Translations under genes and position numbers: made by a program
Shown: positions 1 to 64,000 of the stretch, one piece after another
How positions within the stretch are numbered: the stretch's first letter is position 1
Layout of the letters: every line of letters starts with the position of its first letter
Source of the DNA: Tubiluchus corallicola
Taxonomy: Eukaryota; Animalia; Priapulida
Direction: 5' to 3'
Assembly: GCA_030141605.1 (NCBI GenBank)
Contig: JAQGDQ010000538.1
Location: 84,807-148,806 of the forward strand
Length of the DNA: 64,000 nucleotides
The notes under the pieces: generated by a model
Database searches by the model: none
What the model saw: only the letters and a program-made list of their open reading frames with translations
What the model was told of the DNA's origin: nothing

Positions 1-544
1 TTTGTTAAAATTAATAATAAATCTTTGAAATTATAAACATAGCGCATCTCTATCTTAAACTGATGTATTTTTTTAGTCTAAATTTGTGGATGAACTCTAT
101 GATCAAAGTTGTATTTTGGACATAAAGTTTTGGTTTAGCAAACTCACTGGTGCTCGTAATATGCAAATGAGAGCAGTGGAAAGTATAAGGAAGAAATTTA
201 GTTTGTTCGTGGTTTCTGCAACGGAATTCCATCGTAAAATTCCTACTTCATTGGAACGCTAATCACTCTAATAAATAAAGAAAGATTTTCAAACAACAGT
301 GCTTATTCATACTTTATGATATTACAGATATACAGAAGACTTCTTGAGCCCGAAGACAGATCAAAATATCCAACAAGTTTCTTCAATCTATTAAACGAGT
401 ATGATAATTCACTTGTGAGAGAGAAACTTGGTGGTATGTTACTTGTTTTGTTTTGGACATAGTCCAAGGATAACACCTTAACTAACGCAATACTTATTTC
501 CAAGGTGGACCCTATTATTATTACCCCCATTTTTACTTCGATAA

Positions 545-673
545 ACCCGCACGCTTAGTTGAAGAAACAGCGATACCATTTTCCGAGTCTTTGACATGAC
601 TCGGTCGAGAGTTGAACCTACGACCTCCCAAGTGGTAAGCGAGCACATTACCATTGAGCTACGGCCATCCGGT
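545..673 (-). mobile_element. tRNA-derived SINE fragment
   Basis: Minus strand reads GGCCGTAGCTCAATGGTAA (A-box) .. GTAGGTTCAACTCTCG (B-box), followed by a non-tRNA tail accgagtcatgtcaaagac. Confidence 0.7.
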
Positions 674-835
674 ACAAATTGTTATTTCCTAGTGGAATAT
701 AATTCCTGTCCTTCGTGTGGTTTTAATTATTAATTAAAGCATAATTAAAACAAAGTAGCGTTATAATGTGTTAAATTGGTAAATAAAATATCATATATTT
801 TTATATTTATTCAGCTTAAAAATTTATTATTTTAG

Positions 836-7481
<6,646 letters not shown>

Positions 7482-10400
7482 TGTCATTTGCTTTACTGGA
7501 CACTAAAGAATCTCTGATGGCTGTATGAAAATCAATTTTCTAAAGTAAGAGTTTTCCGGTCATTCAGTGTTGGCAGTAGTAGACTGTCTTAGAGCCAGTT
7601 TTTCATTTTATTAAAAAAAACTGCTGATTGCATGCATGACATTGGCCACCTTGGCATGTTACTTAAAACTAGATAGCATGTTTATTTGATGATCCTTAAT
7701 CTTAACAATGTGTCATACATTGTGAAGATCTTCCAAAATGGTTCTGAACATTCCGAAAAGCATTATTTCTATATTCGGTATGATCTCAAACCAGAGTGTA
7801 TGCAAGAAGATCTCAGATAATATCATAACTGTCAAATACTAGGCCCCATTTCGCAGTTACTTAAAGTCACGACTTTAACAAAAGTTTGAAGCCTTTCTTC
7901 GGTCTAATTCACTGCTCATGGTACAGTTATTTGTGTGGTGTTTCACACAATAAAAAGCATGATATGAACAGTGCCTAAAAAGACATAGAAAACCCAAAAA
8001 CCAACTGGAAGTTCAAATGAATTACATGTATTTGTTTTATTTTAGATTTTTTGCAGTTTATGTATCATTGAAATTCCAGACATGCATTATGTTTCTTGAA
8101 ACTGTCTATATGTAAAACCGTAGATAGTCGCTCCATAGAAAGAAGAGATAATTATCGTATTGTAATGGCACTTATTCATAACATATTTTTATGTACTATT
8201 TTACAAGTACTTTAGTGAGTTTACAGTGAATTGTGAGACATAAATCTAGTCACTAATTTTGTTCTAGTCATATCTGCTAGTCATTACTCACATGCAATTT
8301 TCTTAATTAGCCAGCTCAATTTGCCAACTTTAGTTTTGTTTTATTTTAAAATTATATCTTAGTGAATGTGATAGACCAAACTTTGCAAAAACAGAGTTGG
8401 CAAATTTGACATACATGTAGTAGTATTACAAATGCTTCCTGACTATTTTATCATATATCAGCATATGTATAATTTTTTTGTTATATGCAAAGTTGTTGTT
8501 TGTAAAATTAAGCACACCTTTTATAGTTGTTTACACCAATTTAATCACTACTTGTAATTGATTTGTTTCCATCTTGTTTGAAATGTTGTGATATAGAACT
8601 TTAAGAATTGAATGAGATGCTAGTATAAAAAAACGAATATAAACGAGGTGACCTAGAAACGGAAACGGCATTCTTTTGTAAAAGGAGGCCCGTGTGGACA
8701 CGTTCTACTTGAAACACATGGAAAATAATTAAGGGGCCTGATTTGAGCATCATTAAATGGAATTATAGTGCCACTTGCTGGTAAGGATAGAGCTAATTTA
8801 CTTCGTACTAAATGTGTGTTACTAAATTCCTGAAGTCTGGACGTAAGAATCCTATGCCTGAGTCAATGATGGCGGTAATTGTACTTGTATTTCATCTGCC
8901 ATGTACAGCAGTACATAAGCTGACAGTCCACTTATCAAGGAAACAAACATTTTAATGTCATGCACAGAGAAAAATTGCTAGCCTCACACAAAAAGTGAAG
9001 CAAACATTGGGCACCATGTTCTAGTATGAATTCTATAGTCTGCTGCTACCCCAAAAATGAGTAATATGTTGTACAAAAAAAACTGCTTGCAATTATTAGG
9101 CAAAAACAGCCCTCGACCAACACACTTTTAAAGTATTGATCATTTTTACAGGCAGGAATCTCCTTGTTGCTTGTGCATGACATTGAAATGTGGCTAACAG
9201 TAAATTTACGTATTTGCCCTTTCAAGCTTCAATTTGCTCTGTCCATGTTGTTATTTTTCATCGCAGTCGGAGATGCATGCTAAACCTAACCACAGTAATT
9301 TAGCGGGTTCTTAAATCTTTTAGCAGAAAAAAAATTGCTTCCATAAACAAGAGCCGTTTCCTAAAAAAATACACAATCTTTTATGGCCTCTGTTGGAACA
9401 TTATTGGACAGATAGTGTTGTGATATAAAATTTAGTCATATCAAAGTATCAATGATACTAATGATTTCCAATGAAATTATGAGGTTCGTATACAGTATTT
9501 ACAACTGCATGCTTATCCAAGACACTTGACTCGCAAAAATCATTTTTTATCATTTCTTTTCAGGTTCTCATGCTGTTTTCAGTGAAACAAAAAAAAATTT
9601 GTTAAAAGTTGTTTATGATCTTTATTCTAATGGGATTATGTCATTAAGAAACAGAAAAAAATCCAAGAAGTTTTGATTTAAATAAACAATCAAAAGTGAA
9701 GCCATTCGTTTAGAGTGATATTTATCATTAAAATTTTGTTAAATAAATAATGCGGATGTTATAAAAAATTCCACTGCTTAATTTTATTTAAAAACTTCTC
9801 ATTAGATGACACTGTATCTTGTCATGTGGTAAGAGATTTCAATGCATTTTTTTCACTGACATACTTCGTATGAATCCAAGCCAAATGAATGTATTCAAAA
9901 ATAAAGCTAATAAATTTCAAACTATTATGTGTGCTTGCAAAGCAAAATCGTCCATAACTCGGCAATTAAGCTTTTCTAGTTATTCACACACCCTGAATGT
10001 CCACGTCATGAGGATCATTTTGATAACAAGCCCATCACAGATAATCCACGTTGGACTTGAGGTGCATGCCACGCACTGAAAAACGTAACCTTGAGAAAAT
10101 CGCTGTTAAAATTAGCCATTGTTTTTGTTGCATTTCTACAAAACACTTAGCAACAGCACAAATGTTGGCTGCTATTGACTTTGCAAAAACACTTTGAAGT
10201 TATGTTTAAAGCTAGTAGATTTTTTGAACATTTTCTTGATAATCTGATGTCCAACATGTCTTATTTATTTTTTTTCATTTTTATAAAAAGCATGCAATTG
10301 ACATTTGACCAAATTTTTGCTGCATCCCACTTAGAAGCATCATAACACAGTTTTAAATATGCCGACTTATGGGCGGTTTTGGTTTGCAAGCACACATATA

Positions 10401-10506
10401 TCATCAACCTTTACATCAACCTATTCCAATACACATACACGTAAAGAATTTCACCACAATTAAACTTAACAGGTATCCAAGGTTTGTACCAGCAAGGAAA
10501 ATGTCA

Positions 10507-11648
10507 CTATTCTACAAATTCAAATGATTCAACTTCAAATGTGGATCTGCTTCCACTACTGCTGTCATCGTCACTGAAAAAATAAGCATCTATTGGCTCT
10601 ATTCTTTCCTCTGGTAGCCTAAATCTATTGATTAGATTCCTAGCAGCACTGATCGTGTTCAGCTGCTCTGCTATATAGACAAACATATCATACTCAGCCA
10701 ACTGATTTCTCCAGTCCATTACAATGGAACGATGTGAATTAAGTAATATTGCACGAAACATACTCATCACCACAGTTATAGAGATCGTAGTAAAAATGGC
10801 AAAAAACACTGGTCCCAGATATCGATGGGCAAGCCCAAACGAGTGGGACTCGCTGCCAGGCACAATCATGATCACCATTGTTCTAAAAGCTAATATAAAT
10901 TCGCTGAATTCTTGCATTTTACTGCCAAACGCTATCATTCCAAAAAAAGCAAAAGGCAACAAGCCAATTATCACCATGAAACAAAAGTTAGCAGCTGGAA
11001 ACAATGATGTGGATAACATAAAAAAATGTATCAACAAGAGTTTATTAAACAATAACATATGCCAAAGCTTCAAGCAGACTAAAATAACCAGAAATGCTAG
11101 GATGTAAGTCAAAGTGAAATCCCAAAAGGCAGCTTGGTAAAAACTGGCGAAAGCAGCATCCTTTTCTGATGACTGCTTTTCCAAAAGCTTGTCAACATGC
11201 ATTGTTTTCTTTACAAACAGTGCCAGAGCAGTAATGGACAATGAAACAATACACAGTTCTATCCAGTTCCAAAAATGGGATAAATACTTGAAGCGCAGCT
11301 CATAAAGCTTACGGAGTTCCCTGAAGATGAAAATGGCCAGGAATATGCAATAAGCAATTTCACTTGTTATTAGTTTCCACTCTACCGTCTGCACATACTT
11401 GATGAGATTCAACGTGTAAATCTTATAAGTTGAGAAAACACCACCAGTTCCACTAAATTCCACTACCAAAGATACAATGCTGAACAGATTTGAGTTGGAA
11501 TTGAACAAAGTGAACTCGATTGCTAAGGCACGAGTGTAATCATCGATCCATCTTGAGTCGATGAGAGCGGCTATAAGAGCTTTGTTCTGTGTGATGTTAC
11601 GTGTTAGTTCAGCCACATAACCACCACCACTGTAGAGTGCAAGTAAAC
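10507..11648 (-). CDS. PKD1-like terminal exon: end of TOP domain, polycystin channel helices and short C-tail
   Basis: YSGGGYVAEL..WIDDYTRALAIEFTLFNSNSNLF, FWNWIE, LGPVFF and several TM segments; acceptor cacag at 11649; stop at 10507. Confidence 0.95.
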
Positions 11649-14600
11649 CTGTGAACACAAATATTAGTATAATGAATACTATGTTAGTAATTACCTATAC
11701 ACACTTTACCTGCACGTAAAAATATTTCTCTCTATTCCAGTTTCAACTTTATTAGTGCTGCATTAGAAAAACAGATAAAAATATAATATAACTGAATAAA
11801 AGAGGTGCTACGTTTCAAACAAACATGCCATTAATCATTGTGCTTGCATCACTAATCATCATCAAGCTACTTAGCACAACACAAGAAGACCACACTAAGT
11901 TACAAAGTAGTAAAAATTGAAACAACACTTACAACTCGTCTTCTACACAGTAAATATCAAACAAAAGTCATTTAACACGGTGGAACAATTATGGTAGACT
12001 AACAGCACCATTCCAGGCAACTAAGTCTATATTTTCGGATACATGTTACAAAAGAATCAATAATCGATTATCACAATAGTATTAAAATCACGCAATCTTT
12101 CTTACCAAGAAATGGTAAAGTTTGAAGTTCCAATGTGGACTGAAACGTCCAATGATCCGGAGGATACTTTGGATACTGTCTATATCTCCAACCTGAACGG
12201 TATGATTTGGTTTCCTCAGCATGCCACTTATATGGACCCACACAGTCACGACCAAATGGTTCCATGATTGGATGTATACTACACGTAGCTATAAAAATAA
12301 TTATTGTCTCCCAAGACACACATTTAGTCTCCTCCGAGACTATCATCAGTAATAAGAGATATATTAAAATATATAAAATAATAGTTTGAAAATAAAATTT
12401 CAGATTTTCCTAATTTAAAATTAATTTAATAAATTGATATTAAAAAAAATATTTAAACTTTAAAATGTAAATACATTGACAAATTCCATGAGTTTAATAA
12501 GTTCCAAGCATTAATGAATACGTTGTTTTTTCCAAAATTGGCCTACATCAGCTACATAAGAGAATTATCAAGCAAAAATTAAACACAATTATTGTTAGAG
12601 TAAAATATGTTAAAACTTAAAAACAAAAACTAAATCATTTGCATGTCCTTCCAATTAAATTCAATCGGCACCTTGTAGCAGAATCAGAAAGAAAGAAAAG
12701 CGCGTTATTGTCCTGTCACGTTCGTATCCTAAATTTGATAGGATAAGGATACTAACCCTATTCAACTAAACTAGGCCCCACTGATCGACTACCCACCTGG
12801 AAATCAACTGGCGCACATACTGATAAAGAATATTTTACAATATCTGCGCTTTTATCTTCGACTTTTCACAATACAATATTTATCCTACCGCGTGACGGCC
12901 CGACACTTCTATGGTGCCTGTCTTTAATACCGGCATCAGTTTGGGCTGTATTTGTGGTGACCATTGTTGTCATTACTGTAGTTTGTCTACAGCTACCTCA
13001 TATCAACAACCCTGCTGTTTATAGCTACCTCGACAACGATCGGTATGGGGTATGTGATGTTAAGTTACTCACAAGTCAAAAGTTGTTGAAATGCTTTTGC
13101 TTCGAGCCCAGACAAAATGTAGAATGATCGTCAGCATTTTGATGCTTTCAACCTTCATTGTGTTGCAATTACACTGGCGAATGGTGCACTAGATGCAACA
13201 ACTAGTTGCCGTGCAGTTGTTATGGAGGAAAGTGGTACATTAGATGTAATATGATGATTGGTGACCATATATGGTAAACTGGTTAACAACCACATCTGGT
13301 GAAACCATCATGGTGGTGGAAGTCAGCCTCCGAGTTATTAAAGTCAGCACTATGAGAATTCCCATACAAGTCAGCCATAGGCAAAACTTGGATCTTGCAG
13401 GACCAATGGCGAGAGTGCCCTGATGGTGAGTGACAAATATCAGTCGTCAGGAGCTCTTTTTCAGTTCTTTGTGGTAAACAGGACTTGCTGAGAGGCCTGA
13501 CAATCAATCGGACGTCTGCATATACCATTATGTGGTACCATATTATATGAGTATTTAGCTGGAGCACTAATTTTGCTGAGGTAGCTGTAGACTATGTACT
13601 TTTGCCCGTTCGTATTGTTTTATGATCTAGCTTATATTTGAAATTGTCTCGTCAAAATATAACGCTAAACCTAAACGTAACACTTTTGTCATATATGTAT
13701 GTAAATGAAGTCGATGCCAAGGAGCAACTTTGTGAGAACCCCCTGTAGCAATAAACCCTTATCACACTTGACTAGAAGTCAGGTTTTGGGTACTTTCTCA
13801 CCCCACAAACTTAGCTTATTCTGCCGTCACATGCTAGTTCTCAAGAATACTAAATCTACAAATACACAACAAAACATTAGACAGTTATAATCATATCAGG
13901 TTTGTTTCATAGTATGAGTGTTCCAATAGGGTATTTCCGGTAGACTTTTTTGGCAGACGTGTACAATATCTGCAAATATTATTGTACTCACCATCACTAG
14001 CTCTGAGTTGTCGTAACCTTGGCACACTTACAAGCCAACTAACCAGATCAGCAGCAAACCCATCATGAGCAGCTTCACCGTTATACATGCCATCCGAAAA
14101 CAAACTTGGCTCTAGTGTGTTGTTTATGTAATCCCACATAGTCTCAACATCCTTTACCTAAACCAGTCATAAATATGTAGCTTGTTGAACAACGATGAAT
14201 GTAATCACACTGTATTATAGGTTTGCCAGATATGCATTAAAATTTACAAAAAGCCATTCACAATTTGTGCAGCAACACTAATACATGCAAAGTCAATGCA
14301 TAAAAGTAATTTTATCATGAGACTCAGGGATTTTGTTCAAATTTTGACTGTATTAAACAACAAAATAGGCGAGTTACGAGAACTGCTAAAATTAGAAAAT
14401 TGACTGCCAAAAGTGTAGCTAGTGTATTGAAAAAAGATCGATTTTGTTTCAGATTTCAGAAATATTTATATCTAATTCCTAAACTGGACCTGGAAAGTTT
14501 TTAATTTTACTGCCCAAAAATTACAAATAATTGAAGTAATAATAAAATAAACGGTGAAAACACTAACGTCAGTGAATTTTGTCCTCCCACGGTAAACTGC

Positions 14601-17600
14601 ATTGACCACAATATCCTCTACAGTTTTTGTCACCATGTACGACCTATAAATTATAACAACAAACTGTGTTAGTTTAAGAAAAATCCATAAAATTAGAAGC
14701 AATTCAGTGTATATATTTGTGTATCTATTTAAAGCCAATTGACAGAATAGCTCTATCGGCTGTGTAACAGTCTAAGCGAGTCCAACTCTTATTCAGTTAA
14801 CATCAGATGTCAAAAACTTCCCATTGTTTCCATATACTGTAATTTGGGTAGAATAGGAGGAAAAACTTGATGTCACTTGTCCAGTTTGCCTATATGGCCA
14901 AGTGTTATAAGTTTAAAACTGCGTAATTGCTTAACTTTACCTGGTATCCCGAAAATAAGTGATGATGTTTGACAACATCAGGATGAAAAAACCAAACAAA
15001 AATAATTCTTTGATTATGCGGCGCATCTTTCGTTGGCGCTTTCGCTCCCTTCTAGCTTCTATTAGTTTGCTTTCGTCTGGTGGATTATAAAGATTAGTAA
15101 TATCACGTGTCTTCAAACGCCTGTTCAATAATCAGAAAGCAAAACCATATGTTAAGTTATAGTTCACTAGTAAGTTATATTAACATCAGTTAATTTCTAC
15201 CAGTGTATTGTATATACATGAACATATTGTATATTTGTTAACTCCTTCAGGACTGCAAGAGTTTGCTGCATTTTGCATAAGCTCATGAAAAACTGCTCTT
15301 ACTAAGTAACAATTATGTTACATAGGATAATTTTTGTAGGTTTCTACCCTCATACAATGGGCTTTCATGCAAAAGCATATATGAAATGCATTGCTAATCT
15401 TAGACAAATTAAAAATCAATTTTTGACAAAAGTGACTGCAGTGTTTGCATCATAAGAATGCAAGGTAGCACTAGTGTGAAATCCACTGATGCAGAAAATT
15501 TCAACTATCCAGACACAACACACTGACAGACTTTAGCCTCAAGTCTACTCACCTGCTTGCTACAGCCCAAGATGAAACGACTTTAATTTGTCCTTGGCTG
15601 ATCTGTTGGTTTTTCCTGGAACAGCAGCAGAACTCTGCAAGCCGTTCTCTTGGGCTGTAGCAAGCAGGCGATCAATAACACAGTGTGTACGATTGTGCAA
15701 GTGTAAGCCAGACTAAGCTGCTCGACAGGTTAGGTTGACAGTCCCGATTAAATCACTTATAAATGCATAAACAAATAGCATGATTGGATAGCCAAGGTCT
15801 CCTGAATGGAACAGTACTTAATTTGTAATCATTTATTTATCTGTGCTCACACAGTAGCAGAAAAGTCATAGGCTTATAAAACCTATTTAGAGTGGTGTGG
15901 TCCTGAAGGAGTTAAAGCAAATGTGTATTTTTATTAAAGTAACTAATTACGATTAAGTTGTCATCGTAACTTGCATCGCATCGGCATTTGCATCGGGTAC
16001 ATACGGTTTCATTTATCAGGTGTTTTTCAAGTTAATTCATATTTAATTTGCGGCTTAAATATCTTAAAGCCATGCAACACCGTTGTATAGAATTAAATTT
16101 CAAATGAAATACAATGTACAGAATCCTTCTCTTCTGGGAAAAGCCAGATTACATACTATCATTCCCCTAGGAAGAAATTGACTCATTTGTACATATCAGA
16201 CCCTTATTTAATCTAGCACACAGTTTTCGTTTGCTTAGTAGTTCTTTATAGTTCTTTCTTGCAAGGCATGAAGCTTGCAAGAAAAGATGTCTGGCAAGTT
16301 ATTTATACCAAACCTCTGTTCTGTCGTCATGTTACAGAGCTGTTTCAACAAGAGGACGAAGAGGTTGTCAAAACGCCCAATGTTGCACTAGTGCCCCAGA
16401 AGTGTGATAAATACTATAGTTTGTGCTTAGTAGATTGCCTCAGTTTTAGTAACTCATTGAGGCATTGTAATATAGTCTATGACAGGTTGCTGTGTCGACA
16501 TAGTTAAAAGATTTCTGAATAGTTCGTTTATTCTTTTCTTCAATGCATGGTCGCTAAACCCATACTACCTGGACAATGTGTGATGCTTCTTAGCAATGCT
16601 GCAGTTATTGGAGTGAAGTACTTAGAAGCAGTTGTGTAAGGACGAAGAACCACCAAACCATAATGCTCCTACGGTCCTACTCCAGACCTGAAATCAGTTG
16701 CATGAAGGACGTGGAGCAACATCGAGCCTTCCTATTCCTTAGGAAATCATTCCTTAGGATGTAGGTATTGCAGAAACTTTACTGGTTTCTCCTACCCCTC
16801 AAATTATCATTACTTATATTAGTTTCTTTACTCTCGGTTAATTTAACAAAGATTCACCCTTTCCCGGTTGTTCCACAGAGTTTCAGTTCTTCGCGTCATA
16901 AACCTTCTTTAACTGAATGGAACTGCTTTTAAATGGACATTGGTATATCATTTTTCATAAAATTGATCTTGTACCATCTGATCATTATTGTTTTTGCCTC
17001 ATATGAGTAGTAACTTGAAGGACTTTGCTTGAATTACTATTTGTACAATAATTTTCAACAAAATGAACAATGATTGAACAATGATTGAACAAATCATTGA
17101 ACAATGCTCTATACTATTTTTTGTCACTTTCTCATCTTGCATCCACAATGTTGGTTCAATTTTTTATCGAAAAAATGATTTACAAACGGTGTACCGAAGA
17201 ATTTAAAATGACTTAAAATTGAACAAAGATTTTATGAACCCAAATAGATGACTACAGCACAGAACCAAAAGCAATAGCAAGAATAATACAGAATTAAAAT
17301 GTTGACGAGATTATTAAAAAGAGATGACCTACTTCTGACATACATGAACTGTTAGCTGTACCTTGTCAACAAAGGGCACAGACTTACACAGGTTGGTTTG
17401 CTACAAGCAGGTTCAGTGTTCTAAACTTCTGGTATCAATACAGAATGATGAATATAAAAACCGTTTCCTTTATTTACGTGACGAAGTTTCCAAACACAAA
17501 GACGAAAACAGAGTTTACATCGTCACGGGTGAAGTTAACTAAACTAGTAATAAACAGACAAACACAGCATAACCTGTAAACTTGGCTTTAAAAGTGCAGG

Positions 17601-20600
17601 TTAGAACATCTACATCTAACAAAAAAGTAGTGCTTAGTGCTCAATACATTATGTATGCTTCGACAAGATGGATTTTTATTGTCCTAAACTATTTTCTGAC
17701 CTTGAACAGGTTTAATTTGGCACTATAAAACTTGAATAATCCATATTCACAGAAATGTTCTTATACTGTTAACAAAAAGTAAAATGATGTAGTACTGTAT
17801 GCTATTATTTCAACTAGCTCTCCGAAAATAATGCTGCATTGACTCAAATGACATCAAAAATTACTACATAACTGTGTACCATCCAATATTATCAATGAAT
17901 CGGTTATCTTACAGGACCCTAGAAAAAAGCGTATTACAGCATATTGCAGAATTTTAAAGAAATGCATATAAAACCTTTTCAAATAGATTGATAATGTATA
18001 GTTGCAAGGAATCCAATTATTTAGCATGCTTATTTCTCAACAGCATTTATAAAGATGAAGATATGCCTATAACTGTGACACGTACCTCTTATATATTTTG
18101 TACCACTCCTCATGTAACAATTCATCTTGCTCCTGTAGAAGAGGCACATATACATGTTTTTCTTTCAGTTCTTCTGGATCTCTTTTTAGCAAGGAAAAGA
18201 ACAAGGCTATAAGAATTACTTGCACTGGATCTACAATACAAACAGCTTCAAAAGCCGAATACAACATGGACATCAACCAATCAATACTTGTCTTATAGCC
18301 GTATTTTAATCCATACAGCATCACCAAGTATGAACAAACTAATGCGGAGCTGCAAACCAGAACCCAGCCGATGTAGACGCACCACCATGGCAGTCGATAG
18401 CGTGAACGTTTTTCCACTTTTCTTCCAGAATACAGTGCGTGAGCAGACCGTTTTCTCTTTACAATAGTAGTTCTTCTACGTTTTATCTTTCTAGGAGTGA
18501 CCACTCGTAATTTTGAATCTGAATTTTGCCTCTTCACGATAACACCTGCTATCACTTCAGAATCAACATCTACTCCAGTTTTGACAGTGTCACTCAGGCC
18601 TTGCCCATTATTCTTTGGTTGTGTCGGTAAGTTCTTTGATTCAAATGATTGCAACTGAAGTGGCTGTCCAACTGATGCACTGTCTCTAGTGTCTTCCCCT
18701 GCCTGCAGGAAAAATTATATAAATTATCCTCCACCTTCCATATTGTAAACAGAATCTGCTTCTGGTTCGTAAAAATGTTTAATAAAAATGTTTTACTAAA
18801 ACATTTATGAATAATAAAACATTTTTGTTACCAATATTTTATTTATCACAAATCTTTTTTATAAAAAGCATATTGGAAATGCATGTTTCGAAAACTCAAA
18901 AGCTCATATTTAAGTTTCGACATTCAAGTTGGCATATCTTAAAACAAAAATGCAACTTTAGCTGTTGTTTTGAATTTATGAGTTAAGAAAACAAATGCAG
19001 TTTTAACAGTAAATGAAATCAAAACTGGCACTCCTCAAGGTTCTGTAATTGGCCCTACTCTGCTTCTACTGCTCAATGATATAACAGATTTTAGAGTCTC
19101 TAAGCTTGCTGCTTAAACTCATGGTTATACTCGGTTTTGAGCTGGGCCAAGACCAGTGTAAAGGAGGCTTTTAATGCGCAAGCTTAACACACTGAAACTC
19201 ACGAAGCACTCGATATGAGTGAATGTTTCTACTCAAGAAAAAACAAATCAAGTCCATATGTCACATTATTATGAAACAAAATACATTTTCTACAATACCT
19301 GCATTTCAGGGTGGTAAATAATATTTGACGATACTCCTCTTTTTGGCTTTTTCTTAAACAGACCTGCTAGTCTAGTAAAACTAGGCCTGCAAATGTAAAA
19401 AATAAAGTATAATTGATTTAGTCTGCATTGTCAATACAACTGTGTATGGTAACAAAGGGATAATTTGCAATGGCAATGAATGGAAGGATAAATAGTCCTA
19501 TAGTAAAAAATGAAAAATCAAGGTGCTTCTGTTCACCACAATTATCTTTAGTGAAAGAGTAGAAAGAAAGAAAGAAAACAAAACATGCGTTAAAACAAAA
19601 ATCACTAAAAAAATAACTAACCACCTTTCGAACTTAGAACAGAGAAACATTAAAAATTAGTCCTAGTGGAAGCTGCTTACTTGCTCGACATGCCCCTGTC
19701 CTTTACAGATACAATATCACCACTTTGTGACAATCGAAACAAACACACAATGGCCAAATTAATCATCCATGTAATGACGCCAGTTGTGAATCCTAGATGG
19801 ATATATGATGCGATAAAATAACAGTGAAGAACAATGCACAAGAGACAATTAGAAAAATGTAGTTTTTCCTTTATTTACAAATGCACATTTTAGTCGACAA
19901 CACTCACTTCAAATAACTACTGAATTAACACGTATTGATTTTCAAGTCAAATATTGTACAGATATGTATATATAGTAACCTACCATAAAATTTAACTGAT
20001 GTGAGCCAGCAAAACAAGTCAAGGTTTAACTTTTAATTATTAACAGTCCATATTAATTTAATATAAACAGAGTTGTTATTCAACTAAATGTTTGTTAAAT
20101 CAAAGGTACTACTGAAATCTAAGAGGGTTAATGGAATTTTAACAACTGGGGTGGGAGTGAGGCAGAAAACTGGAGGGTGATTGAAACTATTACTGTTGAT
20201 AAAGAATGTGCAAAGCAAAATTCATAACATATAACACATCTATAAAATTTTGGTAAGACGAGTTGAACTGTATGAGTTTACTTCACATCAAAGGTTATAC
20301 AAAGGTCAAAAATGGTGTAAGAAGTTAAAGTCAATCCTTTGCTGAAACAAGTTATCCAGCACTCTATGCATGTTTATATTGGAAAACCAATATCTGTACA
20401 AACAACAAACAAGAAATGCTTTATTAAAATTTCAGTAATATTATGGTGAAATGAATTACAGATAACATTGAAGAGAAGATTTACCAATAGAAAGTTGAGA
20501 CCAGGAAAACCTTAGAGTAGCCACCTCTGCTTGATCTTCAGGATCATCAGTTGGAATGCCATAAAACATGATGTTTCCAAGCATCATGGTAAGTAAAAGT

Positions 20601-23600
20601 GATAAAGCACAAGATGATCTCTGAAAATGTTTAAAAAAGAATCACACCTTCACACATGAATTATGCAACTACTAACAATATCCAATTACCACTGACCATG
20701 GAGAAATATGCAGAACTGTAATAACAAGAAGCTATAATACTAGCAATAAGCAAATAAAAATTTAATAAAATACCATTTAATGTGCAAGTGGATATCCAAC
20801 AGAAAAATTTCAAACAGCATCTATAAATAGTGAAAAGTGAGATAATGGCGAACTAATTTATACCAACCTGGACTCTGGTAAAATGACTATGAGGAGGTCG
20901 CAAGAATATGCTCAACCACAAGTGGCCATCTTGAAAATCCTCCAAAGTTTTACTTGAAAAGAAGTGAACAAAACCCTAAGTATAAAAAGTGATCCTGTTT
21001 AAGTTACAAACATTTTATTTGCTTAAATTTATTTTATTTAATAAAGCAAAGAATTATACATACAATGATTATTTTTACAGCTCTCATCAGATAGATATCT
21101 GGCAAACTGTTAGTGAGCATCAGAATGTTGTTTCAGACTTCAGCAAGTTTGTAAAGTACTGGTGATGTGTTTTAGCGGAGGATTGTAGCATGCGACTACT
21201 GCCGCTATAGCTAGCCTTATGGACGATAGAGGGCGGAGTATGTAGGCACCTCCTGTTAGTACAAACCCGTTCAAAACTCAAAAGTGCACTCAAGACCCTT
21301 GTAGTACCTCCAGAGGATTCCACACGGTAACTTGGCAAAGTAGGAAGGGAGCTACCTACAGTTTAAGCACAGGACGACATGAATCCCTCAAGTCTGCATT
21401 GATCAAAATGCACTGTCTACTAATACAACTAAAGCACTAAAAACAAACACTGTCTCACTTTTTGTCAGCTACTTTATTATAACGATTAATATTTCAAACA
21501 AAACTTGAATTTTCACAACAAGTGCATTTCCCATAATCATAAACAGTCGGTATGTGGGATTCACATAAATTCTCGACTGGTCACTCGGTAACACTAAACT
21601 AAAGCATGCTTTAAGCAGGCAAGACAAACATGGCATCAGTAATAACTAATTGACAGAACTATGTGAAAACCTAAAGCACAAATACAACTAAACGTATAAT
21701 TTTGTCAGTGGCATGACTGTACTACTTGAGATGGGAAATCTGTGATTTTGAAAATTACTCATCTTGAAGAATAGCATAGACTGAATCATGTAACAGCTCA
21801 AAATAAAAAATTGACAGCATCTTATCTGCAGAAAATTCAATACAAAATATGGCACTGGTGACCCAATTTAAGCTTCTTGTATTAGTTGCTTACTAATCTA
21901 TTCGAATAATAACAGAATTTGGAATAAGGAATTATTAGGCAACTAATCCCATAGTTATGCTATTCTTAAAATATTTTACCTTTAGTTCGCTTTCTTCAGC
22001 TGGGTATAGCTCGTGATAAACTGTTTTCAGCCCACGATCAACGGCCAGCCACTTGTTACATAAGAAACACCAGGAAGCATCCTCCTGCACATCTGTAATC
22101 ACGACTTTTCGCAAGAACCTAAAGGATGTGTAGTTTGTATGATAAAGTAAATTAAACTGCACTCCACAAATAACAGTACTGATTTAAAATAAATACATAG
22201 AGCCTACATAAGTTTAGGCTTCTTAGTTCCCTTAAAACATTAAAAACAATACACTGTCAAAATTTATTGTACAATATGAAGAATGTTATTTATGTATTAT
22301 GAACGACAAAATAAACTTACTTACAAAATAGAAAAATATATATCAAAATTAGCTTTAAGATACAGTTGATAAACTATACACAACATAATAAGTCCTTCAT
22401 AATGAGAGCATTGATGTTAACACTTAATTAAAAATCTTTTTTAAAAGCAACAATTCAAGAACATGACAGCTACTAGTTCACAGCAGAAACATAGCCTTAA
22501 AATTTTTTGAGCTATTAAGTGTTAACGCGCTTCCCTTCTTATACTTCAGATTATCTTGATTATGATGTGACTCTTTGATCAGCGTTTTCATTAACATGGT
22601 TTTGTAATCTATCTTAAATGAATTTGGAAACCTTTCGAAAATTTGCTGGCTCCTTTTCATGAGACAAATACAAATGAAATGTAACAAAACATTTGTTTGC
22701 CTCATGTTCTTCCCAACTTTTCAGTAGTGGAGGGATTTCTCACTCTCAATTATTTATAGTTACAGCTATTGTACTGGTCTCTATCCCATGATTTTATTTC
22801 CAAGCCTTACCAGGAAGGATGTTTTCCTGAATTGTCATGCCAGATAACAATAGATGTTAGATCACCAAGTGAATGTTGTGTTAGCAACAGAAACCAATCT
22901 TGAGCTCCAGCACACATGATAGGCCTATTTTTATCAGACAAAATGGCTGGAGAACTAGTACCATTTGTACCTAGAAAAAATACAAAAATTAGTAATACAA
23001 GAGCAAAACAAAAACTATCAACTAATTATTCAAACTTGCCTCCAGGTAATTATTATTACAATACTAGTGATCTCACCAGTTTGATTAAAGAAACATGTTA
23101 CTCCAAATGTACAGTGTAACTAACATAAGAACCAAATTTAAGCAGCTTTGTATAAATATTTGAAAATGCTGACTGTTGAAAAGTTTTATTCTTTATATTT
23201 TTATACATAAAACAACCTGCAGCCGACTATTCACAAGTTCGAGAAAACTTTTTACGAAAGAGCCTGTGTATATATATATTAAATGATATATTAATATATT
23301 TAATTATATACATATAATTTTAATATATATGTATATATATATATACGTATATAATTAAATATATTAATATATCATTTGATATATATTTGATATATTAAAA
23401 TATATCAAAATTAATTTTCACCAGGGTCATATATATATATTAGACGTTGGTGAAAATTAATTTTGACCATGAAATGTGGTATGGTAGATTATGAAAATAG
23501 ATAAAATTATATTTAATACAAATTATACCAATATATTAGACTATGGTGAAAATTAATTTTGATGATGGAATGTGGTAAATGTGGTATGGTAGATCATGAA

Positions 23601-26600
23601 AATAAATACAAATTATGCCAATGAAACTCAAGCTGTATTGAAAATTCTATATGACACTCCTGAGAATCCTAACTAGTGATAATACCAGTCATTTAAAATA
23701 AATGAAGTGCAAAATGAAGAATGTTTCTGTAAACAATATAAAAAATACTTTATTAAAAAAGGAAAGAACACTTATTTTCAAAGAAAATAAGACAATTTCA
23801 CCAACCGCCCTCATTCAATACATTACCTTTTATCACTACAGTGACAGTAGCAGTCGTAGCTGCACCTTTTCTGATTCCTGTATAAGTGATGATAAGATAA
23901 ACATACTTATCATTGGGATTGTTATCTTCAAGTATTGTCACGCCAACCTACCAGCAAAAATCGAAATAGCTAATTTACAACGACTTTTGACTAAATTATA
24001 TCAAACCCTTGTCTAAAGTTAAAGGTTTGTCTGCTTTAAGCGAGACATGGCAACTTTCTAATCTTTTTGGATATTTCTTATGCAGCTTCAAAAAAGTTTA
24101 TAATCTTATATTATTCAAAAATTGATAGATCAATTGCTGTCAGCTATCATGGATGAAAACAGAAAATGTGAATGAGTGATTAAAAATTTAAATTTAGTTT
24201 CGCAATTTGGTGTGTCATTTCTTTGCATTTATTTTAGGTAAACTCAAATGTTATAAGAAGCAAGCACAAAAAATAGTTCTATGATTAATCATGTCTATTC
24301 GTTGAATATTTTCTTACATCAATGTAAAACTTTCCTCAATAAAAATTAGTTTCCCTAATTTAAATAAAAATTAAATTAAAAAAAATAAAAAACATGCACA
24401 ATAGGTTCCTCTTTTTTATTGTCTGTTGCTCCAAATAAATCTTGGAGAATTTGTCTATTGATATCTAGCAAGCCATTTCAGGATTGATGAATGTTCACAG
24501 CACAGTTAGTTACAAAAGTGTTCGTAATACATAAGTCAGATACAGGAACCGGATAACTCACGAATATTAAAATAAGGTAGACTACAGACTGGTTTTCAAG
24601 TTTTAGATGAAATTCTCGTGTACCGCACAAACATGTGTAGATGCCTGTAAGTTTTCCCGACATACAAAGCACGGCAACTTTGACGAGTGTATTTGTATGT
24701 TTGACTGAACTTCTATGGACTCTTATCCTTGAACAGCAGAAAAAACTAGATATACAACAAGTAAAAGGCCACATGTAAACAGAGGTGTGCGAAAGTAGTA
24801 CTAAACAAGCGATACAGTCTATTTCTGATAGTAGAATATCATCTAGTGTACGGAATCATTACTGAAATTTTAACTTATGCATAGCTACACTTTTTTTTGG
24901 GTACTAGCAGTTCAAAACCTGACAATTATACAAATTAATAAAATCGCACAGGAAACCATTTACCTTAGGGATTTGTTTTTGTTGACAAGTTCCTTGTGAA
25001 TTGCTGGTAAAGAAAAACAAAAATGATATGTTTTTTCCAGCTAACACATTCTTATATATTACTTCTTTCACATACATCTCAGTTAAATGTTGTACAAAAA
25101 TATACTTGCCAAACCTGTAATGCTTTGTACATTGGGAAGAATTCCAGGCATCTACACAGAAGTTTGAATATGATCAATACATTTTCACCTAGAATTGGAG
25201 TTTGAGCAGATACCTGTTCTTCACAAGCATGTTTAACTGTACAAAAATTACTTTTGACCTAAAAAAGCAGATATCCACACCCAGTGCAATTTGCAAAATT
25301 TTGCCCACTGAAATACCTGGAATATCAAACCCTAAGACATATCATTATCTGTTTTGCAAATTTCAAATCAGCAAGCATTTTTGCTTCCTAATAGTGTATA
25401 GATAGGAACAGATATAGTTATACCACTTGGCTGGTACAGCCAAAAACATCAAGCTCTCTCGAAAAGGTAGATTCAACACACACTCGCACAATTTTACAAA
25501 GTTTAAACAATTTGGCTCTAAAGTATCAAAGTCAGATAAAGATTTCATAACCTTATTAGCTAAAAATACTGACATTCTCCAATTATTTATCACTGGAATA
25601 CATACGATACTATCTAATAGCCTGTTAATAGGGTTATTGATGTTTTTCTACAATCTGGTGTATTTCAGTTTTGTAATCAAGCATTTTTCTGTGAGAATAT
25701 AACAACGAATGCTTCCTTGTTCCAGTTAAATATAGTACGAAGGCTAACACTAACGTCACAACTGAGGCAGAACACTTAAAGACCAAGGAGAGACATCTGA
25801 GCTTGAGTTTTTGGCATACAAAAACATAACTTATTATTATTGCACTTCGGTTTGGACTAAAAAACCAAAATGCGTTCTTTAGTTTTGAAACATTGCAACC
25901 CAAATGTTTGGAATAAATGAAAACGGAAGTGTGCAAAACTGAAGTTGAAGCTGTTTCTGCTAACTCCAATTATTAACTGTTAACTTCTGCTGACTCTGCC
26001 AACATTACAAAATCAACACTAAACTGCAATATAATACAACTTTAACTTTACCAAACAAGTTACATTGTAGGTCCTCGAGTTTCCTGATCCTTCAAGTTTG
26101 ATTTGTTGTTCTAAAAAGTAAATACTCTGATTAAATGCAAATTACAGGTACTACATAAGATAAACCTTGAAAACACGAAATAATTACCCTTGTGGTGTCT
26201 GCTTTATCTTTCCTGTATGAGTACACTAGCAGGACAAAGTAAATTATCCAAATCAGTACAACTAGCAGTACCGTTACAGGGTTGTCGTAAAAAGTCAAAA
26301 ACAATTGAGCCTCTTCAAATGGTCGTATCTCGTTTGGCGTTACAAGAAAGCTGCCTGCAAAGGTGGTCATGTGATAACATACACAGTGCATTCTCTTTTC
26401 CGTTGTAAGATGTCCCAACTGTCAACAAAAAAGTAGTTTGACATGAGTTAACATATGTAAGAAATTTTAACACCCAATAATTTTAACCGTGGCATGCTTC
26501 GTCAACTTTTTCAAGTGGACTAAAAATCAATAAAATATATAATGGTAAATACACAAATATATGCACAAGTTTTTATAGCAAAAATAAGATTTCTAAAACG

Positions 26601-29600
26601 TTTTAAAAAAAGAATACATTGGAGAAGAATGTTTGCCTTTGTTATAATTCATATTTAAATTAATACTAAAAACTAATAAAGTTTATTTTTACTTACAGGT
26701 TTAGACCAAGGTAAAAATATAGAAATTCCCTTATAAAACATAAATAGGTTATCACTCTCAGTTAGAATCATGTTTAAACTATTACTGGCTAAAATTAAGT
26801 GATAAAACTACAAAAAACTAGACTGATATGCTAAAAACTATGTAGAACTTTATATAAAGAGCAGTTTTGACTGAATGAAGAAATTTGAAACTGCTCTGAC
26901 AGTGTTTTGTAAGTAACAAAATAATTAACACAAGCGAGTTCTTGGCCATTCAGTGGAACGGGTGTGAATAATAGACAAAAACTAGAATCAATGCCACTAG
27001 ATGGAGCTAGCAAAAAAAAACCAATGGTAGCAGAGAAAGCAGGGATACCAGAAGATTATTAATGAACCATTCTGTTTTTTAATTGAATAATGGTTAGAGC
27101 ATGCTTAAATGATATGCTTCCTTAATCATAAGGTCATATTTTTTCTGAGCTCTGTCAATGATCTTGAAATTGTGTAATGGGGTAATTGCAGCAGGCAAAA
27201 TGTGCTTTGTCTAGTTTACTATGACTATATGTCTGTGGTCGGGTAGTCATGCCCATCTAATTATTGCTGCAGCCGCAACATTTAAATTTGCATATTAAAG
27301 GCAGGCCTCGATCTGCTGCTGATTACTTTTTTTCTGATACGTAAGATATAAAAAAACAAATGTTAGTGAGGACAAATATTGGTCTAATGGGTGTTCCCTT
27401 AAAAATTATGCTGATTTCTCAATGCTGCGATCATTGATAAAATGTAACTTCATGTTAGCTGTTATCAATGCTGCAATTTTAGCAAGGTTGCAAAGATGTC
27501 ATCAGTATAATTGTCTGTAAAAAGCTGGTTAGCTTTATTAGTTCAGGTATCCACAACTGCCTCTCGCATTTTTATTTTACATTTCCTTGTTGCATATGAA
27601 GATACAATTTATTAATCTGAGTGTTTAACCATGATACTATTTCAAATAGCAAACTGTCATTAACTATAAGTTTTTCGCACTTCTTTCAATGGGCTGGCAG
27701 CACATTTTTTCCATTGTCCAAAATGATGTAAAAATGGAAAAAATAGACAATTTTGCATAATCACAGCATTACCGTTACTATAATAAATATTTCCTTGAAT
27801 GTTTAATAAAAATAATATACAGTATAAATGTTTGGTTTGAGAAGGAAAATGCAGAAGTTTTGAAGATCCAGAATGTCACAATATATGGCAGGTGATTATC
27901 GATGGTGATGTTTGTATCTGCTTAAGGTTTTCCTTCACAGTTCTTATATACTGCTCATTTTGTGGACATAATTATTTGTAGTGTGTTAATCGGTTTATCA
28001 TTTGTGAATGTAAAATTTTGTTTTTCATTGTCATTGGACAAAGCCATGCCATACCTGCTATTGTAGTTTGCACTAAGTGTTGTAGCTTTTACAGAAAAAA
28101 CTGTATTATATTCCAATCTCCAAAAAGTAATAATTCCAATTTGCTGACCAATTTGGTGTTTTATATATTATTATCTATACTGGTTTAAAGAATATTTGGA
28201 TTACGAGTGCTTTTTGTTTGACTGCATACACTGAATCAAAATGAAACACATTTTCTTCAAGATACCTCCCCCTCTGACTGCCCAAAAACTGGTGTTTGTT
28301 AATTACTTTATTAGTTACAGCATGCTGTCTTAAACATTGAAGCAGAACTTTAATATAGTGCACTTACAGAAATAAATCAGTAAGTTACTCAAAGTTCAAA
28401 ATTATAACATAAATTTGAATGAATTTTTGAGCTAGTAGGTACTTGAATAGTTGAAATTATTTTATATTGACTGCATATAAGCATCAGAATTCCTGACTTG
28501 CTTCACCAGATTCATTTAAACGATTCCTTGCATTATGCTCTTTTTTACAGGCCATTCTAGGTTACCAAGGCTACGAATGATAAGGACACATACCAAACAT
28601 CCTTCGCTTCTAAACTCCTCATTTTTCTCATCCCAGTACACGCAACGGGAGTTATAAAAACCGACAGTAAAGTTCACTGGCATTACGTTAGGTTCATCTG
28701 AAACAAAACAAATGCAATTCTACAACATAGTAGCACAAAAAGATTTTTAAGATAACAGGCCTTATTTAACAAGTTTAAGAAAGAGGTTTAAACTGATACA
28801 CTGATAACAACATCTTTTTTAGTATTACTTTAACTGATAATCACACACCTGCTGGAGTATTGTTTGCTTCGAGATAACAAGGAAGTGTCTGCACATTATC
28901 ACGTGGACCTCCTATGAACCACCTCATGCACGGACAAGTGTAGACAAGATACCCAAGTTCTATTATCAGCTAGAGAAGTAAAAGAACAAAGTTAAATGCA
29001 AATATTAAACAATAAGATGATTCATGTAAACATATCATTGCCAGTAAGTTATGCATTTGTAACTTACATCAACAGTTTGATAATTGTATACCTTAATTAT
29101 AATACATATACTTGTATACAGTCGAAAAAAAGCACTCAATCCAAATATCTTTTAAAGCAGTATAGATGGTCATATAAACATCAAATTGTTCAGCAAATTG
29201 GAATTATTACATTTGGGAGGTTGTGATATAATGCAGTTTCTTCTGTAAAAGCAGCAACATTTAGTGCAAACTACAACAGCAGGTATGGCATGGCTGTGTC
29301 CAATGACAATGAAAACCAAGTACGATATTCACAAATGATAAATTACCTGAGCCAACAAAGATGACTAAATCAGGTGTATTAAATATTGCAATATGTAGAG
29401 AGAAAAAATAACCAAATAATCAAAAATTACACAAACATAAGAGAAAGTGCACCTATGCACAAATGGTTTGTCAAAATTATGAGTTTACTAGTTCTAACAG
29501 GTATAAAATTGGTATGCCACTATGTTGTAGGTACTTTAATTAATTGTAGGCGTTAGTTAGTGCATTTACAAAATATAATCATCTTCGCAAGTGCATACTA

Positions 29601-32600
29601 TACAGCTTAAAAAATAATGATTCTTCCTGAGCAATTGATGAGCATAGCTAACAAGCAATTATTTACTATTTCATGAGACTATTGTGACTACTGTCTACCA
29701 ACAGCCTAATTATATATGTGTCACTAAAAGCGGCATTTGCCACATCAGAACCTTAGTCATGCCACAAAATTATTCTGAATAAATTTAAAAGAATTGTTAC
29801 ATTTAAACATTTATCTTTCTACGTGGTTGCTATGGTTACTGTCTATCATAGCAACACCATTCATATGCCCATTAAAAGTGATGCTCGTCACACCAAACCC
29901 CTAGTTAACCATGCCTGAAAATTATTTTGAATGTTTCAAAAGATAGTTAGTATTGCAAATATTACCATAACAACAGGCCATTTATAATTGTAGCAAGGGT
30001 GCTTTTTAACATTTTCGTCTCATGCACAATTGTGCCATTTCATGTTGCATGTTTTCAAGTACTAACATTTTATAAACTTCACCTTTTTTCAATAAAAGGG
30101 CTAAAATAAGATAAACTTGCTAGTCATTGTGCGCCAAACACTTGCAAAAAAAGTGAAAAGTTTTTAGTTGTAGAAAAATATTGCTTTCAAAACTCACTTT
30201 TAAATATGTGACTTAGCAGATATCACCCCCACATCTTACGTTACGGTGACATGAGTGATTGCAGTCCATCACATCATATAATATTAATTACTGACCACAG
30301 GGATTAAACTAGCTACTGAATTTCTAGACATAACAATAAAACTGGCACTCTGTCAAGAATCCAAATGCCAAAAAATCGTTTCATGGTGAGTAGCTGAATG
30401 ATTTAGAGCTCACAAGATGTTATGTCGAGGACAATAGTCATACAATTATTATACCATTAATTAAGAGTGCTATTTAGAAGACTATATGAAAGGCACTACA
30501 AACTGCTAATTGGCATGGAATGCCCTTGAGACTTTCAATAGTATTTAGTTGACTCGATCCTCATTTCAATTGTGGAATACAGAAATACACAATATAATAA
30601 TCTAGTTAGCTCGAAATATATTCTCGAGTGCTGTGCTCAAGATATAGTCTAGTTAGCTTGAGATATTATCTAGCAAAATCGAAATCATTTTCTGGAGCCC
30701 TCGAGATATTCTCTCGAATTAGGAAAAATAATGCAATATCCCTTACAGGCTTCCGTAGTACATTACGAGCAAACTTAACAATTCTGTTCAGTAACCAGTC
30801 CATATTAATTAGGTGTTATAAACACTGAACAGACTGTACAACGCAGATGCCGTAAACACTGACAAATTGAACTGAATTAACAACACGGAGGAATAATTAA
30901 TAGTATTTTTATTACTGTTTGATAAAGACGAAACAAAATGCTTCTTACATGAATCTCTGGCTCCATCAGTTAACTTAGGTAGCTACTGTAAACATACTTC
31001 ATGGTGCATGTGCCTTACACTTTCTGTGCAGTAACAATCCTCAGCACTGCATGTCCAAACTAATACAATAATTAGCCATTTCCAATAGTCAATTTAATAA
31101 TATCTTTTAAATTTCAATTCTCAAGAAGATTTTTCATTCAATGCTAATATTGTCGGTTTTCTTTTTTCTCTGTAACTACTGTAACTAAAGAGAAAAGAAG
31201 CTTGTTTCGGGACAGAGAAGTGGATTATTCCGCAGAGAAAAAATTTCTTCCTATAGATGCATACCAATAATCTAGCTAAATAAAAAACACCTGGTTCACC
31301 TTTTCTAATAACCAGCCGGGGGCCAATCCTGAATTATCCTCCCATATTGTGACATTCAGGATGGTCCCAACTGCTACATTTTTCTTCTCAAACCAATCAA
31401 CTCTGAAAGTAGAAGTAAGATCTGAAATTAACTGGTAAAGATAATGAAGGTAAATGACTATCGCACTAGTAAGCTAAGTACGGGCTATTATGACTTAAGA
31501 TGGTAGTATCCACAGTGTTTGAGACGGCCATGCCGACAACCCATTTGTGTTTAATGGCACTTCATTACAACAAAATGCACCGCTAAATGGAGCTGTAATT
31601 CTATAGATAATAATGTAAATATTTGGGAATGGTATACCAATAGCAACTTACAGGCAGTATTGCTGGCTTGTGTAAGTCAAACATTTTATGAATCCTATAT
31701 ACATTTGCCTACATGTTAGACATTGTTTTGTATTAAACAGTCAATGAAGTAATGTTAGTGTTGTTGTATTATAGTTATAGTTAGATACATATATAGTTAA
31801 CAATGTAATGTTACAAAATACACAAAATTTCAGATTTTGCAGCATTTACAATAATCAATGAATATGTGTGTGTGCGTGTGTGTGTGTGTGTGCGTGCGTG
31901 TGTGCGTGTGTACGTGTATGTGCGTTTTAAATTTCAAATTCTGCACACAGATTTCAAATTTAATTTTAATAATTTAACAATACAGGTTTCTTTTTTGTTT
32001 GCATTGTTATGTCCAAAATCCAATAAAATGTTAAAGATAATCCTTTTACTAAGCCACATAATTCTTTAACATAAATCTCTGAACCTACTAAGATGTCTTA
32101 GCCACGTTTAAGTGTGCGCATAATATACATCATCCTCAGGGGGAGAAATAAGCAGAGGCAGACACCCATCATTAGAAACCTGGTTCATTCTCATTCATCT
32201 GATTAACTATTAAAGCCAGCACATACCGTTACTATTTAGCTATTCCTATTTCAAGTTACTTTTGAAAATGACTACAAGCTAGGATATGCGCAGAAAGACC
32301 TACAACTTCATAAAAAAAGATGTTTTGAATCTTTCAATAATCTACTTGAAACATTTTATATCAATGTTTAATATTAAGTTTGCATAAAACTGCAGTATTT
32401 ATAAACAAAATGTTTGTTATAATGATTTTTATATACCAACAAGACCATTTTTTACATACACAATTAATACATAACTCAAAGATTTTTGGGAACAAGGAAG
32501 CTATTTTTACTAAATAATTTACGATATAAACTTACCTAGCACGTTCATGATTATCAAGAAAACTATCCAGTATCATTTCTCTTGTTGTCCCGTGACTACC

Positions 32601-35600
32601 ATGTATAACGACATACACAACTGCACTGGTACCACTATGTGTTACATCTGCTGTTACAGTACCAATTCGGTATGTAACAAGGCCTGAAACTACAAAGACA
32701 AACAACGAGTTTATAATACTTTTACAACATTGCTAACTCTACTCTTAGTATTGAATTATGACATAATCTAGATTAGTCTATCATGCAAAGTGTAAGTTAA
32801 GGCAGTCATTTTACACAAAGATTTGTACCCGCTAATAAAAAGCATGAACTGAAAACTCTAAAAAATTATTGTACCTTGAGGCATTAAGTGAAATCCATTA
32901 ACAACTTATGTTGAACCAACTTTTTTCACATTTACTGGTGACAGATGGGTATTGCAGCGAAGACCACAAAGTATTGTAACAACAACATAGTAATAATATT
33001 GTAATACATTGGAGTATATACATGAGTAAGCAGTCTAAGCAGCTACAGTTAAACCAGTACCCCATGTGCACGTAATGAGTGATTGTGATACATACTGCAT
33101 ACATGATGCACTTTGCATTCAAGAATGCGGAAATGCTTCCAAAGGTACGTAATGCACAATAATTAATCTGCATCCATTGACCTCGATCTCTATGGTCCAG
33201 ATACAAATAATATGGCAATACACAGAATAGAAGCTGTCGCTGCCTGGATGATAAAGCGCTTTTTAGCCACCTTTGGCCATTGTGACCAATTTTAAAATGC
33301 ATTTCATGCAAATTCACAGCCACCTTTGGAAAGACCGGTTGCCTGGCTAGGTGGGTTTTGGTCACTTCACAAAAACATTTCCTCCCATTAAGTTTTCGAG
33401 AAGTGGATGAAGCGTGTATGTTATTCAGTAATATTCAGAATGTAGCTCAAGTTCCTTTTACCAAGTAGTGATGTAGTTGTTTCTCTGTTACAAAATGTTC
33501 GACCTTTACACACAAAATGAGTGCTTTCTTGTTCATGTAATAGAAAAATAAGCTAATGCTGCTATTACAATTATTCCATGTTGATCAAAGTAATGCTGAA
33601 ATTTTGACAGGAGCAAAATGTTGCTTAAAAATTATTATGAATTACTCACAAACAGTAACCAAAAATCGTGGAAAAAGCACCATTAAATTTGCTAAATTGC
33701 ATAGTGTTCATTAACGAGTGGAAAGAGTCGACACACATCACGGAACAGGGTGCTGATCATTGCGCGGACATGGAATCCTAATTTCATGCAATAAATGATG
33801 AGAATGCAGTAAAAGAATTATAACAAAAAACTATCCTATAGTGCTTATCTTTTACTACCAGATTGCCACATTTGTAGTCACAAAAACCTGCATGCATATG
33901 CATATGCCATCACATTTGCTACAATATACATATGCAATAATGCAATGCATATACATATAAAACGAAAGAGATGCATTACCGTCTACAGATATGGGTTTCA
34001 CATTTGCTTTTCTGGTTTTGGTAAGGGGATGCTCTTCCCACCAAATAGTGTCGCAGAAAGAATCACTTTTAAGAACAAACTTTAAGCATTCATCAGTGAT
34101 GACCGATGTGCATGAATGGTACTCAGACAAACACTGTTCCATGCAATCAGACCTAATAGCAGAGTCGCATGGCAGCTGGTTACACGTGCAACTACTGCGA
34201 CATGCAGAGAGCTTGACGGAGCAGTTATTGACAAACTCGTGAGCACACACCACATACATATATCTGCAGTGCCTTCTATCAGTTTCACGACGCAGGGTTT
34301 CATTACAAGCAGCATCCGTCTTATTAATGCAGTCACTCACTGAGTAACATGGTTCAGCCGTATCATCATCGTCATCATCATCATCGTGCTCATCATAACA
34401 ATCTGCCCTTCTTAAGAAACAGTCTTCCTTACACGTGCTATTTTCACTGCTACAGTTACCAAGGCAACCATAATAGTCTGTCTCACATTCAAAGTTTACT
34501 GGCTTTCGACAACGCCGCTCTTTCATTATGCACTTAAAAGACACATTCATGCAGTGTTCTACCCAGTCACCATAACATGGCTGTTTCTCCATGCATGCAT
34601 CAACACTGCATGCCTCATTTGCAAGTCTAGTGCACATCTGATTATCAACCACTGAAGTATGGTTAGTACCACATGTAATATTGGCTAGACAAGCCTCGGC
34701 TTCACTTTTGCACACCAGCGAAGGTTTAAGACAAGATGGAGTGTAGTAGGAATCAAATAAAAACCCAACAAAGTATTGAGTAGTCAAGTTGTTAACATTA
34801 TGAAATTTGAGGATGTTATCGGGCAGTTCCGAAGCATATGGATCTTCCCGAGGCACAGGTAGGCGCAACACATCAGCGTCATCTTCAAAGTCTGCTAATG
34901 TAGGCCTCTGATGCAATTTGAACACAACCTTAAAATAAAAAAAACTGATGAGTTGGCAAACAATATATAGTATAATGCCTACTCTACACAATCCTTTAAA
35001 AGAATGAAATTCAAAACACCGAACTCTGTCCACACTATAAGTTTTCACTGGCAGTTACTTTGTTGAAGGGGTATTTTCTAACTTTTCTTTATTTCGGAAA
35101 CATTATAGGAAAATAACTTTAGCATGTATTGAAAATGGAAGCGACATCAAAAAAAACTTCGCAAAGAAGTGAAATAAGGAGTTAGTATCAAATATTTCGG
35201 AATTTAAAAACAGAACAGCTAAAGAAATTTTTAAACTGTATTGGATAACATCAGGTACGTATGATGACCGGACTCTCTAAGCGAGTTCTTCCAGCTATTT
35301 CATTATCGCGCAATATTATTGGCCACTCATTCCGAGAATGACAAAAATCAAGAGCATCTTGATAGTGTCAGACACGAATGACATTCACATTTCAATGTCA
35401 TTCTCGACGTCCACACGGTTCCTCAACACTGACTAATTCGAGAATGAAAGTGTTTTGAATAACCTAAAAACTTGCTGAGGTATGGTGAAGGTTTATAAAA
35501 TGGCAAACTGTTAGGTCTAATTTTAAAGAATAAAAAGGCTATTAAAAAGACAGAGCCAAGAATAAGTACATGACAATGAAGCAGGAGTATCGCTTTAAGT

Positions 35601-38600
35601 ATAGCAATGCTTCTCACATTTTTTCTTACTAATTACTTTTTGTACTGTCACTCACTTTTCATAGATATCTGCCACAGTCTAGCTTTTAAAGTTTCAACCA
35701 ACGTATGTGGCGAGTTCTAGTTCTCAAACAGTAAGGGGTGTATGCTTCTGTGTTTTCTACAGGAAAAAGCTAACTACTTCTATAGTAAATCACAATATTG
35801 AAACTTTATGATAAAAGTGATTAATTAACATCCTTAAAGGTTGCATCTCGGCCGAAGGTATTCAGACAACCAGTTACAGGAAACGGAAGCAAACATATTC
35901 AGCTTAATAATTAAATATAGCAATATATTCATCTTAATAAAGTATTAATCAAGTATGTAATTTCGCTTTATCAAGTAACAATATAAATTCAAGCAAATAC
36001 TATAGCTGGAATTTCATGATTTACATTAATTTTCTGAAATGTTGAGAAAGTGGATATACAAAATGAAATATTTAAAAAAAATATATTTAATAGCAAGATC
36101 AGTATATAAAAAGTTATATATATATACAAAGTTATATTATATTATATATATATATATTATCAGGAAATTAAATGAGTTACACTGAGGAAAAAAATGAGGT
36201 AAATGTCAATCAGCAAACTTAAAATATTCATCAATAACACACTCGATCTTACATTAAGAACAGAGAAAAGACTGCAGTGAAAAATGAGCAAATTAAATAC
36301 TCACATTTGAAAACAAGAAACTCAGTCTAATGATGACCGTTTTACAATTTTATCTACATGCTGCTTCAAGTTTCCCAGTGCACTTACCTTCAATGCCACA
36401 TTATCTGGCAACTCACGAGCAGCCAGCATGACATAGTTACGTGGCGTGGCAAGAATACTATGTACAGTTATATCTTTATCAGTCAGTGTGCCAGTGTTAT
36501 TAGTAAAAAATGAAGCCACCCCTCTAGTATCTGCAAAAACAGAAATAATTTTATAACTTACATACAACTAAGTATATCTACACAATTCCAAGCTACACAA
36601 ATGTTATCTTACCTGGCAAATTCATAAAAAATTGTATGGGTGCACTAAAGGCTAGGGATGAGCCATTCACTCCAGTAATTTCAAGGTTCGCCACTGCAGT
36701 GTTAATACCTTCAGATGACTTGTGCCAAAAGTATGGATTTACTTTCGAAGTAGCCAACTGGAAATATTGATAATTTACTCATGCTATAAAATTATACAAT
36801 TTACTAAAATTCAAGATGTTTTTAATTGTGAACTTTTTTTCACGAAAAAAGTAAACAGGTTAAAAACAAATAGAGTAAACAAAGCATAAGTGATTGGACT
36901 GATATAAAATCAGCTAAAGTGCAGAATTAACATCAGCAGAAGGTATTTCACTAATTTTATTATGAGCAATAATAAATTTGCTAATAAGAAAATAAATCAG
37001 ATTTCTAAAAGCACTCTCTATAAAATAAATTACAACAAACATTTTGGTCAGTGATTACCTTGCAGGCTCAATGTACAACCTAATGCTACTATTGTTGCAG
37101 CCCAAACAGCAGTAAAAAAATGTTTCAAGAGCGTGATAAAAGTTAAATACACAACCGTAATTTCGACCGTCTCATCCTTGTTTGATAGATTTAGGAATAA
37201 ATCAGCTGGAGGTATTTTGAAGTGCCCGGCATTACCTCCCATATCAATTTCAGAATCTGAAGAAACAAAAAGCAAATAAAAAATGTCACAACGAGAAGCA
37301 CAAACTGTCAACCAGTCACTAACTGGTTTCTTTATTCCTTATCAGAATCTCGAATGTCCCGACCTGGCTGTAAACTTCAATAATTATTGTGGACAGACTA
37401 TAATGTGTACCAGGTGCTTGTAACCTCTAAGAGCACAGGGTCAAGTAACCAAAAAGCTCAGAAAGGCTTGCACCTGGCAGTTCCTGATCCTTCTATTAAG
37501 TGGGACTAAGTACTGTAATTTGGAATTATTAAAGATTAAAATGCTGCTAAAGTCTGCTGACCTTGATCCTATGGTCGAAGGTCCTAGGACCTGTAAGCCA
37601 AGTTTGCAGACTGTACTTTTTCGGTTACTTTCACAATTACATCTTACAAGTTACATCTACCCCATCCAGCCACCATATTTGTGAAAAATTTTTTGAATCT
37701 AGCTCAAAGCCCTAAGAGGAGTTGTATGACAATCGCAAAATTGAATATACACCGCACCATTATCTAAGGCAGGGGTGTGCAAATTGCGGCCCGCGGGCCA
37801 CTTGCGGCCCGCCGAAAGAATTTGTGCGGCCCGCAAAGAAATTTGTCGACCTAATGAAAGTGCGGCCCGGGCGATTAATTGAGTGTATCCAGCTGAAGTC
37901 CGTGCCACAATCCCCCAAGATAGTGCGGGTAGTTTTTTCTACTAGATCGGATGCCATTAACCCTTACAAGACGGTTGTAGCTTAATGTCACTGTACTACA
38001 CAGACTGTGTGATACAAATTACTAATATGCATTGTAATGAAATTACCACTATCTGTCCTGAAAATAGAAATATGTGGTTTGTAATATAAATTTTAATAAC
38101 TTCTAAAATAGTTTCTTGAGTGTAGTAGTAATGATGTACGCAGGTCGGATGTGAAAAAATCGTTATTAGGCCTTTCTGTACTTGGCTCATTGATCAAACT
38201 GCCTGTGGCCCGCAGGAATTGCGAGAAAGTTTAATGTGGCCCGGCTAGTCAGATAATTTGCACACCCCTGATCTAAGGCCTCTTATCTACCTCACAAGCC
38301 TGTAAATTTCATGACTCTAAGTAATATGCTTTTTGAGTTATTAAATATTATAATGGAGAAATAGAGGCCAGACTTATTGGCTGTTAATGACTGGTAAGAT
38401 TCGAACCAACATGGTTAAAGTCTATTGTTTATAGTCTAAAAAGGTCATTATAAATAAACTTGGAAAAAATAGCAACAAATGAAGAACTACTCAATCAACC
38501 AAACAAAGTTCTTTCAAAGGCACATTCAAAATAGAACGAGAATAAGCTCAAATAAAAATGTTTTCCCATTTATAATTATTTTTAGATAATATGCTGTTGT

Positions 38601-41600
38601 GGCTTGAACACAATGTATGGAAAAAATTGCAAAATCTGTATCTGATTACTTTCTCCAAAAAATTCTGCTAATTAATTAAAAGCAAACTACAAACCTTGAA
38701 AGATGACTCTTTCTAAACCTAGCGCAGTTTCACTACAAACTACATTAAATCTTGTGAAGCTGTAACACCTTCCCTCTTTACTGTAGTAGGAATGCATTGT
38801 CTAATTACATTAGTGTAATTACACATTATTGTTAGAGCATTGTGATTGGCTTTCTTTCACTGTTAACTTGTTGAATTGTTTTTAATGTGTTACACTAATT
38901 TAGCAATTGGTTGACCAAAATGCTGTTCAACTTTTCAACCATTTCGTTTAACTATGTGTTGAGTCAGAACACTTGTTTAACTTTATTTTTTTGTTCTCTG
39001 TCTTAATTTCGTAATAGTAATCCTGATTTCTGGTTTACTGGTTTTTATACTTTTTAGTATAATAATTTTGTCACAATAATTTTCTTGATCTGGGTGTAGT
39101 TAACCCATTTAAGCTGGATGCTAAGTATAATGATTGCATTTTCACTAATTATTCATCTTAATTTCTATGTATAGTATTTGTGATGTTTGATGTACTTTGT
39201 CAATAGATACGCCATTAGACTTATTTTTTTTCTTTTTGCACGGCTTAAATTAACATATACTAAGAGCAACAAACAAGTTCAAAGGTTTTTCGTTCGAACC
39301 ACAGTTTATTATTGGCCTACATCAGGCATCATGGTCAACATTCAGTTGTCAGAATGAGAGTACAGTTACATTCAGAATATGAATTCTCATACAAATTCTC
39401 AGAGCACTAGAGTGTGAGATGATTCATCCCCACTGCTTACTATTTAAGCTCTAAATTAAAAACACTTGCATGAATTTCTATACACAAATTAAATAATTCT
39501 TAATATTGGTTATGAAATTCAAAAAAAGTAATAGATACCTCCTATTTCATCAACTTCTTTTTTGTCCACAGTCACTGTGATTGTATCTGTTTCAATTATA
39601 GTTGCATTGTCACCTTTTCTTTTCTTATCCTTGATCACACTTGATATGGTGTCTATGATACTAACACTTTTATCTGAAAAGTCTTTTCCCTGTTAAAAAA
39701 GCATACTCGGTGTTTAAGACAAGGCTGAAATATGATCATCCCATTACACATTAGCAGAGTAATCTTGCCCCACACAAAAAATTAGTTAGTGAAGCCTATT
39801 TGTTTTAAAGCTTGGAATTAGGGTAAGAGTTTGTGTAAATATTGGGGCTGGGGTTAGGGATGGGGTATTTAAATTGCGTGGGTACCTGTATTAGTTAGTG
39901 AAGCCTATTTGTTTTAAAGCTTGGAATTAGGGTAAGAGTTTGTGTAAATATTGGGGCTGGGGTATTTAAATTGCGTGGGTACCTGTGATTGCATTCCAAA
40001 GCGAGAATCAACTCTATCAAGTTAGTTACAACAGAGATGATTTTGTCCCGAGGGGTCTAGAAACACTGCCAGGATATGGTTAGTCATCACTAGCAAAACC
40101 CAAAGAAGAGTTTCACATGTCATAGTCGTAATACGTGATTACATAATTTTATGCAATCTGCTTATGAAGCTGCGATTAAAAAATGAGCCAACAATTGCTC
40201 CATGCATAGTGCACCCGTATGTACACACAATGCATGGTGAGATCAAGAGTAATTACGCAATTGCATTTGTGCAATTTGACGTTGCAGATTAAGACAATGA
40301 AAGCACAGTAAAATGACACAGATGCAAAACTCTGCCAATCTTCAAAAGTAAAGTAAAGTTTACAGAATTGCAGTAACTAGTATTAAAAATGTCCCAAGTT
40401 CGATTGGCTTGGATATTAATGTAAAACATTAAGTGGATGCATGAATCAAGACACAAGCACATATCACCACCGACTTGTTTATCGAGATGTTGTCATACTG
40501 GTTACACAAAGCCAACAAAATCTCTGAAAATTAAAGCTCACAGATAATTATTCATTCGGGCTAGGCGGCCAAAAAAAGCAATGTACTGTGCTGCCTTCAA
40601 TGGTGTACATGGTTCCTGATGCACGATCAACAAAAAAAAATAAAAAACACACCAACCATTTACAGCTAACACTTACACATTGAAATAAAATGCAAGTGCA
40701 AGCCAGACTGACGCAATTAAAGCATAGCTCGCTTTACCAAAACTGACTTAAAAACCTAATGACACAAATAAAGAAAAATAAAGGGAAATTTGAAGCTGAT
40801 AATGGTCAAGAACGCAGTTCTGGTTGCATGCTTGAAAGTACGGCTTAGAAATTCTACACTCCGTAGATCACGTTTGATACTGCCTTCCCATGAAGCCTCT
40901 GATTTAAATTTGCATTCCAACACGGTTTAACTCCAACTCGCCACAGCATAAAAACACTTTCACAAATCATTACCTTTTCAGAATCTGTTTTGGAAACATT
41001 TTCCAAGGCACCAAATATTTTAGAAATACCAGCGAGTATAGTTCTGAAAAAGAAAAAGTACGGACATTGTCTCAAACATATTTCTTACTACTTTAAGCAA
41101 TTACTTAAAACTTAAAAATTATTATTAAAGCACCAATTGAATACAAATACAACAAACTAAGCAAGAAAAGTACAGTTCTGGCAGCTTTTGTGCCACCGAT
41201 GGGAATATGCACATTAGCACAAACAAACATACCGTTCGAGATACATAGTTCGAATCCTAAAAACCTCATAAACGAAATCACAATATTACAGTAATCAATA
41301 ATAATTTTATTTATAAACAATCACCTAAAATATAAAAATATCAATGATGCTGTACTATGCAAGAGATTTCAAAATGTTATAAGTTACAGTTCAAAAATAG
41401 AGAAAAATGTGGAAAATGATAAAAACACAAAATAAATAAATTAATTAAAACAAGAATTCTAAATTGTATTTGATAGATAGTGTAAAAGAAATAATGCTGA
41501 AGTAATATGGATGGTCATACTTAGGCAGATCCAAAACAACCCTAGTAGCCATGTTATATACTTTCTGCATGCAAACAGTCAAAATAAAATAGCGTTATAA

Positions 41601-44600
41601 AAATCTAGCTGAGAGATCACCAGAGAGTCAATCGCAGTTTTCAGATGATATATAATCAAATGCTTAAGAGTTTTCTTAATGTCATACAATTTGCATGATT
41701 TAATTTGACATCTTTCACAAATGTTTTACTACTATTATATGAAAATAACACCATCCCTTTTTTCTGATCACTTTTCTCAATCTTTGTTCTTGCTCTTCAT
41801 CTTAATGCAAAATTAATGAATAAAATATCATCGTTGCAATTTGTGCACACATAACCACACTTTAATATATTAACCCACTTAAGACTGCAACACATTGTTT
41901 TCACTCACGTCATCATTTGGCACAATAATAGGAAATATTCACATCTTACTGGATCAACCAAAGTGGGGTCACAGGTCACAAAATTGCAGACTGTCAACTA
42001 ACAGTGAAGTGTCAGCAGTAAACAATTACTTTATCAGCATCAATAAAAATTTAGGAAGTACACAATACGTGCTACAAAACAAGGCTACTGCTAAGAATTT
42101 GAGGATTTTATCTTGCAGCACTTGCTAAGGTCTTACCGAGTAGCACAACTGTAGTTTTGGGGCTTCTGCAAGATAATATGACGAGCCCATATCATTCGAT
42201 CAATGGAAACATTTTTGTGAGTACACTATGTTTTTTTAAATCAGTTATAAAACTGTCACAAATTTAAACTGTCTTTAATTTTTTCTGTGCATTTGCATAT
42301 TTTTTAAAAACGTATACCAAGATTGGCTAAAAACCTCTTCTGAGACATTAAAATGTTCAGGACTATATGTGCCACACTCACTTTACAGCACTTGTGTCAT
42401 TAAAGTGTAATGGCATACAAGGTAGTAACCCATCCGACTTAGTCATATACTGATGCAACTCCAAGCTGAAACTGAAAGCTACTACAGCAGGCGCCGCTTA
42501 ATAGACTCACTTTGTGACCGACGTGTTTTGACCCAATTAACCGACTGAACCTGTTAACCGATAGGTGTAGTATTACAGGTAGAGAAGTATGAGTCATCTG
42601 CCTACATGCACTGCAAAGGTTTTTAATGAATTTTAGAAACGAAGTAATGCCTAATTCCTTTGTGCAGTTGAAAATTAGAAAAAAATTGTTTAAAATGTTA
42701 ACTTATATAAGTGAATTAGTAATAAATTAAAAAGGAATACCAGCTCAACTCATCTTTGACTGTTAACTGATTAAGCATAAAAGCGTGATTTGAAACGACA
42801 GCATCAAGAGAAAACTGCTAGGCAAATGGTAACAGATTCAAAGCAAAACCACTACGCTAGCGTATTAGCGCATGATAAACTTACCTGCTTACAAACAAAA
42901 CGGCACTTAACATGATTGTTTCTATATACATACTGCACAAAGGGGAAGTAAAGATGGCATAAAAGTAAGAAAGGTTTCCTTGGGCACATACAAGTATCTT
43001 ATTTTAAGTAGGTGAAGGAAAAATATTGAGTCAATTATGCGGAGTAATTTGAGTCAATTACCAATAGTTTTATGTATATTTGAATAAGAGTGAGTTTATT
43101 AAGCGGCAACTACTTTACAAGTTACTACAACTCTGTTTTACAATATTCACATAGCAAAGAAACATGTATACATACTGTCCAGACTCTTCAGCTTCATCAA
43201 TATTCATATCATCTTTCCCCTCTTTTAGAAAATTTCCAATTATTTCTAAATTATCTATAACTTGTTTCTGAAAAAAGTGAATGTTATAGGATCAATTTGC
43301 TTTAGAAGTAGGCCAATATTGCGAAATTTATTTCTCTTAAGTTAGGTTAGGTAAAGACCGACAGCGGATGCCAAAAACTAGAAAAAAAATTACAGCAAAT
43401 ATTTAGAAAAAAAACTTACTTGACTAGTAAAGCCTAGATATATTAAAAATAAGTTTCATTATCAACAATTTTAAGTCGCTTCCACAACTGATATTGTACT
43501 ATAATATTATAATTTAGCTGGTGATTATAGTTCTAGGGATAATTTGTGATAGTTCTGAAATCAAACCCTTCTAAGAGTTTCAAAAGCACTCCTCCGAGCT
43601 CGTGCCAGTGCTAAAATGTGAGCAGCCTTTAAAAAATAAAAGATTTAGCAAATATTTAAATTGTAGTATTAAAAATCAGTGCATCACATTCAAATACCTA
43701 CCGTAAATTTCTTCCTATTCACAACAAAACAAAATACGATAAGGAAACATTATTGTTGGACAAATCAATAGAAACCACTCCTGTTTTTAGTTTATTATAT
43801 AGCTGTAGGCAAATAAGTTGCATTTAAACATGTTTACTTACATTTGCTTCACTAAGGCCATCTTCTCCCACATTGTCTGTCCACATTCCTGCCCGCTGTC
43901 TCCAAGCTTGAATAGACGATGCTGGAAGCTGAGATAAAACGTCTAACAGGGAATTTCTGATCTGAATACAAATAACAATAATAATTGATTAAAAAAAATC
44001 AAATTTTTGCAAACAAGTTTTTTATAGTAACTCAATCATTAAAAATTTGCTTTTTAAGAATACCTTTGGTATGTCGTCAAACACATACCAACACAGGCAA
44101 CACAAGAAAACTTGGTATTTTCATCAAAAATACACATGTCAAAACAACACTTTATGTAACAGTCAATTAAACAGAAGCTAGCATGATTAAATTGCATTAC
44201 AGAGACCATTAAAAAGATAAACAATGAAATTTAATCACAAATTGCTTATATGAACTTACTTCTATTTTCAATTGGTTTATCTCTGTTGTCTCATTACCCA
44301 AAGGTTTCAAATCATTAAGCAAAAATGTTGCAAGGTGTATCAGATGAGAAACACCTAAAGTAAGTCACAAAAAACAAAAACACTAAATTACACTGTCAAT
44401 ATACTAATGTTCTACACTACTAAATTTGTATCAGCTGCATCATTTGTAGAATTGTAATAAGATTTGCTTTGAATGAATGTAACTTACCCATGATGTCACC
44501 AGAGTCAAGAAGAGTCTTCATTTTTCTGACAAGGTTCTGTACCAGCTGCAAAACATCCTTTATGCGATCTAGGGCAGTATCCCAAGTTTTGCCATACTCG

Positions 44601-47600
44601 TATGGATACACCTACACAGCGAAAAACAAATGGTTCAACATGCATGATCAAAAATAAACACACAATCTCATGTTTTAAAAATTCAGATTAATAAAAAATG
44701 GTTACCACCCAAAGGCAATTGTTTTAAATATACAAATGACAATGCAGGATTAGTGTAAACGAACACATAAAAGCAGGTGTACCGTGATTTCGAATTCCAT
44801 GGATACAGCTAATTTCAATGAGTCAGCCACCTTCAGAGTCACTACTGTTTTGTAGTTTCTTTCTGGTATTCCAGGTGCCAAAAGGGTTAAAGGTAAAATT
44901 GGTTGTGCTCCATAATGCAAAAAGATTCCTGCAAGCACAATGAAAAAGGAATGTTCAGGATAACTTCAGGTAGACTGGTTGTAATACCTCTACTGGTCTC
45001 AAATGGTTTATGAATCTCTACTTAGTTTAACCAAAAAAACTTTATTTTCTCTTTAGTACATCAGCAATTTTTGCATTTTTATTAATGCATTTAATTGAAA
45101 AAATGAACAAATAATAGTAATTTTCAGAGATCGAACTATCTAAACTGTTTGATAGGCATTTATTTAAACAAATCCACATAAATGAAGACCAACGCAAAGC
45201 AGGCATTATTATGATATAAAAACATTAACTTACCTTTTGAATTTTTTTCCTCGGCCATATCCTCAGCTCCAGTTTTGTAATAAAATTCATAAGACAGCGG
45301 AGTATCCGGATCAGTATAGCGGTCACAGTGCACAGAGAATTCGTGCACCGCAGCTGTTCCTAAACACGATAACAAATTGAAATAAAGAAAGAAAATGAGT
45401 AATAATATCAGTTATGATGGACTCTCAGTATTCGAACCAGTTTCTGAGCTTATGCCTACAATATTGCAAGGGCGAATGCAAGGTGAATAAAAGGTGAATG
45501 CTTGCTACATTCGATGGAAGCTTGCCTCAGCTACTGTTTGGAGTGAACAGAAAATCTCATCAGTTAATTGCAAGTTATTTGAAAAAATCTATACGATATT
45601 CCCAGTGCCTTTACATAAATGTCGATTTGGCATGTAATTATCTTAAAAACGTAATTCAATATGACCTGCGTAATCCGTGCAATTATTCAAATATTCACAA
45701 TCTTGGCATAAAAATTTTGAGGCTATGTATTAGTCAGTTTGGCTACATGCAGTTTTTTCTTTTGTATTACAGTCAATGCTGATTAGCAACCATTTTTACC
45801 ACCACTTCATTTTTTGAATTTTCAGTTATTAGCTTGTTGTGCACCTATACCGACATATAGCTAGTGTACACTCAATATTATGTCACTGTGTATAGTGTTC
45901 AATATAATAATATAATAAATAGATGAAATTTATGCTACAAAAATTCGTCAAATTTCGATGAAACTTTAGACAATTACAAAAAGTTTGTGAATGTGTAAAT
46001 TGTATAAAAATAAACTGAAAATAGAACAGAAAAATAAACCTTTTCTCACAACGTATTTTTCTAGCAGTACAATGCAACTAATTAAGGTAAAAATTAATTC
46101 ATCCGTGATACTAAGATTGAAGCAACAAGTTCATTTTTAGTTAAAAAATTTATTTTCCTTGGTTTAATTTCCTCTAGCTTTTTTGTGACTGTGAGCGAAT
46201 TTCTGCTGAAATTACAAAAAAAGGAATTGCAGTAGCAATCCACAGGTTTGATACTGAAGGATGTGTGACAATGTATCTGATTTAGTCAGCATTATTAGTC
46301 TATTATTACAAAAGGAGTTAGCTTCGCAGTTTAACAGGAATCATAAATCAAGTTCCGAATCTGTGTAATTTTGAAATCTCATATCTGAAATGTTAAAATG
46401 AAAGTTTGAGTTGCAAGTTTGTGTTTTTATCCTGGAATCCGAGTTTAGAATGAGTCAGCAAAAATGCTCAAGCTCTAGTTCTAGTTACAAAGAAAAACAG
46501 TTAAAGAACCTTCGATCGGTGAGACAGAGCATCTGCCTTGCTGAGGTCGTTCATTCAGTACGAATTCATAAGCCGCAATGCCCGAATACGGCGAATCAGG
46601 ATCAGCTCCTTAAAATAAATTATCAGAAACATATGATTAAACACATGCATCAAGCAAGCCTTTAAAAGCTTGTGAGCAGCAGATACGAATAACTACTAAT
46701 GAGGCAATAATAAATTAATTTCCGACTTAGATGCCAAATTACAATGCTGGACCAAATCACAATTCATTTTAAATGCAATGTTTATGCAGTAATTTCTTGT
46801 GACATCTCCAGTCTAGTCTGCAAACTTTGTAGTAAGACAGAAGCTTTTCTTCATATATTTTAGAAGTAACAAAATAATTAGCACATAATTAACATACCTG
46901 TAATTTCAAACATGCAAGTATCGCCTTCTCTGAATACTTTCCTTTTCACAACCAACCGGTCATTTTTCTTTAAATTTTCAAACAAAAACGCATCACGGTC
47001 AAAATCAATTGTTTTGCCAGAGCTGCAGAACTTCAGTGACCAGTGGAACACAAAATGGTTGGTACATTTTGTGCATTCGGCTTTTAGCTCCAGCTGGTCC
47101 AACGGGTCAACTTTTGCTCCGCAGTTTAGCACACAACTAAAATTACCCAAAAAGCTCATTTCATTTCAATGCTGAATTTTCACATGTGTAATTTCCCACA
47201 TGCAAATGCCACTAACACTAAGAAAAAGAATATTTTAAGAACATTTTAGAAGCAATAAAAAGGCAAGACAATAAATCTAAAACAAAACAAAGAGTCTCTT
47301 GAGTGCTTCAGATATAATTTTAGCACAGATGATTTATCCCTGGATTTTTTAGCAATCCTGAAAGCAAAATCTCAAAGAAACTTTACTTCTGAATGTACAT
47401 GTATATACCTTATCACAATAGTGGGCCGTGGACCCTCATAAGCCACAATTACTTGTTTTGCAAATTCTATTCTTTTATCTTCCTTTGAAAATCCCAAATA
47501 CACTGTATGTGGTTGTTCCTTAGCCAAACTTTTCGACTCAATAAGAATAGATGAGTCTGTTAAACAAACACATAAAAATGTGAAAGAATGAACCAAAGTT

Positions 47601-50600
47601 AAAAAATAATAAAATTATAATTATTATTTTTTCATTTTCAGGAAATGTTTAGAATAAAATTTCGAAATGTACAGAGAAAAGAAAAGAGAGAGAGAGACAG
47701 AGAGAGAGAGAGGAGAGAGAAAAAGAAAGAAAAACAGAGAGGAGATAGATAGATAGATAGACAGATGCATTTTTAGAGATAGAGAAGGAATGCAAGTAGG
47801 CTAAAATCAGCAGTCAGATCATAAAAATCACTGTACCCGTAATTTCATGCAAAATGCATAACAACTGAAACTAGTTGACAATGTTTCTGACGTGGTCAGA
47901 AACTGAAGATTTTGCAAACAATAATTATAAAATTGAGCCTTATATATGAAGTGACGACTTTTTTTGAATGTGCCTATTTTCTGTTATTGAATTCACCTTG
48001 CTTAAATACATCGGAAGTGCATTTTACAATGAAACCTCATCATTTAACTGTTCAGCCCATCACCCATAGGTCAATGGTCAACCAATCTCGGCATAACTCA
48101 TACCATTCAATTTGTCTCCTCGACTCGCTAGAGGGGTTGCTGGTTAACTATTCTCATTGTACTATTCGATCTGCCTCATCGAGACCTTTCAATTGATATG
48201 CTACAAGGTACCATTCCTCAACACTCCATGCACTTCTGTTCACGATTCCCATTTTTCGGTTTTTGCCCCCTAGAGGAAAATTTTCCTACACAAGCATGTC
48301 CCATATTTTGTGATGTGCAAGGCTCCGACCCCACCTTTCAACATAACAAACATTGTGGCTCTAGCTCAAAAACCATGGAAGTAGATGGACCATAAAAAAA
48401 TAAATGACCTACCCGCTCCGTGATCTTTGACCCAGCAACTCGGGTCACATGTATACATAGATAACTTTGACCAGAGAGTGTACCGCATGAGTTTTGTGTC
48501 CCTAGCTCTCGGCATGTAAAAGGTCACCAATTGGGGACCCCAAATTCTGCATTTTGGCCCCTACCTCGGGTGTTTAAACCTTGTCAGTTTTTTAAGACCC
48601 CAGGTGCACATCTACTCCACAATTAGAAAAAACCGAAAGGCCTAGGAGGAGATGACAATGAAAGGAAAAACTGACCAATGCACACTGTCTCTCCCTCCTT
48701 GACCAGTGACCACCACACTGTATTTTATCCCCCGAGCAGGACCACCAATCCTGTGAGTTTGGTGATCCTAGCTTGCAAGGATAAGAGTTCTTAAGCATTA
48801 GTTGCGGAGAATAAATAATAATAATAATACTCTTAATACCAAATGAAAAACAGTAAGAGTTTGCTATAGCAAAATCTTAATAATTTCACAATAAATAACT
48901 GCAAAGCAATTTATTAATATGAAGTAAGTATAGTTGGAATGTTTCTGCATGTTTTCACATTGTTTCTTCTAACATGTGTGGGTTCATATAATGTTTTGTT
49001 TCAGATCACACTTTGCTGGAACACATTAAAGTGAGACTAGTTCAGCAAAGATTTACTATATTAACAAAAAATAGCTGAAAATTGTAAGCATCTTTAAACA
49101 GTTTAAATGCTTGTGAATTAAAACATAAGTAGAGTACAGTTAGCAAAAAACAAAAAATGTACTTTTGCTGTAATTTGCAATAAGAGCAGGTCTGTTATAA
49201 AAGCAACCTTCTCCTTCAGTAGGGACATTATACTGCATTGATCCATTGTAACAATACCAAGTATACCTATCATAAAAAAGCAAATTTTCAAAATAATGAC
49301 GATGACAATTATGATGATGATGATGATGGTAATGATGATGATGATTATGTTAGCGATAGAGATGAAAATAATGATAGTAATAACAAAAAAGTAGGCAGGA
49401 AAAGATTCTACATTGAATCCTGAGAAATATTGGTTGTGGCATCCTGAGAAATTTGGGCAGCCTGGTGAAAGGTGAAACTTTAGCCATGGCTGGCATTTCA
49501 CCTTGTTACAGTGTCACGAATAAAACTTTTGTGGAGGTGATGTTTGTAGTTCATCCAGCTTTCCTTAGCATGTCATTTTGACACGTTCTGCTTGCTAGTC
49601 TGTGTTTACATAATCGATTGCAGGTGATGCATATAAAAATGCATCTGCCAAGTAGCACAATGACAGAGAGTACACGGTCCAAACTCGCATGTAATGCTTT
49701 GGGAGGTTGGCCTGTCATCAGGATAAAAATTTCAGATAGCTATACTGCCATGGACGTAATCTGTGTCTCACCATTTGAATATATACAGACATCTGCACAG
49801 AGGAGGGCTGTGGTGGTCTTGAACACTGCCCTTTTTGTTCTTTGTATCAAAAGTGCTCTTTTAGCCAAAATTAAGAAAGGATTTACCTTTTCTTCAAATA
49901 AATTTAATGTAAAAAATTCAGACTTGTTTTCGACTATTTATTCTATTAATAATAAATTGGTATTCCAAAAGTTTGAATAACTGGAACCCATTATTTTTTC
50001 ATTACTACTATATCTTGCGTGATAAACCTTCTTCACGTTGGACATATGTCTTTATTATGAATCCCAAAACTACTCTTTTAATGCAAAGGTTTTATTTAAC
50101 CCTTTACTGGCACATAAAACAGTTTTAGGGGAGGGTTTGGCATGAGGCTTCTTTGGGGTAAAGCCCTCTACAAGATTTTTACAGAAATGCGAAGAGAGGA
50201 CATTACATATGCATGGTATAGTGATAGCTTATAAGCCGGTAAAAGCTGATTATGATTCAGATTAAAGCTGCTTATATAACTGGACATACAACAAAAATGA
50301 AAATTTATCTTGAAGTTATGCAAGTTTATATCAAGTGCCAAATAAAAATAATATAAGCATTTTTAATAAGTCAAGTGAGAATAAAGATGGTTTGGTGATT
50401 TTTTTTATTTATCAACAGCATTGTAACATATAGACTATCTGTATTGACTTGTAGATACTTGTAGAAACAAATTATATTCACGTTTTTCAAATACCAAATT
50501 CTGCATTACAGTTCAAAACTGATTTACGAGCACACTTTGTGCCAAGCAGTTTGCTGATGTATCTCAAACTTGTTTTAATGGAGAGTTATATAAAGCATTC

Positions 50601-53600
50601 ATTAGCTTTGCTAATTGCAAGAGTCTAAAACTAGCCCATGTGAACAAACACGTATTACTACAGTTAATTTATGCTTTAAAACCAAACGGTTTCTTTCTTT
50701 TAATCCTCACCTGTATGCCTCAAACTCCTTTTTTGCCTCCACATTGTTTGGATCGCGAAGATGCTGATATTTGTCATCGTAGTATTCAATTTCAGGGTCA
50801 TAAGAGTTGTTTCCACTGATTATGACATCAACATCCCACCTAATTATGTGCTTTGATCCTCCATCAATAACAGGTTTTAAGAACATATGCTTAATTATAA
50901 TCCAACCCTGAAACATTGAAATACAGTAGTGATTATATAAGAGCACTTCAGATGTTCACACAGTGTGGCATTTGGCTATTGGGTATTGATGAGGCACACC
51001 ATTCAAGTATGATAGTATACTAGCTACTGGACGGTATACTGGCTACAGGATAGTATACTAGTATGCTGGCTTACACTATAGATTAATATAGGCTGTAACC
51101 TAGGGCCCCTCAAGATTGGGGAGGTCATACTTTGCATTGCTGAATAATTCGTATAACTTAAAATAAAAGGCCTGCTTGAGGCCTTTATTTGAGACAAAGG
51201 TGCCCTTGTTTGTACCCTTTATTTGAGATAAGGCTCCCAGCTATGCAAATATTACTAAAATATATCACAAGTAAAAATAGATTCGAGATGAGTGCGAGCA
51301 AAATAGAGGGTGGTTCCATCTAAGGGCTCCCCCTAACTTCATTAGCCTAGGGACCCAAAAGCAAAATTTAATACAAGTAACTAATGCACAAGCCTAACTT
51401 GCAATCATCAGATTTGCCATACCTGCCACACTAAACATCACCAACGACAGACTTCTAAAAACTTAACTCTGCAATTTAATTTGCTAAGAAGCCCAAAATA
51501 ATATTTATGAATATTTCCAAACATTCAATTGTTTATTCTGTTACTTAATGTACAGCTGGTTGTGCATTTTGAATTATTAAAATATTGAGACAAATTTAAT
51601 GTTCAACCACACAATGAAATACGTTTGTTGTGCTGCATTTTGCTTTATCGTTTATTCCTCTTTCCATTCACGAAGAAATAAAAATTTCATCAGCTCCAGA
51701 ATTGCTTTCAAAAATCTCCACTGACAAAAACAATGATGTGTAAGACAAAAGTGCAAAAAATTTTAATTAAGGACAACTTGTTGCAATTTTTTAAATATTT
51801 CAATAGAAAACACAAGTAATGCAAAACATGTACAAGTACAACAAATAACACTAATCCTTATCAACTTGTCTACATGAATGCTCAGGAATATTTTTTTCAT
51901 TCAGTTTATGTTTTGCTGCAGTCCATAAGTTACCAAAAATGTACACAATTTTGTTTTATATATTTATGTTACATTCATAACTATCCATCTACTAAGATCA
52001 TATGACTACACATTGTTTGCTCTACAGCTACTAGTAGTGGCAGGTGTATTATTCAAGCCTGCCTCACACCTAGCAAAACAATAAAATCTTATACCAAGCT
52101 TATCTGGTAGTAGTTCTCAGCTTCGGTCTCAACTGTAAGATTATGTGTTATCAAGTATCTTCCAACTTTCAGTAGAAAGGCAGGTACATTTAATATTGAG
52201 GAAGTGGTTGAAACACGTTCAGGTATGTACTGCTCAGCGCCTTTCTCTTCAAGGTATTTAGGACTCGGCAAAAAATGTTCTTCTGTGATTTCATATATTC
52301 TCCATTTATGCTTTGCTGGTCCTTTTGAATCAGGACAGTACACATCTGATATAGCGCCAACTGAAAATTTGGATGGCATCTTATATTCTGGGGCACCTGA
52401 TGGTTTGTCACTGGCATCGTATATGAGATCTGACAAAATGCATTCAACCAATCTGTTCTTCACATGCACATTCTTAGAATAATTCCAGGAAGCATGTGCA
52501 TCTGCAATTTTTAATTCACAAACTACTTCAAGCATTGTTTCACCAGACTTAAAAAATGTATGTTGATAGGTATAATGATATGTATCGTTAAAATGTCCTG
52601 AAATCTCAAATACAAATCCATGCCTCATATTAACAGTTAAAGTAAGGCTTAATCCAGGTACAGAAAAATTAGCAAGCATGCTAACTGTATAATGTTCATT
52701 TGTGTAGTAAAATCCATCACTACTCGGCTCGATGTGTAACTCTAGACTTCGTACTTTATCTAAAATAGATAAAATTATACAATGTTACTAATTTGAAGAC
52801 ATCACAATTTCTACTTTAAAATAGTTAAAATACAAATCAAATGTAGGCAAACTGCAAGAGCAAATTTGCAAAAAAAGATCTGTAATTTAGTATGAAGTAA
52901 AGATCTGTTTATTTCTAAAGAAATAAAATCAAGAATAAGCATGGTGTAAAATTAATGATACTTTTATGACTTATGCTTTGGGAATTATGGTGATAAAATA
53001 ATAAGAGATTCTTTTTAGAGATAATTATTTATCAGTTTCTTCAAATAAAAAAAAACATGTAATTTTGGTAATTTTTACTTTGACAATGTCTGAAAGGTTA
53101 ATACTACTAGGATAAACCTAAATTTTCAAATACTCAAACTTCGAAAATTACTTAGATAAAATATACCCAAATGCAATTGAAAGACAAGGATATTATCGGC
53201 CTGAATGATAATGTTTATATAACGATAAACCTGTTAGGAAGAATGTAAAATATTTAAAAAAAATTTAATAAAACTTCATTTAAAATATAACTGGCTGCCT
53301 TGAACTTCAGCAGATAAGTTTTTCAAATTAGTACAAAAGCAAATATAAAATTTTAACAACTGTAGGTAGTGATATTCATGATAATCAGAGATTATGTCAA
53401 ATTTACAATTCATCTACTTTTTTCCAATACTGTTGACACCTAATTTAAGTCAAAATTACAACTGCCTCACAAACACGCATAAAATTACATCGTCTCAAAA
53501 TGATCAAAAACATCAGTCAGCCCGCAAAATAATTGAAACAGAAAACTCGACAGAATAGATTCTGTGGCAACGGATTATTAACATATAAATTTTAGATAAT

Positions 53601-55553
53601 TTTGCCTAACTTTTAATGACTATTCCTAGTTTTGTCAACAACGATTTCAATGATGGTTACATAGCTTGACAAATTTACTGCAAGAGTGCTCCTTCATCAT
53701 ATGTCCCAGTATGGTCTGTCCGAAATACAATACAGGGACAACACAAATAAAAATGTGTAGTTACTGGTAAAAAAGCAAGAAATTTTAGTCAGAATATTTA
53801 TTTCAGCATAAAAATGAAAGAACAGATGATTCTGATGCTCTACTTGTAAGTTTAAGCGTGAAGTACTTTAGAAAAAGCAGTTCGATTTGAACACGCTTTT
53901 GATTTAACCATCGGATGTTGCGCAGAGCAGTTCAGACTTTTTCAAATTAAAATATACAATTATTTTTAATAAACTACGATTATCTCGAAATGCAAAGCTA
54001 TTTTGGCAGTGAAAAATTAGGTTGGGTTTACTGAAAAAGCTACTTCGTGGCAAAATCATCTATTTTCGGGCAAACACATTTTTTCGGGGGCAATCACCAA
54101 ATTTTTCAGGCACCGGCCACACAATGGAAAAAATAAAATAATATTTTTCATAAAGGGAAATTTCAAAATTTCTCCATGCCCCAAATGAAGTGCTCGAAAT
54201 TTGCCCATTTTTTGATTATGGAACGAGGTGAGGCAATTCCCAAATCGAAATTAACCTGCACTTTTTCCCGATTGGCACCTTTCGGGCAAAAGTGGCTCAG
54301 CCTGCTGGAAAAATAGGCCTGCACGCCTAAGCCGATGATGACTATAATAGACTTGTGGCGTGTCTGTTTGTGAATGGTTTATCAGGATTTTGATGAATTC
54401 AAATAAAGGCATTAATAGGTGATTTCCTTCAAAAAGATCGTGCCATTGTTACGGTTGCAATTGAAATGGCCATCGAGACGGCACATGACATTTGGGCAAG
54501 GCCATTTTGGCATGGAACATTTAGTCAAGGTACATTTGGCATTGGGACACATGGGCACATGACATTTGCACACAAATACAGCTTTTTTAATGATTCACTA
54601 TTTTTAAAACCACTAAAATGACTCTGCACTTTTTCATTTTCACTTTTAGTATTGCATGTAGTTTTTAAAATAAACGAAGCAAAAGAAAATATCGCATGTT
54701 TAGATTAATATTTTATTAACATATGATGGCTTTTCATTTCAAAAATGTCTAACCCATCACAAAAATAGTAAATAACAGAAATGTGAGTCACAAAAAAAAT
54801 TACTCATACCAAAACCTAGCATTAGAGCAACTAGCGCTGCCAATCCAGCTAGTATTATAATTATCATAATTACTATCATACTGCCTGGAGGCTTATATAG
54901 TATGCTTTAGCAGGAACCAACAGAAAAAATGTGGTGCACACTAGTTTACGTATTGGCTGCCGTCTCAAAAATGACTGGATCAATTAAAAAGGCAAATTAC
55001 TACTTAAAGTCTATATGATTATCAATATGAAGATTACCAAAAATTGTAAACTTTTTGATGCATCTTTTGCTAAATACATGATGAATGTGCAGTCAGCAGC
55101 ACAGCAGCACAATAGGTTTACAAATGCTAGATTAGTTTTCAGCTTTAGTTACACGATTGTACGAACAAGATTATTTCTTTTCTTACAAAAATTTAAAAAG
55201 TACCTGTCAACTATGGGCAGAGCATTCTCATAATTTTAACCTGCTAGACAGTGTAATTTATAGGGCATCACAGAATTTCATAACGTATACTTGCATGATG
55301 GAATCGCTCTACTTAAGTAGCCAGTCAAGCATAACTATGAGACCATAACTATGTAACTGTTAGTGCAACTTGCTTAATAGGGGAAATATTTGCAAACTGC
55401 ATGAATTACCTTCGGTACAGTTAACCCCAATATATTTAGCGTCGCAAGTACATGTATAATTTCCTCCTGGTAAATATTTGCACCTGCCATGAACACATGG
55501 ATTAGGTAAGCAAGCATCTAGAATTACCAAAAATAATAACTGTTAAAATCAAG

Positions 55554-55586
<33 letters not shown>

Positions 55587-58500
55587 CTTCTGTTGCTCTA
55601 AACATCTACTGAAGACATAGAGCCTCTATCCTTTATTAGAGCACTCCACTGTTTCCTGTCTGCAGCTAAAATTTTCTATTCCTGTGATGCTACTGTTAGG
55701 TTTGGTTCCACCTTTTGTAAATCTTTATTAATTCTTGATATCCAAGTTGTTTTTGTTTGCCTGGAGGTCGTTTAGTAGGTTTCAGTGTCTCGTTTAATGT
55801 TAATCGTATTGGTATAGTTTTTGGCAATCTCATGAAATGTCCTACCCATCTTAGTCTTCTGATTCTGATTTTAGTGCTCCACTATTCGGTTATTCAACTG
55901 CTTATTTGAAATGATATATGGCCATTTTACTTTTAAGATTTTTCTGAGCAGGCCTCTGTGAAATACATTTATTTCTGCTTCCTGCGTTTCAGTCTAGCCC
56001 GACATTTCACTGTCGTACATGAAGGTACTAGTTACATATTCTTGATATTTTTGCACAAAGTTTCCAACACTATTGATTTTACGTCCAACATCAACTTGGC
56101 CATTAACTTTTATCTATTACTTCATTTTACATTATCCAAATCTGGTAAGCGCTTGAAAAATAATGAAGAAAATTAAAGATGCCTTCTAACTTTGGTTAAT
56201 TAAACAACTAACTATGAAACGTGAAATAATAAATAAAATGTGACAACACATTAGCCCATATTTCAAAGGAAGGTTTGCATTTCGTTTTAATGAAACTAGT
56301 TTATTAGAATTTTTGCACACATTTGAAAGTAATGATAACTGCAAATATATAGCATTGATAAGTGAACTAAAAAAACAAACAAAAACAAACAAGAAATGTT
56401 GAAAATGCACTAACCTCTAACAGTTACTGATGCAATTTTAGATCTATATGTTTCCCTGGCGACAATATTTTCAAGTTCACAATGCCATTCAGCTGCATCC
56501 TCCATCTGTGCATTTATAATGGCAAGATTTCCATTTCCGGTATTTGTATAATTTGGATCATGCCAAGAGTACCTTGGAAAAGACTTTGGATCATTTGAAA
56601 CCAACGTGCTATTTCTATACCAACGAAGCTAATAATATAAAAAAATTGTGCAGCAGTCAATATCATACATAAAAAACTGATATCATATTGATTCAAAGTT
56701 ACATGCTTAAGCCATAGTAGTGCATTTATGCAAGCAACGTTTTAATGTGCATTTTGGAATAACTGTGAACAACAATGAATTCCTGCCAGGGCCGGTTTTA
56801 CAAAGTCGTCACTAAGTTAACGCCGTCATTATTACATTCACTTAACTATTAATAACGATGCAGTTAAATTAGTGACTGCTTTATGAAACCGGGCCCAGCT
56901 TTCCAAATTAAGATCAATTAGAGTTAAAATGAAAAAATTGTTTCGTTTTATAATAGTTCAAATAATATTACATTTAATTCTACAACAATAGGTTGCACGC
57001 GCCATCTTTGTAATTTGCAAATTATTACAGAACTAAGAATTCTCATGTTCTATGACAAAGAATCATCTCTTTAACAGTATACCAATACGACAATTTTATT
57101 GACATTTTCTCTTGCATTGACATTTCACCTATGTAGCATTAATACAACTGTAGTATAATAGTAGCATTTATAGCATTCATATTAAATCATTTACTGTTAT
57201 TGTATTAGTGGTTGAAAAATTCATTCACAATGAAGAAACAATGCTAGATTAAAAAATGTAACTTGCCCCTACTTAAAATTTTCATAATTAAATGCACTGC
57301 TTAAATTAACTAAGAACATATCTTTTGTACTTCATAAAATGAGCAAGTAAACACAAAATTGTAAAACTTATTATCAATGTGTCACACATTATCAGCTGAA
57401 TGTTTTATTCCCAACAACACCCAAGTTACCATAGCTGCAAGTAAGGAATAGTGCTTCAGCTTTACAAGAAAACAAACTTAAGACAAAGCAAACTGAAGCT
57501 TGCTTAGGAAGTGCAGCACACCTTAACAATATAAACTGTCTGCTTGCTCGCAACAACCATTTGCCAAAATCATACAAAACACAAAAACACATTTTTGCAA
57601 ATGAGAAACAATGCAGCTTAACATAAAGAATTAGAGCGCGTGCATGTATTCATACCATCCCAACTCATTTTCCTGGAAACAGATTCACTAAATCAAGGAA
57701 TGTTAAAAGAATAATATATTGTGATATAGTCACTTCCTAAAAACAGATAATGTCACATTCTATGCAAAATGCCCATGTACACTGTATTTCATAATTGCAT
57801 GAATTGTGTGCTACTATTACACAACTCGACTTGACTTTTTTGTACTGATATCACCCAATGTTAGCTACAGAATTAAGCTTTAACATTCTTAAGTATGAAA
57901 AAGAATGTGAATCCTTACAGAAAATTGTTCATTCGGTGGAAAAAAGACTTTGCAGTGCATGATGAAGCCTTCGCCTAGAGGCACTTCTTGACTTTTAGGT
58001 TGAATGATTATAGCCCACTCTAAAATTAGAAAAAAACATCTTCTCAAGCATGTAACATAATCCCGTGGATTTTATTTCAATCACACGGCAGGCAAACTGC
58101 TCAACAGATTGTGCAGAAAGATACAGTTTGGTAAAATCTGAAAATCCTGTAAAATATGGAATGTCAGAACCTTGTCGACTCATCTCGACCAATGGGGATC
58201 AACGTCAGGAGAAATGGCCTAAAATAAAATAATATTCTGCAGACTCTTATGCTGTCATGGGCTCCATACATAAGGTTTGGTAATAATAGTATAGATTTTA
58301 TTGTATGAGTGAATCGATGTATATGTAGATTTCCACACCTAGAGCCTCTGCTTTACCAAATCTCAAACAATTCATACACCAAACGAAATGTGTCCCTAAT
58401 ATTTGTCACTGATGAGTATTTTCAAATCAAAAATGAAATAATGTTACTTAACCATTTTTGCCTGATTTTGGCAAAACCTATCCTCTTTACCTGGTAAGCC

Positions 58501-61322
58501 TGGTTTCAGCCTACTATATTTACATCGCACCAAGGCATGTATATATTTATCACTCCAAGGCTCCGATGCTTTCATACGGTCTTAGAAAATATTCTATATT
58601 TTATGGAAACAAGAATAGAACAACAGGGAGACTACTCAGACTAAACTAAAAACCCACTTTAACAGTAGTATCAATAGGGAAACGGATCTGTTTGATTTCA
58701 AATTCCACTCAGGGACTTTTTACTAAGTGACCAATAAGGATGCATAGTGATTAATGTTATGCCTTTGATTCTTCTTTGTCATGTAGTTGCTAGTTCTCTG
58801 TTTTTTTATTATATAAATAGTAGACAGCAGTCATTCAGGTAATAGGTAGAGTCGAAAATTTGTAGAAACTGAAAATAATGTTTACAAATTATTGATTTAT
58901 TAATATTTCAGACCAAGCACAAGATAGTTTTGCAGGGCCTTTGCACTGGTACTTTTATGTCTCAGATTGATGTGGTTTGGAGCTAAAAGAACAATAACAC
59001 TGCTATACTCATTCATGACACGTCTATTTAGCAAAAGTGACAAAAGCGCGTGATAAGTAGCTCACCTGAAACATCCACTATCACTTCTATTGACTTCATG
59101 TGCGTCGGATCACTTGTTCCATTTAAAAAGATTTGGCAATACCACTTGCCATTGTCTTCAATATCAGCATTCTGAACGTCCAGTGAATGATTTACTCTAT
59201 CTGAAAGCTCTACCGTAGTCAAATTGTACCTCGAATTTTGATCTACATCAACTTCTGTTCTGTCTTTGAACCACTTAACCTCAATGTCCTAACATCCAAT
59301 AAGAAATAGCAAAAAATCTACCAAATCTGGGTAAATTGGGTAGGACACCTTTACGAGGTGGAAGAAAAGTAGTGGTCACAGTATGTGAGAGATTGACAGA
59401 GATTGACAGTAGCGTCTCATCTCAGAAGATTATATATCCTTAATGATGAGCTAGATTCTTGTACAACAACGCCTACTACATTAAGTTGTGGTACTGCCAC
59501 AAAGTACTTGATCCGGGAATCCATAGTATGTAATTTTTTCATCTTGTGTTCTACATATTTTTTCACCAGTAAAACTGGATAACAGAAGCCAGTACAAAAA
59601 ATATGGGAAAACATAAAATAGTAGGCATGAAAAATGAAATCTCAGTAATGTCAGGGAAATTATGACACAGCAATGGATAGCACAGGTATAAATATAGATG
59701 TAAGACTGAGCAGATCAATCGTTTCATTATTAAACATAATTTTGGTCGAACACATTTACCTCAGAAGGAAGGCTTTTTGGGCGATAATAGTGACAAGCCA
59801 AAGAGAATGAGTCACCCCTGAGTAATTCAGAATGCTCCTTTGGATCTTGAAGTATACGTATGCCTAAAAATTTACAAACAGCCCAAGTATAACAGACAGC
59901 TTAGTTACACAACAAGAATAAACAAGAAAATGATTTGTTTTTTAATACTATCAGTATAGACGAGTGTACCTTGTTTTACAAACTAATTTTCAGCCCTGTT
60001 TTCAAGCAGCCTATTCTCAATGTGCCAAGTGATTTGAGAAAACTGTAGTTAAAACTGTAGAAAAAAAACTAAATCCTGCACTTCAGATTCAGATTTCAGA
60101 TACAGAATGGCTGGTTCTACATAGCCATGAATTTATATCGTACATAATGGACAACTGTCGGAAGAACACTATGAATATTGTTTAAATTCACAGTTCTCAC
60201 GCGGCATTTAAAGCACATAATGTCATTTGTAATTCACATAGACCTGCCACTGTACTGTTGCTTAAATTTCTGACATTTCATTGTGCTACTTTCTGCAACA
60301 GTGATATATGTAACTTGATAAGGTGCAAAAGTCTCATATATGTAGTCATCAAAAATTATTGCACTTCAAAGCCCAAACACATAGCTGGTCTTTACAAGCT
60401 GCCATGCTGAGTTATACGATATAACTTAGCCACACCTACTTTCCGAAAATTATTCTTAAATGTATAGTAAAAAGTATATGAAATGGACCCTAACCATCAA
60501 CTTGGTTAAGTCACACAGTAGAAATTATGAAAATATGAAAACTGTTATTTCAAATTTATTAAAAGTGATTAGTGTAATGAATTAAAAGAATAAAAAGAGA
60601 GCCAAAATGGGTAAAAATGAAACCTGAAACTTTAATCAAAATGACCAGAGTGTAATAAAAATTGCATACAGAAAATGCTGCATATTGCAATTGTATACAG
60701 TGAAAAAATATTAATAGGGTGCTAAAGATTTTTCTTCTAGCTTATAAATACGGAATTCTTTACAATTAATTGTAAACTTGTCTATTTATTTAAAATGAAA
60801 AATTATCACTTACAAGTTACTGGATGGCTCAAGTTTTCTAAATGCACTCATTAGAGATCTCTTTAATATACATCATTAAAAGAACTCAAATGCAAATCTG
60901 GCACAGTAAAAAAGAACAAACTTAAATAGAGTCAAATAACAGCACTTACATATTCCATATTTCAAAGTTAATAAACAAAAATAAATATATTATACCTTTC
61001 AATTGAATAGTTTTGTATACATACATGTTCTCTTGTTCATTTTACGCATAATGTCTTTTCTGAACTTTTTCAAATTATCCACTCTAACAATGTCTATACT
61101 TAATGACCAAAAGCTACATGTCTACGCAATAGCTTTTCATTAATTTGACTCCTTTGACCAAATGACCCATCTAAGTGACTAAGATATGTCCAAAAAATGT
61201 TTTCACTGTGCAGTACCTGACGAAGCATAGTGCCAATTGTCCACCATATTCAACGAGGTACACTTTTTTACTTGACAGAGCAGTATAGCAATAGATACAC
61301 TTAACAACCAGAAGTTTGTCAT
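10507..61322 (-). CDS. Polycystin-1-like (PKD1L/PKDREJ family) 11-TM protein, long isoform, about 2834 aa, 42 coding exons
   Basis: Exons in transcript order: 61217-61322, 59760-59863, 59066-59288, 57919-58019, 56415-56628, 55410-55517, 52095-52759, 50711-50907, 49163-49266, 47409-47556, 46898-47136, 46510-46608, 45234-45359, 44783-44928, 44488-44611, 44260-44354, 43842-43961, 43176-43267, 40974-41043, 39539-39689, 37156-37256, 36613-36757, 36388-36530, 33980-34928, 32536-32683, 31300-31402, 28849-28969, 28594-28697, 26188-26418, 23827-23947, 22811-22970, 21980-22118, 20868-20975, 20485-20620, 19681-19792, 19299-19386, 18086-18702, 14941-15120, 14568-14643, 13992-14157, 12106-12288, 10507-11648. 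All junctions are GT-AG and phase-compatible; the sum is 8505 nt, divisible by 3. Family motifs: REJ, GPS (CVYW..GC..HCVCYHMTTFA), PLAT, HLWLSIFLRPPHSHFTRVQR, YSGGGY, WIDDYTRA. The join of the Ig/EGF exons to the REJ part is inferred from phase. Confidence 0.85.
12106..18702 (-). CDS. PKD1-like exons for the cytoplasmic loop, TM4-TM6 and start of TOP domain (18086-18702, 14941-15120, 14568-14643, 13992-14157, 12106-12288)
   Basis: LPWWCVYIGWVLV..LYGLKYGYKTSIDWLMS..DPVQVI; PPDESKLIEARRERKRQRKMRRIIKE; MWDYINNTL..VPRLRQLR, typical of PKD1L/PKDREJ. Confidence 0.92.
15242..15911. mobile_element. piggyBac-like non-autonomous element (MITE)
   Basis: TTAA|ctccttcaggac .. gtcctgaaggag|TTAA: 12-bp TIR with TTAA target duplication, no long ORF. 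Confidence 0.75.
19012..19090 (+). mobile_element. Non-LTR retrotransposon reverse-transcriptase fragment
   Basis: Encodes EIKTGTPQGSVIGPTLLLLLNDI, resembling the GVPQGS.LGP..ND RT motif. Confidence 0.65.
19299..23947 (-). CDS. PKD1-like exons for the canonical intracellular PLAT/LH2 domain and TM2-TM3
   Basis: YLIITYTGIRKGAATTATVTVVIKG..SLGDLTSIVIWHDNSGKHPSWFLRKVVITD..FLCNKWLAVD, then GHLWLSIFLRPPHSHFTRVQRSSCALSLLLTMMLGNIMFYG. Confidence 0.92.
23270..23620. repeat. AT-rich palindromic region with two inverted repeats and a short tandem duplication
   Basis: 31-bp IR 23281-23311/23347-23377; 19-bp IR 23405-23423/23448-23466; the segment ggtgaaaattaattttga..aaattat recurs. Confidence 0.85.
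25080..25175 (+). mobile_element. Penelope-like element GIY-YIG endonuclease fragment
   Basis: NVVQKYTCQTCNALYIGKNSRHLHR resembles the Penelope VVY..C..C...YIG.T.R.L..R motif. Confidence 0.65.
26188..28697 (-). CDS. PKD1-like GPS motif and TM1 exons (28594-28697, 26188-26418)
   Basis: VNFTVGFYNSRCVYWDEKNEEFRSEGCL / LGHLTTEKRMHCVCYHMTTFAGSFLVTPN..DNPVTVLLVVLIWIIYFVLLVYSYRKD. Confidence 0.93.
27994..28230. repeat. Left arm of an imperfect inverted repeat of about 235 bp
   Basis: cattgtcattggacaaagccatgccatacctgct..ttgtagtttgcactaa..aataattccaatttgctga is the reverse complement of 29113-29342. Confidence 0.85.
28849..32683 (-). CDS. Three exons encoding an extra PLAT/LH2 domain N-terminal to the GPS (32536-32683, 31300-31402, 28849-28969)
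   Basis: Spliced: VTYRIGTVTADVTHSGTSAVVYVVIHGSHGTTREMILDSFLDNHERARVDWFEKKNVAVGTILNVTIWEDNSGLAPGWLLEKLIIELGYLVYTCPCMRWF. This matches the PLAT consensus; the exons are absent from the ORF track. Confidence 0.85.
29113..29342. repeat. Right arm of an imperfect inverted repeat of about 235 bp
   Basis: tcagcaaattggaattatt..ttagtgcaaactacaacagcaggtatggcatggctgtgtccaatgacaatg. Confidence 0.85.
31865..31924. repeat. Imperfect (GT)n microsatellite
   Basis: tgtgtgtgtgcgtgtg run. Confidence 0.9.
33980..34928 (-). CDS. 949-nt PKD1-like exon: GAIN strands followed by a Cys-rich/poly-Asp module
   Basis: Phase-0 acceptor continues LK|VVFKLHQRPTLADFE; 32 Cys counted; D8 run; phase-1 donor G|GTAATG. Confidence 0.85.
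36388..52759 (-). CDS. PKD1-like exons encoding PKD-like, REJ and N-terminal GAIN regions
   Basis: ISGNNSYDPE, YTWYC, CVLNCGAKVDP, NERPQQGRCSVSP-GTAAVHEFSVHC..DPDTPLSYEF, LAPG..VTLKVADS (REJ) and NPYFW (GAIN of PKD1L proteins). Confidence 0.88.
37770..38270. mobile_element. hAT-superfamily (Charlie-like) MITE
   Basis: 16-bp TIR caggggtgtgcaaatt / aatttgcacacccctg; 8-bp TSD atctaagg (37762-37769, 38271-38278); subterminal GCGGCCCG repeats. Confidence 0.93.
39781..39986. repeat. Tandem duplication (39781-39889, 39890-39986) with a 12-bp deletion in copy 2
   Basis: attagttagtgaagcctatttg..gggtacctgt occurs twice. Confidence 0.93.
47680..47765. repeat. (GA)n/(GATA)n simple repeat
   Basis: agagagagag..gatagatagatag. 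Confidence 0.85.
49293..49385. repeat. Degenerate intronic (GAT)n trinucleotide repeat
   Basis: gatgatgatgatggtaatgatgatgat run next to the acceptor of exon 49163-49266. Confidence 0.8.
53193..54884 (-). CDS. Candidate alternative TM exon (54810-54884) and terminal exon (53193-53230) of a short Ig-Ig-EGF-TM isoform
   Basis: ctccag|GC AGT ATG..TTT G|gtatga encodes GSMIVIMIIIILAGLAALVALMLGF; ttttacattcttcctaacag|GT TTA..CGA TAA encodes GLSLYKHYHSGR*; AATAAA on - strand at 52908-52913. Confidence 0.6.
55410..55517 (-). CDS. EGF-like domain exon (phase 1-1)
   Basis: DACLPNPCVHGRCKYLPGGNYTCTCDAKYIGVNCTE: six Cys in EGF spacing, GT-AG flanks. Confidence 0.92.
55557..55985 (-). mobile_element. Decayed 3' end of an RTE-like LINE with (GAA)n tail
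   Basis: Minus strand, frameshifted: FHRGLLRKILKVKWPYIISN..KIRIRRLRWVGHFMRLP..AADRKQW; ends in (GAA)n at 55557-55590. Confidence 0.75.
56415..59863 (-). CDS. Two immunoglobulin domains, each split over two exons (59760-59863 + 59066-59288; 57919-58019 + 56415-56628)
   Basis: Ig1: ILQDPKE..GDSFSLAC..VKWFKD..LDVQNADIEDNGKWYC. Ig2: IIQPKSQEVPLGEGFIMHC..LRWYRN..LAIINAQMEDAAEWHC. Confidence 0.9.
56790..56895. mobile_element. Short PIF/Harbinger-like MITE
   Basis: Imperfect IR ggccggttttacaaagtcgtcactaagttaac / gttaaattagtgactgctttatgaaaccgggcc, flanked by a CAG duplication. Confidence 0.65.
61217..61322 (-). CDS. First coding exon with predicted signal peptide
   Basis: ATG at 61322: MTNFWLLSVSIAILLCQVKKCTSLNMVDNWHYASS. 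There is an in-frame stop upstream, a phase-1 donor matching the Ig1 acceptor, and a possible 5'-UTR acceptor near 61343. Confidence 0.75.
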
Positions 61323-63029
61323 TGTCAACACTAAACTTTAATCTAGAACAAAATAACATATTTTTCACTTGCAAGTTTGCAACATCAGATTTTTTTACAA
61401 TAAACAAAAAAATACATGATTTTTAAATATGGATATACTAACTATACTGTCACAGAATAGTTAAAGTTTTTTTTACCAGGACTTTAATAAAACTCATATA
61501 AAAATAAGAAAAAATAAAATAAAATAAAGGAAGAATTAATTGCCTGGGATCACAAGTAAACTTAGTACTGTACTGTAAACCGGAAAAAGTGCAAGCTAAA
61601 TTTTGGGAATCCGGCTTCAAAGCCTTGTTTATGAAGTGAAATTTGGCATTCCAGAAATGTGTAAAAACCAGTGCCTTCTCTAATAATCCTAGTATTGCCA
61701 CATTGCCAGCTGAATCTACCACAAAAGACTAGGGCAGATAAAATGAAAGCTATGTAACAACTAATACTAGCATTTCCTTGTTACACTTATGTGTAGTTGC
61801 ATAAATATATAAAAAAGTAAAAAAGAGGAAAATTGAGATTTCCTTTATAAAACTATAAAACTTGTTCTATAAAACTTTTGGCTTTACAAATTGAACGCGT
61901 ACTATCGAACAAAGCTACAAAAAGCCAATAGTAACTTGAATCTTGAATACTTTAATAATTTATGCATGTAAAAAATTTTGCATCTGGCCTTCTTAGCAAA
62001 CTTTGCAAATGTTTCCAGCAAATATAAACTTTATCGTTTACAGTGAATTACATGAGATACAAATGCTACTAAAATGCATTTGTTTGGAACTTTTCACTAG
62101 CACTTCACTGGCAAGTTCACAAATTTATGAACAGTTTAGAGCCAATAGTAATGTTAACAGTGCTATAATGACATGCATCCACTGCAGCTACTAGGCACAT
62201 AATAAGTTATGTATAACTTCATTTAAAATATGTCACCATCTAAGTGAAAAATGTTATCAACTTATGAAATTTTCGCTATAAGACTGAGTAGATTATTAGT
62301 CACAGTCTAGTTAATACAAGCAGAATAAATACAAGTAATACACAGTATAGAAACAATGGAGTAGCTAATAGGGCAGCAAATGCTCCATGGAGCACATTTT
62401 TCAAAATTGGCATCTTTTCAACAACCTGCCTCATTAATTTATTTGACAAACCTGCCTCGATTTACTTGCATTTACACAACTCATTTGTCAAGGTTGAGCA
62501 TGTCTGTTGTGGCATAGACGAAAATATAATTGCTTCATTTGCCACAGCACCTTCTTGGTACGTGTCACAACGCTTTTTATGTGCTTGCTTCCGCTAACTT
62601 TAGAATCTAGCTTCACCCCTGATTTTAAGTTTTTAGCAGCTGAAAGTGAAAACACACTCACTGTTGTGCTGTGCAACAGTGAACAGAATAAATTATTTTG
62701 AAAAAGTGCAAACAATAATAACTCCTGTGCTTGAAACAGAAATGATGATATATGTAGATGATATCTAGTAATGTATATACTATTAAATGACTGGTTAAAA
62801 ATTGTAGAAAAACTGAAGAATTAGAAAGACTAAAGGTCAGTGTTAAAAACACAGTCAATGCAAACAATGATGACTAGAAAGAAAAGAATTTTTCCACTAA
62901 AAGAAAAACTTACCAAAGGGAAAATTCATGAAACACAAAGCTATACATAAAGATACTTATAAGCAGTTAACAGAAAAGTGAAAAGAGAACAACAAATTTA
63001 AAATAAGCTATATTAACTCCTTAGCAAAT

Positions 63030-63270
63030 GTTGATAATATCGGAATAATGTCAGTAGAAACAAAAATTAAAACTTTTTGACTCACTTGCAATACCAACAT
63101 TAATCTATAACTCTGAAACTTGGTCAAACATGAAAAAATGAATTAGATGAAACGGAAAGCACTCAAGGTAAGTCAATTTAAGAATTACGTTGGGAATGCT
63201 TAAAACTACGAGCTAATGGAGGTTTATATCAGAATTGGGAATATGGTCATTTGAAGAACATATTTGCTAC
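63030..63270 (+). mobile_element. Decayed LINE ORF2 C-terminal fragment
   Basis: Frameshifted translation LFDSLAIPTLIYNSETWSNM..ESTQGK..ISELGIWSFEE resembles the post-RT region of non-LTR elements. Confidence 0.6.
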
Positions 63271-64000
63271 AAAAATGTGTGTTTTACACAACGAATACCA
63301 ACTTGAAAATCAGAGTGACGTTAATTAAGATCACCATTCTCGGGGTTAAATTACTAAATTTCATTGTGTTCCAAACTTCTTTGAAATAATTTTTATTAAG
63401 TACATTAAGTGCATTTTAACCACCATTGTACTCAGTTTACCTGCAAATACCACTCTCACTCACTTCATTACATTCACATACATTTTTAACCCTGTAATCT
63501 CCATAACTCAAGAAAACCTAAGTTTCGCTTTTATTTCTATTTCGTCTTGTGCTCTTGGTTTAATACATTGATATATTTCATTTTTCACCAATTCCAGCAG
63601 CCAAACTTAATCAAGCAGTTTGGCAGTGTGGTGAGTTGGTAGTGTGGCAGAATTGGCATTTTCGCAGTGTGGTAATTTGGTATGCATGAGTGGGAACTAA
63701 GCAGGGTAGGTAATGAGGTCATGATAAGAAGGGAGCTATAGGCAGATTATATGTGTAGGAAAATCGTGGCACATAACAATTGTATAGAATGCGACACTTT
63801 TAAACCTGACTGGATGAAAACCTAATAAATGTTTTATCAGCTGTTAGTGACATAAAACATCTCATTAAACAAAACGGGTACTTGCTGTACACCCAGGCAC
63901 AACCATTGTGGTCAGGGCCTATTTCAGGGGGGGGAGTGGGGATACTTCCCCGGGGCCTCACGCCAAGGTAACATTTTTTTGCTTTATGCGAACATACTGC

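Follow-up and report, generated by a model that had tools for sequence, protein, structure and literature searches.

Gene structure and the cassette exons

The window considered here is a stretch of 64,000 nucleotides of Tubiluchus corallicola DNA. On its minus strand, a 36-exon model running from 52759 to 10507 encodes 2549 aa without an internal stop. By its predicted features, the host gene is an intact 11-helix polycystin-1-like (PKD1-like) receptor, the parts of which are given below in the order of the protein.

44783..52759, minus strand: PKD/REJ region; 47165-46881 scores 28.9 bits for Pfam REJ
36388..39689, minus strand: GAIN region upstream of the insert, four exons (39689-39539, 37256-37156, 36757-36613, 36530-36388)
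33980..34928, minus strand: 949-nt exon; the first ~63 aa are strands of the GAIN accessory beta-sandwich, followed by a Cys-rich acidic insert
32536..32683, minus strand: cassette exon 1 (phase 1 to 2, 148 nt), encoding the opening third of the outer PLAT domain, model aa 1239-1287
31300..31402, minus strand: cassette exon 2, 103 nt, phase 2 to 0; middle of the outer PLAT, with the sequon N1304 common to Priapulus
28849..28969, minus strand: cassette exon 3, 121 nt, phase 0 to 1; last strands of the outer PLAT and linker
28594..28697, minus strand: the long strand (extended S10), followed by the GPS first half (CVYW; Pfam GPS positions 2-21)
26188..26418, minus strand: remaining half of the GPS, then the stalk and TM1 (aa 1445-1463); Pfam GPS, 80.6 bits on the GPS-TM1 profile
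21980..23947, minus strand: cytoplasmic (inner) PLAT, exons 23947-23827, 22970-22811 and 22118-21980; aa 1491-1606, profile 112.6 bits
10507..20975, minus strand: TM2-TM11, TOP domain and channel-like half; last exon 11648-10507

The REJ region matched its homologs in BLAST with E 4e-27, and the channel-like half scored 120.2 bits for Pfam PKD_channel and 79.9 bits for Polycystin_dom. Homolog search with the last exon returned 10 proteins, mostly of the PKD2 type. The hydropathy scan found 11 segments, the first of them at 1445-1463 and none upstream of it. The predicted cleavage site is His1413-Met1414/Thr1415, where His-Met-Thr replaces His-Leu-Thr. The usual cytoplasmic PLAT, listed in the first-pass annotation of this DNA, was recovered directly after TM1 and clusters with the inner PLATs of PKD proteins in the tree (84/88). 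A hydrophobic exon at 54884-54810 may encode the signal of this gene; alternatively, it may be the membrane anchor belonging to an Ig-Ig-EGF gene located upstream.

The same annotation had joined three small exons in phase shortly before the GPS, and the joining holds: the exons have AG/GT ends, and the frame stays open across the whole model. Together they form a phase 1-1 cassette of 372 nt (124 codons) without stop or frameshift. The splice sites of cassette exons 1, 2 and 3 fall within the range of the other exons of the gene (85th, 15th and 48th percentile for the acceptors; 94th, 28th and 69th for the donors). The GC content of the cassette exons is 41-45%, compared with 41% in the other exons and 31% in the introns. 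Frame, splice sites and GC content thus make the cassette exon-like, and its inclusion in the transcript is likely, as judged from the predicted splice sites. Cassette exon 1 is spanned without differences by one contig of the read run X1. The X1 contigs (kind of run not on record) cover introns as well as exons, and no exon-exon joint was found among them; a joint from 29319 to 31344 was rejected, as it has only 22 letters on the short side, starts at a repeat arm and lies off the exon ends. Run X2, presumed to be RNA, contributed no contigs on 28450-32900. Neither blank bears on expression.

The cassette could in principle lie outside the transcript, either as a small gene nested in the 5.3-kb intron or as a fragment that was inserted there and is decaying. 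The host frame is indeed independent of it, and readthrough of cassette exon 3 meets a stop three codons beyond the donor. Such an origin is nevertheless highly improbable, since no in-frame ATG precedes exon 1 back to the nearest upstream stop, all 124 codons are open, the outer ends share phase 1 with the host, and the same join to the GPS occurs in an independently annotated, roughly 44% identical Priapulus protein. An alternatively spliced cassette, with the outer PLAT present in some isoforms and absent from others (in a tissue-dependent way, for example), would be compatible with the explanation preferred below, and it is quite unlikely. The phase symmetry allows it: splicing of 33980 to 28697, noted earlier as phase-compatible, does keep the frame open. 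The sites of the middle exon are fairly weak, and a 144-nt inverted repeat flanks cassette exon 3 and the next exon. However, all three exons would have to be skipped jointly, as only one of the seven skip combinations is in frame and the six partial skips all shift it; moreover, the sites of exons 1 and 3 are average to strong, and the Priapulus model includes the outer PLAT.

The outer PLAT domain and its Priapulus counterpart

On a PLAT profile built from 120 domains of PKD1-like and LOXHD1 proteins, the joined cassette exons scored 54.3 bits over positions 1-102 of 116, which bears out the reading of them as a complete PLAT. Taken singly, exon 1 reached 18.1 bits for Pfam PLAT (cut-off 23), and exons 2 and 3 gave no Pfam match. 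The last cysteine of the domain (model aa 1353) lies 28 residues before the CVYW cysteine (1381), close to the distance of about 30 aa given in the first-pass annotation. Its placement N-terminal to TM1 agrees with the hydropathy scan, and the domain is predicted by topology to be extracellular.

A counterpart exists in Priapulus caudatus. The protein XP_014681546.1 (P0078 in the survey; UniRef A0ABM1FAS5), automatically named PKD1-like 2, is a predicted 460-aa gene-model fragment with a PLAT at 84-195, GPS-TM1 at 213-312 and a second PLAT at 334-449. Like the window protein, it has a Cys-rich stretch followed by PLAT, GPS, TM1 and PLAT, and the parts are 39-46% identical; unlike the window protein, it is without REJ or the channel half. 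Pfam recognized two PLAT stretches and the GPS, and the outer PLAT scored 98 bits on the PLAT profile described above. Four window exons tile residues 81-240 with one 2-residue gap, the cassette exons being 38%, 44% and 43% identical in order. Identical residues number 44 of 112 (39%) across the outer PLAT, 46 of 105 across GPS-TM1 and 53 of 116 across the inner PLAT; the insert is therefore nearly as conserved as its flanks. The form with the cassette aligned to the Priapulus protein with a score of 926, and the skip form with 654. An Atlas model of Priapulus residues 75-199 matched PLAT models with TM 0.90 by row and 0.63 by query, and it supports an eight-stranded beta-sandwich for the Priapulus outer copy. 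For the Cys-rich stretches of the two proteins, similarity was not significant, 637 of 2000 shuffles scoring as high. No paper on XP_014681546.1 was found in the literature search. A gene model of the same architecture in a second species strengthens the case made in the first-pass annotation.

Both outer PLATs carry the sequon and three cysteines (1334, 1336 and 1353, all in cassette exon 3) at matching positions; the sequon and two of these cysteines are absent from every comparison domain displayed (5 inner PLATs, 3 LOXHD1 repeats). By alignment, the acidic positions of lipoxygenase and LOXHD1 PLATs, which are candidate Ca2+ ligands, are mostly kept in the outer PLATs and absent from the inner PKD PLATs. 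One of them is Ser in the window protein and is retained as acidic in Priapulus.

The architecture is rare. A PLAT before the GPS was found in one of 110 informative stored homologs, namely the Priapulus protein. Among 150 representatives, 99 had too little sequence ahead of the GPS to be informative, and three of the 51 informative ones were flagged; two of these (P0081 and P0220) were dropped as tandem fusions of two receptor units, in which the first PLAT stands behind a TM1. A word-seeded search of 2755 candidates of 292-2000 aa with the two-species outer PLAT profile gave no third case, only LOXHD1 proteins and the Priapulus protein. Described members of the polycystin-1 family have one PLAT, after TM1, in line with the starting assumption of the annotation; according to PMC1934368, this PLAT "is always found intracellularly". 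Nor did the literature search, which covered papers without their supplements and mostly outside the subscription journals, find a prior description of an extracellular PLAT in a polycystin, so that the annotation's statement of knowing no described example stands within that scope. The supplements of PMC11697300 cover 2738 PKD1 GAIN models and could hold such a case. Judged by the predicted proteins, the outer-PLAT layout is a conserved, rare variant known in two species.

Insertion site and origin

PMC11697300 describes an extra beta-sandwich between S9 and S10 in PKD1-type GAIN domains. In the AlphaFold model of an Owenia homolog (P0099; pLDDT 81), the hypervariable loop of the family is found between strand 159-167 and the long strand 193-211, which bears the GPS Cys-x-x-Trp; this is in line with that description. 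Foldseek of the Owenia GAIN model against the PDB gave nothing at E 0.001, and the GAIN structure 4dlo was third (E 0.009). In 48 homologs, the loop has 0-86 aa, as opposed to 393 aa here, comprising the Cys-rich block and the outer PLAT. By the model, the insert is in the last, hypervariable loop of the PKD1-specific accessory beta-sandwich, which tolerates inserts and lies outside the cleaving core. The earlier placement of the PLAT in the GAIN region is therefore retained, and its embedding in the autoproteolytic core is not. A loop carrying ~390 residues beside an intact cleavage motif points to a site at which human PKD1-family proteins might be given tags or force handles.

The Cys-rich acidic block, which lies ahead of the outer PLAT within this loop, has ~250 aa with 32 Cys and 8 sequons. 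It had no match in Pfam or Atlas and no significant match among the stored proteins; its single-sequence model, with a pLDDT of 42.8 (low confidence), is helical in the last third.

In the tree, both outer PLATs form one branch (95/96). When the insert was left out, the window protein and the Priapulus protein were still sisters (92/60, an SH-aLRT of 60 being moderate and the bootstrap not settled). The outer PLATs fall among the LOXHD1 repeats (93/95) in a tree built without lipoxygenase PLATs, where the window outer PLAT is a long branch. Their best BLAST and phmmer matches among the stored proteins are of the LOXHD1/lipoxygenase type (33-37% identity), and among solved structures the outer PLAT profile matched coral lipoxygenase PLATs (54 and 51 bits), then polycystin-1 (40). 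Descent from LOXHD1/lipoxygenase PLATs is thus suggested and is not established statistically, because the AU test did not reject a joint group of outer and inner PLATs (p 0.398), nor with it an ancient duplication of the inner PLAT. The outer PLAT is unlikely to be a recent copy of the inner one in this gene, as the intron positions differ and the two are 35% identical over only 63 residues.

Putative function and comparison with known systems

The explanation preferred here, to which roughly an even chance is given, is that the phase 1-1 cassette encodes a full PLAT that is likely spliced into the 11-helix receptor, is predicted to be outside the cell and likely provides the N-terminal fragment with one more binding handle. 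One old exon-shuffling event would have brought a lipoxygenase/LOXHD1-type PLAT into the loop in a protostome PKD1-like lineage. There it would have adapted to the outside by gaining the glycan site and the extra cysteines, probably as a disulfide. After self-cleavage of the GPS at His-Met/Thr, the outer PLAT would stay with the N-terminal fragment, where it would likely bind a lipid surface or a protein partner, Ca2+ being a constantly bound structural cofactor and not a signal. Binding or pull, transmitted through the short linker to the GPS-entering strand (~17 residues separate the end of the outer PLAT from this long strand), would then favour stalk exposure, by which polycystin-1 switches on the PKD2-partnered channel. 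The last two steps, partner binding and transmission to the stalk, are the weakest of the scheme. The putative coupling of the outer PLAT to stalk release is plausible. According to PMC12513491, a ligand at the N-terminus activates PC1/PC2 through stalk exposure.

The insertion site, the most variable loop of the family in an insert-tolerant sandwich, fits a passenger equally. The outer PLAT might be a constitutive ectodomain module independent of the GAIN switch and serving adhesion, matrix contact or spacing, like the lectin, EGF or Ig modules of other PKD1-like proteins. The homologs listed differ widely in their N-terminal modules, and close relatives have the same core and no insert. This possibility deserves some weight, although it is on balance improbable: in both species a short linker, conserved almost to the degree of the domain itself, leads to the GPS-entering strand, and the position beside the GPS differs from the far N-terminal place of the usual shuffled modules.

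In its strong form, the first-pass proposal made the outer PLAT an extracellular Ca2+ sensor, the loading of which gates stalk release. The retained acidic positions speak for it. Extracellular Ca2+ is millimolar and fairly constant. In PMC8740744, C2 and PLAT domains were loaded at 20-500 micromolar, far below that level, and a site facing outward would likely be always occupied; in addition, one candidate position is Ser in the window protein. Ca2+ sensing is therefore doubtful, and this form of the proposal is very unlikely. PMC7436259 provides for both sides: coral 11R-lipoxygenase is Ca2+-dependent through its PLAT, and not every PLAT domain is regulated by Ca2+.

A bolder version of the binding-handle explanation would be that a protostome polycystin lineage turned a tension- and lipid-sensitive lipoxygenase-type PLAT outward, with the short conserved linker as its connection to the GPS-entering strand, so that docking onto an outside membrane or lipid particle, or stretching of this membrane, directly frees the stalk and opens the channel complex. 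This is unlikely. If true, the receptor would read both membrane faces with the same fold, and it would bring a natural ligand-to-stalk linkage to the long-standing question of what activates polycystins. The outer PLAT is a small, expressible domain at the switch, and its candidate ligands (lipid surface, Ca2+ or protein partner) form a class that can be tested.

Compared with the polycystin-1 family (human PKD1, PKD1L1-3 and PKDREJ; sea urchin SpREJ; mollusc TRPP1-like), the window gene has the same REJ, GAIN/GPS His-x/Thr, TM1, cytoplasmic PLAT, 11 segments, TOP and channel-like half. Unlike these proteins with one PLAT after TM1, it has the loop before strand S10 filled by another PLAT and by 250 aa of Cys-rich sequence; a conserved outer PLAT beside the GPS breaks the description of a single, always intracellular PLAT. 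LOXHD1 repeats and lipoxygenase PLATs (coral 8R- and 11R-LOX, human 5-LOX) are the best matches of the outer PLAT and partly share its acidic loop positions, while lacking its sequon and extra cysteines; they are oriented to the cytosol. In secreted lipases and clostridial alpha-toxin, PLAT acts outside cells on lipid surfaces or protein cofactors, and the PLAT of pancreatic lipase has a C-terminal disulfide at a place similar to that of the outer PLAT cysteines. The likeness to this group includes one weak PDB match to the outer PLAT profile. Their PLAT is, however, appended to secreted enzymes, whereas here it is predicted to lie in the GAIN region of a receptor.

The PKD1-like gene and its outer PLAT exons

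The PKD1-like gene was modelled by hand, with AG/GT ends on every exon and zero internal stops. Pfam searches with its single exons returned REJ, GPS, PLAT, Polycystin_dom and PKD_channel. Hydropathy scanning of the protein gave 11 segments, beginning with aa 1445-1463. The predicted extracellular (outer) PLAT, N-terminal to GPS and TM1, is encoded by a three-exon cassette, found exactly where the first-pass annotation had placed it; the usual cytoplasmic (inner) PLAT follows TM1.

59863-53675, minus strand: seven exons joined in frame, encoding Ig-Ig-EGF followed by 23 hydrophobic residues and a short tail with stop
55699-56113, minus strand: broken ORFs in the intron preceding the EGF exon
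52759 to 10507, minus strand: PKD1-like gene, 36 exons, 2549 aa
32683-32536, 31402-31300 and 28969-28849, minus strand: cassette exons
28018-28161 and 29176-29319: arms of an inverted repeat (144 nt, 90% complementary), between which lie the GPS exon and the third exon of the cassette
5178-5324 and 5326-5472: 147-nt unit present twice in tandem, both copies identical, next to a long CA microsatellite
~820-4582, plus strand: ORFs resembling exons, from a different gene oriented tail to tail relative to the receptor gene

The cassette is 372 nt long, with phase 1 at both start and end. Its joined exons matched a profile of 120 stored PLAT domains at 54.3 bits (positions 1-102 of 116), which upholds the domain first proposed by eye; the inner PLAT reached 112.6 bits with the same profile. 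In Pfam the lone exons were weak, with 18.1 bits for the first and zero matches for the second and third, each alone. Splice-site scores fall among those of the remaining 33 acceptors and 32 donors in the gene, and the GC content is exon-like. The cassette exons are almost certainly a real coding part of the gene in at least one isoform, and it is highly improbable that they lie outside the receptor transcript. Skipping of all three preserves the frame, as had been suggested, and is the sole one of 7 skip patterns to do so; that they form an alternative cassette is considered unlikely.

Inverted-repeat pairs around exons can favour exon skipping or circular RNA. In sequencing run X1, which covers introns and exons, coverage misses most of the third cassette exon, and at 28950, 20 bases inside this exon, one contig ends in a long, loose AT-rich stretch, which could reflect a brief coincidental match or an insertion allele. 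X1 also contains a variant GPS exon that differs from the one at 28582-28713 in 7 places, and versions of the TM4-5 exon (18130-18436) ~87-90% alike occur in X1 and in X2, a run guessed to be RNA. These variants thus come from one or more close paralogs or divergent alleles.

The Ig-Ig-EGF exons belong either to the 5' part of the PKD1-like gene or to an independent gene for a type I membrane protein. The receptor signal peptide could also come from hydrophobic exon 54884-54810, because its donor and the acceptor at 52759 are both in phase 1. The plus-strand ORFs presumably resemble a VWA/Cache-domain protein, and Pfam gave no convincing match for 5 of them searched singly. The broken ORFs, which by motif we take to resemble the terminal part of a LINE reverse transcriptase, had no Pfam match. 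The 147-nt duplication may be an assembly artefact.

Position in the GAIN region and putative extracellular signature

The outer PLAT had been described as embedded in the autoproteolytic GAIN domain. By sequence it does lie inside the GAIN region; homolog loop lengths and the model of an Owenia homolog (P0099) do not predict an interrupted cleaving core. The loop between equivalent flanking strands measures 0-86 aa in 48 homologs (median 37) and 393 aa in the window protein, where ~250 aa of Cys-rich acidic sequence come first and continue through a linker to the PLAT, which a second, short linker follows. In the AlphaFold model of P0099 (33 sequences, pLDDT 81, pTM 0.73), with motifs paired to the window protein by eye, the loop runs between strand 159-167 and the long strand 193-211, which includes the first GPS cysteine and tryptophan. 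PKD1-type GAIN models carry one beta-sandwich more, placed between S9 and S10, both of which are extended (PMC11697300). Taken with the P0099 loop position, this suggests that the accessory sandwich carries the outer PLAT on its last loop, a predicted ~17 residues ahead of the strand entering the cleaving core. The GPS tripeptide is His1413-Met1414/Thr1415, the consensus being His-Leu/Thr-or-Ser (PMC9672506).

No family match for the Cys-rich block was found by Pfam or Atlas. An X1 contig identical to 34025-34422 (minus strand) has a depth of 272, which is not a copy number, versus ~4-26 for the gene's other contigs, and X1 depth remains high as far as ~34700; for 34407-34577 there is a match of ~88% in an X2 contig. 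This hints at a multi-copy module in the genome.

An N-glycosylation sequon occupies the same position in the window and Priapulus outer PLATs and is absent from all of the 5 inner PLATs and 3 LOXHD1 repeats aligned. Three cysteines are common to both outer PLATs, only the middle one being commonly present in the same aligned domains, and a disulfide is likely. An Atlas model of the Priapulus outer PLAT matches PLAT folds (TM 0.90 by row). Both outer PLATs retain acidic positions of lipoxygenase/LOXHD1 PLATs, which inner PKD PLATs lack; the window domain has Ser at one of them. Ca2+ is required by some PLAT domains and not by others (PMC7436259). That the outer PLAT acts as a Ca2+ sensor, as first proposed, now appears quite improbable.

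Occurrence and origin of the outer PLAT

A HMMER search of 1.84 billion representatives with the GPS-TM1 exon gave 388 matches, the best 150 of which were examined. Among these best 150 of 388, 51 were informative (at least 200 residues upstream of GPS), and the order PLAT-GPS-TM1-PLAT was found in 1 of the 51 after tandem-fused models were set aside. This protein, P0078 (rank 2), is a predicted 460-aa fragment from Priapulus caudatus (XP_014681546.1), in which Pfam finds GPS and two PLAT stretches. Four window exons tile it with a single gap of 2 residues, identities being 44/112 in the outer PLAT, 46/105 in GPS-TM1 and 53/116 in the inner PLAT. The stored set of 263 proteins, whose rows are not independent and include near-copies, has GPS in 207 and at least 200 residues before it in 110; PLAT precedes GPS in 1/110. 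Searching 2755 candidates, 292-2000 aa in length, with a two-species profile gave no third instance of PLAT-GPS-PLAT; this size range leaves out full-length receptors. The outer-PLAT architecture is real, conserved and rare.

Two other stored homologs, P0081 and P0220, were dropped as further PLAT-before-GPS cases because their gene models fuse two PKD1-like units in tandem. Models of this type would count as false positives when architectures are searched.

A tree was built from 73 PLAT domains: 2 outer, 34 inner (a selection from the stored set) and 37 repeats of 3 LOXHD1 proteins. In it, the outer pair forms a single branch (95/96) falling among LOXHD1 repeats (93/95), and inner PLATs are separate (84/88). 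The AU test did not reject grouping outer with inner PLATs (p 0.398), and the window outer PLAT is a long branch. A solved-structure search with the outer PLAT placed coral lipoxygenase PLATs at the top, the tree being without lipoxygenases. Intron positions of outer and inner PLATs are unlike. In an insert-free tree (GPS-TM1-inner PLAT; 76 rows left of 110 once near-copies were removed), the window protein and its Priapulus counterpart group as sisters, at 82 in the quick run and 92/60 in the careful one, its bootstrap not settled. Both sit in a group of 14 rows (93/89); the 7 further members with names come from brachiopods and molluscs and lack the insert. The most economical reading is that a protostome sub-lineage gained the insert once; support for it is moderate.

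Possible role and known PKD1-like proteins

Because of its position, the outer PLAT would stay with the N-terminal fragment after GPS cleavage. PLAT domains bind lipids and proteins (PMC8051682); that of 5-lipoxygenase binds more tightly to stretched membranes, and that of ALOX12 does not (PMC8740744). In PC1/PC2, ligand binding at the N-terminus with stalk exposure leads to higher Ca2+ permeability (PMC12513491). There is about an even chance that the outer PLAT serves as a handle that binds a protein or a lipid surface, Ca2+ being bound to it at all times, and that the short conserved linker could transmit load from it to the GPS-entering strand. An independent adhesion or spacer module is possible, with a distinctly smaller probability than such a load-bearing handle.

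No description of an outer PLAT in a PKD1-like protein was found in the literature searched, main texts mostly outside subscription journals, and the available text of PMC12716839 held nothing bearing on it. The architecture is already public in databases, as one automatically named Priapulus model. PKD1-like proteins of sea urchin (PMC1934368, where the domain is stated to be always intracellular), coral (PMC4890752) and abalone (PMC12980990) are described with one PLAT, located after TM1, whereas the window protein has a second PLAT before GPS.

What the first reader, a model, noticed from the sequence alone, without database searches (positions are those of the whole stretch)
52908..55517. 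Hidden TM and stop exons: one gene may encode both a giant polycystin and a small Ig-Ig-EGF-TM receptor
Seen: the phase-1 intron between the EGF exon (donor 55410) and the first PKD/REJ exon (acceptor 52759) contains a 75-nt phase 1-1 exon encoding a 23-aa hydrophobic helix (MIVIMIIIILAGLAALVALMLGF). It also contains a strong acceptor leading to GLSLYKHYHSGR-stop (53230-53193) and an AATAAA at 52913-52908. SP-Ig-Ig-EGF-TM-tail sums to 969 nt (322 aa). The EGF donor is equally compatible with the 52759 acceptor, and no other signal-peptide exon is evident in the 430 bp after the stop. Inference: alternative last-exon choice gives a single-pass, neuregulin-like Ig/EGF protein or an 11-TM channel subunit sharing the same ligand-binding tip, i.e. 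a decoy or partner plus receptor, or a gene fusion caught in progress.
Basis: partly seen in the sequence, partly recalled or inferred. Interest (0 to 1): 0.82.

Follow-up and report, generated by a model that had tools for sequence, protein, structure and literature searches.

The report
Polycystin gene with hidden membrane-anchor exon
An animal polycystin-1-like gene has an extra exon for a membrane helix right behind its antibody-like and EGF tip, so it likely makes both a predicted 2,821-residue channel subunit and a short single-pass surface protein with the same tip, though no RNA was available to show either splice.

Summary
Signal peptide-Ig-Ig-EGF-TM-tail gives 969 nt/322 aa. Skipping the TM exon gives an open 42-exon, 2,821-aa PKD1-like protein with REJ, GPS, PLAT and channel domains. 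The 75-nt TM exon is hard to get by chance: 1 of 5,000 simulated introns, 0 of 40 real introns; one microsatellite look-alike in about 119 kb. The stop exon and AATAAA are chance-level: 7 of 16 rival acceptors score as well, and AATAAA is expected in 433 nt 47% of the time. No signal-peptide exon lies after the stop, so the polycystin likely shares the 5' exons. The EGF fails the ErbB-ligand splice criterion, so 'neuregulin-like' is not supported. Neither junction could be tested. Best reading (0.5): one gene, alternative 3' ends, like the 1TM isoforms of adhesion GPCRs but dropping REJ/GAIN. My look-ups found no earlier scan report of this.

The parts
61217..61342 (-). Signal-peptide exon: acceptor 61342, ATG 61322, 35 codons, phase-1 donor
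   Evidence: donor 8.0 bits; acceptor 8.4 bits; signal peptide inferred from hydrophobic core, no SignalP available
59760..59863 (-). Ig domain 1, first half-exon (phase 1-0)
   Evidence: no Pfam hit alone
59066..59288 (-). Ig domain 1, second half-exon (phase 0-1)
   Evidence: Pfam I-set E 1.4e-5
57919..58019 (-). Ig domain 2, first half-exon (phase 1-0)
   Evidence: Ig_3 E 0.13, weak; frame
56415..56628 (-). Ig domain 2, second half-exon (phase 0-1)
   Evidence: Pfam V-set E 3.7e-4
55410..55517 (-). EGF exon, whole module in one phase 1-1 exon, Cys spacing 4-4-9-1-8; donor 9.3 bits
   Evidence: Pfam EGF E 3.2e-5
54892..54899 (-). TATA-like 8-mer 20 nt upstream of the TM-exon Met; probably chance (1.06 per kb in introns)
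54810..54884 (-). TM exon, 75 nt, phase 1-1, 23-residue hydrophobic helix; Met at 54879 and 54867; acceptor 6.6 bits, donor 5.1 bits
   Evidence: one contig of run X1 spans it with 0 differences
54712..54717 (-). AATAAA about 40 nt after the stop reached if the TM donor is read through: an alternative end for the short form
53193..53230 (-).
52908..52913 (-). AATAAA (chance-level on its own)
52095..52759 (-). First PKD/REJ exon, phase 1-0, acceptor 9.0 bits
   Evidence: ESM Atlas REJ clusters 0.93, weak recognition; no Pfam hit
36388..50907 (-). REJ and following (presumed GAIN) exons, 16 exons
   Evidence: Pfam REJ on 5 of 5 exon frames tested here, E 5.8e-7 to 3.1e-3; exon 49266-49163 found; donor 37156 is weak
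33980..34928 (-). 949-nt Cys-rich insert exon
   Evidence: no family found
28849..32683 (-). Extra PLAT-like domain (3 exons) before the GPS, so predicted extracellular
   Evidence: Pfam PLAT E 0.0046 on the first exon; tblastn
26188..28697 (-). GPS (H-M-T at the cleavage position) and TM1
   Evidence: Pfam GPS E 0.01 and 0.097 on the two half-exons
10507..23947 (-). Intracellular PLAT, remaining TM segments, polycystin domain and channel; stop at 10507
   Evidence: PLAT E 0.0099, PKD_channel E 7.6e-35, Polycystin_dom E 1.8e-21

Best explanation
This is likely one PKD1-like gene with two alternative 3' ends: splicing the EGF exon straight to the first PKD/REJ exon would give a 2,821-residue polycystin subunit, and splicing it to the TM exon and ending in the same intron would give a roughly 320-residue single-pass protein with the same Ig-Ig-EGF tip. 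Shown: the exons, phases, open frames, domain hits, the non-random TM exon, and the lack of another signal-peptide exon. Inferred: that both splices occur; that the short form ends by intronic polyadenylation (at 53230/52913 or at another of several possible ends); that the long form self-cleaves at its GPS and joins PKD2-type subunits as other PKD1 proteins do (family knowledge; PMC1934368 section 6 read, PMC11448475 passages read). The short form has a tail of about 12 residues with no signalling module, so it most likely acts as a tethered ligand-binding or adhesion partner that tunes the long form, as Cirl 1TM does for Cirl 7TM; that step is analogy only.
For: Both forms have open frames with all introns GT-AG. 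EGF donor (9.26 bits, 32 of 40 true donors lower) and 52759 acceptor (8.99, 29 of 40 lower) are strong, the TM sites are middling (6.63, 16 of 40; 5.14, 9 of 40), a pattern that fits a skippable exon. TM exon null: 1 of 5,000 simulated 2,650-nt introns, 0 of 40 real introns in host phase; 1 locus in about 119 kb x 3 phases. It sits just behind a complete ectodomain, and flanking charge with the tail (-1 outside, +2 inside) fits a type I protein. No acceptor between EGF and TM exons gives more than 8 codons, and no AATAAA lies there, so the Ig-Ig-EGF unit cannot end before the TM exon. None of 41 phase-1 donors between the TM exon and 52759 carries a Met-led hydrophobic leader other than the TM exon's own extension. 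Precedents: EGF on SpREJ1 and single-pass PKD1-family members (PMC1934368, section 6); 1TM isoforms from GAIN-receptor genes (bioRxiv 10.1101/2023.01.11.521585, abstract and section 5; PMC11039983, passages).
Against: No junction is shown. The stop exon and AATAAA are chance-level and the tail's codon use is intron-like. The TM exon's codon use is no better than introns (51% of intron windows as high); its first half is ATA/ATT-rich, and a microsatellite at 49461-49267 makes an even more hydrophobic false exon. A Met 5 nt into the exon with a phase-1 donor is also what a signal-peptide exon looks like. The stalk between EGF and helix is only 4 residues. Including the TM exon in the long form would put REJ in the cytosol, so skipping must be strict. 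The splice matrix was trained on 40+40 sites of my own unverified model, which needs one weak donor (37156, 1.4 bits).
Confidence: 0.5

Rival explanations
1. Only the long Ig-Ig-EGF-polycystin is made; the TM exon is a chance or decayed sequence (possibly a relic of an old fusion) that is not spliced.
For: Tail acceptor and AATAAA at chance level; TM and tail codon use intron-like; AT-rich low-complexity DNA does make false TM exons here; the intron holds repeats.
Against: An in-phase exon this hydrophobic arose in 1 of 5,000 simulations and 0 of 40 other introns, and it lies at the place where it yields a sensible type I protein; its second half is Ala/Gly/Leu-rich rather than microsatellite-like.
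Confidence: 0.2
2. Dual-use exon: the hydrophobic exon is the membrane anchor of a small Ig-Ig-EGF protein and, from an internal promoter or a trans-spliced leader, the signal peptide of a polycystin that lacks the Ig-Ig-EGF tip (54879-54810 joined to 52759, 2,559 aa).
For: Open frame of 2,559 aa; Met 5 nt after the acceptor, as the true signal exon has its ATG 20 nt after a strong acceptor; phase-1 donor; TATA-like 8-mer at 54899; a strong orphan donor at 55204 could end a non-coding first exon; acidic downstream flank (-1.5) allows C-out topology. Internal starts are known in human PKD1L2 (PMC1934368, passage) and adhesion GPCRs (PMC11039983, passages).
Against: 23 unbroken hydrophobic residues with no charged n-region or polar c-region fit a TM helix better than a cleavable signal (general knowledge, no predictor run); the acceptor is in phase with the EGF donor; the TATA-like motif occurs at 1.06 per kb and would leave almost no 5' UTR; needs two overlapping units.
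Confidence: 0.15
3. Two separate tandem genes: an Ig-Ig-EGF-TM receptor ending near 52890 (or 54700), and a polycystin that starts on its own just upstream of 52759, without a recognisable signal peptide.
For: The short form is a complete gene model with a stop and AATAAA about 150 nt before 52759; sea urchin SpREJ5 has no detectable signal sequence (PMC1934368, section 6).
Against: No usable first exon in 54809-52760; exon 52759 is open from its acceptor with the first in-frame Met 26 codons in and two out-of-frame ATGs before it; a 1,400-residue ectodomain without a leader would be hard to export (general knowledge).
Confidence: 0.1
4. The TM exon is included in the long transcript (EGF-TM-PKD, 2,846 aa), giving a 12-pass protein.
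For: Open frame; an extra N-terminal helix is reported for ADGRG7 (PMC11039983, abstract and passages).
Against: After a cleaved signal peptide the helix would stop transfer and leave REJ/GPS in the cytosol, inverting the family topology; acidic C-flank.
Confidence: 0.05

Closest known systems
PKD1-family polycystins (human PKD1L1-3/PKDREJ; sea urchin SpREJ1-10; PMC1934368, section 6 and passages read)
   Same: REJ, GPS before TM1, PLAT after TM1, about 11 TM, C-terminal channel domain; variable N-terminal tip; one EGF in SpREJ1; single-pass members SpREJ1, 8, 9; long and short PKD1L2.
   Different: Ig-Ig-EGF tip is not among the domains listed there; single-pass SpREJs are separate genes that keep REJ/GPS; here an extra PLAT-like domain and a Cys-rich exon precede the GPS.
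Drosophila Cirl/latrophilin 1TM and 7TM isoforms (bioRxiv 10.1101/2023.01.11.521585, abstract and section 5 read)
   Same: One gene for a GAIN/GPS receptor makes a multi-pass and a single-pass protein with the same ectodomain; there the two bind and tune mechanosensation.
   Different: Cirl 1TM arises by intron retention and keeps the N terminus on a single helix; here a dedicated TM exon upstream of REJ/GAIN would keep only the tip. Adhesion GPCR, not polycystin; shown in vivo there, not here.
Membrane-anchored and soluble N-terminal isoforms of human adhesion GPCRs (PMC11039983, passages read)
   Same: Alternative 3' exons and internal promoters commonly give anchored N termini and N-truncated receptors.
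   Different: Anchored forms there come mainly from truncations within the 7TM domain, not from a separate TM exon.
Neuregulins / vein (ErbB ligands; PMC1618406, passages read)
   Same: EGF module next to a TM helix; Ig plus EGF layout (recalled for neuregulin-1/2 and vein).
   Different: No intron between Cys4 and Cys5; Cys1-Cys2 spacing 4 and no Arg two residues before the last Cys (ErbB-ligand spacing of 7 and that Arg are recalled).

Membership tests
PKD1-like polycystin (long form) | REJ domain | tested here: met
   Pfam REJ on 5 of 5 exon frames, 2 above the curated cut-off on their own
PKD1-like polycystin (long form) | GPS motif just before TM1 | tested here: met
   GPS E 0.01 and 0.097 on two half-exons, each under the cut-off; H-M-T at the site (consensus recalled); tblastn to P0012
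PKD1-like polycystin (long form) | PLAT after TM1 | tested here: met
   PLAT E 0.0099 on exon 22970-22811; tblastn E 2e-9 to P0012
PKD1-like polycystin (long form) | 11 TM segments, last six a polycystin channel | tested here: met
   12 hydrophobic segments after the leader, one marginal; PKD_channel E 7.6e-35
PKD1-like polycystin (long form) | N-terminal signal peptide joined to REJ in one mRNA | tested here: inconclusive
   In-frame route exists; junction not shown
PKD1-like polycystin (long form) | GPS autoproteolysis and assembly with PKD2 | not testable with these tools
   needs protein work
ErbB ligand (neuregulin/vein) for the short form | Splice site between Cys4 and Cys5 of the EGF module (PMC1618406) | tested here: not met
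   Whole EGF module in exon 55517-55410, in an intron-rich gene; the paper notes intron-less exceptions in Drosophila
ErbB ligand (neuregulin/vein) for the short form | EGF module close to a TM segment (PMC1618406) | tested here: met
   4 residues between last Cys and helix in the predicted short form
ErbB ligand (neuregulin/vein) for the short form | Cys1-x7-Cys2 spacing and Arg before the last Cys (recalled) | tested here: not met
   Spacing 4-4-9-1-8; no Arg
Alternative-last-exon single-pass isoform (Cirl 1TM type) | Both transcripts made from one promoter | not testable with these tools
   no spliced RNA of this organism was available to lay
Alternative-last-exon single-pass isoform (Cirl 1TM type) | In-frame TM segment followed by stop and poly(A) signal inside an intron | tested here: inconclusive
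   TM exon above chance; terminal exon and AATAAA at chance level

The most novel reading that the evidence does not exclude
One 75-nt exon does two jobs: it anchors a small Ig-Ig-EGF receptor in the membrane in one mRNA and is the signal peptide of the polycystin in another, while a third splice skips it and grafts the Ig-Ig-EGF tip onto the polycystin. The locus would be a snapshot of how PKD1 proteins gain new tips: by read-through capture of an upstream receptor gene whose anchor exon and the polycystin's leader exon are the same piece of DNA.
Probability: 0.15. Interest if true: 0.7.

Novelty: new variant of a known kind. Interest (0 to 1): 0.42.

Why it matters
PKD1-family proteins differ mostly in their outer tips, and the ligands and partners of most are unknown. 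A gene that makes both the full channel subunit and a membrane-tethered copy of only its tip would give a built-in decoy or partner, and a small, easily expressed probe for finding the ligand. It would extend the 1TM-isoform strategy shown for adhesion GPCRs to polycystins by a different route (a dedicated TM exon). My searches listed no paper on such an isoform or on an Ig-Ig-EGF tip in a polycystin, but the library is limited to open papers and I saw no figures or supplements, where domain cartoons would be. Alternative last exons that anchor or shorten receptors are common, and the claim rests on DNA alone, so interest is moderate.

Tried and rejected
No RNA holder listed. Run X1 covers introns and shows no splice joints, so it behaves as DNA and may be the source sample; X2 laid only on repeats; neither speaks to splicing. 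No whole genome is held. Homolog searches gave nothing on the junction: exon 52759 had 0 hits of 491 candidates among 388-2000-aa proteins; Ig1 half-exon 0 of 12; the channel exon gave 10 hits of 6,562 candidates at 26-31% identity, mostly vertebrate PKD2; these searches exclude proteins over 2,000 aa, so full-length relatives could not appear. HMMER over 1.84 billion representatives gave 1 hit, a Cys-repeat protein that I judge spurious. PDB sequences: 0 hits. Metagenome contigs: 0 of 248 pattern matches confirmed. AlphaFold of exon 52759 alone had pLDDT 31.5 and was not used. ESM Atlas: REJ clusters for exon 52759 (weak recognition), no hit for the Cys-rich exon, generic I-set clusters for Ig1. 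Codon-usage test has little power (true mean 0.09, intron mean -0.13). Branch-point motif scan uninformative (17 of 40 true acceptors have it; TM, tail and 52759 acceptors do not). The first null run (0 of 1,500) used wrong phases for downstream introns and a wrong donor in training and was redone. Rejected: signal exon 52942-52834 (donor -0.24 bits); leader from the strong donor 54256 (not hydrophobic, inside a repeat); start by trans-splicing at 52759 (no leader, upstream out-of-frame ATGs); neuregulin membership. An earlier count said 8 or more rival acceptors; the count is 7.
Full report
What is there. The minus strand holds a large intron-rich animal gene (33% GC). No whole genome is held; earlier scan notes on the same genome call it an invertebrate, likely not an arthropod (not checked by me). 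From 5' to 3': a signal-peptide exon (ATG 61322, donor 61217), two Ig domains each split over two exons, one EGF exon (55517-55410), a 2,650-nt phase-1 intron, and then a PKD1-like body. Pfam gives I-set E 1.4e-5, V-set E 3.7e-4, EGF E 3.2e-5 and REJ on 5 of 5 downstream exon frames tested; GPS and PLAT weakly on single exons, PKD_channel E 7.6e-35. After adding exon 49266-49163 and using a weak donor at 37156, the path that joins 55410 to 52759 has 42 exons, 8,466 nt, 2,821 aa and no internal stop, with 12 hydrophobic segments after the leader, one marginal.

Is the TM exon more than chance? I trained splice matrices on 40 acceptors and 40 donors of the gene model, leaving out the sites in question. 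TM acceptor 6.63 bits (16 of 40 true sites lower), TM donor 5.14 (9 of 40), EGF donor 9.26 (32 of 40), 52759 acceptor 8.99 (29 of 40). An in-phase, stop-free AG..GT exon with even weak sites and a 19-residue hydropathy mean of 3.2 or more arose in 1 of 5,000 simulated 2,650-nt introns (3 at 3.0, 78 at 2.5, 519 at 2.0), and in 0 of 40 other real introns in their own phase even at 2.0 (4 of 40 in any phase). Real DNA has microsatellites that simulations miss: over about 119 kb of non-exon DNA on both strands and three phases there were 13 loci at 2.0, 3 at 2.5 and 1 at 3.0, an ATC/ATT repeat at 49461-49267. That is about 0.7% for one 2.65-kb intron in one phase. The exon also lies where it completes a type I protein. 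Against it: its first half is ATA/ATT-rich and its codon use is no better than intron (51% of intron windows as high; weak test). I put it at about 0.8 that the exon is used. One contig of run X1 spans it with no difference, so the sequence is not a lone assembly slip, though X1 may be the source sample.

The stop exon and poly(A) signal are not above chance. The 53230 acceptor scores 5.65 (13 of 40 true sites lower). Of the 16 other acceptors of 3 bits or more between the TM donor and 52759, 7 score as well or better, and all 16 stop within 33 codons. AATAAA occurs 59 times in 39,700 nt of the other introns, so 433 nt holds one 47% of the time; this intron has three (54717, 53802, 52913). Reading through the TM donor gives a stop 40 nt before the first of these. 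The tail has intron-like codons (2% of true windows as low), though it gives a fitting charge (+2 inside, -1 outside). So a short form can end in several ways, and 322 aa is only one.

One gene or two? The Ig-Ig-EGF unit cannot end before the TM exon: the five acceptors of 2 bits or more in 55380-54885 give at most 8 codons and no AATAAA lies there. The polycystin needs a phase-1 exon with a leader. Among ATG-led phase-1 exons with a hydrophobic core from 64000 to 52760, the convincing ones are 61322 and the TM exon; three others lie upstream in or over the Ig introns and exons (57624, 56666, 56251) and look poor. None of 41 phase-1 donors of 1 bit or more in 54809-52800 has a Met-led hydrophobic leader other than the TM exon's own extension, and none of the 6 after the stop has a Met. 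Two fully separate genes are thus unlikely (0.1), though SpREJ5 shows a family member with no signal found (PMC1934368, section 6 read). For it: Met 5 nt after the acceptor, a phase-1 donor, a TATA-like 8-mer at 54899 (1.06 per kb by chance). Against it: 23 unbroken hydrophobic residues fit a TM helix better, and the acceptor is in phase with the EGF donor. I give it 0.15.

What could not be tested. No RNA holder was listed, and the two runs laid show no splice joint; this says nothing either way. No relative of the junction exons was found, and the word-indexed searches leave out proteins over 2,000 aa.

How it most likely works (0.5). One promoter upstream of 61342. Where the strong EGF donor pairs with the strong 52759 acceptor, the weaker TM exon is skipped and a PKD1-like subunit is made with an Ig-Ig-EGF tip; by family knowledge it would be cut at the GPS (H-M-T present) and work with PKD2-type subunits (PMC1934368 section 6; PMC11448475 passages). 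Where the TM exon is chosen and the transcript is cut and polyadenylated in the intron, a roughly 320-aa type I protein with the same tip, 7 N-glycosylation sequons and almost no tail is made. With no signalling tail it would hold, present or compete for whatever the tip binds, or pair with the long form. Exons and frames are shown; splicing, polyadenylation, cleavage and function are inferred.

Comparison. The long form meets the PKD1-family features that I could test. PKD1 tips vary and one EGF is known in SpREJ1; single-pass SpREJ1, 8 and 9 are separate genes that keep REJ/GPS (PMC1934368, section 6 and passages read; figure not seen). The closest working model is Cirl 1TM, made by intron retention, which binds Cirl 7TM and tunes mechanosensation (bioRxiv 10.1101/2023.01.11.521585, abstract and section 5 read; supplements closed). 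Anchored N termini are frequent among human adhesion GPCR transcripts, mainly by truncation within the 7TM domain (PMC11039983, passages read). The short form is not an ErbB ligand by the criterion of PMC1618406 (passages read): no intron between Cys4 and Cys5; spacing 4-4-9-1-8. PMC6294549 (passages read) gave no domain list. Searches listed no paper on an Ig-Ig-EGF polycystin or a TM-exon isoform of one (listings only); figures and supplements that I could not see may hold such architectures.

Verdict. The anatomy is real and the TM exon is likely functional, but the stop exon, poly(A) site and the neuregulin label are weaker than claimed, and no junction is shown. New variant of a known kind; interest 0.42.

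Noticed in passing
window 32683-28849 (-), 3 exons: A second PLAT-like domain lies before the GPS and TM1, so it is predicted extracellular; PMC1934368 (section 6) says PLAT is always intracellular in this family. Pfam PLAT E 0.0046 on the first exon, tblastn to a PLAT region.
   Followed up: partly
window 34928-33980 (-): A 949-nt exon encoding a 317-aa Cys-rich, partly acidic insert between REJ and GPS; no Pfam or Atlas match.
   Followed up: partly
window 37256-37059 (-): The frame-keeping donor (37156) is weak (1.4 bits), while a strong donor at 37059 (8.0-8.8 bits) extends the exon by a mildly hydrophobic 32 codons and shifts the frame: a possible second truncated form, or a missed small exon (candidate 37017-36932).
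   Followed up: partly
window 49461-49267 (-): An ATC/ATT microsatellite reads as poly-Ile and mimics a TM exon just before the real exon 49266.
   Followed up: yes
window about 238-4582 (+): Exons of another gene on the plus strand, converging on the polycystin's 3' end; one frame resembles an alpha2-delta/CACHD1-type Cache protein (recalled resemblance; no meaningful Pfam hit).
   Followed up: no
window 55549-56100, 56795-56889, 53986-54380: High-copy repeats inside the introns around the EGF and TM exons; the first looks like a retroelement fragment next to a (GAA)n run (class not tested).
   Followed up: no
window 61342 (-): The signal-peptide exon has a strong acceptor 20 nt before its ATG, so a non-coding first exon or a trans-spliced leader lies upstream; not located.
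   Followed up: no
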